Below, piece by piece: positions 1 through 64,000 of a stretch of 64,000 nucleotides of DNA (positions are counted from its first letter, which is position 1; each line of letters starts with the position of its first letter). The DNA comes from Ranitomeya imitator. Taxonomy: Eukaryota. The notes under the pieces are model-generated. The model worked only from the letters and a program-made list of their open reading frames with translations, was not told the DNA's origin and made no database searches. Position numbers and translations under genes: made by a program. The stretch is taken from NCBI RefSeq assembly GCF_032444005.1, contig NC_091287.1, positions 329,344,001 through 329,408,000 on the forward strand, written 5' to 3'.

Positions 1-870
1 TTAAATGAGTATATCAGCTTCAAATCCTTCCTAGGCTAGCGCGAATTTTATTATTTTTGTTGTTGTCTTTTATTTTATTTTTCAGTCCTTATTCTTGTCC
101 CTCATTTTTCCCCTTTCCCTTACGGTTTCTAAGCCCTGGGCGACTCATGGGTACCACCGTGTGTAGTGGTAGAATATATACAGTACATGAATTGTGCATA
201 ATTATGAATCTTCTCCCTACTCTATTCATAGTTTCGCTTAAACACTGTTCGGTGGTTCTGGTGAAGCCTGACCGTACTAAGGGTCATCTCGCAAGTATGG
301 ACAATGCAATCATTATCGTCGGACAACAGAGGCATGTTCAAGAAAGAATGAAGAAGTCACCTATGGTTACAGCATTTTTTGCCTGTGTACGGGGGCTGTA
401 TGTTTTTATGAGGTGGTCATCTGGTGGACTATGTGTAATATAATTCATGCCTCTGCGGTAGTCGTTGAGTGAATATGGGGTGATTCATATATATTATATG
501 CAGTGGAGTATGTATTAGCTTCTGTTGATTCTCTGTATGCTATTTCCCCTATATATTCACCATTTTATAGTTTTGACATTGGTCCTATATGGTGTATTTA
601 GATAGGCTACTCACCATGGGGCTGTAGCTTCTAGTTTGGGGAGGGCTGGCGTTCTGTTTTTTAGTTTTAGTTTCACTTTCTGTTTGTATGGCACTATTAT
701 CTCTCCTTGATACCTGCATGCGCACGACGCGCATGCGCTGTGGTGCCGCCGTGGGGAAGCACTTTCTGGATGTGCTCCGTCGTCTTGGTTACGTGTACGG
801 TCACATGACCGGGACACGTGACCGGATGACGCGCACATTCAGCGCGGTCCCCTTTGGTGACGCCGCAACA

Positions 871-1322
871 TAATAATAATAATAATTTTTATTTATATGG
901 CGCCAACATATTCCGCAGCGCTTTACAAATTATAGAGGGGACTTGTACAGACAATAGACATTACAGCATAACAGAAATACAGTTCAAAACAGATACCAGG
1001 AGGAATGAGGGCCCTGCTCGCAAGCTTACAAACTATGAGGAAAAGGGGAGACACGAGAGGTGGATAGTAACAATTGCTTTAGTTATTCGGACCGGCCATA
1101 GTGTAAGGCTCGGGTGTTCATGTAAAGCTGCATGAACCAGTTAACTGCCTAAGTATGTAGCAGTACAGACACAGAGGGATATTAACTGCATAAAGTGAAT
1201 GAGAACATGATGCGAGGAACCTGATTGTTTTTTTTTTTATAAATAGGCCACACAGGGATCGTTAGGTTAATGCATTGAGGCGGTAGGCCAGTCTGAACAA
1301 ATGAGTTTTTAGGGTACGCTTA
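871..1322 (-). mobile_element. L2-clade LINE 3' fragment
   Basis: Minus strand reads the ORF2 C-terminus LKRTLKTHLFRLAYRLNALT*, then a 3' UTR ending TGTAAAGCGCTGCGGAATATGTTGGCGCCATATAAATAAAA and an (ATT)n tail. It is an inverted copy of 7655-7908. Possible TAATA target duplication (871-875/1321-1325). Confidence 0.85.
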
Positions 1323-1950
1323 ATACTGTGGGGATTGGGGATGGCGCATGGTGCGCCGGTGCGCCGCTGAGCAGGTGTTGGATATCTGTACATCAGAGTC
1401 CACTATATAAGGGCTTCAGCAACAAGAGGATCTCACCTCCTGACGAAGCTGCCGTTGCAGTGAAACGCGCGTCGAGGTGCGCTCAGCCGGTATGACCCCT
1501 CTCTCCTTGGTTCCAGCATGACCACAGGTAGATATCACTCCTAGCTGCAAGCTACTTCCATTTTTTCTGGAGATTATTGTGTCTATACTGGTATCGCTAT
1601 ATTGGAGTGGAGGAATAGAGTTACATGCCCTGTGGGATAGCTGTATTATCAGCACTAATAAGGGAGTTATCAGCTGATTATGGTCACTTGTTACCTGATA
1701 TGTGATATATGTTAGGGGGTCGTACCAGTCTGTAGCTTCTGTTCTGACCTTGTATCCGTTTATCTTAACGTCTCACCAGTGTGTTATATTATTTATATTA
1801 TCTATATGTATTTATAGATTTTTTCTAATAAAATTGTGGTTTTAGTAATTATCTTATTGATCCAGAGTCTTCATAGTTCTTTATTGGTGTGTAGTGCTTA
1901 TTTATGAAGGGATCCTGTTACTGGATATGAGGGTGTGTTGCTTCATGGTA
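1323..1950 (+). mobile_element. Penelope-like pseudo-LTR or retrozyme-like repeat segment (probably continuous with ~600-870 before the L2 insertion)
   Basis: TATATAA at 1404-1410, hammerhead motif at 1434-1479, AATAAA at 1827-1832. Hammerhead plus polyA signal is the known layout of PLE terminal repeats. No RT or GIY-YIG ORF seen, so the family assignment is inference. Confidence 0.5.
1434..1479 (+). ncRNA. Type I hammerhead ribozyme motif
   Basis: Helix I CACCTC/GAGGTG; core CUGACGA plus one extra A; helix II GCUGC-CGUU-GCAGU; GAAA; helix III C-GCGC-G (palindromic CGCGCG); GUC triplet with predicted cleavage after C1473. Confidence 0.85.
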
Positions 1951-1959
1951 TATAGGAAG

Positions 1960-2286
1960 TGTCCATATATAACTACTGTAAATAAGATGTGCCCATAAAT
2001 AACTACTGTACATAGGTGTCCATATATAACTACTGTACATTACTACTGTATATAGGATGTGTCATACATTACTACGGTATATAGGAAGTGTCCATATATA
2101 ACTACTGTAAATAAGATGTGCCCATAAATAACTACTGTACATAGGATGTGTCCATATATAACTACTCTACATTATTACTGTAAATAGGTGTGCACATATA
2201 TAATTACTGTATATAGGATGAGCCCATACATAACTACTGTACTTAGTATCTGCCCATATATAACTACTGTTTATAATGTGTTCATA
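1960..2286. repeat. ~30-bp minisatellite (ATAACTACTGTA...GATGTGTCCATAT)
   Basis: AACTACTGTA recurs at 1971 and 2001 and onward with about 30-bp period. Related degenerate units at ~6620-6800 and ~9480-9595. Confidence 0.85.
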
Positions 2287-2288
2287 TA

Positions 2289-3640
<1,352 letters not shown>

Positions 3641-3659
3641 TCTTTTTGTTGATGATTAT

Positions 3660-4428
3660 GGCTTACAACCAATGAAAACTCAAAAATCATTATCACAATA
3701 AATTAGAATAATCAACAAAAACACCTGCAAAGGCTTCCTAAGCATTTAAAAAGGTCCCTTGGTCTGTTTCAGTAGGCTCCACAATCATGGGGAAGACTAC
3801 TGTCTTGACAGATGACCAGAAGGCAGTCATTGACACACTCCACAAGGAGGGTAAACCACAAAAGGTCATTGCTAAAGAAGCTGGCTGTTCACAGAGTGCT
3901 GTATGGAGAGTTGAGTGGAAGGAAAAAGTGTGATAGAAAAATGTGCACAAGCAACTGGGATAACCGCAACCTTGAAAGGATTGTTAAGCAAAGGCCATTC
4001 AAAAATATGGGGGAGATTCACAAGGAGTCGACTGCTGCTGGAGTCATTGCTTCAAGAGCCATCACATACAGACGTATCCAAGACATGGGCTACAAGTGTC
4101 GCATTCCTTGTGTCAAGCCACTCATGACCAATAAACAACGACAGAAGTGTCTTGCCTAGGAGAAAAAGAACTGGACTGTTGCTCATTGGTTCAAGGTGTT
4201 GTTTTCAGATGAAAGTAAATTTGAATTTCATTTGGAAATCAAGGTCCCAGAGTTTGGAAGAAGAGTGGAGAGACACACAATCCAAGGTGCTTGAGGTCTA
4301 GTGTGAAGTTTCCACAATCAGTGATGGTTTGTTGAGCCATGTCATCTACTGGTGTAGGTCCACTGTGTTTTATCAAGACCAAAGTCAGCTCGGCCATCTA
4401 CCAGAAAATTTTAGAGCACTTCATGCTC
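3660..4428 (+). pseudogene. Degenerate Tc1 transposase fragment (second family)
   Basis: ATG at 3787 gives MGKTTVLTDDQKAVIDTLHKEGKPQKVIAKEAGCSQSAV, followed by frameshifted pieces (VKPLMT, FSDESKF, GVGPLCFIKTKV...YQKILEHFM). Confidence 0.85.
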
Positions 4429-4617
4429 GGCATATCGCTCCCCAGTATCCGGACCTCCAGCGCCGTTTTCTCCACTAGGCTCTGCTCCTTACCGTGGCGC
4501 TCTCTCCATATATTAGTGTGCTCCGATCCTCCAGTATACACCTGCCGCAGTATTTCTCCTTCTTTCTGACGCTCATCTAGGCAATTTGCTTCCATATCCA
4601 GTAAATGTCAAAGAAAC

Positions 4618-4656
4618 GCTCTGACGAAGGTCCGGTGTGGACCGAAAACGTTTAGC
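4618..4656 (+). ncRNA. Minimal type I hammerhead ribozyme motif
   Basis: GCU/AGC helix I; CUGACGA plus extra A; helix II GGUCC-GGUGU-GGACC; GAAA; single A-U pair capped by palindromic ACGU; U at the cleavage position (4653). AATAAA follows at 4680-4685. Confidence 0.65.
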
Positions 4657-4802
4657 AGTTTTGTTTGTATGGATGCATCAATAAATTAAGAAGCTTTTTC
4701 TCACATTGAGTGCCAAGTTTTATTCATCTGTATTCTACGGGGTGGACACCCTACTTGAGCACCTCCAACACCCATATCTATCGAGTGCCGTGTTCTCCAA
4801 TA

Positions 4803-6611
4803 GTGTCATGGAATCCAAGTCGCTGATTGGTCTCGCCAGCTGCCTGTCATGGCTGCTGCGACCAATCAGCGACGGCCACAGTCCGATTAGTCCCTCCCCT
4901 GCAGTCAGCGCCCGGCGCCCGCTCCATACTCCCCGCAGTCACCGCTCACACAGGGTTAATGCCAGCGGTAACAGACTGCGTTATGATGCGGGTAACTCAC
5001 TATGTTACCGCCACTATTAACCCTGTGTGACCAAGTTTTTACTATTGATGCTGCCTATGTAGCATCAATAGTAAAAACATCTAATGTTAAAAATAATTAA
5101 AAAAATAAACAATCATTATATACTCACCTTTCGCGATGCTCCGGTGACCGCTCCATGAAAGCGGCAGGTTCCGGTGCCAAGGATGGTATGGGAGAAGGAC
5201 CTGCCATGACGTCACGGTCATGTGACCGTGACATCATCACAGGCCCTGCGCGCCTGCGCGAGAAGGACCTGCCATGACATCACGGTCACACTCATGTGAC
5301 CACGACGTCATCACAGGGCCTACGCGAGAAGGACCTGCCATGACATCATGGTCATGTGACCGCGATGTCATCACAGGTCCTGCGCGAGAAGGACCTGCCA
5401 TGACGTCACGGTCATGTGACCGAACTACAAGGGGCCCTCGGAAGGTGAGTATATGTTTATTTTTTATTTTTTAACCTGTGACATATGTGGCTGGGCAATA
5501 TACTACGTGACTGGCCAATATACTACGTGGCTGGGCAATATACTACGTGGCTGTGTGCTGTATACAACATCGCTGTTCAATATACTACGTGGCTCTGTGC
5601 TGTATGCTATGTCACTGTGCAATATACTATGTGGCTCTGTGCTGTATACTACGTCACTGGGCAATATACTACGTCACTGGGCAATATACTACGTGATTGG
5701 GCAATATACTATGTCACTGGGAAATATACTACTTCACTGGGCAATATACTACATCACTGGGCAATATACTACGTGCCTGGGCAATATACTACGTGAGTGG
5801 GCAATATACTACGTGGCTGGGCAATATACTGCGTGACTGGGCAATATACTACGTGGTTGGGCAATATACTACGTGGCTGGGCAATATACTATGTGGGCTG
5901 TGCAATATACTACTTCACTGGGCAATATACTACATGGTTGGGCAATATACTACGTGACTGGGCAATATACTACGTGGTTGGGCAATATACTACGTGGCTG
6001 GGCAATATACTATGTGGTTGGGCAATATACTATGTCATTGGGCAATATACTACGTGACTGGGCAATATACTACATGGCTGGGCAATATACTACGTGACTG
6101 GGCAATATACTACATGGCTGGGCAATATTATACATGGCTGGGCAATATACTACGTGACTGGGCAATATACTACATGGCTGGGCAATATACTACGTGGCTG
6201 GGCAATATACTGCGTGGGCTGTGCAATATACTACATGGCTGTGCAATATACTACGTGGCTGGGCAATATACTACGTGACTGGGCAATATACTACGTGGCT
6301 GGGCAATATACTACGTGGGCTGTGCAATATACTATGTGGCTGGGCAATATACTACGTGGCTGGGGAATATACTATGTGACTGGGCAATATACTACGTGGG
6401 CTGTGCAATATACTATATTACTGGGCAATATACTACGTGGCTGGGCAATATACTATGTGACTGGGCAATATACTATGTGGCTGGGCAATATATTACGTGG
6501 CTGTGCAATATACTACGTGGCTGGGCAATATACTACGTGGGCTGTGCAATATACTACGTGGACATGCATATTCTAGAATACCTGATGCATTAGAATCGGG
6601 CCACCATCTAG
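4803..6611 (+). mobile_element. Non-autonomous Helitron-like element, 5' truncated
   Basis: Ends GAATCGGGCCACCATCTAG followed by T. Homologous in inverted orientation to 32214-33440. No TIR or TSD. Confidence 0.7.
5490..6560. repeat. ~20-bp minisatellite GGGCAATATACTACGTGGCT inside the Helitron-like element
   Basis: Roughly 50 tandem units with variant spacers. The same unit occurs inverted at ~32270-32835. Confidence 0.95.
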
Positions 6612-7162
6612 TATATATATAATTGCTGTATATAGGCTGTACCCTTATATTACTACTATACTATGTGACGTATCCATACATTACTGCTGAACATATAATG
6701 TGGCCATACATAACTACTATATATAAAGTGGCCAATCCATGCGTTACTATTGTTCCTAGGATGTGATGATGCATTACTACCGTATCTACTGTATACTACC
6801 ATATCTACTGATGCCAGTAGCTGTCTTATGCCTGTAGGCAGCGCATGGCAGAAGACAGCTGCCAGAATACTTACTGATCTCCGTGCTGGGACTATGGGCA
6901 AGTGGAGCAGTGAATATTCATTGATCTTTAATAGCTGAAGTGTGCCCACTACTTAAGAGAATGAATATTCACTTCACTCCCATGGGTGTAGAGAGCAGTG
7001 AATAATCATTTCTATGTAATAGCGGACACAGTAGTCGCAGCCATCGGCTTCTTGCAGTGGCCGGGCGATCACATGTGTCCGCTACTAAATGGAATGAATA
7101 TTCACTGCTGTCCACACCCATGGGAGTGGAGAGCAGTGAATATTCATTCCCTTAAGTAGCAG

Positions 7163-8800
7163 GCACACATTATAGTGCCTTTTGCAGTGCCCGTCTGTAC
7201 GGCACCGTGCGCAAACAGTGCGCTTTCCTGACAGCCTGTCAGTATAGGGTGGGAATTCCCACTTGGACTCTGCATCTGACTCAGGCGCGGGCTCAAAAGC
7301 CACCGAGGGTCAGAGCGAGTCCAATCACCAGTTTAGTGGGGGTGATTCATAGGGATCCTACTAGTGTCTTGCAGCTGCACCCTGTGACTGCTAACAGGGC
7401 ACAGCATATTTTGGCACCTCTGTGAAGCAACAGAGTTCGCCTCCATTCACACTGGGTGAAGTCTAACCCATGTTTGAGCAAGTGTCCATTACTCAGCAGC
7501 AGGTACTCTATCTGCATGGTGGACCCCGGGCTGCGAACGCACCTCATATCTACCTCTTAAATATTTGGTGCGTTCCGCTAGCCCTAACATTATATTAGCG
7601 CCAGGGTCTGGCTAGAAATGGTGGACGAACAGCAACTGCAGCGGTACATCCAGCTTTACATGAACACCCGAGCCTTACACTATGGCTGGTCTGAATAACT
7701 AAAGCAATTGTTACCATCCACCTCTCATGTCTCCCCTTTTCCTCATAGTTTGTAAGCTTGCGAGCAGGGCCCTCATTCCTCTTGGTATCTATTTTGAACT
7801 GTGATTTCTGTTATGCTGTAATGTCTATTGTCTGTACAAGTCCCCTCTATAATTTGTAAAGCGCTGCGGAATATGTTGGTGCTATATAAATAAAATTATT
7901 ATTATTTTATCCAGCAGCTTGACAGCAGGTTGGCGGCTCTCGAGCGCACAACCTCAGCTGTGGATGTTACCGCAGTAGCTGTTCAGGCTGCTAGCGTGGC
8001 TGCAGCTAGTTTGTCCACTGCCACTTCTGTTCCGACCTTATCCTGCCTCCCGCTGCCAGATAGGTACTCTGGCGATAGCAAGTCATGCAGGGGATTCATG
8101 AACAAGTGTGCGAAACATCTTGAGCTCCTGGCTGCACGTTTCCTCTCAGAGCGGGCTAAAGTGGGATTCATTATATCCCTCTTGTTGGACAGGGCGTTGG
8201 AGTGGGCTACGCCGCTGTGGGAGCGCGAGGATCATGTGGTGCAGAGTTCTCTCTGGTTCCTGAGCCTACACGGTATGCCTGACAAAATTGTCAGTGACCG
8301 GGGTCCCCAGTTTGCTTCTCGGTTCTGGAGAGAGTTTTGTCATCTTCTCAGCATTGAGCTGAATCTCTCTTCAGCATCTAGCGCCTGACAGTGCTACCTG
8401 CACACGTAGCACACATTATAGTGCCTTTTGCAGTGCCCATCTGTACGGCACCGTGCGCAAACAGTGCGCTCTCCTGACAGCCTGTCAGGGTGGGAATTCC
8501 CACTTGGACTCTGCATCTGACTCGGGGCATCCTCAGTCGCGGGCTGAAAAGCCACTGAGGGTCAGAGCGAGTCCAATCACCAGTTTAGTGGGGGTGATTC
8601 ATAGGGATCCCACTAGTGTCTTGTGGGATCCCTATGAATCACAAGACACAGAGTTCGCCTCCATTCACACTGGGTGGAGTCTAACCCACGTGTGAGCAAG
8701 TGTCCATCCGCCATTACTCAGCAGCAGGTACCATCTCTGCATGGAGAACGCACCTCATATCTACCACTTTATTATTTGGTGCGTTCCGCTAGCCCTAACA
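7163..8800 (+). mobile_element. Internally deleted Ty3/Gypsy element with two LTR-like direct repeats
   Basis: Direct repeats 7163-7589 and 8409-8800 both end GGTGCGTTCCGCTAGCCCTAACA. Between them is gag (MVDEQQLQRYIQ / LPDRYSGD...CRGFM...AKVGFIISLL..RALEWATPLW) fused in frame to an integrase core piece (HGMPDKIVSDRGPQFASRFW). Confidence 0.8.
7655..7908 (+). mobile_element. 5'-truncated L2 insertion in Gypsy gag
   Basis: L2 3' UTR plus (ATT)n tail, flanked by a 7-bp target duplication ATCCAGC (7648-7654, 7909-7915). Confidence 0.9.
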
Positions 8801-9829
8801 GCTTATGACATCCAATGCCAGAGCATCAGATGCAATATGCTAATGACCCTCGGCTCCAGCTCTGCTGGGGGAGTGAGTCCAGAGTCATGCTACTGTGTTC
8901 CGATTCTCTCACATGAGGGAATCTCAGCACAGGTATGTAGGAGACGGAGAACACCATCTCCTCCATGGGGTATATCGGACTGTACCAGGATGATATCTAA
9001 GTGCAGTCCTATGTTTCACATGCACCCATAGACTTGTATGGGTGCAAGTGAGCCGAGTCTTGCTGCCAATTGGAGCATGCTACCAATTCCGCATGAGAAA
9101 ATAATCGCAGATCTCAGCTGCCTCATAGAATAATGTTTTATTGCATAGCACTCAGCCGTAATATACCCTATTATGACCCTGGCCTTAATCTGAGAGTAGC
9201 ATAATAGAGAACAAGAACCTGATTCCAGGCATGGGTCACTTATTAGCCTGTGTGTTGCAGTTTCAAAACAGTTTTTTCAGCAGAAGAATAACACTGCTGG
9301 ATTACAGCTCACAAGCAGAGCAAACTAATCTGTGTAACCCTATACCACCACTCACAATGGCTAGCTCACAATGCACAGTGTACACAGGTAGCTACCAGCC
9401 AGGGGTATGGGCGGAAGGTGTACAAAATAGAAAACTGCCATTTTAATGAAGGTGTGTAGTTTTTATATATTCACCGTAAATATAGTATATAGGACCAGCC
9501 CAAACATTACTACCGTATATCGGATGTGCCTATACATTACTATTTTACATATGATGTGTCCATACATTACTACCATATATCGGATGTGTCCATTTACAGC
9601 AGGTGAAATAAGTATTGAACATAAAATACAGCAAATTTATAAATGCAGGTGCACAAATTGTTGTTGGAAGATGGTACTTGTGTGTATGACGACTAGAATT
9701 GAGCAAAACATTTCTGATGTGATTGTCTATGTCTTGTCGGGACTTTCATACTCCCTTGGCAGCCAGGGCAGTTTACACTTCTGCGCCCAGCTTTCTTGAC
9801 ATAGCATCCTGGGTACCTCTAGGGATTAA

Positions 9830-10698
9830 AGGGAACCTGTCACCCCGTTTTTTCAAGAAGAGCTAAAAATAGCGTTAAATAGGGGCAGAGCTGGGCTTTA
9901 CATTAGTGTATTTTGGAGCCTTTATTCCCCACCTATGCTGCCGAAATACCTTTGTAAAGTCACCGTTTTGGGCTGTCACTCACGCTGGTCAGGTCATATG
10001 GGCGTGGTGACAGCGCTGTTTCTCCCCCAGATATCCGTTGGTGGCGTAGTGGTGTGCACATGTCCAAGTGGCGAATCCACTGCGCAGCTTCAAGGAAAAT
10101 AGCGCGATCTGCGCTATTCAGCCGTTTATCGGTGGGCGCGGCCATCTTTGTGAGGCCGCGCGTGCGCAGATGGTTCATCTCGGCTTCCCGGGGCTTCAGG
10201 AAAATGGCCGTGGAATGCTGCGCGTGCGCAGATGGAGATCGCGGCGGCCATTTTCCTACAGCCGAGATGTGAACTCGGCTTCAGGAAAATGGCCGTCGAG
10301 ATCGCCATCTGCGCACGCGCGGCAACCCGCGGCCATTTTCCTGAATCCCCGGGAAGCCGAGAAGAACCATCTGCGCACGCGCGGCCTCACAAAGATGGCC
10401 GCACCCACCGATAAACGGCTGAATAGCGCAGATCGCGCTATTTTCCTTGAAGCTGCGCAGTGGATTTGCCACTTGGACATGCGCACACCACTACGCCACC
10501 AACGGAGATCAGCGCTGTCACCATGCCCATATGACCTGACCAGCGTGAGTGACAGCCCAAAACGGCGACTTTACAAAGGTATTTCGGCAGCATAGGTGGG
10601 GAATAAAGGCTCCAAAATACACTAATGTAAAGCACAGCTCTGCCCCTATTTAACGCTATTTTTAGCTCTTCTTGAAAAAACGGGGTGACAGGTTCCCT
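9830..10698. mobile_element. T2/Kolobok-type palindromic MITE (869 bp)
   Basis: TTAA duplication (9826-9829, 10699-10702); termini AGGGAACCTGTCACC / GGTGACAGGTTCCCT. The whole element is an approximately 430-bp-arm inverted repeat centred near 10268. Confidence 0.9.
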
Positions 10699-11534
10699 TT
10701 AAAAAGCCATAAGTGCAAAAGGCAGTGCAAATCTCGTGGCTCAACTTTAATGATAGCTATTACGTGGCAAATGGAAAAGAACATTTTACAGTGCAGTGTG
10801 CATTTTGCATTTAGATATTGATTAGCAGATACACTCTAAAGATCAAAAATTTCCCAGTGTATGTGGTATTGTATCAATGGGGCTACATTCTCCCAATGGA
10901 AGCCATTGCAGCCCCTTTCAGACCAGCATGTTTACATAGATCATTTTTTTTCAACTGTATATGAAAGTTCAGCAGAGGGCAACTACCAAAAAATGTAAGA
11001 TCGCACTATTTTATCTTTTTATAATTTAACCCTATGGCCGACATAAGCCTTTGTATATGGGTACATATGTCAGAGACTTCTGTCAGTGGTGTCTATCTGG
11101 AAATCTTCCTGACATATACTGCCAGTGTAAAGCTTAGATGCAATGTGTACTGAACCTAACATTTTTAACATGTTATATGCATCCTAAAAAATGTTTAGAA
11201 ATCACTCTTTCTTCATAGGCCCCATCTGATCAGAACATGTCCAAGAGTTTAGTTTTGTAGAATTGTGCCCTGTTGTCTGTTCTCACATGTTTTCACAATG
11301 AGAATACAGGGCGAAACACAAGACAAAAGGCTGAGGCTACCAGGAGAATCTAATGGGACAGAGTCTTTGTTTTCTGCAAAAAAAAATAAGATCACTTGAT
11401 TTTGAAATTCTCCTGGTTTGGCAAGAAATTACCCCTATAAGCTCCTTTGTCATCAAGTTTGTGCAGAACACTGACTTGAAGGTGTTGTTAGAGGTAATAT
11501 CTGGGGTGACTGAGCTGAGTGATGTGCCATATAA

Positions 11535-11786
11535 GGCCGGCTTCACACTCAGCGTATGAAAATACGGTCTGTATATTACGGCCGTAATACGCTGAAATGT
11601 CCCGAAAATAGTGGTCCGTAGCTCCTCCGTAGGCAGGGTGTGTCAGCGTTTTTTGCGCATGGCATCCTCCGTATGTAATCCGTATGGCATCCGTACTGCG
11701 TAGTTTTCTCGCAGGCTTGCAAAACCAACATACCGCTATAGAAATGATCCATGTGTCCCAAAAAGAAAAAAAATATATATATATAC

Positions 11787-11832
<46 letters not shown>

Positions 11833-13511
11833 AGTAGACACATATATGTATATATATTGCTATTTTTTCCAGCGCTATACAGCTTGAAAGCCGGTAATTC
11901 AATTACCGGCTTTTTCTTTCTCCTTCCTAAAACCCGACATGATTTGAGACATGGTTTACATACAGTAAACCATGTCTTCTCTCCATTTTTTTTGCAGATT
12001 CCACACTACTAATGTCAGTAGTGTGTATCTGCAAAATTTGGCCGTTCTAACTCTTAAAATAAAGGGTTAAATGGCGGAAAAAATTGGCGTGGGCTCCCGC
12101 ACAATTTTCTCCGCCAGAGTAGTAAAGCCAGTGACTGAGGGCAGATATTAATAGCCTGGAGAGGGTCCATGGTTATTGGCCCCCCCCTGGCTAAAAATAT
12201 CTGCCCCCAGCCACCCCAGAAAAGGCACATCTGGAAGATGCGCCTATTCTGGCACTTGGCCACTCTCTTCCCATTCCCGTGTAGCGGTGGGATATGGGGT
12301 AATGAAGGGTTAATGCCACCTTGCTATTGTAAGGTGACATTAAGCCAGATTAATAATGGAGAGGCGTCAATTATGACACCTATCCATTATTAATCCAATT
12401 GTAGTAAAGGGTTAAATAAAACACAAACACATTATTTAAAATTATTTTAATGAAATAAAAACAATGGTTGTTGGAGTATTTTATTCTACGCCCAATCCAG
12501 TCACTGAAGACCCTCGTTCTGTGAAAGAAAAAACATAATAAACCAACAATATACTTACCCTCCGCAGATCTGTAACGTCCAACGATGTAAATCCTTCTGA
12601 AGGGGTTAAAACATTTTGCAGCAAGGAGCTTTGCTAATGCAATGCTACTCCTCGCTGCAAAACCCCGGGGAATGAAGCTAAATATAGATCAATGAGCTAT
12701 ATTTAGCTTCATTTGCGGTGAGGCGCCCTCTGCTGGATGTTCATAGATCGTGCCGGGGGGGGGGGCAATAACCATGGACCCTCTCCAGGCTATTAATATC
12801 TGCCCTCAGTCACTGGCTTTACTACTCTGGCGGAGAAAATTGCGCGGGAGCCCACGCCAATTTTTTCCGCCATTTCACCCTTTATTTTAAGAGTTAGAAC
12901 GGCCAAATTTTGCAGATACACACTACTGACATTAGTAGTGTGGATTATGCAAAAAAAATGGAGAGAAGACATGGTTTACTGTATGTAAACCATGTCTCAA
13001 ATCATGTCGGGTTTTAGGAAGGAGAAAGAAAAAGCCGGTAATTGAATTACAGGCTTTCAAGCTGTATAGCGCTGGAATAAATATTAATATATATACATAT
13101 ATGTGTCTCACTGACATATATGTATATATATACCTATTCTATGTGTACACATTTATTCTACCTATTGGACTGTAAGCTGTCAGTGTGATTTTACTGTACA
13201 CCGCACTGAATTGCCGGCTTTTCTCTCTAACAGCGCTGCGTATTTCTCGCAAGTCACACTGCTTATCCGTGTGTAATCCGTATTTTTCACGCTTCCATAG
13301 ACTTTCATTGGCGTATTTCTTGCGCAGTACGGTGACAAACGCAGCATGCTGCGATTTTGTACGGCCGTAGAAAGCCGTATAATACTGATCAGTAAAATAC
13401 GGCAGATAGGAGCAGAGGCATAGAGAATAATTGTGCCGTATTTTTTGCGAGTTTTACGGACGTAGTTTCTGCGCTCTTACGTCCGTAAAACTAGCAAGTG
13501 TGAAGCCGGCC
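11535..13511. mobile_element. Non-autonomous PIF/Harbinger element (1977 bp)
   Basis: TIR GGCCGGCTTCACACT / AGTGTGAAGCCGGCC; TAA on both sides (11532-11534, 13512-13514). Subterminal sequence matches both ends of 15599-20259 in opposite orientation. Confidence 0.92.
11791..11829. repeat. (TA)n microsatellite
   Basis: Uninterrupted TA run. Confidence 0.95.
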
Positions 13512-13514
13512 TAA

Positions 13515-13889
13515 GGGTATGTTTCCACATTCAGGAAACGCTGCGTGTTTGACGCTGCGTAGAGACGCAACGTCCAGATGTTACAGCATAGTGGAGGGGA
13601 TTTCATGAAACCCCGTCTCCACTAGTCGTGGTAACACGCATCTGGCGGCCCTGCGATTCCGGGCATACAGCAAGTCTTTTAAGATCGCAGCATGTCCGTT
13701 TACCCTGTGGCGACGCTGCGCCGCTGCAAGGTATAACACAGGCCCCTATGTGTGGGGTGTGATGATTCCGGATGTGTGCAATGAACACATCCAGCATCAT
13801 CGCGTCCCCAGAAGGGGGCGGAGTATTGGTCGGAGCAAGTTTGCCGCTCCGTCCAAACCGCCGGCCATCCTGAACGTGGACACGTACCC
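13515..13889. mobile_element. Harbinger-type MITE
   Basis: Imperfect TIR GGGTATGTTTCCACATTCAGGA / TCCTGAACGTGGACACGTACCC; flanks TAA and TTA. Abuts the previous element across a single TAA. Confidence 0.8.
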
Positions 13890-15227
13890 TTAAGGGCTCA
13901 GATGGCTGCTGCTGCTGCTGCTGGCTCCGTATTCTTAACCATGGTGTATTATTTTTTTCTTTTTTGTGGTGTTTTCGCAACATTTGTTGAAGCTTTTTTG
14001 TCATTGCAGTGCTTTGTTTACACTACATTTTTAATAAAATTAGTTTTATTGACTTTAAAAACGCATTGAAAAACACCTCAAAAACATCCCAAAAATGTGT
14101 TGCAGTTTTTGCAGTGGTTTTTAAACATTCTCATTTCTTTCTATGCGTGCAAAAACACTACAGAAATGCTGAAAGAAGTGACCCTGTTGTGGATTTAAAA
14201 ACTGCGATTTTCAAATTCAGTCAGGAAGCAAAAACAAGCGTGTGCATGAGATTTTTGGAATATCATAGCTTTTACTGGTACTGTCTCCTTCACACATCCA
14301 TGTTTCCAGTATGTGTGGTATTCATTTTTATTCACAAATACCACACCGTGCATAGCAAAATACCGTATCCATTATAGCGTATGGTGCTATGCACATGTCC
14401 ATGACCAAGTGTCTGTGCAAAACACAAGGAGACATGTCCGATCTTTTCCAGCAGCACAGATTACAATGGCCAATATAAGTATGGGTCCATGAAAAACACG
14501 TAGAGCATATAAATGGCATCCATGTGCTGTACTTGTACTGCAAGTGTTTAACATTGCAAAGTATAGGAGAAGCTTTGTCATTTTATCATTTCTTTAACCA
14601 TACCGATAAAACACTGATGACACACTGATGGTAAAAACGGACACAGTTTTTACACCGGTACCGTGTTTTCACTTATGTTTATTTTATCTCATAGCCTTGG
14701 CTGATATTGTATAAGGCCTCCTTCACACATCCATGTTTCCAGTACGCGTGGTATCTGTTTTTTTCACGGATACCACACGTAACCATAACGTATGGTGCTA
14801 TGCATATGTCCATGATTTTACACAGAAGTGTGTCCGTGCAAAACACAGAGACATGTCCGTTTTTTTTCTTCAAAATGGCAAGGACCAATACAGATCTATG
14901 GGTCTGTGAAAAACTTAAAGCACATGGTTGCCAACCATGTGCCATCTGTGTGCGGTACATGTTTAACATTACAAAGTATAGGAGAAGCTTTTTAATTTAT
15001 TTGAATCAAGTTACAAAGCTTCTCCTATATTTTGCAATGTCTTGGCCTGGAATCACAAGAGAGTATAACATCTTACACGAGAGGATCATATGCGAGATGC
15101 TAATGACACTCGGCTCCAGGTCAGCGTGAGACAAGTGTCCTACTAATGTGCTCTGATCCTCTCGCCTGAGGAAATCACTACACAAGTGCAGAGGAGACGG
15201 AGAAAGTAATTTCTCAATCTCCTCCAA

Positions 15228-15595
15228 GCTATGCGCACATGTTGTGGATTGGGGTGCAGAATTTTCTGCACAAAATCTGCATCTCCTGGCAGAAAACGCA
15301 GGTACAGATTTGATGCGTTTTTTATGTGGATTTTATGCATTTTTGTTGCGGATTTGATGCAGATTTTGTGCGGATTTCATGCGTTTCTTAACCCTGCAGA
15401 TTTCTATTTTGGAAGGGTGCAGAAACGTTACAGATCCTCACAAAAGAAGTGACATGCTCCTTCTTTTGATCTGCAGCGTTTTCCATGCGGAATTTTCCGC
15501 ACCATTAGCACAGCATTTTTTTTTCCTATTGATTTACATTGTACTGTAAATCACTTTGCAGATCCGCAGTAAATCCGCATCGTGTGCACATAGCC
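15228..15595. mobile_element. Harbinger-type MITE
   Basis: Begins GCTATGCGCACATG and ends CGTGTGCACATAGCC followed by TAA. A related 5' part occurs at 21588-~21830. Confidence 0.75.
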
Positions 15596-15951
15596 TAAGG
15601 CCGGCGTCACACTAGCAAGTTTTACGGACATATGAGAGGCGCAGAAAATACGGATTGCGTATGGTACAATGATTCTCTATGGCCCAGCTCCTATCTGCCG
15701 TGTTTTATGGATCCATATTATACGGTCTTGTATGGCCGTAGAAAATCGCAGCATGAAAGTCTATGGGGGCGAGAAAAATATGGATTACACACGGACCAGC
15801 AGTGTGACTTGCGAGAAATACGCCAGACATTTCCAGGTGCCAGGAATTGTGCCAAGCCCTCAATCAGGAAGCTCAGACATGCTAATTAGCTGAAAAAGCC
15901 ACACAGACATCCCGGAAGTCTGGTGCTCGCCTCCACGAAGTTCCAAGCAGC

Positions 15952-18101
15952 ATGGCCAGCATAATCAACGTAGATATGCTCCTCATCCTGGTCCAAGAAA
16001 GGCATGAGATTTGGGACCAGCGTGATCCAAACTATGCCAACCGGGCCCGGAAAGAGGCAGCTTGGAGGACCATCTGTGGGATCCTATTCCCAGATTATGC
16101 CCAATGGCCACGTGCGGAGCAGACACAACTTTGTAAATACACTCATGTGTCGACATTAATTAACCTTGAAAAATGCTTTACCTACATGATTGCAGGAAGA
16201 ATATTTTTGGCCTTAGTTTGGTTTTTTTTTTGCCTTTTTTTGAAAAAAACAAAGATGATTAACATGAGAAAGGGTTTACGTACATAGCTAATATAGATGT
16301 TGCGTTGGGTACTATTTTTGTTTACGCATTTTATTATTATCGTTAAAATATGATCTATCAATCCTGTTTAAAGCAATGTGCAGAATGAGATTAAACAATA
16401 TTTGTTACCATGTCATTGCAGTGGATGATGTTATGAGACGATGGCGCAGCATCAGGGACCAGTACCGGCGGGAAAGGCAGCAGCGGGCAAGAAGTGGGTC
16501 AGCAGCACCAACCAAAAAAAGAAAGTACATATATTACGATTGACTTTCCTTTTTGGATGCCAGTATGGATCTAAGACAGTAAGTAAAAACAACACAACAC
16601 TTTTTTTTTTTTAAGATTAGTATTAATATTGTTTTTTCTTGCTCTAGCGCCATTTATTCCATGGTGCTTTACATGTTAGGAGGGGTAAACATATTCCCAA
16701 AAATATTGTACAAAAATCCCCCCCCCAAAAAAAATTGGTACCGGAGGAGAGAGGACCCTGCCCACAAAGTCTCACAAGCTACAGCAAGGGATGGGTGAGA
16801 ATACAGTAGGCAAGGGTAGAGCTGTTCATGCAGTGATTTGGTCAATCGGTGGGTACTGCAGGTTATATGCTTGTCGAAAGAGGTGGGTCTTCATGCTCTT
16901 TTTGAAGCTTTCAATGGTAGGCGAGAGTCTGATGTGTTGTGGTAGTGGTTTCCACAGTAGGGGTGATACACCAGATAAATCTTGTATACGATTGTGGGAA
17001 TAGGAGATAAGAGGAGTACAGAAGGAGATCTTGTGAGGATCTGAGGTTGCGTGTAGGTGATTACCGAGAGTCGTGGTCACACATGTATAATAAACTTATG
17101 TTAGAAAATTGCCAAAATATTTATTGTATTATTTTTATTTTTTTCATTACAGAACTCAATCCAACCTCACTGAGAGGGAGACCGGTTCGGACTCGGTGGT
17201 TATGATAGATCCAGTTCCTGTTGACAAAGAGGTGGCGGTCCCATCTTTGTCTTCAACATCCTCCATCCTTCCTGGAACATCGGCTTCTGCATCTCAACAG
17301 ACTGCACCAACTTTACAAGATGCAGCACCATCAACATCAGCAGCACCACCTGATCCTGTAAGCAAGGAAGAGCATGGACACAGCAGCAGCCCTACCCTCC
17401 CACTGATGTCCTCCCCACAGGCATCTGGGGCTTTACGCAGAGGCCGCAGAAGGAGAGAGCTGCAAGCCAATAGGAGGGATTTTGACACTGGGGTCCTCAA
17501 CTATTTGGCCAGGGGAACCACGGATGATAGAAGAGGCCTTTGCACGCAACCTTGCCCGTTACCTTCATCCCCTTCCCCGTGAGGTGAGGCTACATGTGAG
17601 AGGGTGTATTCAAATCCTGATTGATTTAAGCACCCCTCCAAATAACCTCTATGAGGTGTTTGATTTTCTTGAGAGTAGGCAACTTTCACAAAATAACCTC
17701 TTGCGCCTTCAAATAACTCAACAGGTGCATGGTCAATCAGGATTTGAAGCACCTCCTCCACGCATGCCTACACCTCAACCCCTCCCAACCCAAAATCAAC
17801 AAAGGCCAGCACCGTACCAAAAGGCAGCCTACAACCCACCTTCCCAATATGGCCACTTTTCCAGACCCAGTGATGTAGGCTGGTCCCAAAATGGGTTTGG
17901 ACAACATGGCCATTTTGGGGGTGGGTATGAGTCCAGCCAATATGTCCGTCAGCAAGAGGGCCAGAGACAAATACCTTATGGCCAATACCCAACTGGCCAA
18001 TATGAACAAGGCCAGTATTTGGCTCAGCAACCCACAGCATCCACACAGGATGAGGGACAATTGGCCCAACAAAGGCCCCCTGAACTTACAGGAATCTGTA
18101 A
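15952..18101 (+). pseudogene. Harbinger Myb/SANT (MADF)-like DNA-binding protein, 3 predicted exons (15952-16132, 16422-16578, 17153-~18101)
   Basis: Splicing at GT/AG joins frames: VDMLLILVQERHEIWDQRDPNY...AWRTI / DDVMRRWRSIRDQYRRE...YIYYD*LSFL / TQSNL.... There is an in-frame TGA at 16541-16543 and a frameshift near 17528 before EEAFARNLARYL. The 3' end is approximate. Confidence 0.82.
16640..17066 (-). mobile_element. L2 3' fragment in intron 2 of the Harbinger Myb gene
   Basis: Minus-strand translation RIQDLSGVSPLLWKPLPQHIRLSPTIESFKKSMKTHLFRQAY matches the L2 ORF2 C-terminal pattern. Confidence 0.85.
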
Positions 18102-18520
18102 GCCAAAGTTTGTTTGTTTTTGTTTGTTACGCAAAACCATGTGTTTGGTTATTTTGTGCTGTATTTGCACTTTGTTGTGTTTTGTTTTTCAAAAAAAATA
18201 CAAAAACAAAAAAAAAGATAACCATATGAAAAAAATATGGTTACAAGTTTACAACAAAAGGCTTTTGCTCTAAGTAAAAAATGTTGTCAAAAGCCAATAG
18301 ATGTTTGTGGACCAATCATTATTACATCACACACATATGCTCTGTTCATAATCACCTGGTAATTAAGGAAATACAACACACAGAGTACTGTTTGTGTACA
18401 CAAAAATATTTTATGTTGATATTATATTTTGAAAATAAGAAAATCACAACTGAGAAACAGCATAATCTTGCCAGGGAGTAGCACCCTGAGGAGAAACAAA
18501 ATAATTTGTGAAAATATCTC

Positions 18521-19925
18521 TCACTTTGATTCCAGAAAGGGGACGGCGTGGAGGAGGACCATGTGGTGTAGGGCATTGGGCAACATTTCTTCACCAAGAA
18601 CAGCTGACAGGCAATCATGAAGTCTAGTAAAATTGTGCAAAACAACACAAGCCTTAATCACTTCATTAATAGTAGCCTCACTCAGCTGAATGGCAGACTG
18701 GAGGAGATGCCATTTGGCACACAGAATCCCAAAGGCACACTCCACCAGTCTACGCGCCCTGGAAAGCCTAAAATTAAAATCACACCGCCGGTGATCCAGG
18801 TTGCTCCTGGGATAAGGCCTCATGACATTCCTTGTCAATTGAAAGGCCTCATCTCCCACAAGAACATATGGCACTGCTTCAGCATTGGAGCCTGGGAGTT
18901 GTGGTGGTGGGAGGTCAAACTGGTTTTCACGTAGCCGCTGACCCATAATGGACGAATTGAAGACCCTTCAGTCTCCTGTTCGCCCATAGGCCCCAATGTC
19001 TACAATTATAAACCTGTAGTTATTGTCAACTACAGCTAACAGAACTACAGATAAAAACTGCTTATAATTGAAGAATTGGGAGCCAGAGTTTGGCAGCTTA
19101 CGCACCCTGATATGTTTCCCATCCAGGGCTCCAATGCAGTGTGGGAAGTCACAAGTGTCATTGAATCCATGGGCTATTTTTATCCAGTCAGCCATTTTTG
19201 GCTCAGGCATGACAACTTCATGTGGTTTAGCCCATATTTCCATACATGTTGAGCGCACAATGCCAGAAATCAGAAACTCCAGGTGTAGTCCCGCATAAGG
19301 CAAGCAAGTTGACAGGAAGCTGAAAGGACCCAAAAAAACATATTAGTCATGTAACAATAGTTTAGATAAAACATAAGAAATCGCATGTATGTTGTTTACT
19401 AGAAAACACTGGAATATAAATTAAATTTATCCATATTTACCTAGGGGACATAAGTAAAACATTACAAAAATATATTGTTCTTGTGGTTTGCTCCTAAGTT
19501 ACACTTATATTTTAAAAGAGCTGCTAGCAAACAACCCAGAAAAAAAAACATCATCAACATACAGTATGTGAGGATGTTGAATACATACTGTAAGGTAAGG
19601 AGAAGACGCTCTTCTGCGGATATGCTTTTTCGCATCCTGGTGTCCTGGTACGTGAGTCCTAGACGTACTGTCTCCAACAAGATATCAAATGTTGGTATTG
19701 TCATTCTACAGTATAGGTAGAATTATCAGGATGTGCACGCAGAGCTGTATAGAGCCTCTGAAAATGGCCTTTAGTGAGGCGTTGGGTCAAAAGAGGATGC
19801 ATCCACATTCTTCTTCTCCTCCTTCGCGGATCTACAATCACAGGATATGGCTGGCCAAACCGACGGGACAAGATCCAGTTAAACAAAACCCGCTGAGTTG
19901 GGGTGAAGTGCAGTAGGTCAGACAT
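18521..19925 (-). pseudogene. Harbinger (HARBI1-like) DDE transposase, 2 predicted exons (19925-19589, 19319-18521)
   Basis: Motifs SAEERLLLTL, FPHCIGALDGKH, FFNYK...LLAVVD, LVGDEAF, RARRLVECAFGIL, ACVVLHNF. Intron GTATGT..TTTCAG. Frameshift near 19724 and in-frame TGA at 18970-18968. Confidence 0.9.
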
Positions 19926-20719
19926 GGTGCAAACATTACCACAACACAACAAAAGATGCACAACCACAAAATGGCCATATGGGTGGGTGCCACCTGTTGT
20001 AGAGGCTTTAAATAGGGTTGCTGATGCTGATTTAAATTAATTTCAGCCTCAAAATCCGTTAAATGTCCATTTTGTCAGGTTGTGTGGAAAATACGCATTA
20101 CGGATGTCATACGGATTACATACGCAACATTACATGCGCAAAATACGCGACCACACCTTGCCAACGGATTTCATACGGATCATCATTTCTGGAATTTTTC
20201 GGCGTATTACGGCCGTAAAATACGGACTGTATTTCCATACGCTGAGTGTGACGCCGGCCTTACACTGAGTCTGAAACTGCTGCTTATACCATCTCTCATC
20301 TCTTTCTCCCTTGTAAATTGAATCTCTTTAATGGACCTCATTTACACAGAAATATTTTGATCAGTATTTCACATCAGTATTTGTAAGCCAAAACCAGGAG
20401 AGGAATAATAAGACAAAAAGTATAATGGGAACATGTGCACCACGTTTGCATTTTTCCCCACTCCTAGTTTTGGCTTTTAAATACTGATGTGAAATACTGA
20501 CCAAAAATACTTATTCCAAAACTGCTACTGTGATCTTCTTCACTGGTGCAGTTATTTAATATATTACTGTCTGGAGTATTTGCCTTTCATTTTAGGACTT
20601 TCTCTTCCTATCTCTATTGCTGAGCTGTGAGCTCTGACAAACTTTCATCCCGAAATCACTATAAGGGCAGGTGCAGAGGATCACACATTGGTTCTAACCC
20701 AGACCAAAATTATACAATC

Positions 20720-21527
20720 GGGCCATGCACGTGTCGATTTTTTTTCCTCTGACAGAGACGGTCCGGGAAAAAAATTTCAGGATGTCCGAGTTTGATCCAA
20801 TATTCGGATTGCACTCGTCTATGCAAGTCAATGAGTCTGTGGAAACCACAGGACTGCACTTGGATGACATCTGGGTGTAGCCCAATTTCCAGTCTCACAG
20901 AATGTGAGTTTGATCACAGTGTGATCTGATTTTCGCGGATGTGGGGATTAAAATTTTTTTTCAATTTTCTCTTTTATGTCAGTCCATGAAAATCAGACCG
21001 ATAGACATAAATCGCAACTCATGCATACTGCGACTTTTTCCTTGGACCAAGGAAAAAAATCAGACGTGCACGACCCCATAGAATAACATGAGGACAAGTG
21101 TCATCCGTGAAAACAATGGATAGCACTCATCCAATTTTTACGGTCATGTGCACAAGCCCTAAGGGTAGGACAATTTTGTTTCTCACTATCATCTGTGTGC
21201 AGTCCATATAAAATAGCTTTTTTTACAGCAACTATTAATCATTTACAAGACTATTTACAGTTTTGTATGCTATAGAATTGCAATATATTTGTAAAAATTG
21301 AATGCTATACTGTTGCATCCCATTTTCCTTGTGCACTCACAGATGAGTGGGTGAAACTCATCCAATTTCCAGGAAGTAACTAGTGCTTGCTGCAATTTTT
21401 TTCACACGCAGATTCGGTCAGTGAAAAGAATTAATCATCTGCAATACCCCATTGAATAACATTGGTCTGAGTGCTGTCGTTTTATTCACAGCACTTGAAC
21501 TGACAATATGGTCATGTGAACGAGCCC
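20720..21527. mobile_element. Two abutting degenerate Harbinger-type MITEs (~20720-21159 and 21163-21527)
   Basis: Right ends GTGCACAAGCCC-TAA and GTGAACGAGCCC-TGA; junction CCC-TAA-GGG. Left ends are decayed. Confidence 0.55.
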
Positions 21528-21881
21528 TGAGGTCGGCTGCAAATGAGCATCTGTAAAATCATCTGAGTCTCATCCAAAAAACTCTGAGGCTATGTGCACA
21601 CGTTGTGGATTTGCCTGTGGAATTTTCTGCGTGGATTCTTCCTCTCTTGGCAGAAAATGAAGTTGAAAATCCACGCATTTTTGATACAGATTTTCATGCG
21701 GATTTGTATGCATTTTTGTAAGCTAAATAAAGATCTATTATTTAAGAAAAAAAACTGTGATGTAATGTCTTTGTCCAACCTCTTCTTTTACATGCTCCAT
21801 TGAAGACCATAATATCATCACATACCATATTCAAATATAATGTTTACACACACAAAACAAATATAAGTGAATATCTATAGG

Positions 21882-22114
21882 TAATAATAATCTTTATATA
21901 GCGCTAACATATTCCGCAGCACTTTACAGTTTGCACACATTATCATCACTGTCCCCGATGGGGCTCACAATCTAAATTCCCTATCAGTATGCTTTTGGAA
22001 TGTGGGAGGAAACCCACGGAGAACATACAAACTCCTTGCAGATGTTGTTGTTGGTGGGATTTGAACCCAGGGCCCCAGCACTGCAAGGCTGCAGTGCTAT
22101 CCATTGAGCTGCCC
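21882..22114 (-). mobile_element. tRNA-derived V-SINE-type element with L2-like tail
   Basis: Minus strand shows an A-box-like AGCTCAATGG, a B-box GGTTCAAATCC (22057-22067), a central GTTTGTATGTTCTCC..GTGGGTTTCCTCCCACATTCCAAA resembling the V-domain, and a tail TGTAAAGTGCTGCGGAATATGTTAGCGCTATATAAAG plus (ATT)n. A (TAGA)n run is adjacent at ~22115-22187. Confidence 0.85.
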
Positions 22115-22276
22115 AGATAGATATAGATAGACATATCTATAGATAGATAGATCTATAGATAGATAGACAGATCTACAGATAGATATATAATACCAAGCAC
22201 GATGTTTAGTGATAAACATAATAAATAGTACATAAAGAGTTAAATAAAGACATATAAACACACAAAATCTTAAAAA

Positions 22277-22472
22277 GGCCGGGGTCAAACTTGCGAGAAA
22301 CTCGCATGAGTCTGGCACCTCAGTACCTGGCACTGCTGCCGGCCCTCGGACCGGGGCGTTCAGCTGCATAGAAATACCTGCAGCGGCACACTCTGGTCCC
22401 GAGTGCCAGCGGCAATGTCGGGTACTGAGATGCGAGACTCGAGTGAGTTTCTCGCAAATGTGACCCTAGTCG
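22277..22472. mobile_element. Palindromic ~200-bp Harbinger-type MITE, degenerate
   Basis: GGCCGGGGTCAAACTTGCGAGAAACTCGC ... GAGTTTCTCGCAAATGTGACCCTAGTC; self-complementary along its length. Confidence 0.7.
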
Positions 22473-23795
22473 TAAACACAATATGTTTCATTTAAAAAAA
22501 AGGAAAAAAATGGCGTGGGCTCCCGTGCAATTTTCAAAACCTGACAGGTAAAGCCAGTGACTGGGGGCAAATGTTTATAGCCTGGGAAGGGTGTAATACC
22601 CAAGGAGCTTGCCAGGCTATTAATATCAGCTCACAGCTGTATATTTAGCCTTTACTGGCTATTTAAAGAGAGTAGCCCCAAAAAATGACGTGGGGCCCCC
22701 CTATAATTAATAAGCAGAAAAGGCTATGCAGACAGCTGCAGGCTGATATTAATAGCTTGGGAAGGGGCCATGGATATTGGCCCCCTGGCTACAAATACCA
22801 CCTCCCATTGAATCTAATGGGGTTCGGGTACGTTCGTTGAACCGTTTGGAAAACTGTACAGCGAATGGAGGTACGTTTGGCGGATCCAAACCGAGCAGGA
22901 GATGTGGTATGATCAGACCATCCTCCTGCAGTGTCAGATACAGCCATTACAGAGTACACAGCAGGGGCACATTTACAAGATTTTCTCAGCACAGAAACAA
23001 TTTTTTTAAACACATTGAATTGTGAACTTATTATTATTTCAAGATCAAGATTGTAGGGTCAGATATTACGGTGATATGTGACGATGTGGAATCTACTGGT
23101 AAGCTAACATTTAGTAGTTTGCAGCCAGTATTACTCTAGAATAAATCAGATAAGGCAGCACTCTGTAGCGCTATAACATGCAAACATAAAATCTGAAAAT
23201 TTAATTGCATTACTGCACTTGAAACATGAAAAATTGAGAATGCTTAGCGCATAAATTGGCCAATTCATGTGTACCTGGCAGCACGTTAAGGCGATTCTTG
23301 ATACCAGGACCTATTTCTAATCCTCACTTAGACAGTCAACATAACTCTGAGAACCTAATATGAATCCTCTCTAGACAAAAGTCTATATCTCAATGGAGGG
23401 GTAGAATCCTGCTGCAATTAAAAACGCCTTAGGCTGAGGGGTGGAGTGCTCAGTTAGAATGCTAATGCAAATATCAAAAATATTGACCGTCACATCCAAA
23501 CATAAATCAGGTCTGAACAGGTCTGAACAGGTGCTTACCTAGTAAAGACAATTTTTGACGTTTCAGAGTCTGTTAAATCTGTTAAATTTTTTTTGTTCCA
23601 TTTTGCCTGAGCAAAACAAAATGCCAATAATTCTGCACACCTTTATAAAGGGTTCTGATATTCACACCTGCCCTCATTACATAAATATGCATCACCTGAT
23701 ATGCTTCATCAAATTAGCATTCAAGTTTATACAGCTTGAAGTTGAAAATAAGCATAAAAATGATGATATGGTTAAAATACTGATTTGTCTAATAA

Positions 23796-26700
23796 CCCCT
23801 TTACCCTGAAGGGTGGTTTGCACGTTAATGACCGGGCCAATTTTTACAATTCTGACCACTGTCCCTTTATGAGGTTATAACTCTGGAACGCTTCAACGGA
23901 TCCCCGTGATTCTGACAATGTTTTCTCATGACATATTGTACTTCATGATAGTGGTAAAATTTCTTTGATATTACCTGCGTTTATTTGTGAAAAAAATGGA
24001 AATTTGGCAAAAATTTTGAAAATTTTGCAATTTTCCAAATTTGAATTTTTATGCAATTAAATCACAGAGATATGTCACACAAAATACTTAATAAGTAACA
24101 TTTCCCACATGTCTACTTTACTTCAGCACAATTTTGGAACCAAAATTTTTTTTTGTTAGGGAGTTATAAGGGTTAAAATTTGACCAGCAATTTCTCATTT
24201 TTACAATACCATTTTTTTAGGGACCACATCTCATTTGAAGTCATTTTGAGGGGTCTGTATGATAGAAAATACCCAAGTGTGACACCATTCTAAAAACTGC
24301 ACCCCTCAAGGTGCTCAAAACCATATTCAAGAAGTTTATTAACCCTTGTGGTGCTTCACAGGAATTTTTGGAATGTTTAAATAAAAATGAACATTTAACT
24401 TTTTTTCACAAAAAATTTACTTCAGCTCCAATTTGTTTTATTTTACCCAGGGTAACAGGAGAAAATGGATGCCAAAAGTTGTTGTACAATTTGTCCTGAG
24501 TACGCTGATACCCCATATGTGGGGGTAAACCACTGTTTGGGCAAATGGGAGAGCTCGGAAGGGAAGGAGCGCCGTTTGACTTTTCAATGCAAAATTAACA
24601 GGAATTGAGATGGGACACCATGTTGCGTTTGGAGAGCCACTGATGTGCCTAAATATTGAAACCCCCCCACAAGTGACACCATTTTGGAAAGTAGACCTCC
24701 TAAGGAACTTATCTAGATGTGTGGTGAGCGCTTTGACCCACCAAGGGCTTCACAGAAGTTTATAATGCAGAGCCGTAAAAATAAAACAAAAACTTTTTCC
24801 CACAAAAATTATATTTTAGCCCCCAGTTTTGTATTTTCCCGAGGGTAACAGGAGAAATTGGACCCCAAAAGTTATTGTCCAATTTGTCCTGAGTGCGCTG
24901 ATACCCCATATGTGGGGGGGAACCATTGTTTGGATGCATGGGAGGGCTCGGAAGGGAAAGCGCCATTTGGAATGCAGAGTTAGATGGAATGGTCTGCAGT
25001 CGTCACATTGCATTTGCAGAGCCCCTAATGTACCTAAACAGTAGAAACCCCCCACAAGTAACACCATTTTGGAAAGTAGACCCCCCAAGGAACTTATCTA
25101 GATGTGTTGTGAGAACTTTGAGCCCCCAAGTGTTTCACTACAGTTTATAACGCAGAACCGTGAAAATAAAAAATCTTTTTTATTTCCCACAAAAATTATT
25201 TTTTAGCCCCCAGTTTTGTATTTTCCCAAGGGTAACAGGAGAAATTGGACTCCAAAGTTTGTTGTCCAATTTGTCCTGAGTACGCTGATACCCCATATGT
25301 TGGGGTAAACCCCTATTTGGGCACACGGGAGAGCTCGAAAGGGAAGGAGCACTGTTTTACTTTTTCAACGCAGAATTGGCTGGAATTGAGGTTGGACGCC
25401 ATGTCGCGTTTGGAGAGCCCCTGATGTGCCTAAACAGTGGAAACCCCCCAAATTATAACTGAAACCCTAATCCAAACACACCCCTAACCCTAAGCCCAAC
25501 AGTAAACCTAACCACACCTCTAACCCTGACACACCCCTAACCCTAATCCCAACCCTATTCCCAACCGTAAATGTAATCTAAACCCTAACCGTAACTTTAG
25601 CCCCAACCCTAACCCTAACTTTAGCCCCAGCCCTAACTGTAGCCTTAACGTTAGCCCCAACCCTAGCCCTAGCCCTAACCCTAACCCTAGCCCTAACCCT
25701 AACCCTAACCCTAATGGGAAAATGGAAATAAATACTTTTTTTTAATTTTTTCCTAACTAAGGGGGTGATGAAGGGGGTTTGATTTACTTTTATAGCGGGT
25801 TTTTTAGCGGATTTTTATGATTGGCAGCCGTCACACACTAAAAGATGCTTTTTATTGCAAAAAATATTTTTTGCGTTACCACATTTTGAAAGCTATAATT
25901 TTTCCATATTTGAGTCCACAGAGTCATGTGAGGTCTTGTTTTTTCCGGGACGAGTTGACGGTTTTATTGGTAACAATTTTGGGCATGTGACATCTTTTGA
26001 TCGCTTTTTATTCCAATTTTTGTGAGGCAGAATGAACAAAAACCAGCTATTCATGAATTTCTTTGGGGGAGGCATTTATACCGTTCCACGTTTGGTAAAT
26101 TTGATAAAGCAGTTTTATTCTTCGGGTCAGTGCGATTACAGCGATACCTCATTTATATCATTTTTTTATGTTTTGGCTCTTTTATATGATAAAAACTATT
26201 TTATAGAAAAAATAATTATTTTTGCATCGCTTTATTCTCAGGACTAAAGATGACGTTTTCAGCGATACCATGGTAATTTATATCTGTCTTTTTGATCGCG
26301 TGTTATTCCACTTTTTGTTCGGCGGTATGATAATAAAGCGTTGTTTTTTGCCTCGTTTTTTTTTTTTCTTACGGTGTTTACTGAAGGGGTTAACTAGTGG
26401 GCCAGTTTTATAGGTCGGGTCCTTACGGACGCGGCAATACTAAATATGTGTACTTTTATTGTTTTTTTTATTTAGATAAAGAAATGTATTTATGGGAATA
26501 ATATATATATATATTTCATTATTTAGGATTTTTTTTTTTACACATTTGGAAAAAAATTTTTTTTTACTTTTTTACTTTGTCCCAGGGGGGACATCACAGA
26601 TCGCTGATCTGACAGTTTGCACAGCACTCTGTCAGATCAGCGATCTGATTTAGAGCACTGCAGGCTTACCAAGCGCCTGCTCTGAGCAGGCACTTGGTAA

Positions 26701-27111
26701 GCCACCTCCCTCCCTGCAGGACACGGATGCCACGGCCATCTTGGATCCAGGCCTTGCTGCAGGGAGGGAGGTAAGGAGACCCTAGCAGCAACACGATCAC
26801 ATCGCGTTGCTGCGGGAGTCTCAGGGAAGCCCGCAGGGAGCCCCCTCCCAGCGCGATGCTTCCCTGTACCGCCGGCACACTGCGATCATGTTTGATCGCG
26901 GTGTGCCGGGGGTTAATGTGCCGGGGGCGGTCCGTGACCACTCCTGGCACATAGTGCCGGATGTCAGCTGCAATAGGCAGCTGACACCCGGCCGCGATCG
27001 GCCGCGCTCCCCCCGTGAGCACGGCCGATCGCGTATGACGTACTATCCCGTCGGTGGGAATACGGGCCCACCCCACCTCGACGGGATAGTACGTCAGATG
27101 TCAGAAAGGGG
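23796..27111. mobile_element. Non-autonomous piggyBac-type element (3316 bp)
   Basis: Termini CCCCTTT / AAAGGGG; identical ATAA flanks (23792-23795, 27112-27115); internal ~390-bp repeats (near 24440, 24835, 25220). A second left end with canonical TTAA occurs at 37356-37360. Confidence 0.78.
25461..25714. repeat. Telomere-like hexamer tract (CCCTAA/CCCTAG)n
   Basis: 25661-25714 is 9 consecutive hexamers (6 CCCTAA, 3 CCCTAG), preceded by about 200 bp of degenerate units. Confidence 0.9.
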
Positions 27112-27139
27112 ATAATTGTGCACATAGTGTATATTTTCT

Positions 27140-27640
27140 CATGTAGGATTTCCCAAGGAGATGCTTACTGATAAGGATTACCAGTTTATGTTCAACTTGA
27201 TGCAGTGCCTTTGTAAGAAGATGCAGGTTCAACATCTTTCAGCTAATTCCTACCCTCCATACCATAAATGACTGATCTGTGGGAGCAATTTAATGGACCT
27301 TAAACTAAATACTAAAGATGTTTGTCTGGTCTCATTGATGCAATTGGTTTCTCCTACACCTTTAGTTGCTTACGGAGAGATACCAGAGGTCTCATCAGGA
27401 TTCTCCCCTTTTGAGCTCCTGTATAGCCTTTCTGTACACTAGATGTGATGAAGGAATCCTGGGAAGGAGAACTGTCCACTAAAGGGGAATCTGTCATAGA
27501 ATGTGTCATGAGTTTCAGAGAAAAAATGCCAACTCTGCCAGGATTGGTACAGGAGACCATAGAACAAGCCCAAGCCAGTCAAATGTAGTGATATGACCGT
27601 AATACAAAAAAAAAATTGTAAAGAGGGTCATAAAGTATGG
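27140..27640 (+). pseudogene. Old Gypsy integrase remnant
   Basis: Frameshifted translation gives VGFPKEMLTD...FM..LMQCLCKKM...QFNG...AYGEIPEVSSGFSPFELLY. Confidence 0.75.
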
Positions 27641-30308
27641 GTGCTAGTTGCAGTCTTTTTTATATATTTCATCTTCTCCCTTCTCTAATGTCATTATTGG
27701 ACTTTGTGGTGTCATGCTCTTGGATTCAAACCCTTGATTCTGTGGTCAGTGTCTCTTTTCCCTGAGCCATAACAGATACACACACAGATTTCCTTTGTGT
27801 TGTAGTTTTGTTACTGTGCAGATCTGAAGTTGTTGGTTGTAATAATCACCTAGGCAAGTTAACGATGCAACTATTTTTTATTCCTTACATCCATGGTTTT
27901 ACAAAAAATCCAGATAGATGGCCAAAATACAATGTCCTAAGTCCACAAGATCCCTTTTTTGTGGCCGATAGTCTCACTGCCCCATACCAGTCGGTACTCA
28001 CTGTATCCCAACTTTTGGTTAGCTCACAGATTTCGTATCTCCCGCCAGTATAGTCTGTAGTCAAAGTCAAGGCACAGCCAGAAGAAAAATAACACAACCG
28101 ACACCCATGTATCCAGGAGAAACAATCCTTAAGAAAGTTTGTGAAATCCAGATGACAGATCCCTCAAACATAGCAGGGATATCCAGCCCAGCTACCAATC
28201 TCCAAAACTCCATAGGCCATCCATCCAAGGCTCCAGGACCCAGCTTAGAATATCCTTTCCCTTCAACGTCACTCCAGCAACAACATTTCCTCATCAGTCC
28301 TCAGTACCCAAAGCCGCCTCCTGGAATTGAGCCCAGTCCATGGGAAACACTCCTCCTCCCAATGCATTGGTGGAGGTGTCTCACTCAGGCTGAGCTCCAT
28401 CATCTGGGATTGCATTTTAGACCCCCAGTAGTGATAGCTCCCCTGGGTCTACTATCCCCATCCACGCAATGGGACTAGTTGTGGGGAGCACAATGACTCG
28501 AGACCATGAGATTAATAAAATGATTGCTTATCTTTACCTTTAGCAATCCCCTGTGTGGCCTTAGGTATACATAAGATCAGCCTTCACGTCTTCCTCTGCT
28601 TTCTGTTGTGAGAGAGTGCCAGAGCTGTAGTTGTGGCTGAGCATATTAGATCTTGCGTGCTCTGGTCTCTTTTCACATGAAAAGACTGTTCTTTAATCAG
28701 TGTTCCTGTGTCTCTGTTCTCCATCTCTTGAGGTTCTCCTCCAGGTTGCTGGAGGTCTTCTCCATACGTTTGCACAAAAACATAGAAACAGTCCAGTTGT
28801 AACTTAAAATGCAAAACTTTACTTGTTTCTGTTCGCAGAACATCCTTATTTGATACAACAACAGCATAGGGTTCCATACAGTCCTCATTCTCCACTTTCC
28901 CTGCACCTCTTCAGTACATGCCTGGGTCCTACCATCACTACGCTCAGGGGATCCATTGTCTGTTTCACACTGGATCTGAGGGCATCAGCCCATGCATTTA
29001 AGCTGCCACATTATAGAGCCACCTGCATCCCCATACTGCTATGACTGCCGCTGTATCCTCTTCTTCACTACTGCTTGCACACTGCTGCTCAAGCTGTACT
29101 TATGGCCCCCATGGGCCCTGGATGGCTGAGCTTCTCGCTTATAATGTTACGGAGCTACTGGATAGCTCGGGCTCTAAGGCCCACCCAAGCTGTTCAGGCT
29201 CCCAAGACCCTCAGACTCCAACCAGGAAACTCTTGCTGCCTTACCCCAGCAAACTCCTCCTATAATCAACTATTTATTATATACCCATCTTGTGGCCCAA
29301 ATAAGGTACTACACTGTCCCTATACTATTATAGAGGAACACGATACATAGGGTATGAAACATTCCTATAACAACAAATGGTTAATAGACACCATATACGT
29401 AGGAAAACTAAATTATCTTTACACAGTGCAACCGGGATGTGCTTAAAGTGGTAGAGGCGTGTATCTGTCTTTGTGACCCCTTACACTGTCACTGAATGGA
29501 AACATAGATTCCTGAGGATGAACTGACAAGCAAGCAAATCTCTAATAAAACACAATAATGCCTACATAACTGGTGCTCCGTGCTGGAAAAATTCTGTAAC
29601 CCATAAACCATGGACTCCACTCTACGTCCATTCGTCCTATAGTCCTTAGTCCATGGCCAGCTCCTCACAGTTACCTTTACCTTTTGTTTTAGATAACAGG
29701 TGATTTTCATTTACTCTGTTTGTCTGCTGTATCACCTTTCAGTGCAGCTTTAAATACCTTCCCCTACTGTTGTTTCCTACTAGTGACAGACTTTGTTGGA
29801 TTCATTCACTTTGCTGTAGTTTATATTTTTTGCAGTTGTTTTGTTAGTGATCCCTTTATCTCTTAGGAGACTACTACTCTAGCAATCTAAGGAGCTGCTA
29901 CGGATATTCAGGGAAATCCGTCGTCGAGTAGGGGCGCCATTGCATTATCTTAGGGTGCCAACCTCCGAGGTCAGGTAGGGACAGACCAGGCTTAGAGAAG
30001 GGATTGTCATAGTCTGAACCGGGACCAGTCAGGTTCAGGTATTTAAAGGCACAGATGATTGGCCTCGGGGAGACCAAAACATCCAACACCGCGGAGACAC
30101 CATCACGTGTTTCTCAACGCAGTGATTCCAGAACACTGCCCCCATCCCTTATGGGAAATATGCAGATGCATGTAAAGAAGCTGCGGAGACACCATCACGT
30201 GTTTCTCGACGCAAGCAGTGAATAGCCAGGCCTTTCCCCGGGAAGGAACAACCACGGGAAGGGCAGCAGCCTATGAAGGAAAGCCACCTATGCCAAGCAT
30301 GGAATCCA

Positions 30309-30353
30309 TCCACAGACAGCTGTTTCGGGGTTTTTGCCCCTCATCAGTGTGGA
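30309..30353 (-). ncRNA. Type I hammerhead ribozyme motif (mirror copy)
   Basis: Exact reverse complement of 30388-30432. Confidence 0.88.
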
Positions 30354-30387
30354 GTAGGAATCTGGCTCCTAATAGCCAGATTCCTAC

Positions 30388-30432
30388 TCCACACTGATGA
30401 GGGGCAAAAACCCCGAAACAGCTGTCTGTGGA
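30388..30432 (+). ncRNA. Type I hammerhead ribozyme motif
   Basis: Helix I UCCACA/UGUGGA; CUGAUGA; helix II GGGG-CAAAAA-CCCC; GAAA; helix III C-AGCU-G (palindromic CAGCUG); GUC triplet with predicted cleavage after C30426. Confidence 0.88.
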
Positions 30433-30719
30433 TGGATACCATGCTTGGCATAGGTGGCATTCCTTCATAGGATGCTGCCCTTCCCGTGGTTGTTCCTTCC
30501 CGGGGAAAGGCCTGGCTATTCACTGCTTGGGTCGAGAAACACGTGATGGTGTCTCCGCAGCTTCTTTACATGCAGGTTCAGGTATTTGTCTCACTGGATT
30601 GTATGTTACCTGTGTGAATGTGCTATGGCAGTCATAACATGTGGCTGGTGCTCTACTCCTTGCCCTAGTTTTCGATTCGGGTGTGCAGGTATACTAGTTC
30701 ATGTGCACACGTGTGCCTA

Positions 30720-31530
30720 CAGTGGGGAACATAGGTATTTGATACACTACCAGTTTTGCAAGTTAGAGAGGTCAGTAATTTTTATTGTAGGCACACTACA
30801 ACTGCAAGAGACAGAAATTAAAAAAATGGAGAAAATCACATTGTACACATTGTACGATTTTTACATAATTAATTTGCACTTTATTGCATGAAATCAGTAT
30901 TTGATACTATAGAAAAACAAAACTTACTAGTTAGTACAGAAACCTTTGTTTCTAATTACAGAAGTCAGATGTTTCCTGTAGTTCTTGAACACGTTTGCAT
31001 ACAGAGAAGCAAGGATTTTGGCCCACACCTCCAAACAGATCTTCTCCAGATCTTTCAGGTTTTTGGGCCGTCACTTGGAAACATTGAGTTTCAGATTCCT
31101 TCTAAGATTTTCTATTGGGTTCAGGTCTGGAGACTGTCTGGGCCACTCCAGGACCTTGAAATGCTTCTTACAGAGCCACTCCTTAGTTGCCCTGGCTGTG
31201 TTTTTTTGGGTCATTGTCCTATCTTCAATGCTCTTACTGATGGAAGGAGGTTATTGGCCAAAATCTCGCAATACGTGACTCCATCCATCCTCCCTTCAAT
31301 ATGGTGCAGTCATCCGGTCCTCTCTGCAGAAAAGCACCCCAAAGTATGATGTTTCCCCCACCATGCTTCTTGGTTGGGATGGTGTTCTTGGGGTTTTACT
31401 CATCCTTCTACTTCCTTCAAACACAGCGAGTGGAGTTGATATTTTAGTCTTATCTGACCACATGACCTTCTCTCATGCCTCCACTGGATCATCCAGATGG
31501 TCATTGGTGAACATCAAATGGGTCTGGACA
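30720..31530 (-). mobile_element. Truncated Tc1 element (one TIR plus transposase 3' part)
   Basis: TA-CAGTGGGG terminus at 30720. Plus-strand text such as CCACTCCAGGACCTTG is the antisense of [14 protein letters not shown]. Ends at a (TATAGR)n microsatellite at ~31535-31570. Confidence 0.8.
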
Positions 31531-32213
31531 CCTAGGTATAGATATAGGTATAGATATAGGTATAGATATATTATATTATACATATAATAGTTTTTCTTGA
31601 GTATTTATTTAAATAATAAAAAATCATTCTCTACTATTTTCTTGGGCTTGCTTTGTCCTGTTATTTCTAAGAAAAAAATATTGAAAATTAAGAAGAAAAT
31701 ACATATAGAACAAAAAACCTAATTTAAAGAATAAGTAATTTTCTAATGACAGATTACCTTTATGCAGATGCTAGTAAACAATCATGCTGCCACTACACAA
31801 ATTATGCAATGCTTATGTTCTGCCTAGTGTGCTTAGTGTTCCCCTTTATAGAAGTGTAACTTATCATAGAAAAACTGAGAATTGGGATCACCTTCCCTAA
31901 AATGATAACATCATGAAAAATAAAAGCATGTTTTTGTATCCTGGGGAAAAATAGGCACATCATTTGCATCATAAGATTATATTTTGCATATTTGTAAATA
32001 CTTTTCTGTGATACACAGATTACAGGGTTTCATGTGATATACACACATAAAATAGCATGTTAGTTAATGTACAGTACTTAGGAACTAAAAATTGTCTCCT
32101 GAAGATAACCTTTAGTAGAGCATATGGATGTCATACAGAAGGTTCCTGCTTCGATACCACTTCTCGCAAAGTGAGTCAGAAGATTTTCACAGTTTTAGAT
32201 GATTATTATTAGA

Positions 32214-33952
32214 CTAGATGGTGGTCCGATTCTAACGCATCGGGTATTCTAGAATATGAATGTCCACGTAGTATATTGCCCAGCGACGTAGCATATTGCC
32301 CAGCCACGTAGTATATTGCCCAGTCAAGTAGCATATTGCCCAGTCATGTAGTATATTGCCCAGTCACGTAGTATATTGGCCAGTGACGTAGTATATTGCC
32401 CAGTCACATAGTATGTTGCCCAGCCACGTAGTATGTTGCCCAGTCACATAGTATATTGCCCAGGCACATAGTATATTGCCCAGCCACGTAGTATAAAGCA
32501 GAGCCACGTAGTACGGTATATTGCCCAGTCACGTAGTATATTGCCCAGTGATGTAGTATATTGCCCAGCCACGTAGTATATAGCAGAGCCACGTAGTACG
32601 GTATATTGCCCAGTCACGTAGTATATTGCCCAGCCACATAGTATATAGCAGAGCCACGGAGTATATTGCCCAGCCACATAGTTTATTGCCCAGCCACATA
32701 GTATATTGCCCAGCCACGTAGTACTGTATATTGCCCAGTGACGTAGTATATTGCCCAGCCATATAGTATATAGCAGAGCCACGTAGTATATTGCCCAGCC
32801 ACGTAGTATATTGCCCAGCACAGAGCCACGTAGTATAGAGACTTAAAAAAAAAATAAACATATACTCACCTTCCGAAGGCCCGTTGGAAGTCCTGCTATA
32901 CTCACCATCCGCCGCCTTGGCCGCTCCTCGCCACGCTCTCAGGACCGCTCCATTGCAATCAGCAGCTTCCGGTCCCAGGGCTGGTGTGAGCAGGACCTAT
33001 GATGATGTCGCGGTCACATGACCGTGACATCACGGCAGGTCCTTGTCGCACACCAGCCCTGGGACCGGAAGCTGCCGCTTGCAATAGAGTGGTCCCGGGA
33101 GCGTTGCGAGCAGCGGGAAAGGCAGCGGAGGGTGGGTATAGGAGGTTTTTTATATTTTTTTTTATTTTTAACATGACATATTTTTACTATTGATGCTGCA
33201 TAGGCAGCATCAATAGTAAATAGTTGGGGACACACCGGGTTAATAGAAGCGGTAACAGAGTGCCTTACACCGCGGTCCATTACCGCTGCCATTAACCCTG
33301 TGTGAGCGGTGAGTGGAGGGGATTACGGAGTGGGCGCCAGGCAGTGAGTGCAGGGGAGTAGGGGAGGGACTAATCGGACTGTGCCCGTCGCTGATTGGTC
33401 CCGGCAACCATGACAGGCAGCTGCCGAGACCAATCAGTGAATTAATAACTGTGACAGAAGGCCAGACAGACAGACAGAAGGATTGTGGCCCGATTCTAAC
33501 GCATCGGGTATTCTAGAATATGCATGTCCCCGTAGTTTATGGACAATGATGATTCCAGAATTCGTGGCAGACTGTGCCCGTCACTGATTGGTCGAGGCAA
33601 CCTTTATGACATCATCGTCGCCATGGCAACCATTATGACATCTACGTCGATACTGTGCCCGTCGCTGAATCAGAAACGTGGGATGTCTACGTCCTTTATG
33701 ACATCATCGTCGCTGTGCCCGTTGCTGATTGGTCGAGGCCTGGCGGCCTTGACCAATCAGACGTGGGATGTCTACGTCCTTTATGACATCTTCGTCGCTG
33801 AGCCCGTCGCTGATTGGTCGAGGCCTGGTGGCCTCGACCAATCAGAGACGCGGGATTTCCAGGACAGACAGACAGACAGAAAGACAGACAGACAGACAGA
33901 AAGACAGACAGACAGACAGACGGAAAAACCCTTAGACAATTATATATATAGA
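32214..33952 (-). mobile_element. Complete composite non-autonomous Helitron-like element
   Basis: Minus strand: A|TCTATATATATAATTG 5' end, (GTCT)n microsatellite, 20-bp minisatellite, ...CCATCTAG|T 3' end. Inserted between A and T with no TSD. Confidence 0.8.
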
Positions 33953-34909
33953 TTCTTCCATGCAATTTTGTTATGAAATTTTAGATTAGAGGAGACCTGT
34001 CACCAAGTCAAAAGTGACCAGTTTTTGCTCTTATCATATTACTGCTGTTCCCTTGAGTCTGTAATTACTATTTTTTTTTTAACTCCACCATACGGTTACA
34101 AAGATATGGGTATTTTTTTTTAGTGCTAATTTTTATGGTCTATACCAAGGGGTCATAGCTCACAGAATTATCCGGGGGGTGTCTTTTGGTTGCGCTGCAT
34201 AAAAACCCTGCGAGCACCGCCCCTTTAGAAAAAAGTACAAAAATAAGCACTAACTAAAAATTCTCATATTTCTGGCAGATTTTTTTTTTTCAAATTCCAT
34301 TTTTAGGAGATCAGTGGGAATAAAACAGCGAAAGCTGGCCACTTTTGTCATGGTTACAGTTCTTTTTAAGTTGAAAATATTCTATTATGTTTTTGCATGT
34401 TTTTATAGGTAGTATAGACTGTAGTAGACATCCTTGTATTGCCATAGGCGAGATTACAGGCTGTAAAGCAATTTATCTCTTGACCCTAAAGCTATGAAAG
34501 GGTTAAACAATATACTTCAATGATTGCATTCCTGCAGACTTCATCAATTATATCAAGTCACTTGACCTGTCTGCCATAAGCTCCAGCTTACCTTGTATCA
34601 AGCTCTTGTCAGATGCAATATAAATTTACATTACACATGTATTTAGTTAGCTCAGATGCAAGAGTCTGCTGATAAGTCGCATGGCAAACATGCACACATT
34701 ATTATCTATGAACTGGGGCTTACGGTCTTACTGAATGTAATAAAATCCTTTAGCCTCATAGTTTATTATTTTTACAATGCAATACAAAAAGTTCCTGCTG
34801 TGCATAGATCTTTCTGAAAAACAGTAGATCTAAGGCAAAATACATATTCGTTGACATATTATGAATATTCTTAAATCATAAATAATCTGTCTCATTGGGT
34901 GTCACCTTA

Positions 34910-35208
34910 GGCTACGTTCACATTTGCGTTGTGCGGTACAGCGTCGGCGACGCAACGCGTAACGCAAATATAAACGCATGCACAACGCAGCGTTTTGTGA
35001 CACATGCGTCCACTTTTGCATGGTTTTTGGCGCAGAAAAAACTGCATCATGCAGCATCCTCTGCGCCCTGACGCATGCGCCACAGTGACGCATGCGTCAC
35101 AAAACGCAAGTGCAACGCATGTCCATGTGCCCCCATGTTAAATATAGGGGCGCATGACGCATGCGTCGCCGTGGCTGCGCCCGACGCAACGCTAATGTGA
35201 ACGTAGCC
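34910..35208. mobile_element. Harbinger MITE (299 bp)
   Basis: TIR GGCTACGTTCACATT / AATGTGAACGTAGCC; TTA on both sides (34907-34909, 35209-35211). Confidence 0.93.
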
Positions 35209-36179
35209 TTAGAATGCTGTGTGAAGGACACGACACTTATAGAAATCAATGATTTATACTACTGCTGCCGAACCTGCATGTGCAATTATTGAGTAGGAAT
35301 TCCAATGGATATCAGACGTTGTGGCTGTGGGGCTAGTATAGAGCAATTCAAGGAAAAAAAATCTATGCGCTAAATATTTTTGCTACAAAACGATGAGTTT
35401 CGCCACTGAACCAATGCCTTCCTCAGAGTATAGCACCACAGTTTATTTTCATTTTCCCGTACTGATTAGGCAGAGCATTGCACTGCGGCTCATAGAAGGC
35501 AAACTACATAGTTACATAGATCTGTGGTTGGTAATATTTAACAACTGAGGATGCTTTTATGTAGGTGCAATGTCAATTTCCCACTACAAACTTTTCGATC
35601 TATAGGTACATATATAATACATTTCACCCCTTCACATCGCAGACCATTTTCATTTTTGCGCTTCTGTTTTTCACTCCCAGAGTCATAGCTTTTTTTATTA
35701 TTCCATCAATATGGCCATGCTAGGGCTTGTTTTTTGCAGGACGAGTTGTACTTTTCAATTCCACAAATTATTATTTTTTTTTCCCATGCTCACTAAATGC
35801 TAAAACTGACCTGCCATTATGATTCTTCAGGTCATCACAATCTCCTAGACACCAAACATGTCTAAGTTCTTTTTTATTTAACTGGTGAAAAAAAGAAATC
35901 AAAAATTAGTTAAAAATAAAAAATAATTGTGTCATATTCCGAGACCTGTAGCATCTCCATTTTTCATGACCTGGGGCTGGATGAGAGCTTATTTTTTTAT
36001 TTTTTGCATGTAGAGCTGACATTTTTACTTATACCATTTTGGTGTATATATAATCTTTTGATCGCCCGTCATTGCATTTTAATGCAATGTTGCAGCAACC
36101 AAAAAAACGTAATTCTGGCGTTTTCACTTTTTTTTCACTACGCCGTTTAAAAATTCAGATTAATTATTTTTATATCTTG

Positions 36180-37039
36180 ATAGTGTGTGCCTGGATAGGG
36201 AGCACTCCGGGAAAGTGTGTGCTAAACCTGAACAGTGTGTGATCTGCCTGCCGGGAGCAAGATGAACCCCGCTCACAGAAGGACTGTGTTTGTTCTGCCT
36301 CCTTTTTGGTTTTGTTTTCCTGTTTTTTTTTCCCAGAGGGCTGCATTTTCTTTACTACACCTTGGGTTATCCTGCCTACAGTAAACCAAAGAAAGTTCTT
36401 AAAGCCGCAGTATACCCGTGTCTACCTCCATGTGCAGCCGAGTGTGCCAATCTACCACAAGGGCTATAGTTTGTTCAGGAATTATCATACAAATAAACAA
36501 GAGGAAGGAAGTTCGGCTACCCTGATATGAATTGGAAAACCTGCAGGTCCAGCATATGAATCAAGTTTTTGACTATAATAAATGACAATTTACCCTCAAA
36601 ACTGGTGCAGGACCCAACTGAAGAGGGAGAGCAGGCAGTTCTAGACCTAATCTTAACCAAGGTCTGACAGAATATCAAATGTATGGGTTGGGAATCACTT
36701 GGGTAGTAGTGACCCCAAAATAATACATTTTCACTTATCTTTTAATAAGATGTATAGTAAAGGGACTACAAGGGCAATAAACTTCAGGAAGGCTAATTTC
36801 CATTGGCTAAGAGATTATCTTAGTGTCATAAACCGGGACAATGTCATTGAAAATAAAAGTATACAAAGCAAATGGGTCACTTTTATTAGCATCCTGAATA
36901 GTACCTGTGCCCAATAGATACTCTATGGGAATTAACAAGCTAGAAATAGGAGAAAACCCTTGGGCTAAATAAACTTGTAATGGGCCAAATAAATGACAAT
37001 AGGAAAGCGTTTATGGAATTCAAGCAAAAGGGTAGTGAC
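36180..37039 (+). mobile_element. CR1 LINE fragment (ORF2 endonuclease C-terminal region)
   Basis: Broken translation GYPDMNW...LVQDPT...VLDLILT...HLGSSD.KIIHF...NFRKANF. The left boundary is approximate. Confidence 0.75.
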
Positions 37040-37341
37040 TAGTGATGAGCGAATATACTCGTTACTCGAGATTTCCCGAGCATGCTCGGGTGTCCTCCGA
37101 GTATTTTTTGGTGCTCGGAGATTTAGTTTTCATCGCCGCAGCTGAATGATTTACATCTGTTAGCCAGCTTGATTACATGTGGGCATTCCCTAGCAACCAG
37201 GCAACCCCCACATGTACTTAACAGATGTAAATCATTCAGCTGCGACAACAAAAACTAAATCTCTGAGCACTTACAAATACTTGGAGACCCCCCGAGCATG
37301 CCTGGGAAATCTTGAGCAAAGAGTATACTCGCTCATCACTA
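37040..37341. mobile_element. hAT MITE (302 bp)
   Basis: TIR TAGTGATGAGCGA / TCGCTCATCACTA; 8-bp duplication GTAGTGAC (37032-37039, 37342-37349). Confidence 0.93.
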
Positions 37342-37359
37342 GTAGTGACGAGGCATTAA

Positions 37360-38135
37360 CCCCTTTACCCCGAAGGTGGTTTGCATGTCACTGACTGGGC
37401 CATCTTGTACAATTCTGATCACTGTCAGTTTATATGGTATTATCTCTGGAATGCTTCAATGCATTCCGGTGATTCTGAGAATATTTTTTCATAACATATC
37501 GTACTTCATGATAGTGGTAACATTTATTTGATGCAGCTTGCGTTTATTTGTGAAAAATTTAGCAAATTTAATTTTTATGCTCTTAAGTCACAGAGATGTC
37601 ACAAAAATACTTAATAAGTAACATTTCCCAAATGTTTATTTTACAGCACAATTTGGAAACCAAAATTTTATTTTGTTAGGAAGTTATACATTTTATTGTA
37701 AAAATGAGAAATCGCTAGTCCACTTGGTCAAATAATTTTTTAGTGACCACATCACATTTGAAGTTACTTTGAGGGGTCTATGTGATAGAAAATATCAAAA
37801 AGTGACACCATTCTAAGAATGCACCCCTCAAAACCACATTCAAGAAGTTAATTAACCCTTCAGGTACTTTACAGGTATTTTTGAAATGTGGAAAAAAATT
37901 GAACATTTAGCTTTTTTTCACAAAAAATTTACTTCAGATACAATTTTTTTTATTTTGACACGGGTAACAGGAAAAATGGACCCCAAAATTTGTTGTGTAA
38001 TTTCTCCTGAGCATGCTGATAACCCATATGAGGGAGAAAAACACTGTTTGGGCAGAGCTTGTAAGGGAAGGAATGCTTGCTATTTACTTTTTTAATTAAA
38101 AATTTGCTGGAACATTCCATGTTGCATTTGGAGAG
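37360..38135. mobile_element. Truncated copy of the piggyBac-type element at 23796
   Basis: TTAA-CCCCTTTACCC start; colinear similarity to 23796-~24640. Confidence 0.8.
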
Positions 38136-38139
38136 CCTC

Positions 38140-39316
38140 TGCCTAGCACTCTGAAAATGAAAATGGTGGAGCTCCGCAAAGCAGGAGAAGGCTGTAAGAT
38201 GGGAAAGCATTTTCAAGGTGCCCTTTTCTCAGTTTGAAATGTAATTAAGAACTGGCAGTTAACAGGAACAGTGGAGGTCAAGATAAGACAAAGCAAAATT
38301 TCAATGAGAGCTGCTTGTTGGATTGTTAAAGAGGCAGAGAAGACCCCTGCTTGACTGCAAAAGACTTTCAGAAAAATTTAGCAGACTCTGGAGTTGTAGT
38401 ACATTTTTCTACTTTTCAGAGACACCTGCACAAATATGGTCTTCATAGAAGAGTCATCAGAAGAAAACATCTCCTGTATCCCCACCATAAAATTCAGTGT
38501 AAGAAGTATGCAAAGGCACATCTAAACAAGCCTGATGCATTTTGGAAACAAATCCTGTGGTTAAAATAGAACTATTTGGCCACAATGATGAAAGGTATGT
38601 GTGTAGAATAAAGGGCACAGAATTTCAGAAAAAAACATCTCACCAACCATGGGTCAGTCATGCTTTGGCGTTGTGTTGCAGCTAGTGACACGGGAAATGC
38701 TTCATAAGTAGAGGGAAGAATGGATTCAATTACATTTCAACAAATTCTTGGATGCAAACCTAACACCATTTGTAAAAAAGCTGAAGTTGAAAAGAGGTTG
38801 CCTTTTACAAATGGATAGTGATCCAAGACACAAGTCAAAATCCACAATAGACTGCATCAAAAGATGCAAACTTAAGGTTTTACAATTGCCCTCAGAGTTT
38901 CCTGATCTGAGCATCATTGAAAATCTGTGGCTTGACCTCAAAATAGCAGTACATGCAAGATGACCCAGAAATCTCAAAGAACTGGAAGAATTTTCCAATG
39001 AAGAATGGATGAAAATCCCTGAAACAAGAATTGAAAGTCTCTTGTCTGGCTGTAAAAAGTGTTTACAAGCTGTGATACATTCAAAATGGGGTGCTACAAG
39101 GTACTAACCATGCAAGGTGCCCAAACCTTTGCATTGGCCCATTTTCCTTTTTTATTTTTAAAATGGAAAATATGACAATATACTTTTTGTTGCCCCAAAT
39201 ACAAAGGAAATGTGTCATCTTGAATTTCTTTAAGAGATCATTTCATGTTCAACTTGCATACTGTTCACAATAACAGTAATTTTGACCAGAGATGCCCAAA
39301 CTTTTACATGCCTCTG
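38140..39316 (+). mobile_element. Degenerate Tc1 element, 5' truncated
   Basis: Transposase fragments (KYAKAHLNKPDAFWKQILW; LQMDSDPRH...PDLSIIENLW); right terminus ending CTG followed by TA at 39317-39318. Confidence 0.82.
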
Positions 39317-39500
39317 TACATGATGAGACAGTATTTGGAGTTGGGATGGATTTTTTTTTCCTCATGGGGTTCTTGTTTTCTTTTGGTTTAGCATGTTAGG
39401 TTATCGGTTGAATTCAATTTACTTATGTCTGCCTTCAACCTTAAAAACTTTGAAACTATGAATTTATTAAACTACTTGAACAGCGTTACCAATAGATATA

Positions 39501-41107
39501 CAGTGGGGCAAAAAAGTATTTAGTCAGTCAGCAATAGTGCAAGTTCCACCACTTAAAAAGATGAGAGGCGTCTGTAATTTACATCATAGGTAGGCCTCAA
39601 CTATGGGAGACAAACTGAGAAAAAAAAATCCAGAAAATCACATTGTCTGTTTTTTTTAACATTTTATTTGCATATTATGGTGGAAAATATGTATTTGGTC
39701 AGAAACAAACAATCAAGATTTCTGGCTCTCACAGACCTGTAACTTCTTCTTTAAGAGTCTCCTCTTTCCTCCACTCATTACCTGTAGTAATGGCACCTGT
39801 TTAAACTTGTTATCAGTATAAAAAGACACCTGTGCACACCCTCAAACAGTCTGACTCCAAACTCCACTATGGTGAAGACCAAAGAGCTGTCAAAGGACAC
39901 CAGAAACAAAATTGTAGCCCTGCACCAGGCTGGGAAGACTGAATCTGCAATAGCCAACCAGCTTGGAGTGAAGAAATCAACAGTGGGAGCAAGAATTAGA
40001 AAATGGAAGACATACAAGACCACTGATAATCTCCCTCGATCTGGGGCTACACGCAAAATCCCACCCCGTGGGGTCAGAATGATCACAAGAACGATGAGCA
40101 AAAATCCCAGAACCACGCGGGGGGACCTAGTGAATGAACTGCAGAGAGCTGGGATCAATGTAACAAGGCCTACCATAAGTAACACACTACGCCACCATGG
40201 ACTCAGATCCTGCAGTGCCAGATGTGTCCCACTGCTTAAGCCAGTACATGTCCGGGCCCGTCTGAAGTTTGCTAGAGAACATTTGGATGATCCAGAGGAG
40301 TTTTGGGAGAATGTCCTATGGTCTGATAAAACCAAACTGGAACTGTTTGGTAGAAACACAACTTGTCGTGTTTGGAGGAAAAAGAATACTGAGTTGCATC
40401 CATCAAACACCATACCTACTGTAAAGCATGGTGGTGGAAACATCATGCTTTGGGGCTGTTTCTCTGCAAAGGGGCCAGGACGACTGATCCGGGTACATGA
40501 AAGAATGAATGGGGCCATGTATCGTGAGATTTTGAGTACAAACCTCCTTCCATCAGCAAGGGCATTGAAGATGAAACGTGGCTGGGTCTTTCAACATGAC
40601 AATGATCCAAAGCACACCACCAGGGCAACGAAGGAGTGGCTTCGTAAGAAGCATTTCAAGGTCCTGGAGTGGCCTAGCCAGTCTCCAGATCTCAACCCTA
40701 TAGAAAACCTTTGGAGGGAGTTGAAAGTCCGTGTTGCCAAGCGAAAAGCCAAAAACATCACTGCTCTAGAGGAGATCTGCATGGAGGAATGGGCCAACAT
40801 ACCAACAACAGTGTGTGGCAACCTTGTGAAGACTTACAGAAAACGTTTGACCTCTGTCATTGCCAACAAAGGATATATTACAAAGTATTGAGATGAAATT
40901 TTGTTTCTGACCAAATACTTATTTTCCACCATAATATGCAAATAAAATGTTAAAAAAACAGACAATGTGATTTTCTGGATTTTTTTTTCTCAGTTTGTCT
41001 CCCATAGTTGAGGTCTACCTATGATGTAAATTACAGACGCCTCTCATCTTTTTAAGTGGTGGAACTTGCACTATTGCTGACTGACTAAATACTTTTTTGC
41101 CCCACTG
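39501..41107 (+). mobile_element. Full-length Tc1 transposon (1607 bp) with ~209-bp TIRs
   Basis: TA duplication (39499-39500, 41108-41109); TIRs 39501-39709 and 40900-41107 start CAGTGGGGCAAAAAAGTATTT and differ by about 2 substitutions and 1 indel. Confidence 0.97.
39869..40891 (+). CDS. Tc1-family DD34E transposase, 340 aa, uninterrupted
   Basis: Paired-like HTH N-terminus, WSD, QHD, and exactly 34 residues to the E of SPDLNPIE. Confidence 0.95.
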
Positions 41108-43341
41108 TATATTACTATCATTTTCTCTTTAGAGTCCTACCCTTATTAGCAATATGTATTTGGCCTCCAGATGACTATATGGTTAGATCTTAGCTCTGTT
41201 TACAGATGTTTAACAGGTATTCATATAGCAAGTACAGTGCTTAGTAGTGCTGGTAATTTCAACATATGCTCAGCATGAATGTTAGTGTATTAGTTTTTAA
41301 GATATATGTAACCTTAGATTTTGATATTTTTTTCTCTCAGATTATAGTGATGTATTAAGGCATTATATAACGAATATAAATGAGTTTTATTTTACTCTTT
41401 GCATACTACAATCATAGTTTTAAGTTACAAATAAGACCACCATATAAAGATGAGGTGCATTAATATTATTTAGTCACTCTATGCTATTATTATTATAACA
41501 GTATGATATAATGACTAAATAATGCTAACATACCTTGAATTAATCCACTGTATTACAATAAATATCAGACCTGTACAATTAATGATATGTTTACACAGTG
41601 ACATAGTAGTGATATAGCCCTACAGGTGGTCTGTAAGGTATGATCACACTGCAGACTCAATAAAAAAAACTGTATATAACATGTGAAGCCAAAAGAACAA
41701 TAAACAACAGTACATTCCATTGATACAAGACCTAGCATCTTCTGAGTTTGTAGTCATTTTAGAGGTGATTTATCCTGCTGATAATAGTAACATTATTATT
41801 TTTCTGATATTATATAATGTCAGCTATTAAATCTTTCATTTACTTTCCATAAACTAGCTACTTAAACTTGAGTAGAAATATTATCAATTTTCTTTTCCTA
41901 AAAACATTCATCGAAAATGTTGGCTGTGAAAAGAGAAAACGGGGCAGAAAGTAAGATTCCGTACAGTAATATTTCCAGAAAACATGGAAAACCCCATTGG
42001 TCTCCATTAATGCTAAGTAGAGATTATAGGATCTGGCAAAATTCAAATTCAGCAAATTGCACCTATTTTCCAGTGGACTTCAATTCACAGTGAAGTTATT
42101 CTTGGTACATTGATTGTTTCTTACTATAATTTGTAGTCTTGTGCATTCGGAAATCCTGTTTTTTTTTTGGGGGGGGGGTTTACAGTTCAGCAAAATGGAG
42201 ACCAGTTGGTCGCCATTTTGCTTCTTTTGTTGGGAACGAATTACAAAGCATCCATATTATGGAGATTGCGGATTTTTGCAAAATTCAAATAGTATTCAAT
42301 TCCACTCTAATAAATTCAACCATCTCTCTCTTTACAGGCCTCAAGTTCTGACTAGTATAAATAATAAAAACCATTAGGGTTTGTATAAACCTTAAAAAAT
42401 ATATTCATTTTATATAACAAAAATGTTTTATACATTAGCACTTTGTTCTAATAAAATGAACAACTATCAACAAAGTGGATGCATTATTGCATAAAAAAGT
42501 CATGAACTGCTAGGAAAAAGGAACAGAAAAGCATTACCAGTAAAGTAGTCACAGAAAGACTTCCAACTATACAGCAAAACTGGGTCGGGAACAAAAGATC
42601 CAATAAAACAGGAAAAAGGATGGGATGAATGAAAAAGAATTCTGAGCAGTCTGAATTGGTAACTAGGAAATCAAGAAAACCAAGAGTACATAGGATCAGA
42701 AACCAGGTCAATGAATGTCCAATCCAATGGCAACCTGCCAACAAACAAGATTGTTGTTTACCCCAGTTTTTCTCCAAGGAACTTTCTTTAACAAAAGGAT
42801 AATCAGGTGGCATGCTGGTAAAAGTTCAGGCAAAAATAGCAAAGAAAGAGCCAGCTGCAAACTGCCTATGGATTCAGCTGGTATATAGCATCTACTTAGC
42901 CAGGGGCTATGGCTCAAATTATTGTAATTATGATGTTATATGTTTTGTTCTAAATATGAAAAGTATCTTATAAAATAACATCTTACACAAGTACAGTCAT
43001 TGCTGTATTTTAACTGGTGCAGGCACAGTATGGGGTGTTTTGCACCTTCAGGACCAGACCACTAATTTTAGTATACTTTTAATGCCTATAATTTTTATTT
43101 GCTGGGATAATAATGAGTTTTTGCAGCTTTTTTGTGAGAAGTGCCGAAGTGTTTTTGAATTTATTTTAATTTGTTGGTGTTTTTATGGTTATTTTATAAT
43201 CTGTCCCTCGAAAAGAAAAATGGGAAAATCCTCTTATAGTTGCTATGGTCACTGTTGGTGCCAAGCTGACTCCAGTTGGACCAAAGTAGCAACTTGCAGC
43301 AGTAAAGATCACGATGATCACATGACCGGTCACATTAAGAC

Positions 43342-43628
43342 TAGTGATTGCTCCGAACATGCTCGGGTGGTCTCCAAGTATTCTGGCGTGCTCGGAGATT
43401 TAGTTTATGTCAACGCAGCTGCATGATTTGCGGCTGCGTTGACAGCTTGAATGCATGTGGGGGTTGCTTAACAAACAGGCAATCCCCACATGTATTCAAG
43501 ATGTCTAGCAGCAGCAAATCATGCAGCTGCGTCGATATAAACTAAATCTCCGAGCACACCGAAATACTCGGAGACCACCCGAGCATGCTCGGAGACACCC
43601 GAGTAACAAGCATACTCGCTCATCACTA
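43342..43628. mobile_element. hAT MITE, degenerate relative of 37040-37341
   Basis: Right TIR CGCTCATCACTA; left end TAGTGAT followed by a deletion; flanks ATTAAGAC / CTTAAGGC (6 of 8 match). Confidence 0.75.
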
Positions 43629-44350
43629 CTTAAGGCCTCTAGGATTAATATACAGTAGGTATTGGTACTGGTACTTATTGAGTGAAAATAGCTCCTGTCT
43701 TTTCCCTATGGTTGCTGACAGCATCTTAACGCTAGTGCCATAATTATCGATCAGAGCATTGGAAAGTCCCAGTAGCAAGACTATCTTTAAACAGTTAAAA
43801 ATAATTAATTACATTTAGAACCAAGGGCATACATACAAAAAAATGTGAAACAGTTCTTTAATGTATTTGTTAATAGTGAATATATTAATTTCGAACTGAT
43901 ATTTATGCTATTCTTATGCATTTCAATCTTTTATTGCTCATTTTGATCAAATTGTGCATCTCCATCTGACTAAAAACATTGTAACCTCTTCAGAGAGGAC
44001 CCTACAATAACAGACTTATCTTTCCTGGCTTTATTCATACAAATTTAATAGGTAAGTAGGATCTATCTAGATTGATCTTCTTTAATTAAATGCCGCCACA
44101 GACAGCAATGAGAAATGTACATGCGTCAAGTTTGAGGCAGCCTACACCCCAAATCTACAATCCGACAGATTAAATTGTTCACATTTTAGCAAAATAAATT
44201 AAATGTAGTAGTGAAAGTAATATATACTAAAGAGCACTCAGTCCTGTGCACGTTTGTATCATACTGCAATACGGTCTCAGCAGCTTGCAGTTTTACATTT
44301 ATTTCATTTTGCTAGGATGCGCTAATCAATTTTTTCTGTTGCCTTTTTAA

Positions 44351-44553
44351 CCCTGCTGTTCTGTTGGTCAAAAATGACCGACTTTGAACTTCAATATTCT
44401 TTAAAATATTCAAGATGCGGCTCTGAAACCCGTGGCCGACCGACCCATCCTCATTTAAGTCAATCAACCACAAGTTTCAGAACCGCATCTTGAACACCCC
44501 AAAAAATACCAAAGTTCAAAATAGGTCTCCCCAGACCGAACAGAACAGCAGGG
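44351..44553. mobile_element. piggyBac-type palindromic MITE (203 bp)
   Basis: TTAA on both sides; TIR CCCTGCTGTTCTG / CAGAACAGCAGGG. Confidence 0.88.
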
Positions 44554-46122
44554 TTAAAGGGAATTTAGCTCTGCTAAACCATATTTTTTTTCTTGCATGA
44601 TGATGTGTAGGAGTCACCTCTTAAGAAGAACTGCACTACACAAACCAAACTTTGAGGAGGGACTGACGTAGCCCTTTTCTATGAGGAAATACGTTTCAGA
44701 CGGGACCAAGGTAGAAACATGGATGTCATCTATCTGATCTTTTAAAAAGGGATTCTATACAGTGCCACATAAAAGGTTTGTACATTAATTTGGAGGGTGG
44801 TTATTAATGGAACACACTTTTTGGGTACATCAGGGTCATTATTGGGCCCTTTTCTTTTTAATGTATTAATTAATGACTAGAAAGGAGCAAATTGATTCAA
44901 TGCAAATCTAATTCATGTTTAATTATAGGAAATTTGCTGAACCCAGTGTCACGACTCAGCTGTCGGATGACCCAGGACAAGGGGCTCCTTCCCTGTCTCT
45001 TCCACTAAGGGGCACCCTAGTTTGCCCTATTCCCCGGAATACTTCTGAAGGTGAAGATGCTGGGGCTGCCACTCTTGCCTTATCTCCTGAATCAGCCCTC
45101 CGTCTGTTCTCTTTCCCCACCCAGGGAAGAGTGGCGCTACTGCGCACCGCCATACACCAACCTGACGAACAAGGCAACACAATCAAGGGTAAACTGAAAA
45201 TACCAAGCATACAAATATTCCCTCACATATAACAGAGGAATGCACCAGGGAGTGGAGGAAGGGAATTATCACACTTACAAGCCACCCAACAGTCACAGAT
45301 AACTCCTACAAAACTCATTCTCATATAAACACCTCTCCTCCAAGCCATGTAGCAAAAGCTATCTCTGACATGGGTTTGAATCAGGACCAAGATTATAAAG
45401 GGGATGGGAGTGGCTAACAGAGCTCAGCTGAGATCTCATGCTCCCAGAGTTTCCAACATGGCCGATTAACCACTGTTCTGTCAAAAAAAATAAACACAAT
45501 TTAAAAAGAAGGAGAAATGCTTCTTTCTCTAGCAGCCTTCCACGACAGCCACAGGAGGTTGTCTCCATACCCTAATGGGGGACAGGAAGCACAAGAGGTT
45601 AAAAACCCCTCCCACCTCCCATTAACCAGTGTCTTTCCAGTTCCCCATGGGGCATGGAGAGGTTCCTGGTGCGCTGCGCGGCCGGCTCTGCAGTGTACCT
45701 TTTATTTTTTTACTTTGCCGGGCATTGGTGGTCGGGCCCCGGGGCTTCCTCCTCTGTTATGCTCCCTGTTTCCTCCAGATTCGGGACCGCATTCCCGGTC
45801 CTCCTGCGCTCCCTCTGCGGGGTAAAGCGAACTGGTGAGCCCTTCCTGCAGGCCTCCCTGAGCTCTCCGGCATCTCCCCCTCCTGTGCGCGCTGTTCGGC
45901 GACCCGAAAGTCACGTGGTGTTCTACTTCCGGGTCGGCGCTCCAGCATAGGAGCGATATCCTGTCCAGCGTTATGGACTACTGAACGGCGTGTGAGTCAC
46001 GCTGCACCCTCGCACGCCTGCCTGGGACCGCGGAGGGGGAGGGGCAGCTAAGTGCCATGCGCTGGTGCAGTCTTATTTCCTATATAAGCTGCGAAGACGT
46101 CTCAGGTAAGCCTGCTGTAAGC

Positions 46123-48322
46123 ATGGATTCGTCTTGCCCTGCAGCTGCAGAGCCCAGCGCTCCTCAAGCCCCAGTAAGTGCGGCAGAGATGGGTCCCTGT
46201 TGTGAATTCTGTGGCGGAGCTCCCTCCTGTGGTCACAAGTGGTACTTCGGCTGGTTCTCTCTGTGAGCTTCCGTTGGTGGAGGAAAGTGGTACTGCGGCT
46301 TCTGAGTTTCCTTCCTCAGGTGATGTGGTGAAGTCGTTAGGTGCTGCTCTATTTAACTCCACCTAGTGCTTTGATCCTGGCCTCCTGTCAATGTTCTAGT
46401 ATTGGACCTGTTTCCTCCTGGATCATTCCTGTGGCCTGCTGCTCTGCATAGCTAAGTTCCTCTTTGCTATTTGTTTGCTGTTTTTTTCTGTCCAGCTTGT
46501 CAATTTGTTTTTACTGCTTGCTGGTAGCTCTGGGATGCAGAGGGTGTACCTCCGTGCCGTTAGTTCGGTACGGAGGGTCTTTTTGCCCCCTTTGCGTGGT
46601 GTTTGTAGGGTTTTGTGTTGACCGCAAAGTTACCTTTCCTATCCTCGCTCTGTTCAGAAAGTTGGGCCTCACTTTGCTAAATCTATTTCATCTCTACGTT
46701 TGTCTTTTCATCTTAACTCACAGTCATTATATGTGGGGGCTGCCTTTTCCTTTGGGGTATTTCTCTGAGGCAAGGTAGGCTTATTTTCTATCTTCATGCT
46801 AGCTAGTTTCTCAGGCCGTGCCGAGTTGCATAGGGAGCGTTAGGCGCAATCCACGGCTGCCTTTAGTGTGTTGGAGAGGATTAGGGATTGCGGTCAACAG
46901 AGTTCCCACGTCTCAGAGCTCGTTCTTCTTTTTTGGGTTATTGCCAGGTCACTGTATGTGCGCTGATCTCTATGTCCATTGTGGTACTGAATTACCTTTC
47001 ATAACAGGTCCCGTTTTAAGGTAGTTTAAATATACCTTCTTACACCGCTTCCTCTCTCATTTCAGGGAGTCAAGCCTGGCCCTAGAACCGTTACTAAACG
47101 CAAATGCGCTACCTGTAATGTAAAAATGCCCTTAGATTGGGAGAAAAAGTTGTGCCAACCTTGTACGGATAAAGTAGTCCGGGCGGAACACCCTTCTTTA
47201 ATTGAAGAAATTCGCTCCCTGGTTAGGCAAGAGGTCCAAACCTCTTTAGCCACACTCGCCCCCCCTCCACCACCACCACCGTCCTCACCTGGTACATTAC
47301 TTCCCAAAAAGAGGAAAATCCAGGAATATTCTGGGTCAGAGTCTGAAGAGTCTTATACGTCATCTTCAGTCAAATGGGAAGATGTGTTACCCCATAAGTC
47401 TGCGGAAATTAGAAAATATCTTTTCTCCTCTGAATACATTGAGGAATTGGTGTCTGCAGTGAGGAATACTATGGGGCTAAAAGAGGAACCAGTTCCTCAG
47501 TCTATACAAGACGAACTATTCGGTATACATACCGAAAAACAACCTGGGTTTCCCGTACATAAAAGTATCATAGACATGATCAATAATGAGTGGGAACTGC
47601 CTGAGAAACGGCTAACTACCCCCTCAGACTTTAAACATCGGTTTCCTCTAGATGAGGATTCAATCAAATGGAGCATCCCCAAAATAGATGTTCAGGTGGC
47701 AAGAGTGGCTAAGAAGACGGCTCTGCCGTTCAAGGATTCTTCCCAGTTAAAGGACCCCTTAGATAGGAAGATTGAGAGCCTTCTCAAAAAATCCTGGGAA
47801 ACTTCTACCTCGGCCCTCAGATTCAACATTGCATCCACCTGTGTGGCCCGCTCTCTCTTCTGCTGGATAGAAGAGCTAGAAAACCACATCTCTCAGGGTA
47901 CCCCCAGAGAAGAAGTATTGGACTACTTGCCTATTTTGTATCGGGCAACTGGGTTCCTTGCAGACGCCTCACTAGAATCCATCCATGTGGCCGCCAGATC
48001 TCTAGTCCAGACAAATTCAGCCAGAAGAGCTCTCTGGCTAAAAATGTGGAGCGGAGATGTCACTTAAAAAATAAAGCTTTGTTCCATTCCTTTTAAGGGT
48101 GACTATGTGTTTGGGCCCTCATTAGATGACATACTGGAAAAAGCCACGGACAGAAAGAAAACTCTTCCTGAACAAAGACCTCCCAGGAAGCGTTTTTTTC
48201 GACCCTCCCAGCCCCAGCCCTACCAGGGTAAAGGAAAAGGGAAGTCTGGGAGGTGGAGTTATGCCAAGGGGAAACCTAAAAACACCCTTATTCCCCAACA
48301 AACACAACAAGAAAAACAATGA
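46123..48322 (+). pseudogene. DIRS ORF1 (gag-like), predicted spliced: 46123-46173 joined to 47066-48322
   Basis: A phase-0 join gives MDSSCPAAAEPSAPQAP/GVKPGPRTVTKRKCATC...CQPC, in frame with ORF 47126-48067. One in-frame TAA at 48065-48067, then the frame continues to 48322. Confidence 0.75.
46198..47006. mobile_element. Solo LTR (809 bp) inserted in the DIRS ORF1 intron
   Basis: Termini TGTTGTG / CATAACA; 6-bp duplication GGTCCC (46192-46197, 47007-47012). Confidence 0.88.
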
Positions 48323-50213
48323 CTCTGATCTGGTGGGGGGGAGGCTTTCGAACTTTGTTCACAGTTGGCAGAACATCTCCAACAGCCCTTGGGTGGTGAG
48401 TGTCATCCATCAGGGTCTTCTGATAGAGTTCGATGCGCCTCCTCCCAGGATCTTAAGAGTCACCTCCCCGCCATCTCGGGAGACTCAAAAACTGATGATG
48501 GCAGGAATACAGGACTTACTAGACTCGAGAGCTATTTCTGTGGTCCCGGTAAACGAGCAAGGGAAGGGACACTATTCCCGTATCTTCATGGTAAAAAAGC
48601 CTTCTGGGCAGGCTCGGATTATAATAAATCTAAAAGCTCTCAACAAATAGATAACTTACCGCAAATTCAAAATGGAGTCAGTAAAAACAGCCATCCCTCT
48701 GATAGCTCCTCATTCCTATATGGCAACAATAGACCTCAAGGATGCCTATTTCCATATTCCAATGCATCCTCGCCACAGGAAATACCTAAGATTTACGGTC
48801 CAATTCAATCAAAAGGTCCTACATTTCCAATACAATGTTCTCCCCTTCGGGATCTCCTCGGCCCCAAGGGTTTTCTCCAGAGTCATGGCGGAAGCTGTAG
48901 CTCACATCAGGAACCAAGACGTCGCTATAGTGCCGTACTTGGACAACCTTTTAATAATTGGTCCTTCCGCTGAAATTCTCAATCAGAGAATTTCCAAAAC
49001 TCTGAACATCTTGCAGCTTTTGGGTTGGATACCCAATCTAAAGAAGTCTCAACTATTACCTTCAAAGGTGATAAAATTCCTCGGAGTCCTTTTGGACTCG
49101 GAAAATCAAAAATCTTTTCTACCAGAGGAACACCAGAGGAACCTGATATCCAAGGTCCTAGACTTCAAGAAACAACGGTCTCCGACTCTGCGGACTGCAA
49201 TGTCTCTTCTGGGGTCGATGACGGCCTGTATACAATCAGTCCAGTGGGCTCAAAGCCACTCCAGAGTTCTGCAGGCACACATCCTAGGAAATTGGAACGG
49301 AAATCCAAATTTCCTGAACAGAAGAGTCTACACTCCAGGGAAGGTAAAGGCCTCGTTAACCTGGTGGGTGATCCAATCAAACCTGCTAAAAGGAGTGGAC
49401 TGGATACAAGATCCGCTGGTAACAGTGACAACAGATGCCAGTCAAAAAGGTTGGGGAGCAGTGGTTTCGCAAATCCCATTCCAGGGTCACTGGAATCGGG
49501 AAGAAAGCTCCAATTCCTCCAACTTCAGAGAATTGATGGCAGTGGAGAGGGCCCTTCTGGCAGCCAGCAGTATCATCATAGGTCAACATGTCAGAGTCTA
49601 CTCAGACAATATGATGACTGTAGCACATCTAAAACACCAGGGGAGTCTGAAGTTCAACCATTTGAGAGCAATATCAAACAGAATTTTTTGCTGGGCAGAG
49701 AAACATCTCCTCTCACTATCAGCAATACATCTCAAAGGGTCAGTAAACATTCATGCGGATCTCCTAAGTCGTCACGATTTACATCCAGGAGAATGGAGCC
49801 TGAAGACAGACGTTTTCAGAATGTTGACAGACAGATGGGGACTCCCCGACATAGATCTTCTAGCGTCAAGCCAGAATGCACAGGTCAAGAACTACTTCTC
49901 TCTAGACCCCAAAGACAGGTCTCAAGGAATAGATGCCTTTGCTCATACATGGAGGTTCCATCTAGCGTACGTGTTTCCTCCAATACCTTTGCTTGCAAAA
50001 ACCCTCAGGAAGATCCGAGACGATCAGGTCCCGACTATCCTAGTAGCTCCGGCATGGCCAAAGAGGAGCTGGTATCACCTCATCAGAGAACTGAAGGTGG
50101 ATGGTCCAGTTTTTCTTCAAAAATCAGAAGATCTACTCTGCCAGGGCCCCTTTCATCATCTGGAGCCGCAGAAATTCAAGCTGGCAGCCTGGCTATTGAA
50201 GCCCAGGAACTAA
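48126..50213 (+). pseudogene. DIRS ORF2: reverse transcriptase, RNase H and methyltransferase-like domain
   Basis: IDLKDAYFHIP, LPFGISSAPRVF, YLDN (catalytic YxDD changed), TTDASQKGWG, NFRELMAV, VYSDN, and C-terminal IDLLAS...DAF...YVFPP...LVAPAWPKRSWY. In-frame TAG at 48648-48650. Confidence 0.92.
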
Positions 50214-51199
50214 GAGCTAAAGGTCTTTCAGAGTCAGTAATCTCTACTTTACAGAAATCTAGAAAACCTGTCACCAATGCTATATATAGCAAAATTTGGA
50301 AGAGATTCTCCTCGTGGTGTCATCCTGACCCTTTCCATCCTAATATCTCACAAATATTAGATTTTCTACAAAAAGGATTGGAGTTGGGGCTGAAGCCAAG
50401 TACCTTTAAGGTCCAAGTGTCAGCTTTGAGTTCTGTCTTCGACCAAGACCTTGCAGGTCACCGTTGGATAAAACGGTTTATGGTCTCAGCATCAAGACAT
50501 TGTCCAAGAAAACAAATCTTTGTACCATCATGGGACTTAAACATAGTTCTAAAGGGTCTTATGGCTCCTCCATTTGAGCCGTTATCATCTTGTTCCTCAC
50601 AGCTTCTGTCCTGCGAGACTGCTTTTTTAGTTGCAATTTCTACTGCAAGACGAGTGGGGGAAATACAAGCCCTTTCAATTAGAGAACCTTATCTTACCAT
50701 AAGAGATGATTCCATTGTGTTCCGACCAGATCCATGTTTTCTTCCGAAAGTAGTGTCAGAATTTCATCGATCACAGGATATAGTCCTCCCATCGTTCTGT
50801 CACAATCCTTCAAATCCGGAAGAACACAGATTTCATACATTGGATGTACGGCGTATAATGCTATACTACTTGGAACAAACTAAATCCTTCGTTCATCTAT
50901 CTGGCTGAAACAAGGGCAAGAAGGTAGCGAAGAATACCATTGCCAACTGGATAAAGAAGGCCATTACTGAAGCATACCTAGCTCAGAATATTGCGATTCC
51001 TGCGGGCCTAAAGGCTCATTCCACCAGATCTACTTCTGTCTCCTGGGCTGAAAGGGCTGGTGCTTCAACAGAGCAGATTTGCAGGGCTGCAACATGGTCT
51101 TCTCTACACACATTTACTAAGCATTATAGATTGGACTTCTGGTCCAACCGGGATTTTGCCTTTGGCCGAAAGGTTCTTCAGGCTGTAGTCCCTCCCTAA
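49025..51199 (+). pseudogene. DIRS ORF3: tyrosine recombinase overlapping ORF2
   Basis: STARRVGE (catalytic R), HSTR, TWSS and TKHY motifs. An in-frame TGA at 50906-50908 separates the H-x-x-R...Y part, which ends VVPP* at 51199. Confidence 0.9.
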
Positions 51200-52454
51200 A
51201 TACAGAATTGGTTGGCATTCCTGCTGTGGCTGTCGTGGAAGGCTGCTAGAGAAAATAGAATTATTCTTACCGTTAATTCGGTTTCTAGAAGCCTTCCACG
51301 ACAGCATTAATTCCCTCCCGATGTTCTTGGATATATGTTCTGAGAACCTAAAGGTAACCGGTGCTATGGGTTCAGTTGTAAGTCACTGGTTAATGGAAGG
51401 TAGGAGGGGTTTTTAACCTCTTGTGCTTCCTGTCCCCCATTAGGGTATGGAGACAACCTCCTGTGGCTGTCGTGGAAGGCTTCTAGAAACCGAATTAACG
51501 GTAAGAATAATTCTATTTTTTAGTGCAGGAATAGGAGCAATGAGATGCTGCGGTCTTCTGGCTCCTCTCTATTGCGGTAACCCTGTGAAAGCCAGCTAGC
51601 TTACATCAGTTTACTAATGTGAATATATGTGAAGATAACTTTTACATTATTAAGGCTGTGTCTGCATTAAAGAGCTTGAAAGTAATTGGATATGTTACTA
51701 TAAGACCTAAGAGTATGATTAACATCTAGATATAAGCAGTTCAGGCAAAATATAAATTTGTCCGATAGCATGATTTTTCCTTGGAAAATCCATTCGCAGT
51801 GAAGTTATTTTCCATGAATTTAATATCCATTATTATTCTCTGATGTCTCTTCAGTCTCCAGAGCATAATATATATAATTTGTAAAAAATAAGATAAAAAT
51901 TGTTATATTCACCTCACCATTGACCTATCTTGCCACCATTTTGCTGAATTACAAAAATCTGGATTTTAGCAAATGCAAATTTTTGTAAAATTAGCGTACA
52001 AATCAATTCCACTCGAATTTGTTCACTCATCTCTATACCCACCTTTTTGGACTCTTGGAGTATCTGCAATTTCCTGTAAATTTATACTCCCCAAATTATA
52101 TTTTTGAGGAACAAAATTGCCTATGCTGGCAAATTAGAATTTTTAAATATTTGATTATCTCTATTAGTGACCATGTAGAGTGTATTAAGGTAGAATTTGA
52201 ATATTTGCATATGATTCTAAGCTCTGCAAACAAATCAACAGAAAGAAGAATAATTTAATACTACTTATGGATTTGAGGATGCCGGAGGCTTAGGTCATGA
52301 AATAGCAATTAAAGTTTAATGTTTTACTGTAGATAAATATAAGACAATGCTTTTGGGCCAACGAATCAAAAATTACAATTGTGTACTAACTGGTAAACAC
52401 TGGGTAAAACTGTCACTGAAGCGTCTTTTGTGTATTGGTGGACAACAAACTCAA

Positions 52455-52720
52455 CTATAGTGAACAATGCCAAGCAGTCCTGCCACCAAGCTTAATAAAA
52501 TCATGAGATGCATTACAAAAGGCATACATACTCATGACACTGTACAAGTCTCTAGTGCAGCAACACTTGGAATAATGTGTATAGTTTTGGGCTTCTGTGT
52601 ATGATAGGGACTTGCTTGAACTAGAAATGGTGCAGAAAGGAGCTTTCAAGGCTATTAAGGAATTGGGTGGAGTGAAATAACAATAAACATTTTCAATATG
52701 GAAAAAGGAAGACTTATGGC
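52455..52720 (+). mobile_element. CR1 ORF2 C-terminal remnant
   Basis: Degenerate LYKSLV..HLE..V.FWA...ELEMVQ...EKGRL pattern. Confidence 0.65.
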
Positions 52721-53584
52721 TGTTAGGGCTAGTGGAACGCACCAAATAATAAGACAGATGGAGTAAGGTGCGTTCGCAGCCCGGGGTCCACCGTGCAGAG
52801 ATGGAACCTGGTGCCAAGTAATGACGGACTATATGGCGGCACAATATGAATACACACATGGGTTAACCTCACCCTGTGTGACGGTAGCGAACCCTGTTGC
52901 GTCACAGGACTGCGGTACCGCACCAAAAGCGCAAGCAAGGAGTCTTAGAACTCAATCCCAAGACACAGGATTTGAGTACATCTAGACCTCATGCGCTCGA
53001 CACCGCTACTGAGGTGTCAAAGTGACTGAAATAATTATAATAAAGAAGCACGAGAGTGCATGCGGTGCCGCACTGGCGAAAGCCAGTCAACAACACTAGG
53101 AATGGGAATGATTTAGGAGCTTACATCCATCAACACACACACATTATCAAGTCTATACTAGCGCATGGCTGTGCGGTCATGCGCAGCTTATATAGTTGCA
53201 GCACGTTCAGGATCGTCCAATAAAGGACCAATGGGAAGCTGCTACCGAAGTTTTGCACTTTCATGACCTTCCTGGAGGACCAATGGGATGTGCTGCAGTA
53301 CCTGAGCATGTGACCCTCGATCTCCAACGGGAGATCTTGCCCTGGGCATGCTCAGAAAGAGAAAAGCAGGACTTAGTCCCAAAAGCATCCGCTCGCCGCT
53401 GCCCAACACTGACTTCAAAGGCAGAAGCAGGAAAAGCAGCAGTAACTCTTTGTACAGAGTGGGACTGAGCAAGACGCTGGGACCGACGTCTCTGCTGAGC
53501 AGACTCCACTGCGGCTGGAGAAGAATGGGAGACCGCAGCGGAGATGGCTCAAGATTCCCCCTGTGCAGAAGTGGGAACTCGACA
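52721..53584 (-). mobile_element. Solo LTR related to the 7163-8800 LTRs
   Basis: TGTTAGGGC...TCGACA; shares the GTGGACCCCGGGCTGCGAACGCACCT...TATTTGGTGCGTTCC.CTAGCCCTAACA end in reverse. No matching TSD seen. Confidence 0.7.
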
Positions 53585-54751
53585 CTTAACACACTATTTG
53601 GCCAAATTCTGTGCAAAGCGTCTCAAATATTTTTCCTAATGTTCAAAAAGCCATTTTGCTATTCTTATTTCATGTATTTCATATTCGACATGCTTTGGCA
53701 CGATAGAGTGCAACCTTTTTTTGTATATTGCATATGTTTATTTTTAAGGGCACTGGGTCAGGATGTGCTGCAGAAAACCGGAGAAGATGGAAGTCTGTAG
53801 AGACAAGCTAAGGATGTGAGAAGTCATGATGGCGTCTGGAAAAGATGGAGACAAAAACAAACAGAATGACTCAAATCATGGAAGATATCACTTGTAAGGT
53901 TCCTTGATGTAAATATTTATTTGTGATCCAGTCTGTGTCTCATCAGTGCTGTGGTTCCTGTATGGTCCGCAGTCTGATACAGACTGATAACAACAACTAT
54001 ATTATTTTTATCATTGTTAAGGAGATACTGGGAGTTGTAGGTTCGTGTGATTCAATTGTATATGGGGCCATCCTGACATTACAATTGATTGCTGTACTAA
54101 GCTTTGTTATTATATTCAAGTACTTATGGTGGTTCTAGTGCTGCATTCATGTACTGGTGTTGTGTTTATTTATTTACTAGTGGTTGTTCTAGTGACCTAT
54201 TTATTTTCTGATGATCGTCCTGGTGCTGTATTTATATACTATTGATGGCTCTGGTGTTCTATTTATGTACTGATGATGAATTTCGTTTTGTATTGTAAGA
54301 CTCATGCTGGTGTGGTAGATGGAGGCAGGTATATCTCGCCCAGGTGTTTGTCCTATGTGAATTAGGCCACTCAGTATCTTCAGGGTGCTAATGGGTTAAT
54401 GATTGCAGGAATAAAAGATGACCAGCTGGGTGTTTCCAGTGTCTGCCTGGGGCACACAGATTGCCTGCCTGTGTGAGACAAACGTGAGTGAAGAGCTCTG
54501 CTCAAGATCTGTATGATGTTAGCTGGGTGGGAGAAGCCCCCCCAGTTGTTGAGATAGCAACGTATTTGTTTAGTAAGTGCCGGACAGGCTAGGGTTTATT
54601 TTTATGTTTTGTTTTTTGTGTTGCTTTCACGTTAATAAATCTGACCTGAGGTCAGCCTGCTCAGAAACCTGCTGTACGCCTCAGATTCAATGCACAAACC
54701 ACGTGTCCTTTGACCCCAGCAAAGGCGATCCCAGAGTGTTTTGTCACATTG

Positions 54752-54769
54752 TGGTGGAGAACGCGGGCA
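54752..54769 (+). promoter_or_regulatory. Primer-binding site, probably tRNA-Ala
   Basis: TGGTGGAGAACGCGGGCA, 3 nt after the 5' LTR. It resembles the complement of a vertebrate tRNA-Ala(AGC) 3' end (from memory, not searched). Confidence 0.8.
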
Positions 54770-54790
54770 TACCGTGGCACAGGCGACAGC

Positions 54791-57700
54791 ATGGAAGACG
54801 TGGTGAAAGCCTTAGTACAGTCCACTGCCGTACAGCAGCAGGCCACTGCCGCACAGCACGAAGCTAATCGCTTGATGGCCGCACAGCTGAAGGAGTTACT
54901 GGACATGACGGTTGCAGACCGCCAACTTCTCCAACAGGTGGCGCAGCGCCTGGTGAGTATGCCTGACGCTGACCCGGAAGCAGAGTCCAGAAGGATCCAT
55001 GTGAGTCGATACTGGCAAAAGCTGACTGCAGAAGATGACGTTGAGGCATATCTGACAACTTTTGAGCGGACGGCATTGAGAGAGAAGTGGCCGAAGGCAC
55101 GATGGGCCGATTTGATTGCCCCGTTTCTCTCCGGCGAGGCCCAAAAAGCTTACCATGATTTGGACCCGGAGGTCGCTCAGGACTTTGAGAAGCTGAAAGC
55201 TGAGATCCTGGCCCGGCTGGGTGTGACGACGGCTGTCCGTGCACAGAGGGTACATCAGTGGACATACCAGCAAGATAAACCAGCGCGGTCTCAGATGTTC
55301 GACCTGATCTACTTGACAAAGAAATGGCTGCAACCCGAGGTACTGACAATACCCGAAATAATCCAGCGGGTTGTCCTGGACAAGTACCTGAGAGTACTAC
55401 CCCCAGCGCTGAAAAGGTGGGTAAGCCAAGGAAATCCCACGACAGCGGATCAACTTGTGGAGTTGGTCGAGCGTTATTCCGTGGCAGAAGGACTTCCCGA
55501 CGACACCGCCAAACCCCGGACTGTGCCTCCTCCTCGTGGAACCGGTAAGACTGTTCCAGGGACCACGGGTGAAGGAAAATCGCTTAAAACTGTGGGGGAG
55601 GAGTCCGGGACTGCTCGCACTCCGAGACCAAGAGTATTGGACGGTGGTCTCAGTAGGGGACCTGTTAGGTGTTTCCGCTGCCATGAGAAGGGTCATGTTT
55701 CTGCGAACTGTCCTGTTACCGCTGAACCCATGCAGTGCGACGTTATAGACTCTAGAAAACGCATGTCTTTGGTTACACAGCTAGTGAGTGTGAATGCGGG
55801 TCAAAATGATACAGTGAAACACCTGTGTGAATTATCTGTTGATGGGAAAAATGTTGTGGCATTACTAGACTCTGGAAGTGTGGTGACTCTGGTGAAAGCT
55901 AGTCTGGTGGCACTTCCGTCTGGTCCGTCTGACAAGTTTTCTGTGACGTGTGTGCATGGTGACACCCGCTCGTACTTAACAGCGGTCATATGGATTTCTA
56001 CTCCCTATGGGTCAGTGCAGCACAAAGTGGGACTCGTTCCCGCATTGTTACATGATGTAATCCTGGGCAGGGATTTTCCCTATTTCTGGCAGTTGTGGGA
56101 GAATCAGTTACTCCTTCACGGTAGCTGTACCCGTGAATCTTCTCCCATGCCATCTGGAGGTCCCGAGTCCCTAGAGGAGACCCCACAGGAAGATGTTGCT
56201 GGGGAGGTTAGTGAATCTAACCTTCAGTACCCCTTCTCCGTCATGGCGGGGGAAACAGAGGAAACTGAGGAACCTCAGCGAGAGGCGGAGGCAGACAGCC
56301 ATCCGGCACCCTGCCTGCCAGATTTGGGAGTCCAGGTGGATGACTTCCACAGCGAGCAAATGAAAGATCCTACCCTGACTCCGGCTAGGAAAAATGTAAA
56401 AATGATAGATGGGGTACCCGTAGAACCTGACACTAGGCTAGCGTACCCGTATATGGTTCTTGAAAATGATTTGCTCTACCAGGTAGAAAAAAAAGGGGAA
56501 GACACAGTGCAACGGTTAGTGGTACCCAAACCTTATCGGCGGAAGGTACTGGATTTGGCCCACGGACATATAATGGGGGGACATCTGGGGGTACAGAAAA
56601 CCACAGAAAGGATATTGCATTGTTTTGTGTGGCCTGGAATACATTGTGATGTCCGTAACTATTGTGAGTCCTGTCCAGAGTGCCAAATCGCGGCCCCTAA
56701 ATCTCAGTTCCGTAGCCCTTTGGTACCCCTTCCTATCATCGGGGTCCCTTTTGAGAGAATTGGGATGGATTTGGTTGGGCCCCTTCCCCGATCCGCACGT
56801 GGGCACCAACATATCCTCGTCATCGTGGACTATGCCACTCGTTACCCGGAAGCCGTCCCTTTGCGTAACACAGCTACCAAGACGATCGCCAAGGAATTGG
56901 TACAAGTGTTTAGTCGGGTGGGAATTCCAAAACAGATACTCACCGACCAGGGGACTCCCTTTATGTCGAGGGTAATGAAGGAGCTCTGCAGGCTCTTACA
57001 AATAGACCCGTTGCGTACGTCTGTCTATCACCCTCAAACAGATGGCCTGGTTGAGCGCTTCAACAAAACCTTAAAACAGATGCTCCGGAAGGCGATAGAC
57101 AAAGATGGGAAGAACTGGGATTACTTGTTACCCTATTTGCTGTTTGCCATTAGGGAAGTTCCCCAGTCTTCCACAGGATTTTCGCCTTTCGAACTGTTGT
57201 ACGCCCGTCGTCCCCGGGGACTGCTGGACGTCGCAAAAGAAACCTGGGAAGGTCAAGTCACTCCCTTTAAAACGGTGATCGACCATGTAACACAAATGCA
57301 GGATCGTATTGCCGCTGTCATGCCCATTGTTAGGGACCATATGTTACAGGCCCAGGGAGCCCAGAGGCAAAGTTATGATAGAGGCGCTAAGGTCCGTACA
57401 TTTGCACCCGGCGATAGGGTGTTGGTCCTAATCCCTACGGTGGATAGTAAATTCCTGGCGAAATGGCAGGGCCCATTTGAGGTCCGAGAAAGAGTTGGTG
57501 AAGTGAACTATAAAGTGTACCAGCCGGGTAAGAGAAAACCGGAACAGATTTATCATGTGAATCTGATAAAATCCTGGAAAGACCGCTCTGCCCTAACGGC
57601 GGATCTGCCCCGTCCGGTTTGTTCACTTACTGTACCAGAGGTGCAGGTTGCTGAGACTCTCTCAGAACGACAAAAATCTGAGGTTAAGCAATTTTTGTTA

Positions 57701-59158
57701 CAGAACCGACAGTTTTTCTCCGAAAAACCTGGCCGGACGAAGTTGGTGAAACATGAGATTGTCACAGAGCCTGGCGTCACTGTTCATGTGAAGCCCTACC
57801 GGATTCCGGAAGCCCGCCGTGAAGCCGTCTCCCGGGAAGTGATGGCAATGTTGGACTTAGGAGTCATTGAGGAGTCACACAGCGCCTGGTCCAGTCCAAT
57901 TGTGTTGATACCTAAACCGGATGGCTCCATCCGGTTTTGTAATGACTTTAGAAAACTGAATGCAGTTTCTAAATTTGATGCGTACCCTATGCCCCGGGTC
58001 GATGAGTTGATCGACCGGCTTGGTAAAGCCCGATACATTACGACCCTGGATTTAACAAAGGGGTACTGGCAGATTCCTCTGGCTGAGGCGGCCAGAGAGA
58101 AGACGGCATTTGCTACACCGGAAGGTCTGTTCCAGTATGTCTATATGCCGTTTGGACTTCACGGAGCTCCCGCAACGTTCCAGAGATTGATGGATCGAGT
58201 CTTGAGGCCTCACAGACAGTACGCTTCTGCCTACCTGGATGACATCGTAATTTACAGCATGGACTGGGAAACTCATCTCCAGAAGGTACAAGCCGTGATT
58301 GATGACCTGCGAGATGCAGGTTTAACGGCAAACCCCAAGAAATGCCACATCGGGCTTGAAGAAGCCCGATACTTGGGCTACGTGATTGGCCGAGGAGTGG
58401 TTAAACCCCAGATCGACAAAATACAGGCAATTCAGGGCTGGCCACAACCAGTGAACAAGAAACAAGTGCAGGCTTTCCTGGGGATTGCCGGCTATTATCG
58501 CCGGTTCATACCCAATTTTGCAGCCATGGCTACTCCCTTGACGGATCTTACCAAGGGGAAGGGTTCCGTCATGGTAAAATGGACCTCAGCTGCTGAAGAG
58601 GCCTTCCACAGCCTGAAACGGGCTTTGTGCTCTCAGCCCGTACTAGTGACTCCTGATTTCAGCAGCGAGTTTGTGGTACAAACTGATGCCTCTGATACTG
58701 GTGTCGGAGCTGTACTTTCCCAGGTGAGGGACGGAGTCGAACACCCGGTCCTCTATCTCAGTCGGAAACTGAATGTACATGAGCAGAGGTATGCCGTGGT
58801 TGAAAAAGAGTGCCTAGCCATTAAATGGGCTCTCGACTCCCTCAAGTATTACCTGGCTGGTAGGAAGTTTAGGCTGGTCACAGACCATGCCCCTCTCAAG
58901 TGGATGCACCTCCACAAGGACCGTAATAGTCGGGTAACCAGGTGGTTCCTTGCCCTGCAGGCTTACTCTTTTATGGTGGAGCACCGACCTGGGGTGCAGA
59001 TGGGGAACGCCGATGCCCTATCCCGAGTGCACTGTTTCAAAAGTGTTCTTGCTCGACCGGAGTGGTCTGAGCAAGGGGGGGGGATATGTAAGACTCATGC
59101 TGGTGTGGTAGATGGAGGCAGGTATATCTCGCCCAGGTGTTTGTCCTATGTGAATTAG
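54791..59158 (+). CDS. Gag-pol polyprotein, 1455 aa: SCAN-like gag, CCHC knuckle, protease, integrase, RT, RNase H
   Basis: DDVEAYLTTFE...WLQPE..IIQRVVLDKYL (SCAN-like), CFRCHEKGHVSANC, LLDSGS, HHCC plus MDLVGP/DQG/GLVERFN and GPF, YLDD, TDAS...EKECLA...TDH...ADALSR. No stops or frameshifts. Confidence 0.96.
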   Translation: MEDVVKALVQSTAVQQQATAAQHEANRLMAAQLKELLDMTVADRQLLQQVAQRLVSMPDADPEAESRRIHVSRYWQKLTAEDDVEAYLTTFERTALREKWPKARWADLIAPFLSGEAQKAYHDLDPEVAQDFEKLKAEILARLGVTTAVRAQRVHQWTYQQDKPARSQMFDLIYLTKKWLQPEVLTIPEIIQRVVLDKYLRVLPPALKRWVSQGNPTTADQLVELVERYSVAEGLPDDTAKPRTVPPPRGTGKTVPGTTGEGKSLKTVGEESGTARTPRPRVLDGGLSRGPVRCFRCHEKGHVSANCPVTAEPMQCDVIDSRKRMSLVTQLVSVNAGQNDTVKHLCELSVDGKNVVALLDSGSVVTLVKASLVALPSGPSDKFSVTCVHGDTRSYLTAVIWISTPYGSVQHKVGLVPALLHDVILGRDFPYFWQLWENQLLLHGSCTRESSPMPSGGPESLEETPQEDVAGEVSESNLQYPFSVMAGETEETEEPQREAEADSHPAPCLPDLGVQVDDFHSEQMKDPTLTPARKNVKMIDGVPVEPDTRLAYPYMVLENDLLYQVEKKGEDTVQRLVVPKPYRRKVLDLAHGHIMGGHLGVQKTTERILHCFVWPGIHCDVRNYCESCPECQIAAPKSQFRSPLVPLPIIGVPFERIGMDLVGPLPRSARGHQHILVIVDYATRYPEAVPLRNTATKTIAKELVQVFSRVGIPKQILTDQGTPFMSRVMKELCRLLQIDPLRTSVYHPQTDGLVERFNKTLKQMLRKAIDKDGKNWDYLLPYLLFAIREVPQSSTGFSPFELLYARRPRGLLDVAKETWEGQVTPFKTVIDHVTQMQDRIAAVMPIVRDHMLQAQGAQRQSYDRGAKVRTFAPGDRVLVLIPTVDSKFLAKWQGPFEVRERVGEVNYKVYQPGKRKPEQIYHVNLIKSWKDRSALTADLPRPVCSLTVPEVQVAETLSERQKSEVKQFLLQNRQFFSEKPGRTKLVKHEIVTEPGVTVHVKPYRIPEARREAVSREVMAMLDLGVIEESHSAWSSPIVLIPKPDGSIRFCNDFRKLNAVSKFDAYPMPRVDELIDRLGKARYITTLDLTKGYWQIPLAEAAREKTAFATPEGLFQYVYMPFGLHGAPATFQRLMDRVLRPHRQYASAYLDDIVIYSMDWETHLQKVQAVIDDLRDAGLTANPKKCHIGLEEARYLGYVIGRGVVKPQIDKIQAIQGWPQPVNKKQVQAFLGIAGYYRRFIPNFAAMATPLTDLTKGKGSVMVKWTSAAEEAFHSLKRALCSQPVLVTPDFSSEFVVQTDASDTGVGAVLSQVRDGVEHPVLYLSRKLNVHEQRYAVVEKECLAIKWALDSLKYYLAGRKFRLVTDHAPLKWMHLHKDRNSRVTRWFLALQAYSFMVEHRPGVQMGNADALSRVHCFKSVLARPEWSEQGGGICKTHAGVVDGGRYISPRCLSYVN
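59070..59086 (+). promoter_or_regulatory. Polypurine tract
   Basis: AGCAAGGGGGGGGGATA immediately before the 3' LTR. Confidence 0.85.
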
Positions 59159-59856
59159 GCCACTCAGTATCTTCAGGGTGCTAATGGGTTAATGATTGCA
59201 GGAATAAAAGATGACCAGCTGGGTGTTTCCAGTGTCTGCCTGGGGCACACAGATTGCCTGCCTGTGTGAGACAAACGTGAGTGAAGAGCTCTGCTCAAGA
59301 TCTGTATGATGTTAGCTGGGTGGGAGAAGCCCCCCCAGTTGTTGAGATAGCAACGTATTTGTTTAGTTAGTGCCGGACAGGCTAGGGTTTATTTTTATGT
59401 TTTGTTTTTTGTGTTGCTTTCACGTTAATAAATCTGACCTGAGGTCAGCCTGCTCAGAAACCTGCTGTACGCCTCAGATTCAATGCACAAACCACGTGTC
59501 CTTTGACCCCAGCAAAGGCGATCCCAGAGTGTTTTGTCACAGTATTCATTTACTGATGATGGTTTTGGTGATGAATACGTCACCAGAACATCCATGACTA
59601 CATGAATACATTACCAGGACCATCATCACTACATGAATAAATCACCCAAAGCATCAGTAGTATATGAATACAGCACTAGAACAACAGTCACTTACGAATT
59701 TGTCACCAGAAGCACTATCTGAACAGGAATACATCACCATAAGTCCAATCAGAACAGGAATACGGCACCAGAACCACTATCAGTTTTGCTGCAGCTGTAT
59801 TTGTTGCATGACAAATGCAAAAACCTTCTGACATATCACTTTATCTATAATGACGT

Positions 59857-60200
59857 ACCCCCTCAGAAGCAGCTTACAAATTTCATTCACAGACCATGAT
59901 GCAGAGCACCCCTAAGAAACAGCATACAAATTTCACCCACAGACAATGGGGCAGAGTGCTCCCTAAGAAGCAGCTTACAAATTTCACCCACAGACCATGG
60001 GGCAGAGTATCCGCTAAGGAGCAGCTTACATATTTCAACCATAAACCATGGGACAAAGTACTCTTAAGAAGCAGCTTACAAACTTCACCCACAGACGATG
60101 GGGCAGGGGAACCCCTAAGAAGAAGCTTACAAATTTCCCGCACAGACAATGGGGCAGAGTACCCACTAACAAGCAGCTTACAAATTTCACCCACAGAGTA
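59857..60200. repeat. ~51-bp tandem repeat, about 7 copies
   Basis: The TTTCAC.C motif recurs at 59881, 59931, 59982, 60033, 60083, 60134 and 60185, with further partial units at ~60395-60460. Possibly subterminal repeats of the adjacent hAT element. Confidence 0.88.
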
Positions 60201-60576
60201 AGCCTCAAAAGCAGCTTAGTAATTTCAGCCAAAGAGCATTGGGCAGAGTACCGTGCAACTCCAAAACGTTTGCTCCAGTAGCATATGTTCCAAATGCCAC
60301 TGATGAAAAGCTTGTAGTATGATATTAGATCGAGTTGGCAGTCGGCTGAGAGGCTTGCTACCTGCAATCCAGTTAAAACTTGCACCCAGAGAGCATGCTT
60401 ACAAATTTCCCTCACAGAAGCTGATAACAAATTTCACACCCAGACAACGGCCCACAGTACCCACATAGCCAGGTTGCAGTGTACATACAGCGGCTTATGT
60501 CAAACTACACCTACAGATATGGGTTCAACAATTCACACAGAGCTTTTTGCCAGAATATTATCACAGACATGGTTGC

Positions 60577-61690
60577 CTAAGAGGAGAAACGCCCTTGGCC
60601 ATGCTTACTCGTCCAAGTGTCCATGGTGAAATGCACCCTGGCAAACATACATTTAATCAAGGAACAGGTGATGTTGTCTGCGACATGCTGGTGTAGCGCA
60701 GGCACAGCTTTCTTAGAAAAATAATGGTGACTGGGAAATTGGTACTGGGGGACTGTGACGGCCATCAGCTTTCAGAAACTGTCTGTATCTACCAAGCGGA
60801 AAGGCAGCATTTCCATGGCCAGCAGATTAGAGATTTTGGCGTTCTATCTCTTAGCTTTGTCATGCATAGAAGGAAACAGTCTTTTATGTGATCACAACTG
60901 CAGTACTGTGGGCTGGCTGCAGTGCTGAGAGAGGTCGGAGTACGTTGTACAGGACAAACTGCTTGACCATGACAGAGATGCAGGTGGAGATGTTGCGGTG
61001 TATTGAGAAAGTTGTGGTGTGCTATTTCTCTGAGATCATTCAAAAACAGCAGGCATGTCCGCTTCCATTACAGCTGATGGTGGGCTCTCAGTCAGCATGA
61101 CCAGAGTGGCTAAAGAACCAAAGATTCTGCAGTCAAAGACCTGCATCTCAATAGTTGGCACGGTAATAGAAGAGGAGGAAGAAGCAGCAGATGTGATTGA
61201 TGGGGTGGTTGATGGTTGTTCAAGTCTGCTGGTCCACATTTTAGCACAGTGGGATTCCCAGAGTAATGCATCTTGAATGCGCAAGTGAAGGTTCATACAT
61301 GTAGTAGTCAAATTATTGCACTTTTTACCTCTCCTCAGTTTTTTTTTTGCAAAGTTGGCAGATTACGTGAGTTGGCTCATCCTTTGCAGTGTTAAAAAAT
61401 GGCCCAAGATGGGAAACCCTTGCCACCTCTGTGAGCTGCAGACCCATCGATGCTGCTATTCACAGCCACATGTGGCTAAGGATGCATTGCTCGTCGTAGC
61501 AGCATCACTATGTGTCTGCAATGTATGGCGAAATGTAACCTCCTCGTCTTCTTCCTCAGATGACCTACTCAGCTGTGTGCCTCTATGTTCATGCCAACTG
61601 GGATCTAACACCTCATCATCATTATCCTCTGTATTATCACATTCCTCACCCTTGGAGTCACCCTCCTCCTCTTCCTGCCCTGACAGCACA
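60577..61690 (-). pseudogene. hAT (ZBED-like) transposase 5' fragment
   Basis: Minus strand: acidic linker, BED-finger-like ICQLCKKKL.RGKK...TTTCMN.H, then YFSKKAVPALHQHV...VHFTMDTWTSKHGQG. Confidence 0.82.
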
Positions 61691-61705
61691 ATACAGCACA
61701 ATACA

Positions 61706-64000
61706 GTCCACGTGAGTCTCATCATGCTGTCTGTAAGATTTGTCAACAAAATCTCAGTAGAGGCCAAAAAATCACTAGCTTGAGTAACTCATACATGAAC
61801 CGTCACATGGATATGAGGCATAAGTTGCAGTGGGAAGCTCACTGTGCTACAATGCGACCTAGTGGGCCGGGTCAACCACCGTCTGCCACATCAAGTGCAT
61901 CCGCATCCTCTTCATCCTCTGTGACTGTGGAGACAGCAGTCGCACATGGTTTTGGATGCAGACCTTCCACCTCTTTACCGGCAACAGCCAGTGTGATTGG
62001 CAGGTCGTCAGGACATTTGCTAGTGGAAACAACTGCTGGTGTTGAGCGCTCTCCGACATCGACACCACATTTTGATCAAGGCAACATAATATCTCCGCCT
62101 GCACCTTCCTCACAGACCAGCAGTTTGCCGGGGACACCCTAGTCAACTCCGTCTAAGCACAGCAGCCAGCCATCAGTCCCTCAGATGTGGACAAGTAAAA
62201 GACCATTTCCTCCTAGCCATGACAAAGCTAAGAGGTTGAATTTCTCCATCAGCAAGCTGTTGGCTACAGAAATGCTGCCTTTCCGCCTGGTGGACACAGA
62301 GGATTTTCGAGACCTTATGTCCGTCGCAATGCCCTAGTACCAGATGCCCAGTCGCCACTACTTCTCAAAGAAAGCTGTGCCTGCGCTACACCAGCATGTC
62401 CCACACAACATCACCGCTTCCTTGAGAAACTCTGTGTGTGACAGGGTGCATTTCACCACAGACACTTGGACGAGTAAACATGGACAGGGGCGTTACATGT
62501 CGGTGACTGGGCACTGGGTAACTACGGTGACATTAGGAGAAGGGGCTGCTGTCCAAGTCTTGCCGTCGCCACGAGTTGCTTGTCGATCCTCTGTATCTAG
62601 AAGTTTCTCCACTGCTTCTGCCTCCTCAACCTCCTCTCGGTTCTCCACCTGCACCCAAAGCCTCTCTGGTAATGCCACCACTTTGTAACTGCGCAGAAGG
62701 AATCCTGCTCACCTCCTCACTATGCTGTCACCAGGGCTCAAAGGCATCAGGCAGTGTTTACATTGAAATGTCTGGGAAATGTGAGTCACACAGAAGGAGT
62801 TGTGGTCAGCTCTGGAGACCGAGTTCCATCAATGGTTGTCTCCACTCAACATGCAGCCAGGGAAGGCTGTGTGCGACAATGCTGCAAACCTGGGTGTGGC
62901 CCTTCGCCGGGGAAATGTCACACACGTGCCTTGTATGGCTCACGTTTTGAACCTGGTTGTCCAGCAATTTTTATCCCACTATCCCGGACTAGATGGGCTT
63001 TTGCAGAGGGCACGGCCGCTGTGTGCTCACTTCTGCCATTCGCATCCCGCAGCTCGACGACTTGCATCTCTACAGAAGTCGTTGGGCCTGCCAGTTCACC
63101 GGCTGAAATGCGATGTGCCCACACTGTGGAATTCAACTCTGTACATGTTGCAGCGACTGTGGCAGCACCAACGAGCCCTGGTGCAATATGATATGACGTA
63201 TAGCCTGGGCCAACGAGATCAAGAGGTGGGGCAAATCACGCTGCAGGAGTGGTCTCAGATCAGGGACCTATGCACCCTTCTGCACAGTTTTGAAATAGCG
63301 ATGAAGATGTCTAGTGCTGACGATGCCATTATCAGCATGACCATTCCGGTGATTTACATGCTGGAGCACACCTTACACAGTGTTCGGAGTCAGGTGGTGG
63401 AACAAGAGGAGGAGGAGGAGGAACAGGAGGAGTCGTATGCGGAAGGGATCATATCTCCAAGGTCAAGAATGTTGGCAGCACCAAGGAGGCTGGCATTGGA
63501 GGCTGGGGGAGAGGGGTTACCGAGGGCGCATGGTAGCAGCCAAACTGTTGAGGAAGGTGCAGGAGGCGAGGAAGAAGTGGAGGACGAACTGGCGCTGGGC
63601 ATGGAAGACTCATCAGATGAGGGAGACCTTGATCAAATTTCTGTTGTGCGAGGTTGGGGGGGAGAGGGCATATGAAGGAAGCATGATTCTCACCTCGTCA
63701 CCACCAAGACAACAAGGACTTGGTCCTCCTGGATGCACAAGACACATGAGTGCCTTCTTGCTGAACTACCTGCACCATGACCCTCGGATTGTCAGAATCG
63801 AAAGTAATGCCGACTACTGGGTTGCCACACTCTTAGATCCCTGGTGCAAAAGCAAATTTGGTGAAATAATTCCTGCCATAGAAAGGGATTCACGCATGCA
63901 GGAGTATCAGCAGAGACTGTTACAGCATCTAACATCTGCTTTTCCACAAAACACCAGTGGTGCATGTAGTCAATCTGAGTTCTAATTTGCCAACCATGGG
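61706..64000 (+). pseudogene. hAT (ZBED-like) transposase with stops and frameshifts, running off the window
   Basis: CKIC...MNRHM..RH BED finger, HFTTDTWTS, VCDNAAN, CMAH, CDVPTLWNST, WVATLLDP. In-frame TAG at 62140 and 62335, TAA at 62686, and later frameshifts. Confidence 0.9.

What the first reader, a model, noticed from the sequence alone, without database searches (positions are those of the whole stretch)
30167..30574. Twin hammerhead ribozymes in a 408-bp palindrome: a ribozyme locked by its own antisense
Seen in sequence: two 201-bp arms (about 98% identical, 6-nt loop), each with an intact hammerhead pointing away from the centre (30388-30432 plus strand, 30309-30353 minus strand). 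Inference: read-through on either strand makes the antisense arm first, so the RNA should fold into a 200-bp duplex that blocks cleavage and could feed Dicer or ADAR against the whole family. Initiation near the loop would instead give two self-cleaving RNAs. Inverted terminal-repeat arrangements are known for Penelope-like elements, and tandem direct hammerhead repeats for retrozymes. I do not know a described case of this head-to-head ribozyme/anti-ribozyme unit.
Basis: partly seen in the sequence, partly recalled or inferred. Interest (0 to 1): 0.85.

Follow-up and report, generated by a model that had tools for sequence, protein, structure and literature searches.

The report
Head-to-head hammerhead retrozyme insertion
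The 408-bp palindrome with two hammerhead ribozymes is real in the assembly, but it is one ordinary insertion of a very abundant ~353-nt ribozyme-carrying repeat, laid down head-to-head in the way Penelope-like retroelements are already known to insert.

Summary
Two 201-nt arms (4 mismatches, 6-nt spacer) each carry an identical, complete type I hammerhead pointing outward.

It is not a stand-alone unit. A perfect 15-bp target-site duplication (30030-30044 and 30573-30587) brackets a single 528-bp insertion, 30045-30572. That insertion has a 323-nt inverted copy and a 208-nt direct copy of one non-coding repeat, joined 5' end to 5' end at a native 12-nt quasi-palindrome.

Public DNA contigs show the repeat at 10^5-10^6 summed depth, against about 15-45 in the flanks. 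The depth steps up at the left insertion boundary (30044/30045) and drops back within one 47-nt bin of the right one. The canonical form is a tandem 353-nt monomer. Other head-to-head junctions of the same family exist elsewhere.

TSD, an inverted 5' copy, a palindromic junction and unequal 3' ends make up the published Penelope-like-element (PLE) insertion signature. Hammerheads in PLE repeats, animal retrozymes as PLE passengers, and siRNAs from Penelope inverted repeats are all published too.

The "locked ribozyme" fold is thermodynamically trivial (-423 kcal/mol). This hammerhead type needs a tandem partner to cut, and I found no locus-specific transcription.

The scan's first-stage notes list many similar hammerhead palindromes with TSDs on other pieces of this genome (unchecked). 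Real feature, new member of a known kind, low interest.

The parts
30030..30044 (.). Left copy of the 15-bp target-site duplication, CAGGTTCAGGTATTT
   Evidence: Exact 15-mer repeated at 30573-30587. About 3e-5 such matches are expected by chance among the offsets searched. Family contigs diverge immediately left of 30045 (loose ends at 30044).
30045..30367 (-). Inverted, nearly full-length copy of the repeat (monomer positions m332 down to m10; sense on the minus strand). It includes the left palindrome arm plus 122 further bases, 30045-30166.
   Evidence: Contiguous family sequence: summed contig depth 10^5-10^6 throughout, and contigs span 30166/30167. Blastn of this segment finds only itself and the right arm in the window.
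30310..30352 (-). Type I hammerhead of the inverted copy
   Evidence: Exact match to the 43-nt motif. Rfam HH9 27.3 bits, below the gathering score.
30365..30376 (.). Junction: native 12-nt quasi-palindrome GCTCCTAATAGC (8 of 12 positions self-complementary). The two copies overlap by 3 nt (GCT/AGC).
   Evidence: Canonical family contigs read straight through GCTCCTAAT-AGCCAG and differ from this locus only left of 30365 (25 contigs, 0.99 agreement). Self-complementarity computed.
30365..30572 (+). Direct copy of the repeat, monomer positions m1-m208. It ends 124 nt short of the inverted copy's 3' end.
30389..30431 (+). Type I hammerhead of the direct copy, with predicted cleavage after C30426 (m62)
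   Evidence: Rfam HH9 24.3 bits, below the gathering score.
30573..30587 (.). Right copy of the 15-bp target-site duplication
   Evidence: The canonical repeat continues differently after m208 (as in the left copy), so these bases are target DNA, not element.
30091..30121 (.). Second copy of a 31-nt internal motif of the repeat; the other copies are at 30183-30213 and, inverted, at 30528-30558
   Evidence: Families D1 and I2. It shows that the extra 122 bases belong to the same repeat.

Best explanation
This is one retrotransposition event of a non-coding, hammerhead-bearing repeat: an animal 'non-LTR retrozyme', that is, a passenger of Penelope-like elements. The canonical form of the repeat is a tandem 353-nt monomer present in very many copies.

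The insertion made a 15-bp target-site duplication. It consists of two copies of the repeat joined 5' end to 5' end. One is nearly full length and inverted (m332 to m10). The other is direct (m1 to m208).

Most likely mechanism (inferred): the PLE enzyme cut both target strands 15 bp apart, and each 3' end primed reverse transcription on a repeat RNA, starting at two different internal 3' sites. Both cDNAs ran to about the same RNA 5' end. Their 3' ends then paired through the repeat's own quasi-palindrome (GCT-N6-AGC) and were filled in.

The palindrome, and with it the outward-facing pair of hammerheads, is therefore a by-product of how the element inserts, not a device. The locus is probably inert. 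If transcribed by read-through it would form a ~200-bp hairpin in which the ribozyme cannot fold.

Shown: palindrome, ribozyme motifs, TSD, family abundance and boundaries, tandem canonical form, and other head-to-head junctions. Inferred: PLE machinery, priming on both strands, and run-off at a common RNA 5' end.
For: - Structure: a perfect 15-bp TSD at the ends of the composite.
- Boundaries: summed family contig depth is 10^5-10^6 against about 15-45 in unique flank. It steps up at 30044/30045 (loose ends there) and is back at flank level from the bin starting at 30587, within one 47-nt bin of the right insertion boundary.
- Canonical form: family contigs join m332 through 21 nt to m1, giving a 353-nt tandem monomer. 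This appears as the 'opposite strands' joint 30044 to 30365 in DNA and RNA runs.
- Unequal copies: the inverted copy runs 124 nt further 3' than the direct one, as continuous family sequence.
- Junction: a 3-nt overlap inside a native quasi-palindrome.
- Recurrence: other contigs of the same organism join antisense m157, m170 or m89 directly to sense m7, m7 or m4. Unique flanks abut m2, m14 and m15. So the 5' ends seen here cluster at m1-m15, while the inverted partner is variably truncated.
- Literature on structure: inverted 5'-truncated copies, tails and TSDs are typical of PLEs (PMC8557442). Head-to-head is the most frequent arrangement, with palindromes at the junction (PMC3846280).
- Literature on mechanism: a PLE enzyme cleaves and extends both strands and initiates internally on the RNA (PMC11167929).
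- Literature on the family: hammerheads lie in PLE repeats and act as dimers (PMC4209133). Vertebrate retrozymes are related to PLE pLTRs (bioRxiv 10.64898/2026.07.22.740005). Amphibian retrozymes of ~330-350 nt are reported (PMC7229834).
Against: - No PLE reverse transcriptase/GIY-YIG ORF lies at the locus, and none turned up among the eight of the window's nineteen ORFs of 150 aa or more that I scanned against Pfam. Mobilisation by a PLE rests on architecture and literature only.
- The difference between the two 3' ends is 124 nt, not the 30-40-bp 'tail' described for PLEs.
- Rfam does not call the ribozyme at its gathering score.
- The exact centre has no independent read support in the data I could reach.
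- Priming on both strands versus self-priming cannot be settled from one locus.
Confidence: 0.8

Rival explanations
1. Same kind of insertion, but made by self-priming (snap-back). A single cDNA reached m1, folded back on the GCT-N6-AGC mini-hairpin and copied itself, giving the palindrome.
For: The axis sits exactly on a native mini-hairpin. Arkhipova et al. interpret the recurrent junction palindromes of PLEs as self-priming (PMC3846280). The near-identical 5' end points of the two arms follow automatically.
Against: The strand that is continuous through the loop is primed at the right end (m208). Its snap-back copy could not contain m209-m332, yet the left copy has these 124 nt as normal family sequence. 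The arms differ at 4 sites, all transversions, and at 30459 the family reads like the left arm. That fits two template RNAs better than decay of identical arms. Other junctions in the genome are asymmetric (m157|m7 and similar).
Confidence: 0.12
2. One reading: a functional ribozyme/anti-ribozyme unit. Its hairpin transcript blocks cleavage and feeds Dicer or ADAR against the whole family, and the arrangement is kept for that reason.
For: The hairpin is overwhelmingly stable in silico. Family RNA is present in RNA-library contigs. Penelope inverted repeats yield siRNAs in Drosophila (PMC3681739).
Against: It is one of very many copies with the marks of a fresh neutral insertion (perfect TSD). 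There is no promoter inside. Unique flanks have RNA contig depth of 0-8. Nothing indicates conservation or selection. In Drosophila those siRNAs did not silence Penelope efficiently. The hammerhead needs a tandem partner anyway.
Confidence: 0.05
3. Assembly or sequencing fold-back artefact: the palindrome does not exist in the animal's DNA.
For: PLE tandem/inverted structures are known to trouble assemblies (PMC8557442). I found no contig that clearly bridges the centre. The one candidate, in run X7, is an Illumina-adapter artefact. No run was listed for the 60-nt centre.
Against: A fold-back chimera would duplicate whatever lies next to the axis, flanks included. Here the composite is bracketed by a perfect TSD, the arms are of unequal length with proper family sequence, they differ at 4 positions, and the axis lies at the family's usual 5' end. 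Summed depth at 30361-30364 is not zero (359 and 1002 in X1 and X2), though that depth is not specific to this junction.
Confidence: 0.04
4. A palindromic master copy is itself transcribed and retrotransposed, so this locus is a daughter of a head-to-head unit; or a tandem insert was later inverted at the DNA level.
For: Summed depth of 359-1002 in the junction-specific bin is above the single-copy level of about 15-45, so more than one locus might share this junction.
Against: That depth includes truncated copies and other variants. A 200-bp hairpin RNA is a poor template. The other junctions found have different break points, as expected if each is made anew. A later DNA inversion would not be expected to end exactly at a native quasi-palindrome with a TSD around the whole unit.
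Confidence: 0.04

Closest known systems
Penelope-like element insertions with an inverted 5'-truncated copy (head-to-head pLTRs), e.g. Pen2a_Av of Adineta vaga and Penelope of Drosophila virilis
   Same: A TSD brackets the whole composite. An inverted copy abuts the direct copy 5' to 5'. There is a short overlap or palindrome at the junction, unequal 3' ends, and a hammerhead in the repeated part (PMC3846280, PMC8557442, PMC4209133).
   Different: There is no RT/GIY-YIG ORF between or beside the repeats; the insert is only ~1.5 units of a non-coding repeat. The 3'-end difference is 124 nt rather than a 30-40-bp tail. The TSD is 15 bp, against 8-10 bp in the rotifer examples.
Animal non-LTR retrozymes / amphibian satellite-2-type hammerhead repeats (e.g. 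the axolotl 331- and 353-nt retrozymes; Xenopus retrozyme families)
   Same: A non-coding monomer of ~353 nt with one type I hammerhead (helix I 6 bp, helix II 4 bp, helix III 2 bp with a palindromic tetraloop). The family is in tandem and in huge copy number, its RNA is present in RNA libraries, and its TSD is longer than 4 bp (PMC7229834; bioRxiv 10.64898/2026.07.22.740005).
   Different: This locus is inverted, not tandem, so it cannot yield a unit-length RNA by double cleavage or a circle. The retrozyme papers I read do not mention inverted arrangements: 0 occurrences of 'inverted' in PMC7229834, and only a reference title in the preprint.
L1 twin priming (5' inversion of LINE-1 inserts)
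   Same: Both 3' ends of a staggered break prime cDNA synthesis. The result is an inverted 5' part and a direct 3' part within one TSD, joined by microhomology. This comparison rests on my own knowledge of Ostertag and Kazazian 2001, which I did not read here.
   Different: In L1 the two parts are different stretches of one RNA, so no palindrome results. Here both parts cover the same 200 nt, which needs two template molecules or a multimeric one.
Penelope inverted-repeat copies as siRNA sources in Drosophila
   Same: An inverted duplication of a hammerhead-bearing PLE repeat could give dsRNA on read-through (PMC3681739).
   Different: Small RNAs were not examined here, and the host is a vertebrate.

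Membership tests
Hammerhead ribozyme, type I (canonical metazoan form) | Conserved core CUGAUGA ... GAAA with the G10.1-C11.1 pair and an NUH cleavage triplet | tested here: met
   Exact in both arms: CUGAUGA, GGGG/CCCC, GAAAC, GUC.
Hammerhead ribozyme, type I (canonical metazoan form) | Three helices around the core, open at helix I: helix I ~6 bp, helix II ~4 bp, short helix III with a palindromic loop | tested here: met
   6 bp, 4 bp, and 2 bp plus AGCU. This matches the description in PMC4209133.
Hammerhead ribozyme, type I (canonical metazoan form) | Score at or above Rfam's gathering threshold for a hammerhead model | tested here: not met
   No hit at gathering score. Best is Hammerhead_HH9 at 27.3 and 24.3 bits against 52.
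Hammerhead ribozyme, type I (canonical metazoan form) | Self-cleavage | not testable with these tools
   Related amphibian motifs cut weakly as monomers and well as dimers (PMC7229834). Eight of nine Xenopus dimer constructs did not cut in vitro.
Animal non-LTR retrozyme | Non-coding monomer of ~150-450 nt carrying one type I hammerhead | tested here: met
   A 353-nt monomer reconstructed from contigs. The arm carries stop codons just downstream of the ribozyme (read directly from the sequence).
Animal non-LTR retrozyme | Tandem (head-to-tail) arrangement | tested here: not met
   This locus is head-to-head. The family elsewhere is tandem (m332-21 nt-m1 contigs).
Animal non-LTR retrozyme | Linear and circular unit-length RNAs | not testable with these tools
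   Family sequence is present in RNA-library contigs, but circles and DNA carry-over cannot be judged from them.
Penelope-like element insertion architecture | Target-site duplication around the whole composite | tested here: met
   15 of 15 bp.
Penelope-like element insertion architecture | Inverted 5'-truncated copy adjoining the 5' end (head-to-head), with an overlap or palindrome at the junction | tested here: met
   m10|m1 junction with a 3-nt overlap in a 12-nt quasi-palindrome. Other such junctions occur in the family.
Penelope-like element insertion architecture | 30-40-bp 'tail' at one end only | tested here: inconclusive
   The two 3' ends differ by 124 nt (m208 against m332). Unequal ends are present, but not of the published length.
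Penelope-like element insertion architecture | ORF with PLE-type reverse transcriptase and GIY-YIG endonuclease | tested here: not met
   There is no ORF in the 528-bp insert. No PLE RT turned up among the eight of the window's nineteen ORFs of 150 aa or more that were scanned against Pfam. It can therefore only be a non-autonomous passenger.

The most novel reading that the evidence does not exclude
Because the PLE insertion mechanism keeps making head-to-head copies, a 10^4-10^5-copy vertebrate retrozyme family would constantly seed its own long-hairpin loci. Read-through of these loci could supply Dicer- or ADAR-substrate RNA that damps the family's linear and circular RNAs. That would be a built-in brake, of which this near-perfect 201-bp hairpin would be one source.
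Probability: 0.08. Interest if true: 0.55.

Novelty: new member of a known kind. Interest (0 to 1): 0.22.

Why it matters
As a 'locked ribozyme' it matters little, because the arrangement is a known side product of PLE integration. Its modest value lies elsewhere. A purely non-coding retrozyme insert shows most of the PLE insertion signature: TSD, an inverted 5' copy, a junction palindrome and unequal 3' start sites. That is structural evidence, independent of sequence phylogeny, for the recent proposal that animal retrozymes are mobilised by PLEs. The clustered 5' ends (m1-m15), together with the variably truncated inverted partners, also give a testable picture of cDNA synthesis primed from both strands. 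For annotation, such palindromes should be read as single insertions and should not be called miRNA-like hairpins. The Rfam miRNA models give E-values down to 1e-12 here, all below their gathering scores.

Tried and rejected
- Rfam at gathering score gave nothing in the window. At relaxed threshold the top hits are miRNA-precursor models (MIR1883, MIR9486, mir-609 and others). All are far below their gathering scores and match only because any long hairpin fits them; I rejected them.
- My first fixed-length hammerhead pattern was mis-sized and found nothing. The gapped pattern fixed this.
- Blastn of the repeat against the window found no further copy, so I could not build a family alignment or test covariation.
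- Eight of the nineteen ORFs of 150 aa or more, scanned against Pfam, showed a Tc1/mariner transposase and an LTR-type RT but no PLE RT.
- Read support for the centre: contigs laid on 30325-30415 leave only 10-1002 summed depth at 30361-30364. The one X7 contig that seemed to bridge the centre is Illumina adapter (GCTCTTCCGATCT) fused to m1, and I rejected it.
- A run search with the 60-nt centre had only 2 sampled words, and none was listed.
- An empty-site allele was not identified. Joints 29824->30573 and 29982->30594 are unexplained.
- A full-text search for the ribozyme's exact sequence, and a search of the Xenopus retrozyme preprint's supplements, found nothing, so I could not name the family.
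- A TATA-like TTTATAG lies 22 nt upstream of m1 in canonical tandem copies. This is my own reading of the 30-nt consensus and is only a lead for the transcription start.
- The species was not identified beyond chordate; the scan's notes call it a frog.
Full report
**1. What is in the sequence**

The palindrome is exactly as described. The arms are 30167-30367 and 30374-30574, 201 nt each and 98% complementary, with 6 nt between them. The four differences lie 64, 85, 98 and 156 nt from the centre. All four are transversions.

Each arm holds the same 43-nt hammerhead string, at 30389-30431 (+) and 30310-30352 (-). It occurs nowhere else in the 64 kb, and 0 matches are expected by chance.

By hand this is a complete type I hammerhead:
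- helix I: 6 bp
- core: CUGAUGA
- helix II: 4 bp, closed by CAAAAA
- GAAA
- helix III: 2 bp, closed by the palindromic loop AGCU
- cleavage triplet: GUC

Rfam does not call it at its curated threshold. The best hammerhead scores are HH9 at 27.3 and 24.3 bits against a cut-off of 52. The higher-scoring miRNA models in that relaxed scan only reflect the long hairpin.

**2. It is one insertion, and larger than the palindrome**

A perfect 15-bp direct repeat, CAGGTTCAGGTATTT, lies at 30030-30044 and 30573-30587. It brackets 528 bp, 30045-30572.

Public DNA contigs from what appears to be the same species give an independent boundary. Summed depth is 10^5-10^6 inside the insert, against about 15-45 in the unique flank bins. 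Contigs break off at 30044/30045, and depth falls back from the bin starting at 30587, within one 47-nt bin of the right boundary.

So the 122 bases left of the palindrome (30045-30166) belong to the same repeat. A second copy of a 31-nt internal motif confirms this.

**3. The canonical family**

Family contigs that reach the centre from the right do not turn back. They read on as ...TGTGCCTTTATAGCCTTTTTACTAGGCACT before 30365 (25 contigs, agreement 0.99). Contigs leaving the left end at 30045 read the reverse complement of the same string.

The normal form is therefore a head-to-tail repeat of 353 nt. I number it m1 = 30365. On this scale:
- the ribozyme cuts after m62
- the direct (right) copy is m1-m208
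- the inverted (left) copy is m10-m332
- 21 nt (m333-m353) are absent

The two copies overlap by 3 nt (GCT/AGC) inside a native 12-nt quasi-palindrome, GCTCCTAATAGC.

**4. Recurrence**

The window holds no other copy. The contigs do show other head-to-head junctions of this family: antisense m157 joined to sense m7, antisense m170 to sense m7, and antisense m89 to sense m4. Unique flanks abut m2, m14 and m15.

The 5' ends seen here thus cluster at m1-m15, while the inverted partner is truncated at variable points. The present locus is simply the case where the partner is nearly full length, so the result looks like a clean palindrome.

The scan's first-stage notes list many hammerhead palindromes with TSDs of 14-17 bp and a 'size series' of inverted duplications on other pieces of this genome. 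I could not see those sequences and treat them as leads only.

**5. Comparison with what is known**

| Published finding | Source |
|---|---|
| PLE insertions are often preceded by an inverted 5'-truncated copy, carry a tail at one end, and have hammerheads in their pseudo-LTRs | PMC8557442 |
| The 'typical Penelope structure' is a TSD-flanked insert completed by an inverted pLTR overlapping the direct one; head-to-head is the most frequent arrangement, with palindromes at the junction | PMC3846280 |
| A purified PLE protein cleaves and extends both target strands and starts reverse transcription at internal RNA sites | PMC11167929 |
| Metazoan type I hammerheads have a 6-bp helix I, a 4-bp helix II and a 1-2-bp helix III with a palindromic loop; they are poor cutters alone and active as tandem dimers | PMC4209133, PMC7229834 |
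| Vertebrate retrozymes are argued to be non-autonomous PLE derivatives | bioRxiv 10.64898/2026.07.22.740005 |
| Penelope copies with long inverted repeats give siRNAs that map exactly to those repeats | PMC3681739 |

The hammerhead description matches this motif exactly. My cofold also prefers a dimer with an 8-bp intermolecular helix III (-43.9 kcal/mol against 2 x -19.2).

**6. Mechanism**

Shown:
- a single TSD-flanked insert with two copies joined 5' to 5'
- different 3' start points (m208 and m332)
- a junction in a native quasi-palindrome

Inferred: both 3' ends of a break staggered by 15 bp primed cDNA synthesis on repeat RNA. Both cDNAs ran to about the same RNA 5' end, and their ends annealed through the quasi-palindrome.

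I prefer this to single-cDNA snap-back for three reasons:
- The strand that is continuous through the loop starts at m208, so it cannot have templated m209-m332 of the other arm.
- The arms differ by four transversions. At 30459 the family reads like the left arm.
- Other junctions in the family are asymmetric.

A TATA-like TTTATAG lies 22 nt upstream of m1 in tandem copies, which would place a transcription start near m4-m10. This is speculative.

**7. Function**

A read-through RNA would fold into the long hairpin (-422.7 and -420.9 kcal/mol for the two strands, against -67 for one arm). The ribozyme would then not form.

Neither strand offers the tandem partner this ribozyme type needs, and neither arm has the upstream part of the monomer in front of it.

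RNA-library contigs contain the family. The unique flank bins have a depth of 0-8, so there is no sign that this locus is transcribed. The simplest reading is an inert, fairly young insertion.

**8. Limits**

- I could not confirm the centre with independent reads. The contigs are k=31 assemblies. The specific bin has low, non-specific depth, one apparent bridge was an adapter artefact, and the 60-nt run search listed nothing.
- The internal evidence argues strongly against an assembly fold-back: the TSD, the unequal arms of proper family sequence, the four differences, and an axis at the family's usual 5' end.
- The PLE partner was not found in this window.
- The species is known only as a chordate.

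Noticed in passing
window 1440-1475 (+) and 4621-4660 (+): Two further hammerhead-like cores of the minimal PLE type. They have CUGACGA, GAAA and a palindromic helix III with no loop (ACGCGCGU at the first; ACGU at the second). The first has a 6-bp helix I and a TATA-like box about 40 nt upstream. They belong to families different from the 353-nt repeat.
   Followed up: partly
window 9826-10702: An 877-bp near-perfect palindrome: arms 9826-10018/10510-10702 at 98% and 10030-10266/10274-10510 at 94%, with a 7-nt centre. It has no hammerhead core and no flanking direct repeat of 8 bp or more. Its kind is unknown.
   Followed up: partly
window 39496-41112: A Tc1/mariner (Sleeping Beauty-like) transposon with 161-nt terminal inverted repeats at 99% and an uninterrupted 340-aa transposase ORF at 39869-40891 (HTH_SB, HTH_Tnp_Tc3_2, DDE_3). 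It looks young. A 72%-similar fragment lies at 30846-31206, just right of the finding.
   Followed up: partly
window 29824->30573 and 29982->30594: DNA contigs at single-copy-like depth join these points, skipping 748 and 611 bp. The first joint lands exactly on the start of the right TSD copy. The second is also seen in an RNA run. They could reflect another allele or paralogue lacking the insert, or they could be repeat-driven.
   Followed up: no
window 25479-25726: A degenerate interstitial telomere-like array (CCCTAA variants) next to ~390-bp tandem repeats at 24403-25450.
   Followed up: no
window 5464-6500 and 32264-32848: Two arrays of the same 20-nt minisatellite (GGGCAATATACTACGTGNCT-like) in opposite orientation, 26 kb apart, 84-89% alike.
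   Followed up: no
window 11836-12187 / 12757-13108: 352-nt inverted repeats (97%) around a 569-bp spacer. Possibly a DNA transposon or another inverted retroelement structure; not examined.
   Followed up: no
window 47126-50908 and 54294-59386: LTR-retrotransposon material. There are ORFs with LAP2alpha-like, RVT_1 and RT_RNaseH domains at 47-51 kb, and two 300-nt direct repeats that are 100% identical at 54294 and 59087, around a 1482-aa ORF. The second is the element a first-stage note calls Gmr1-like.
   Followed up: no
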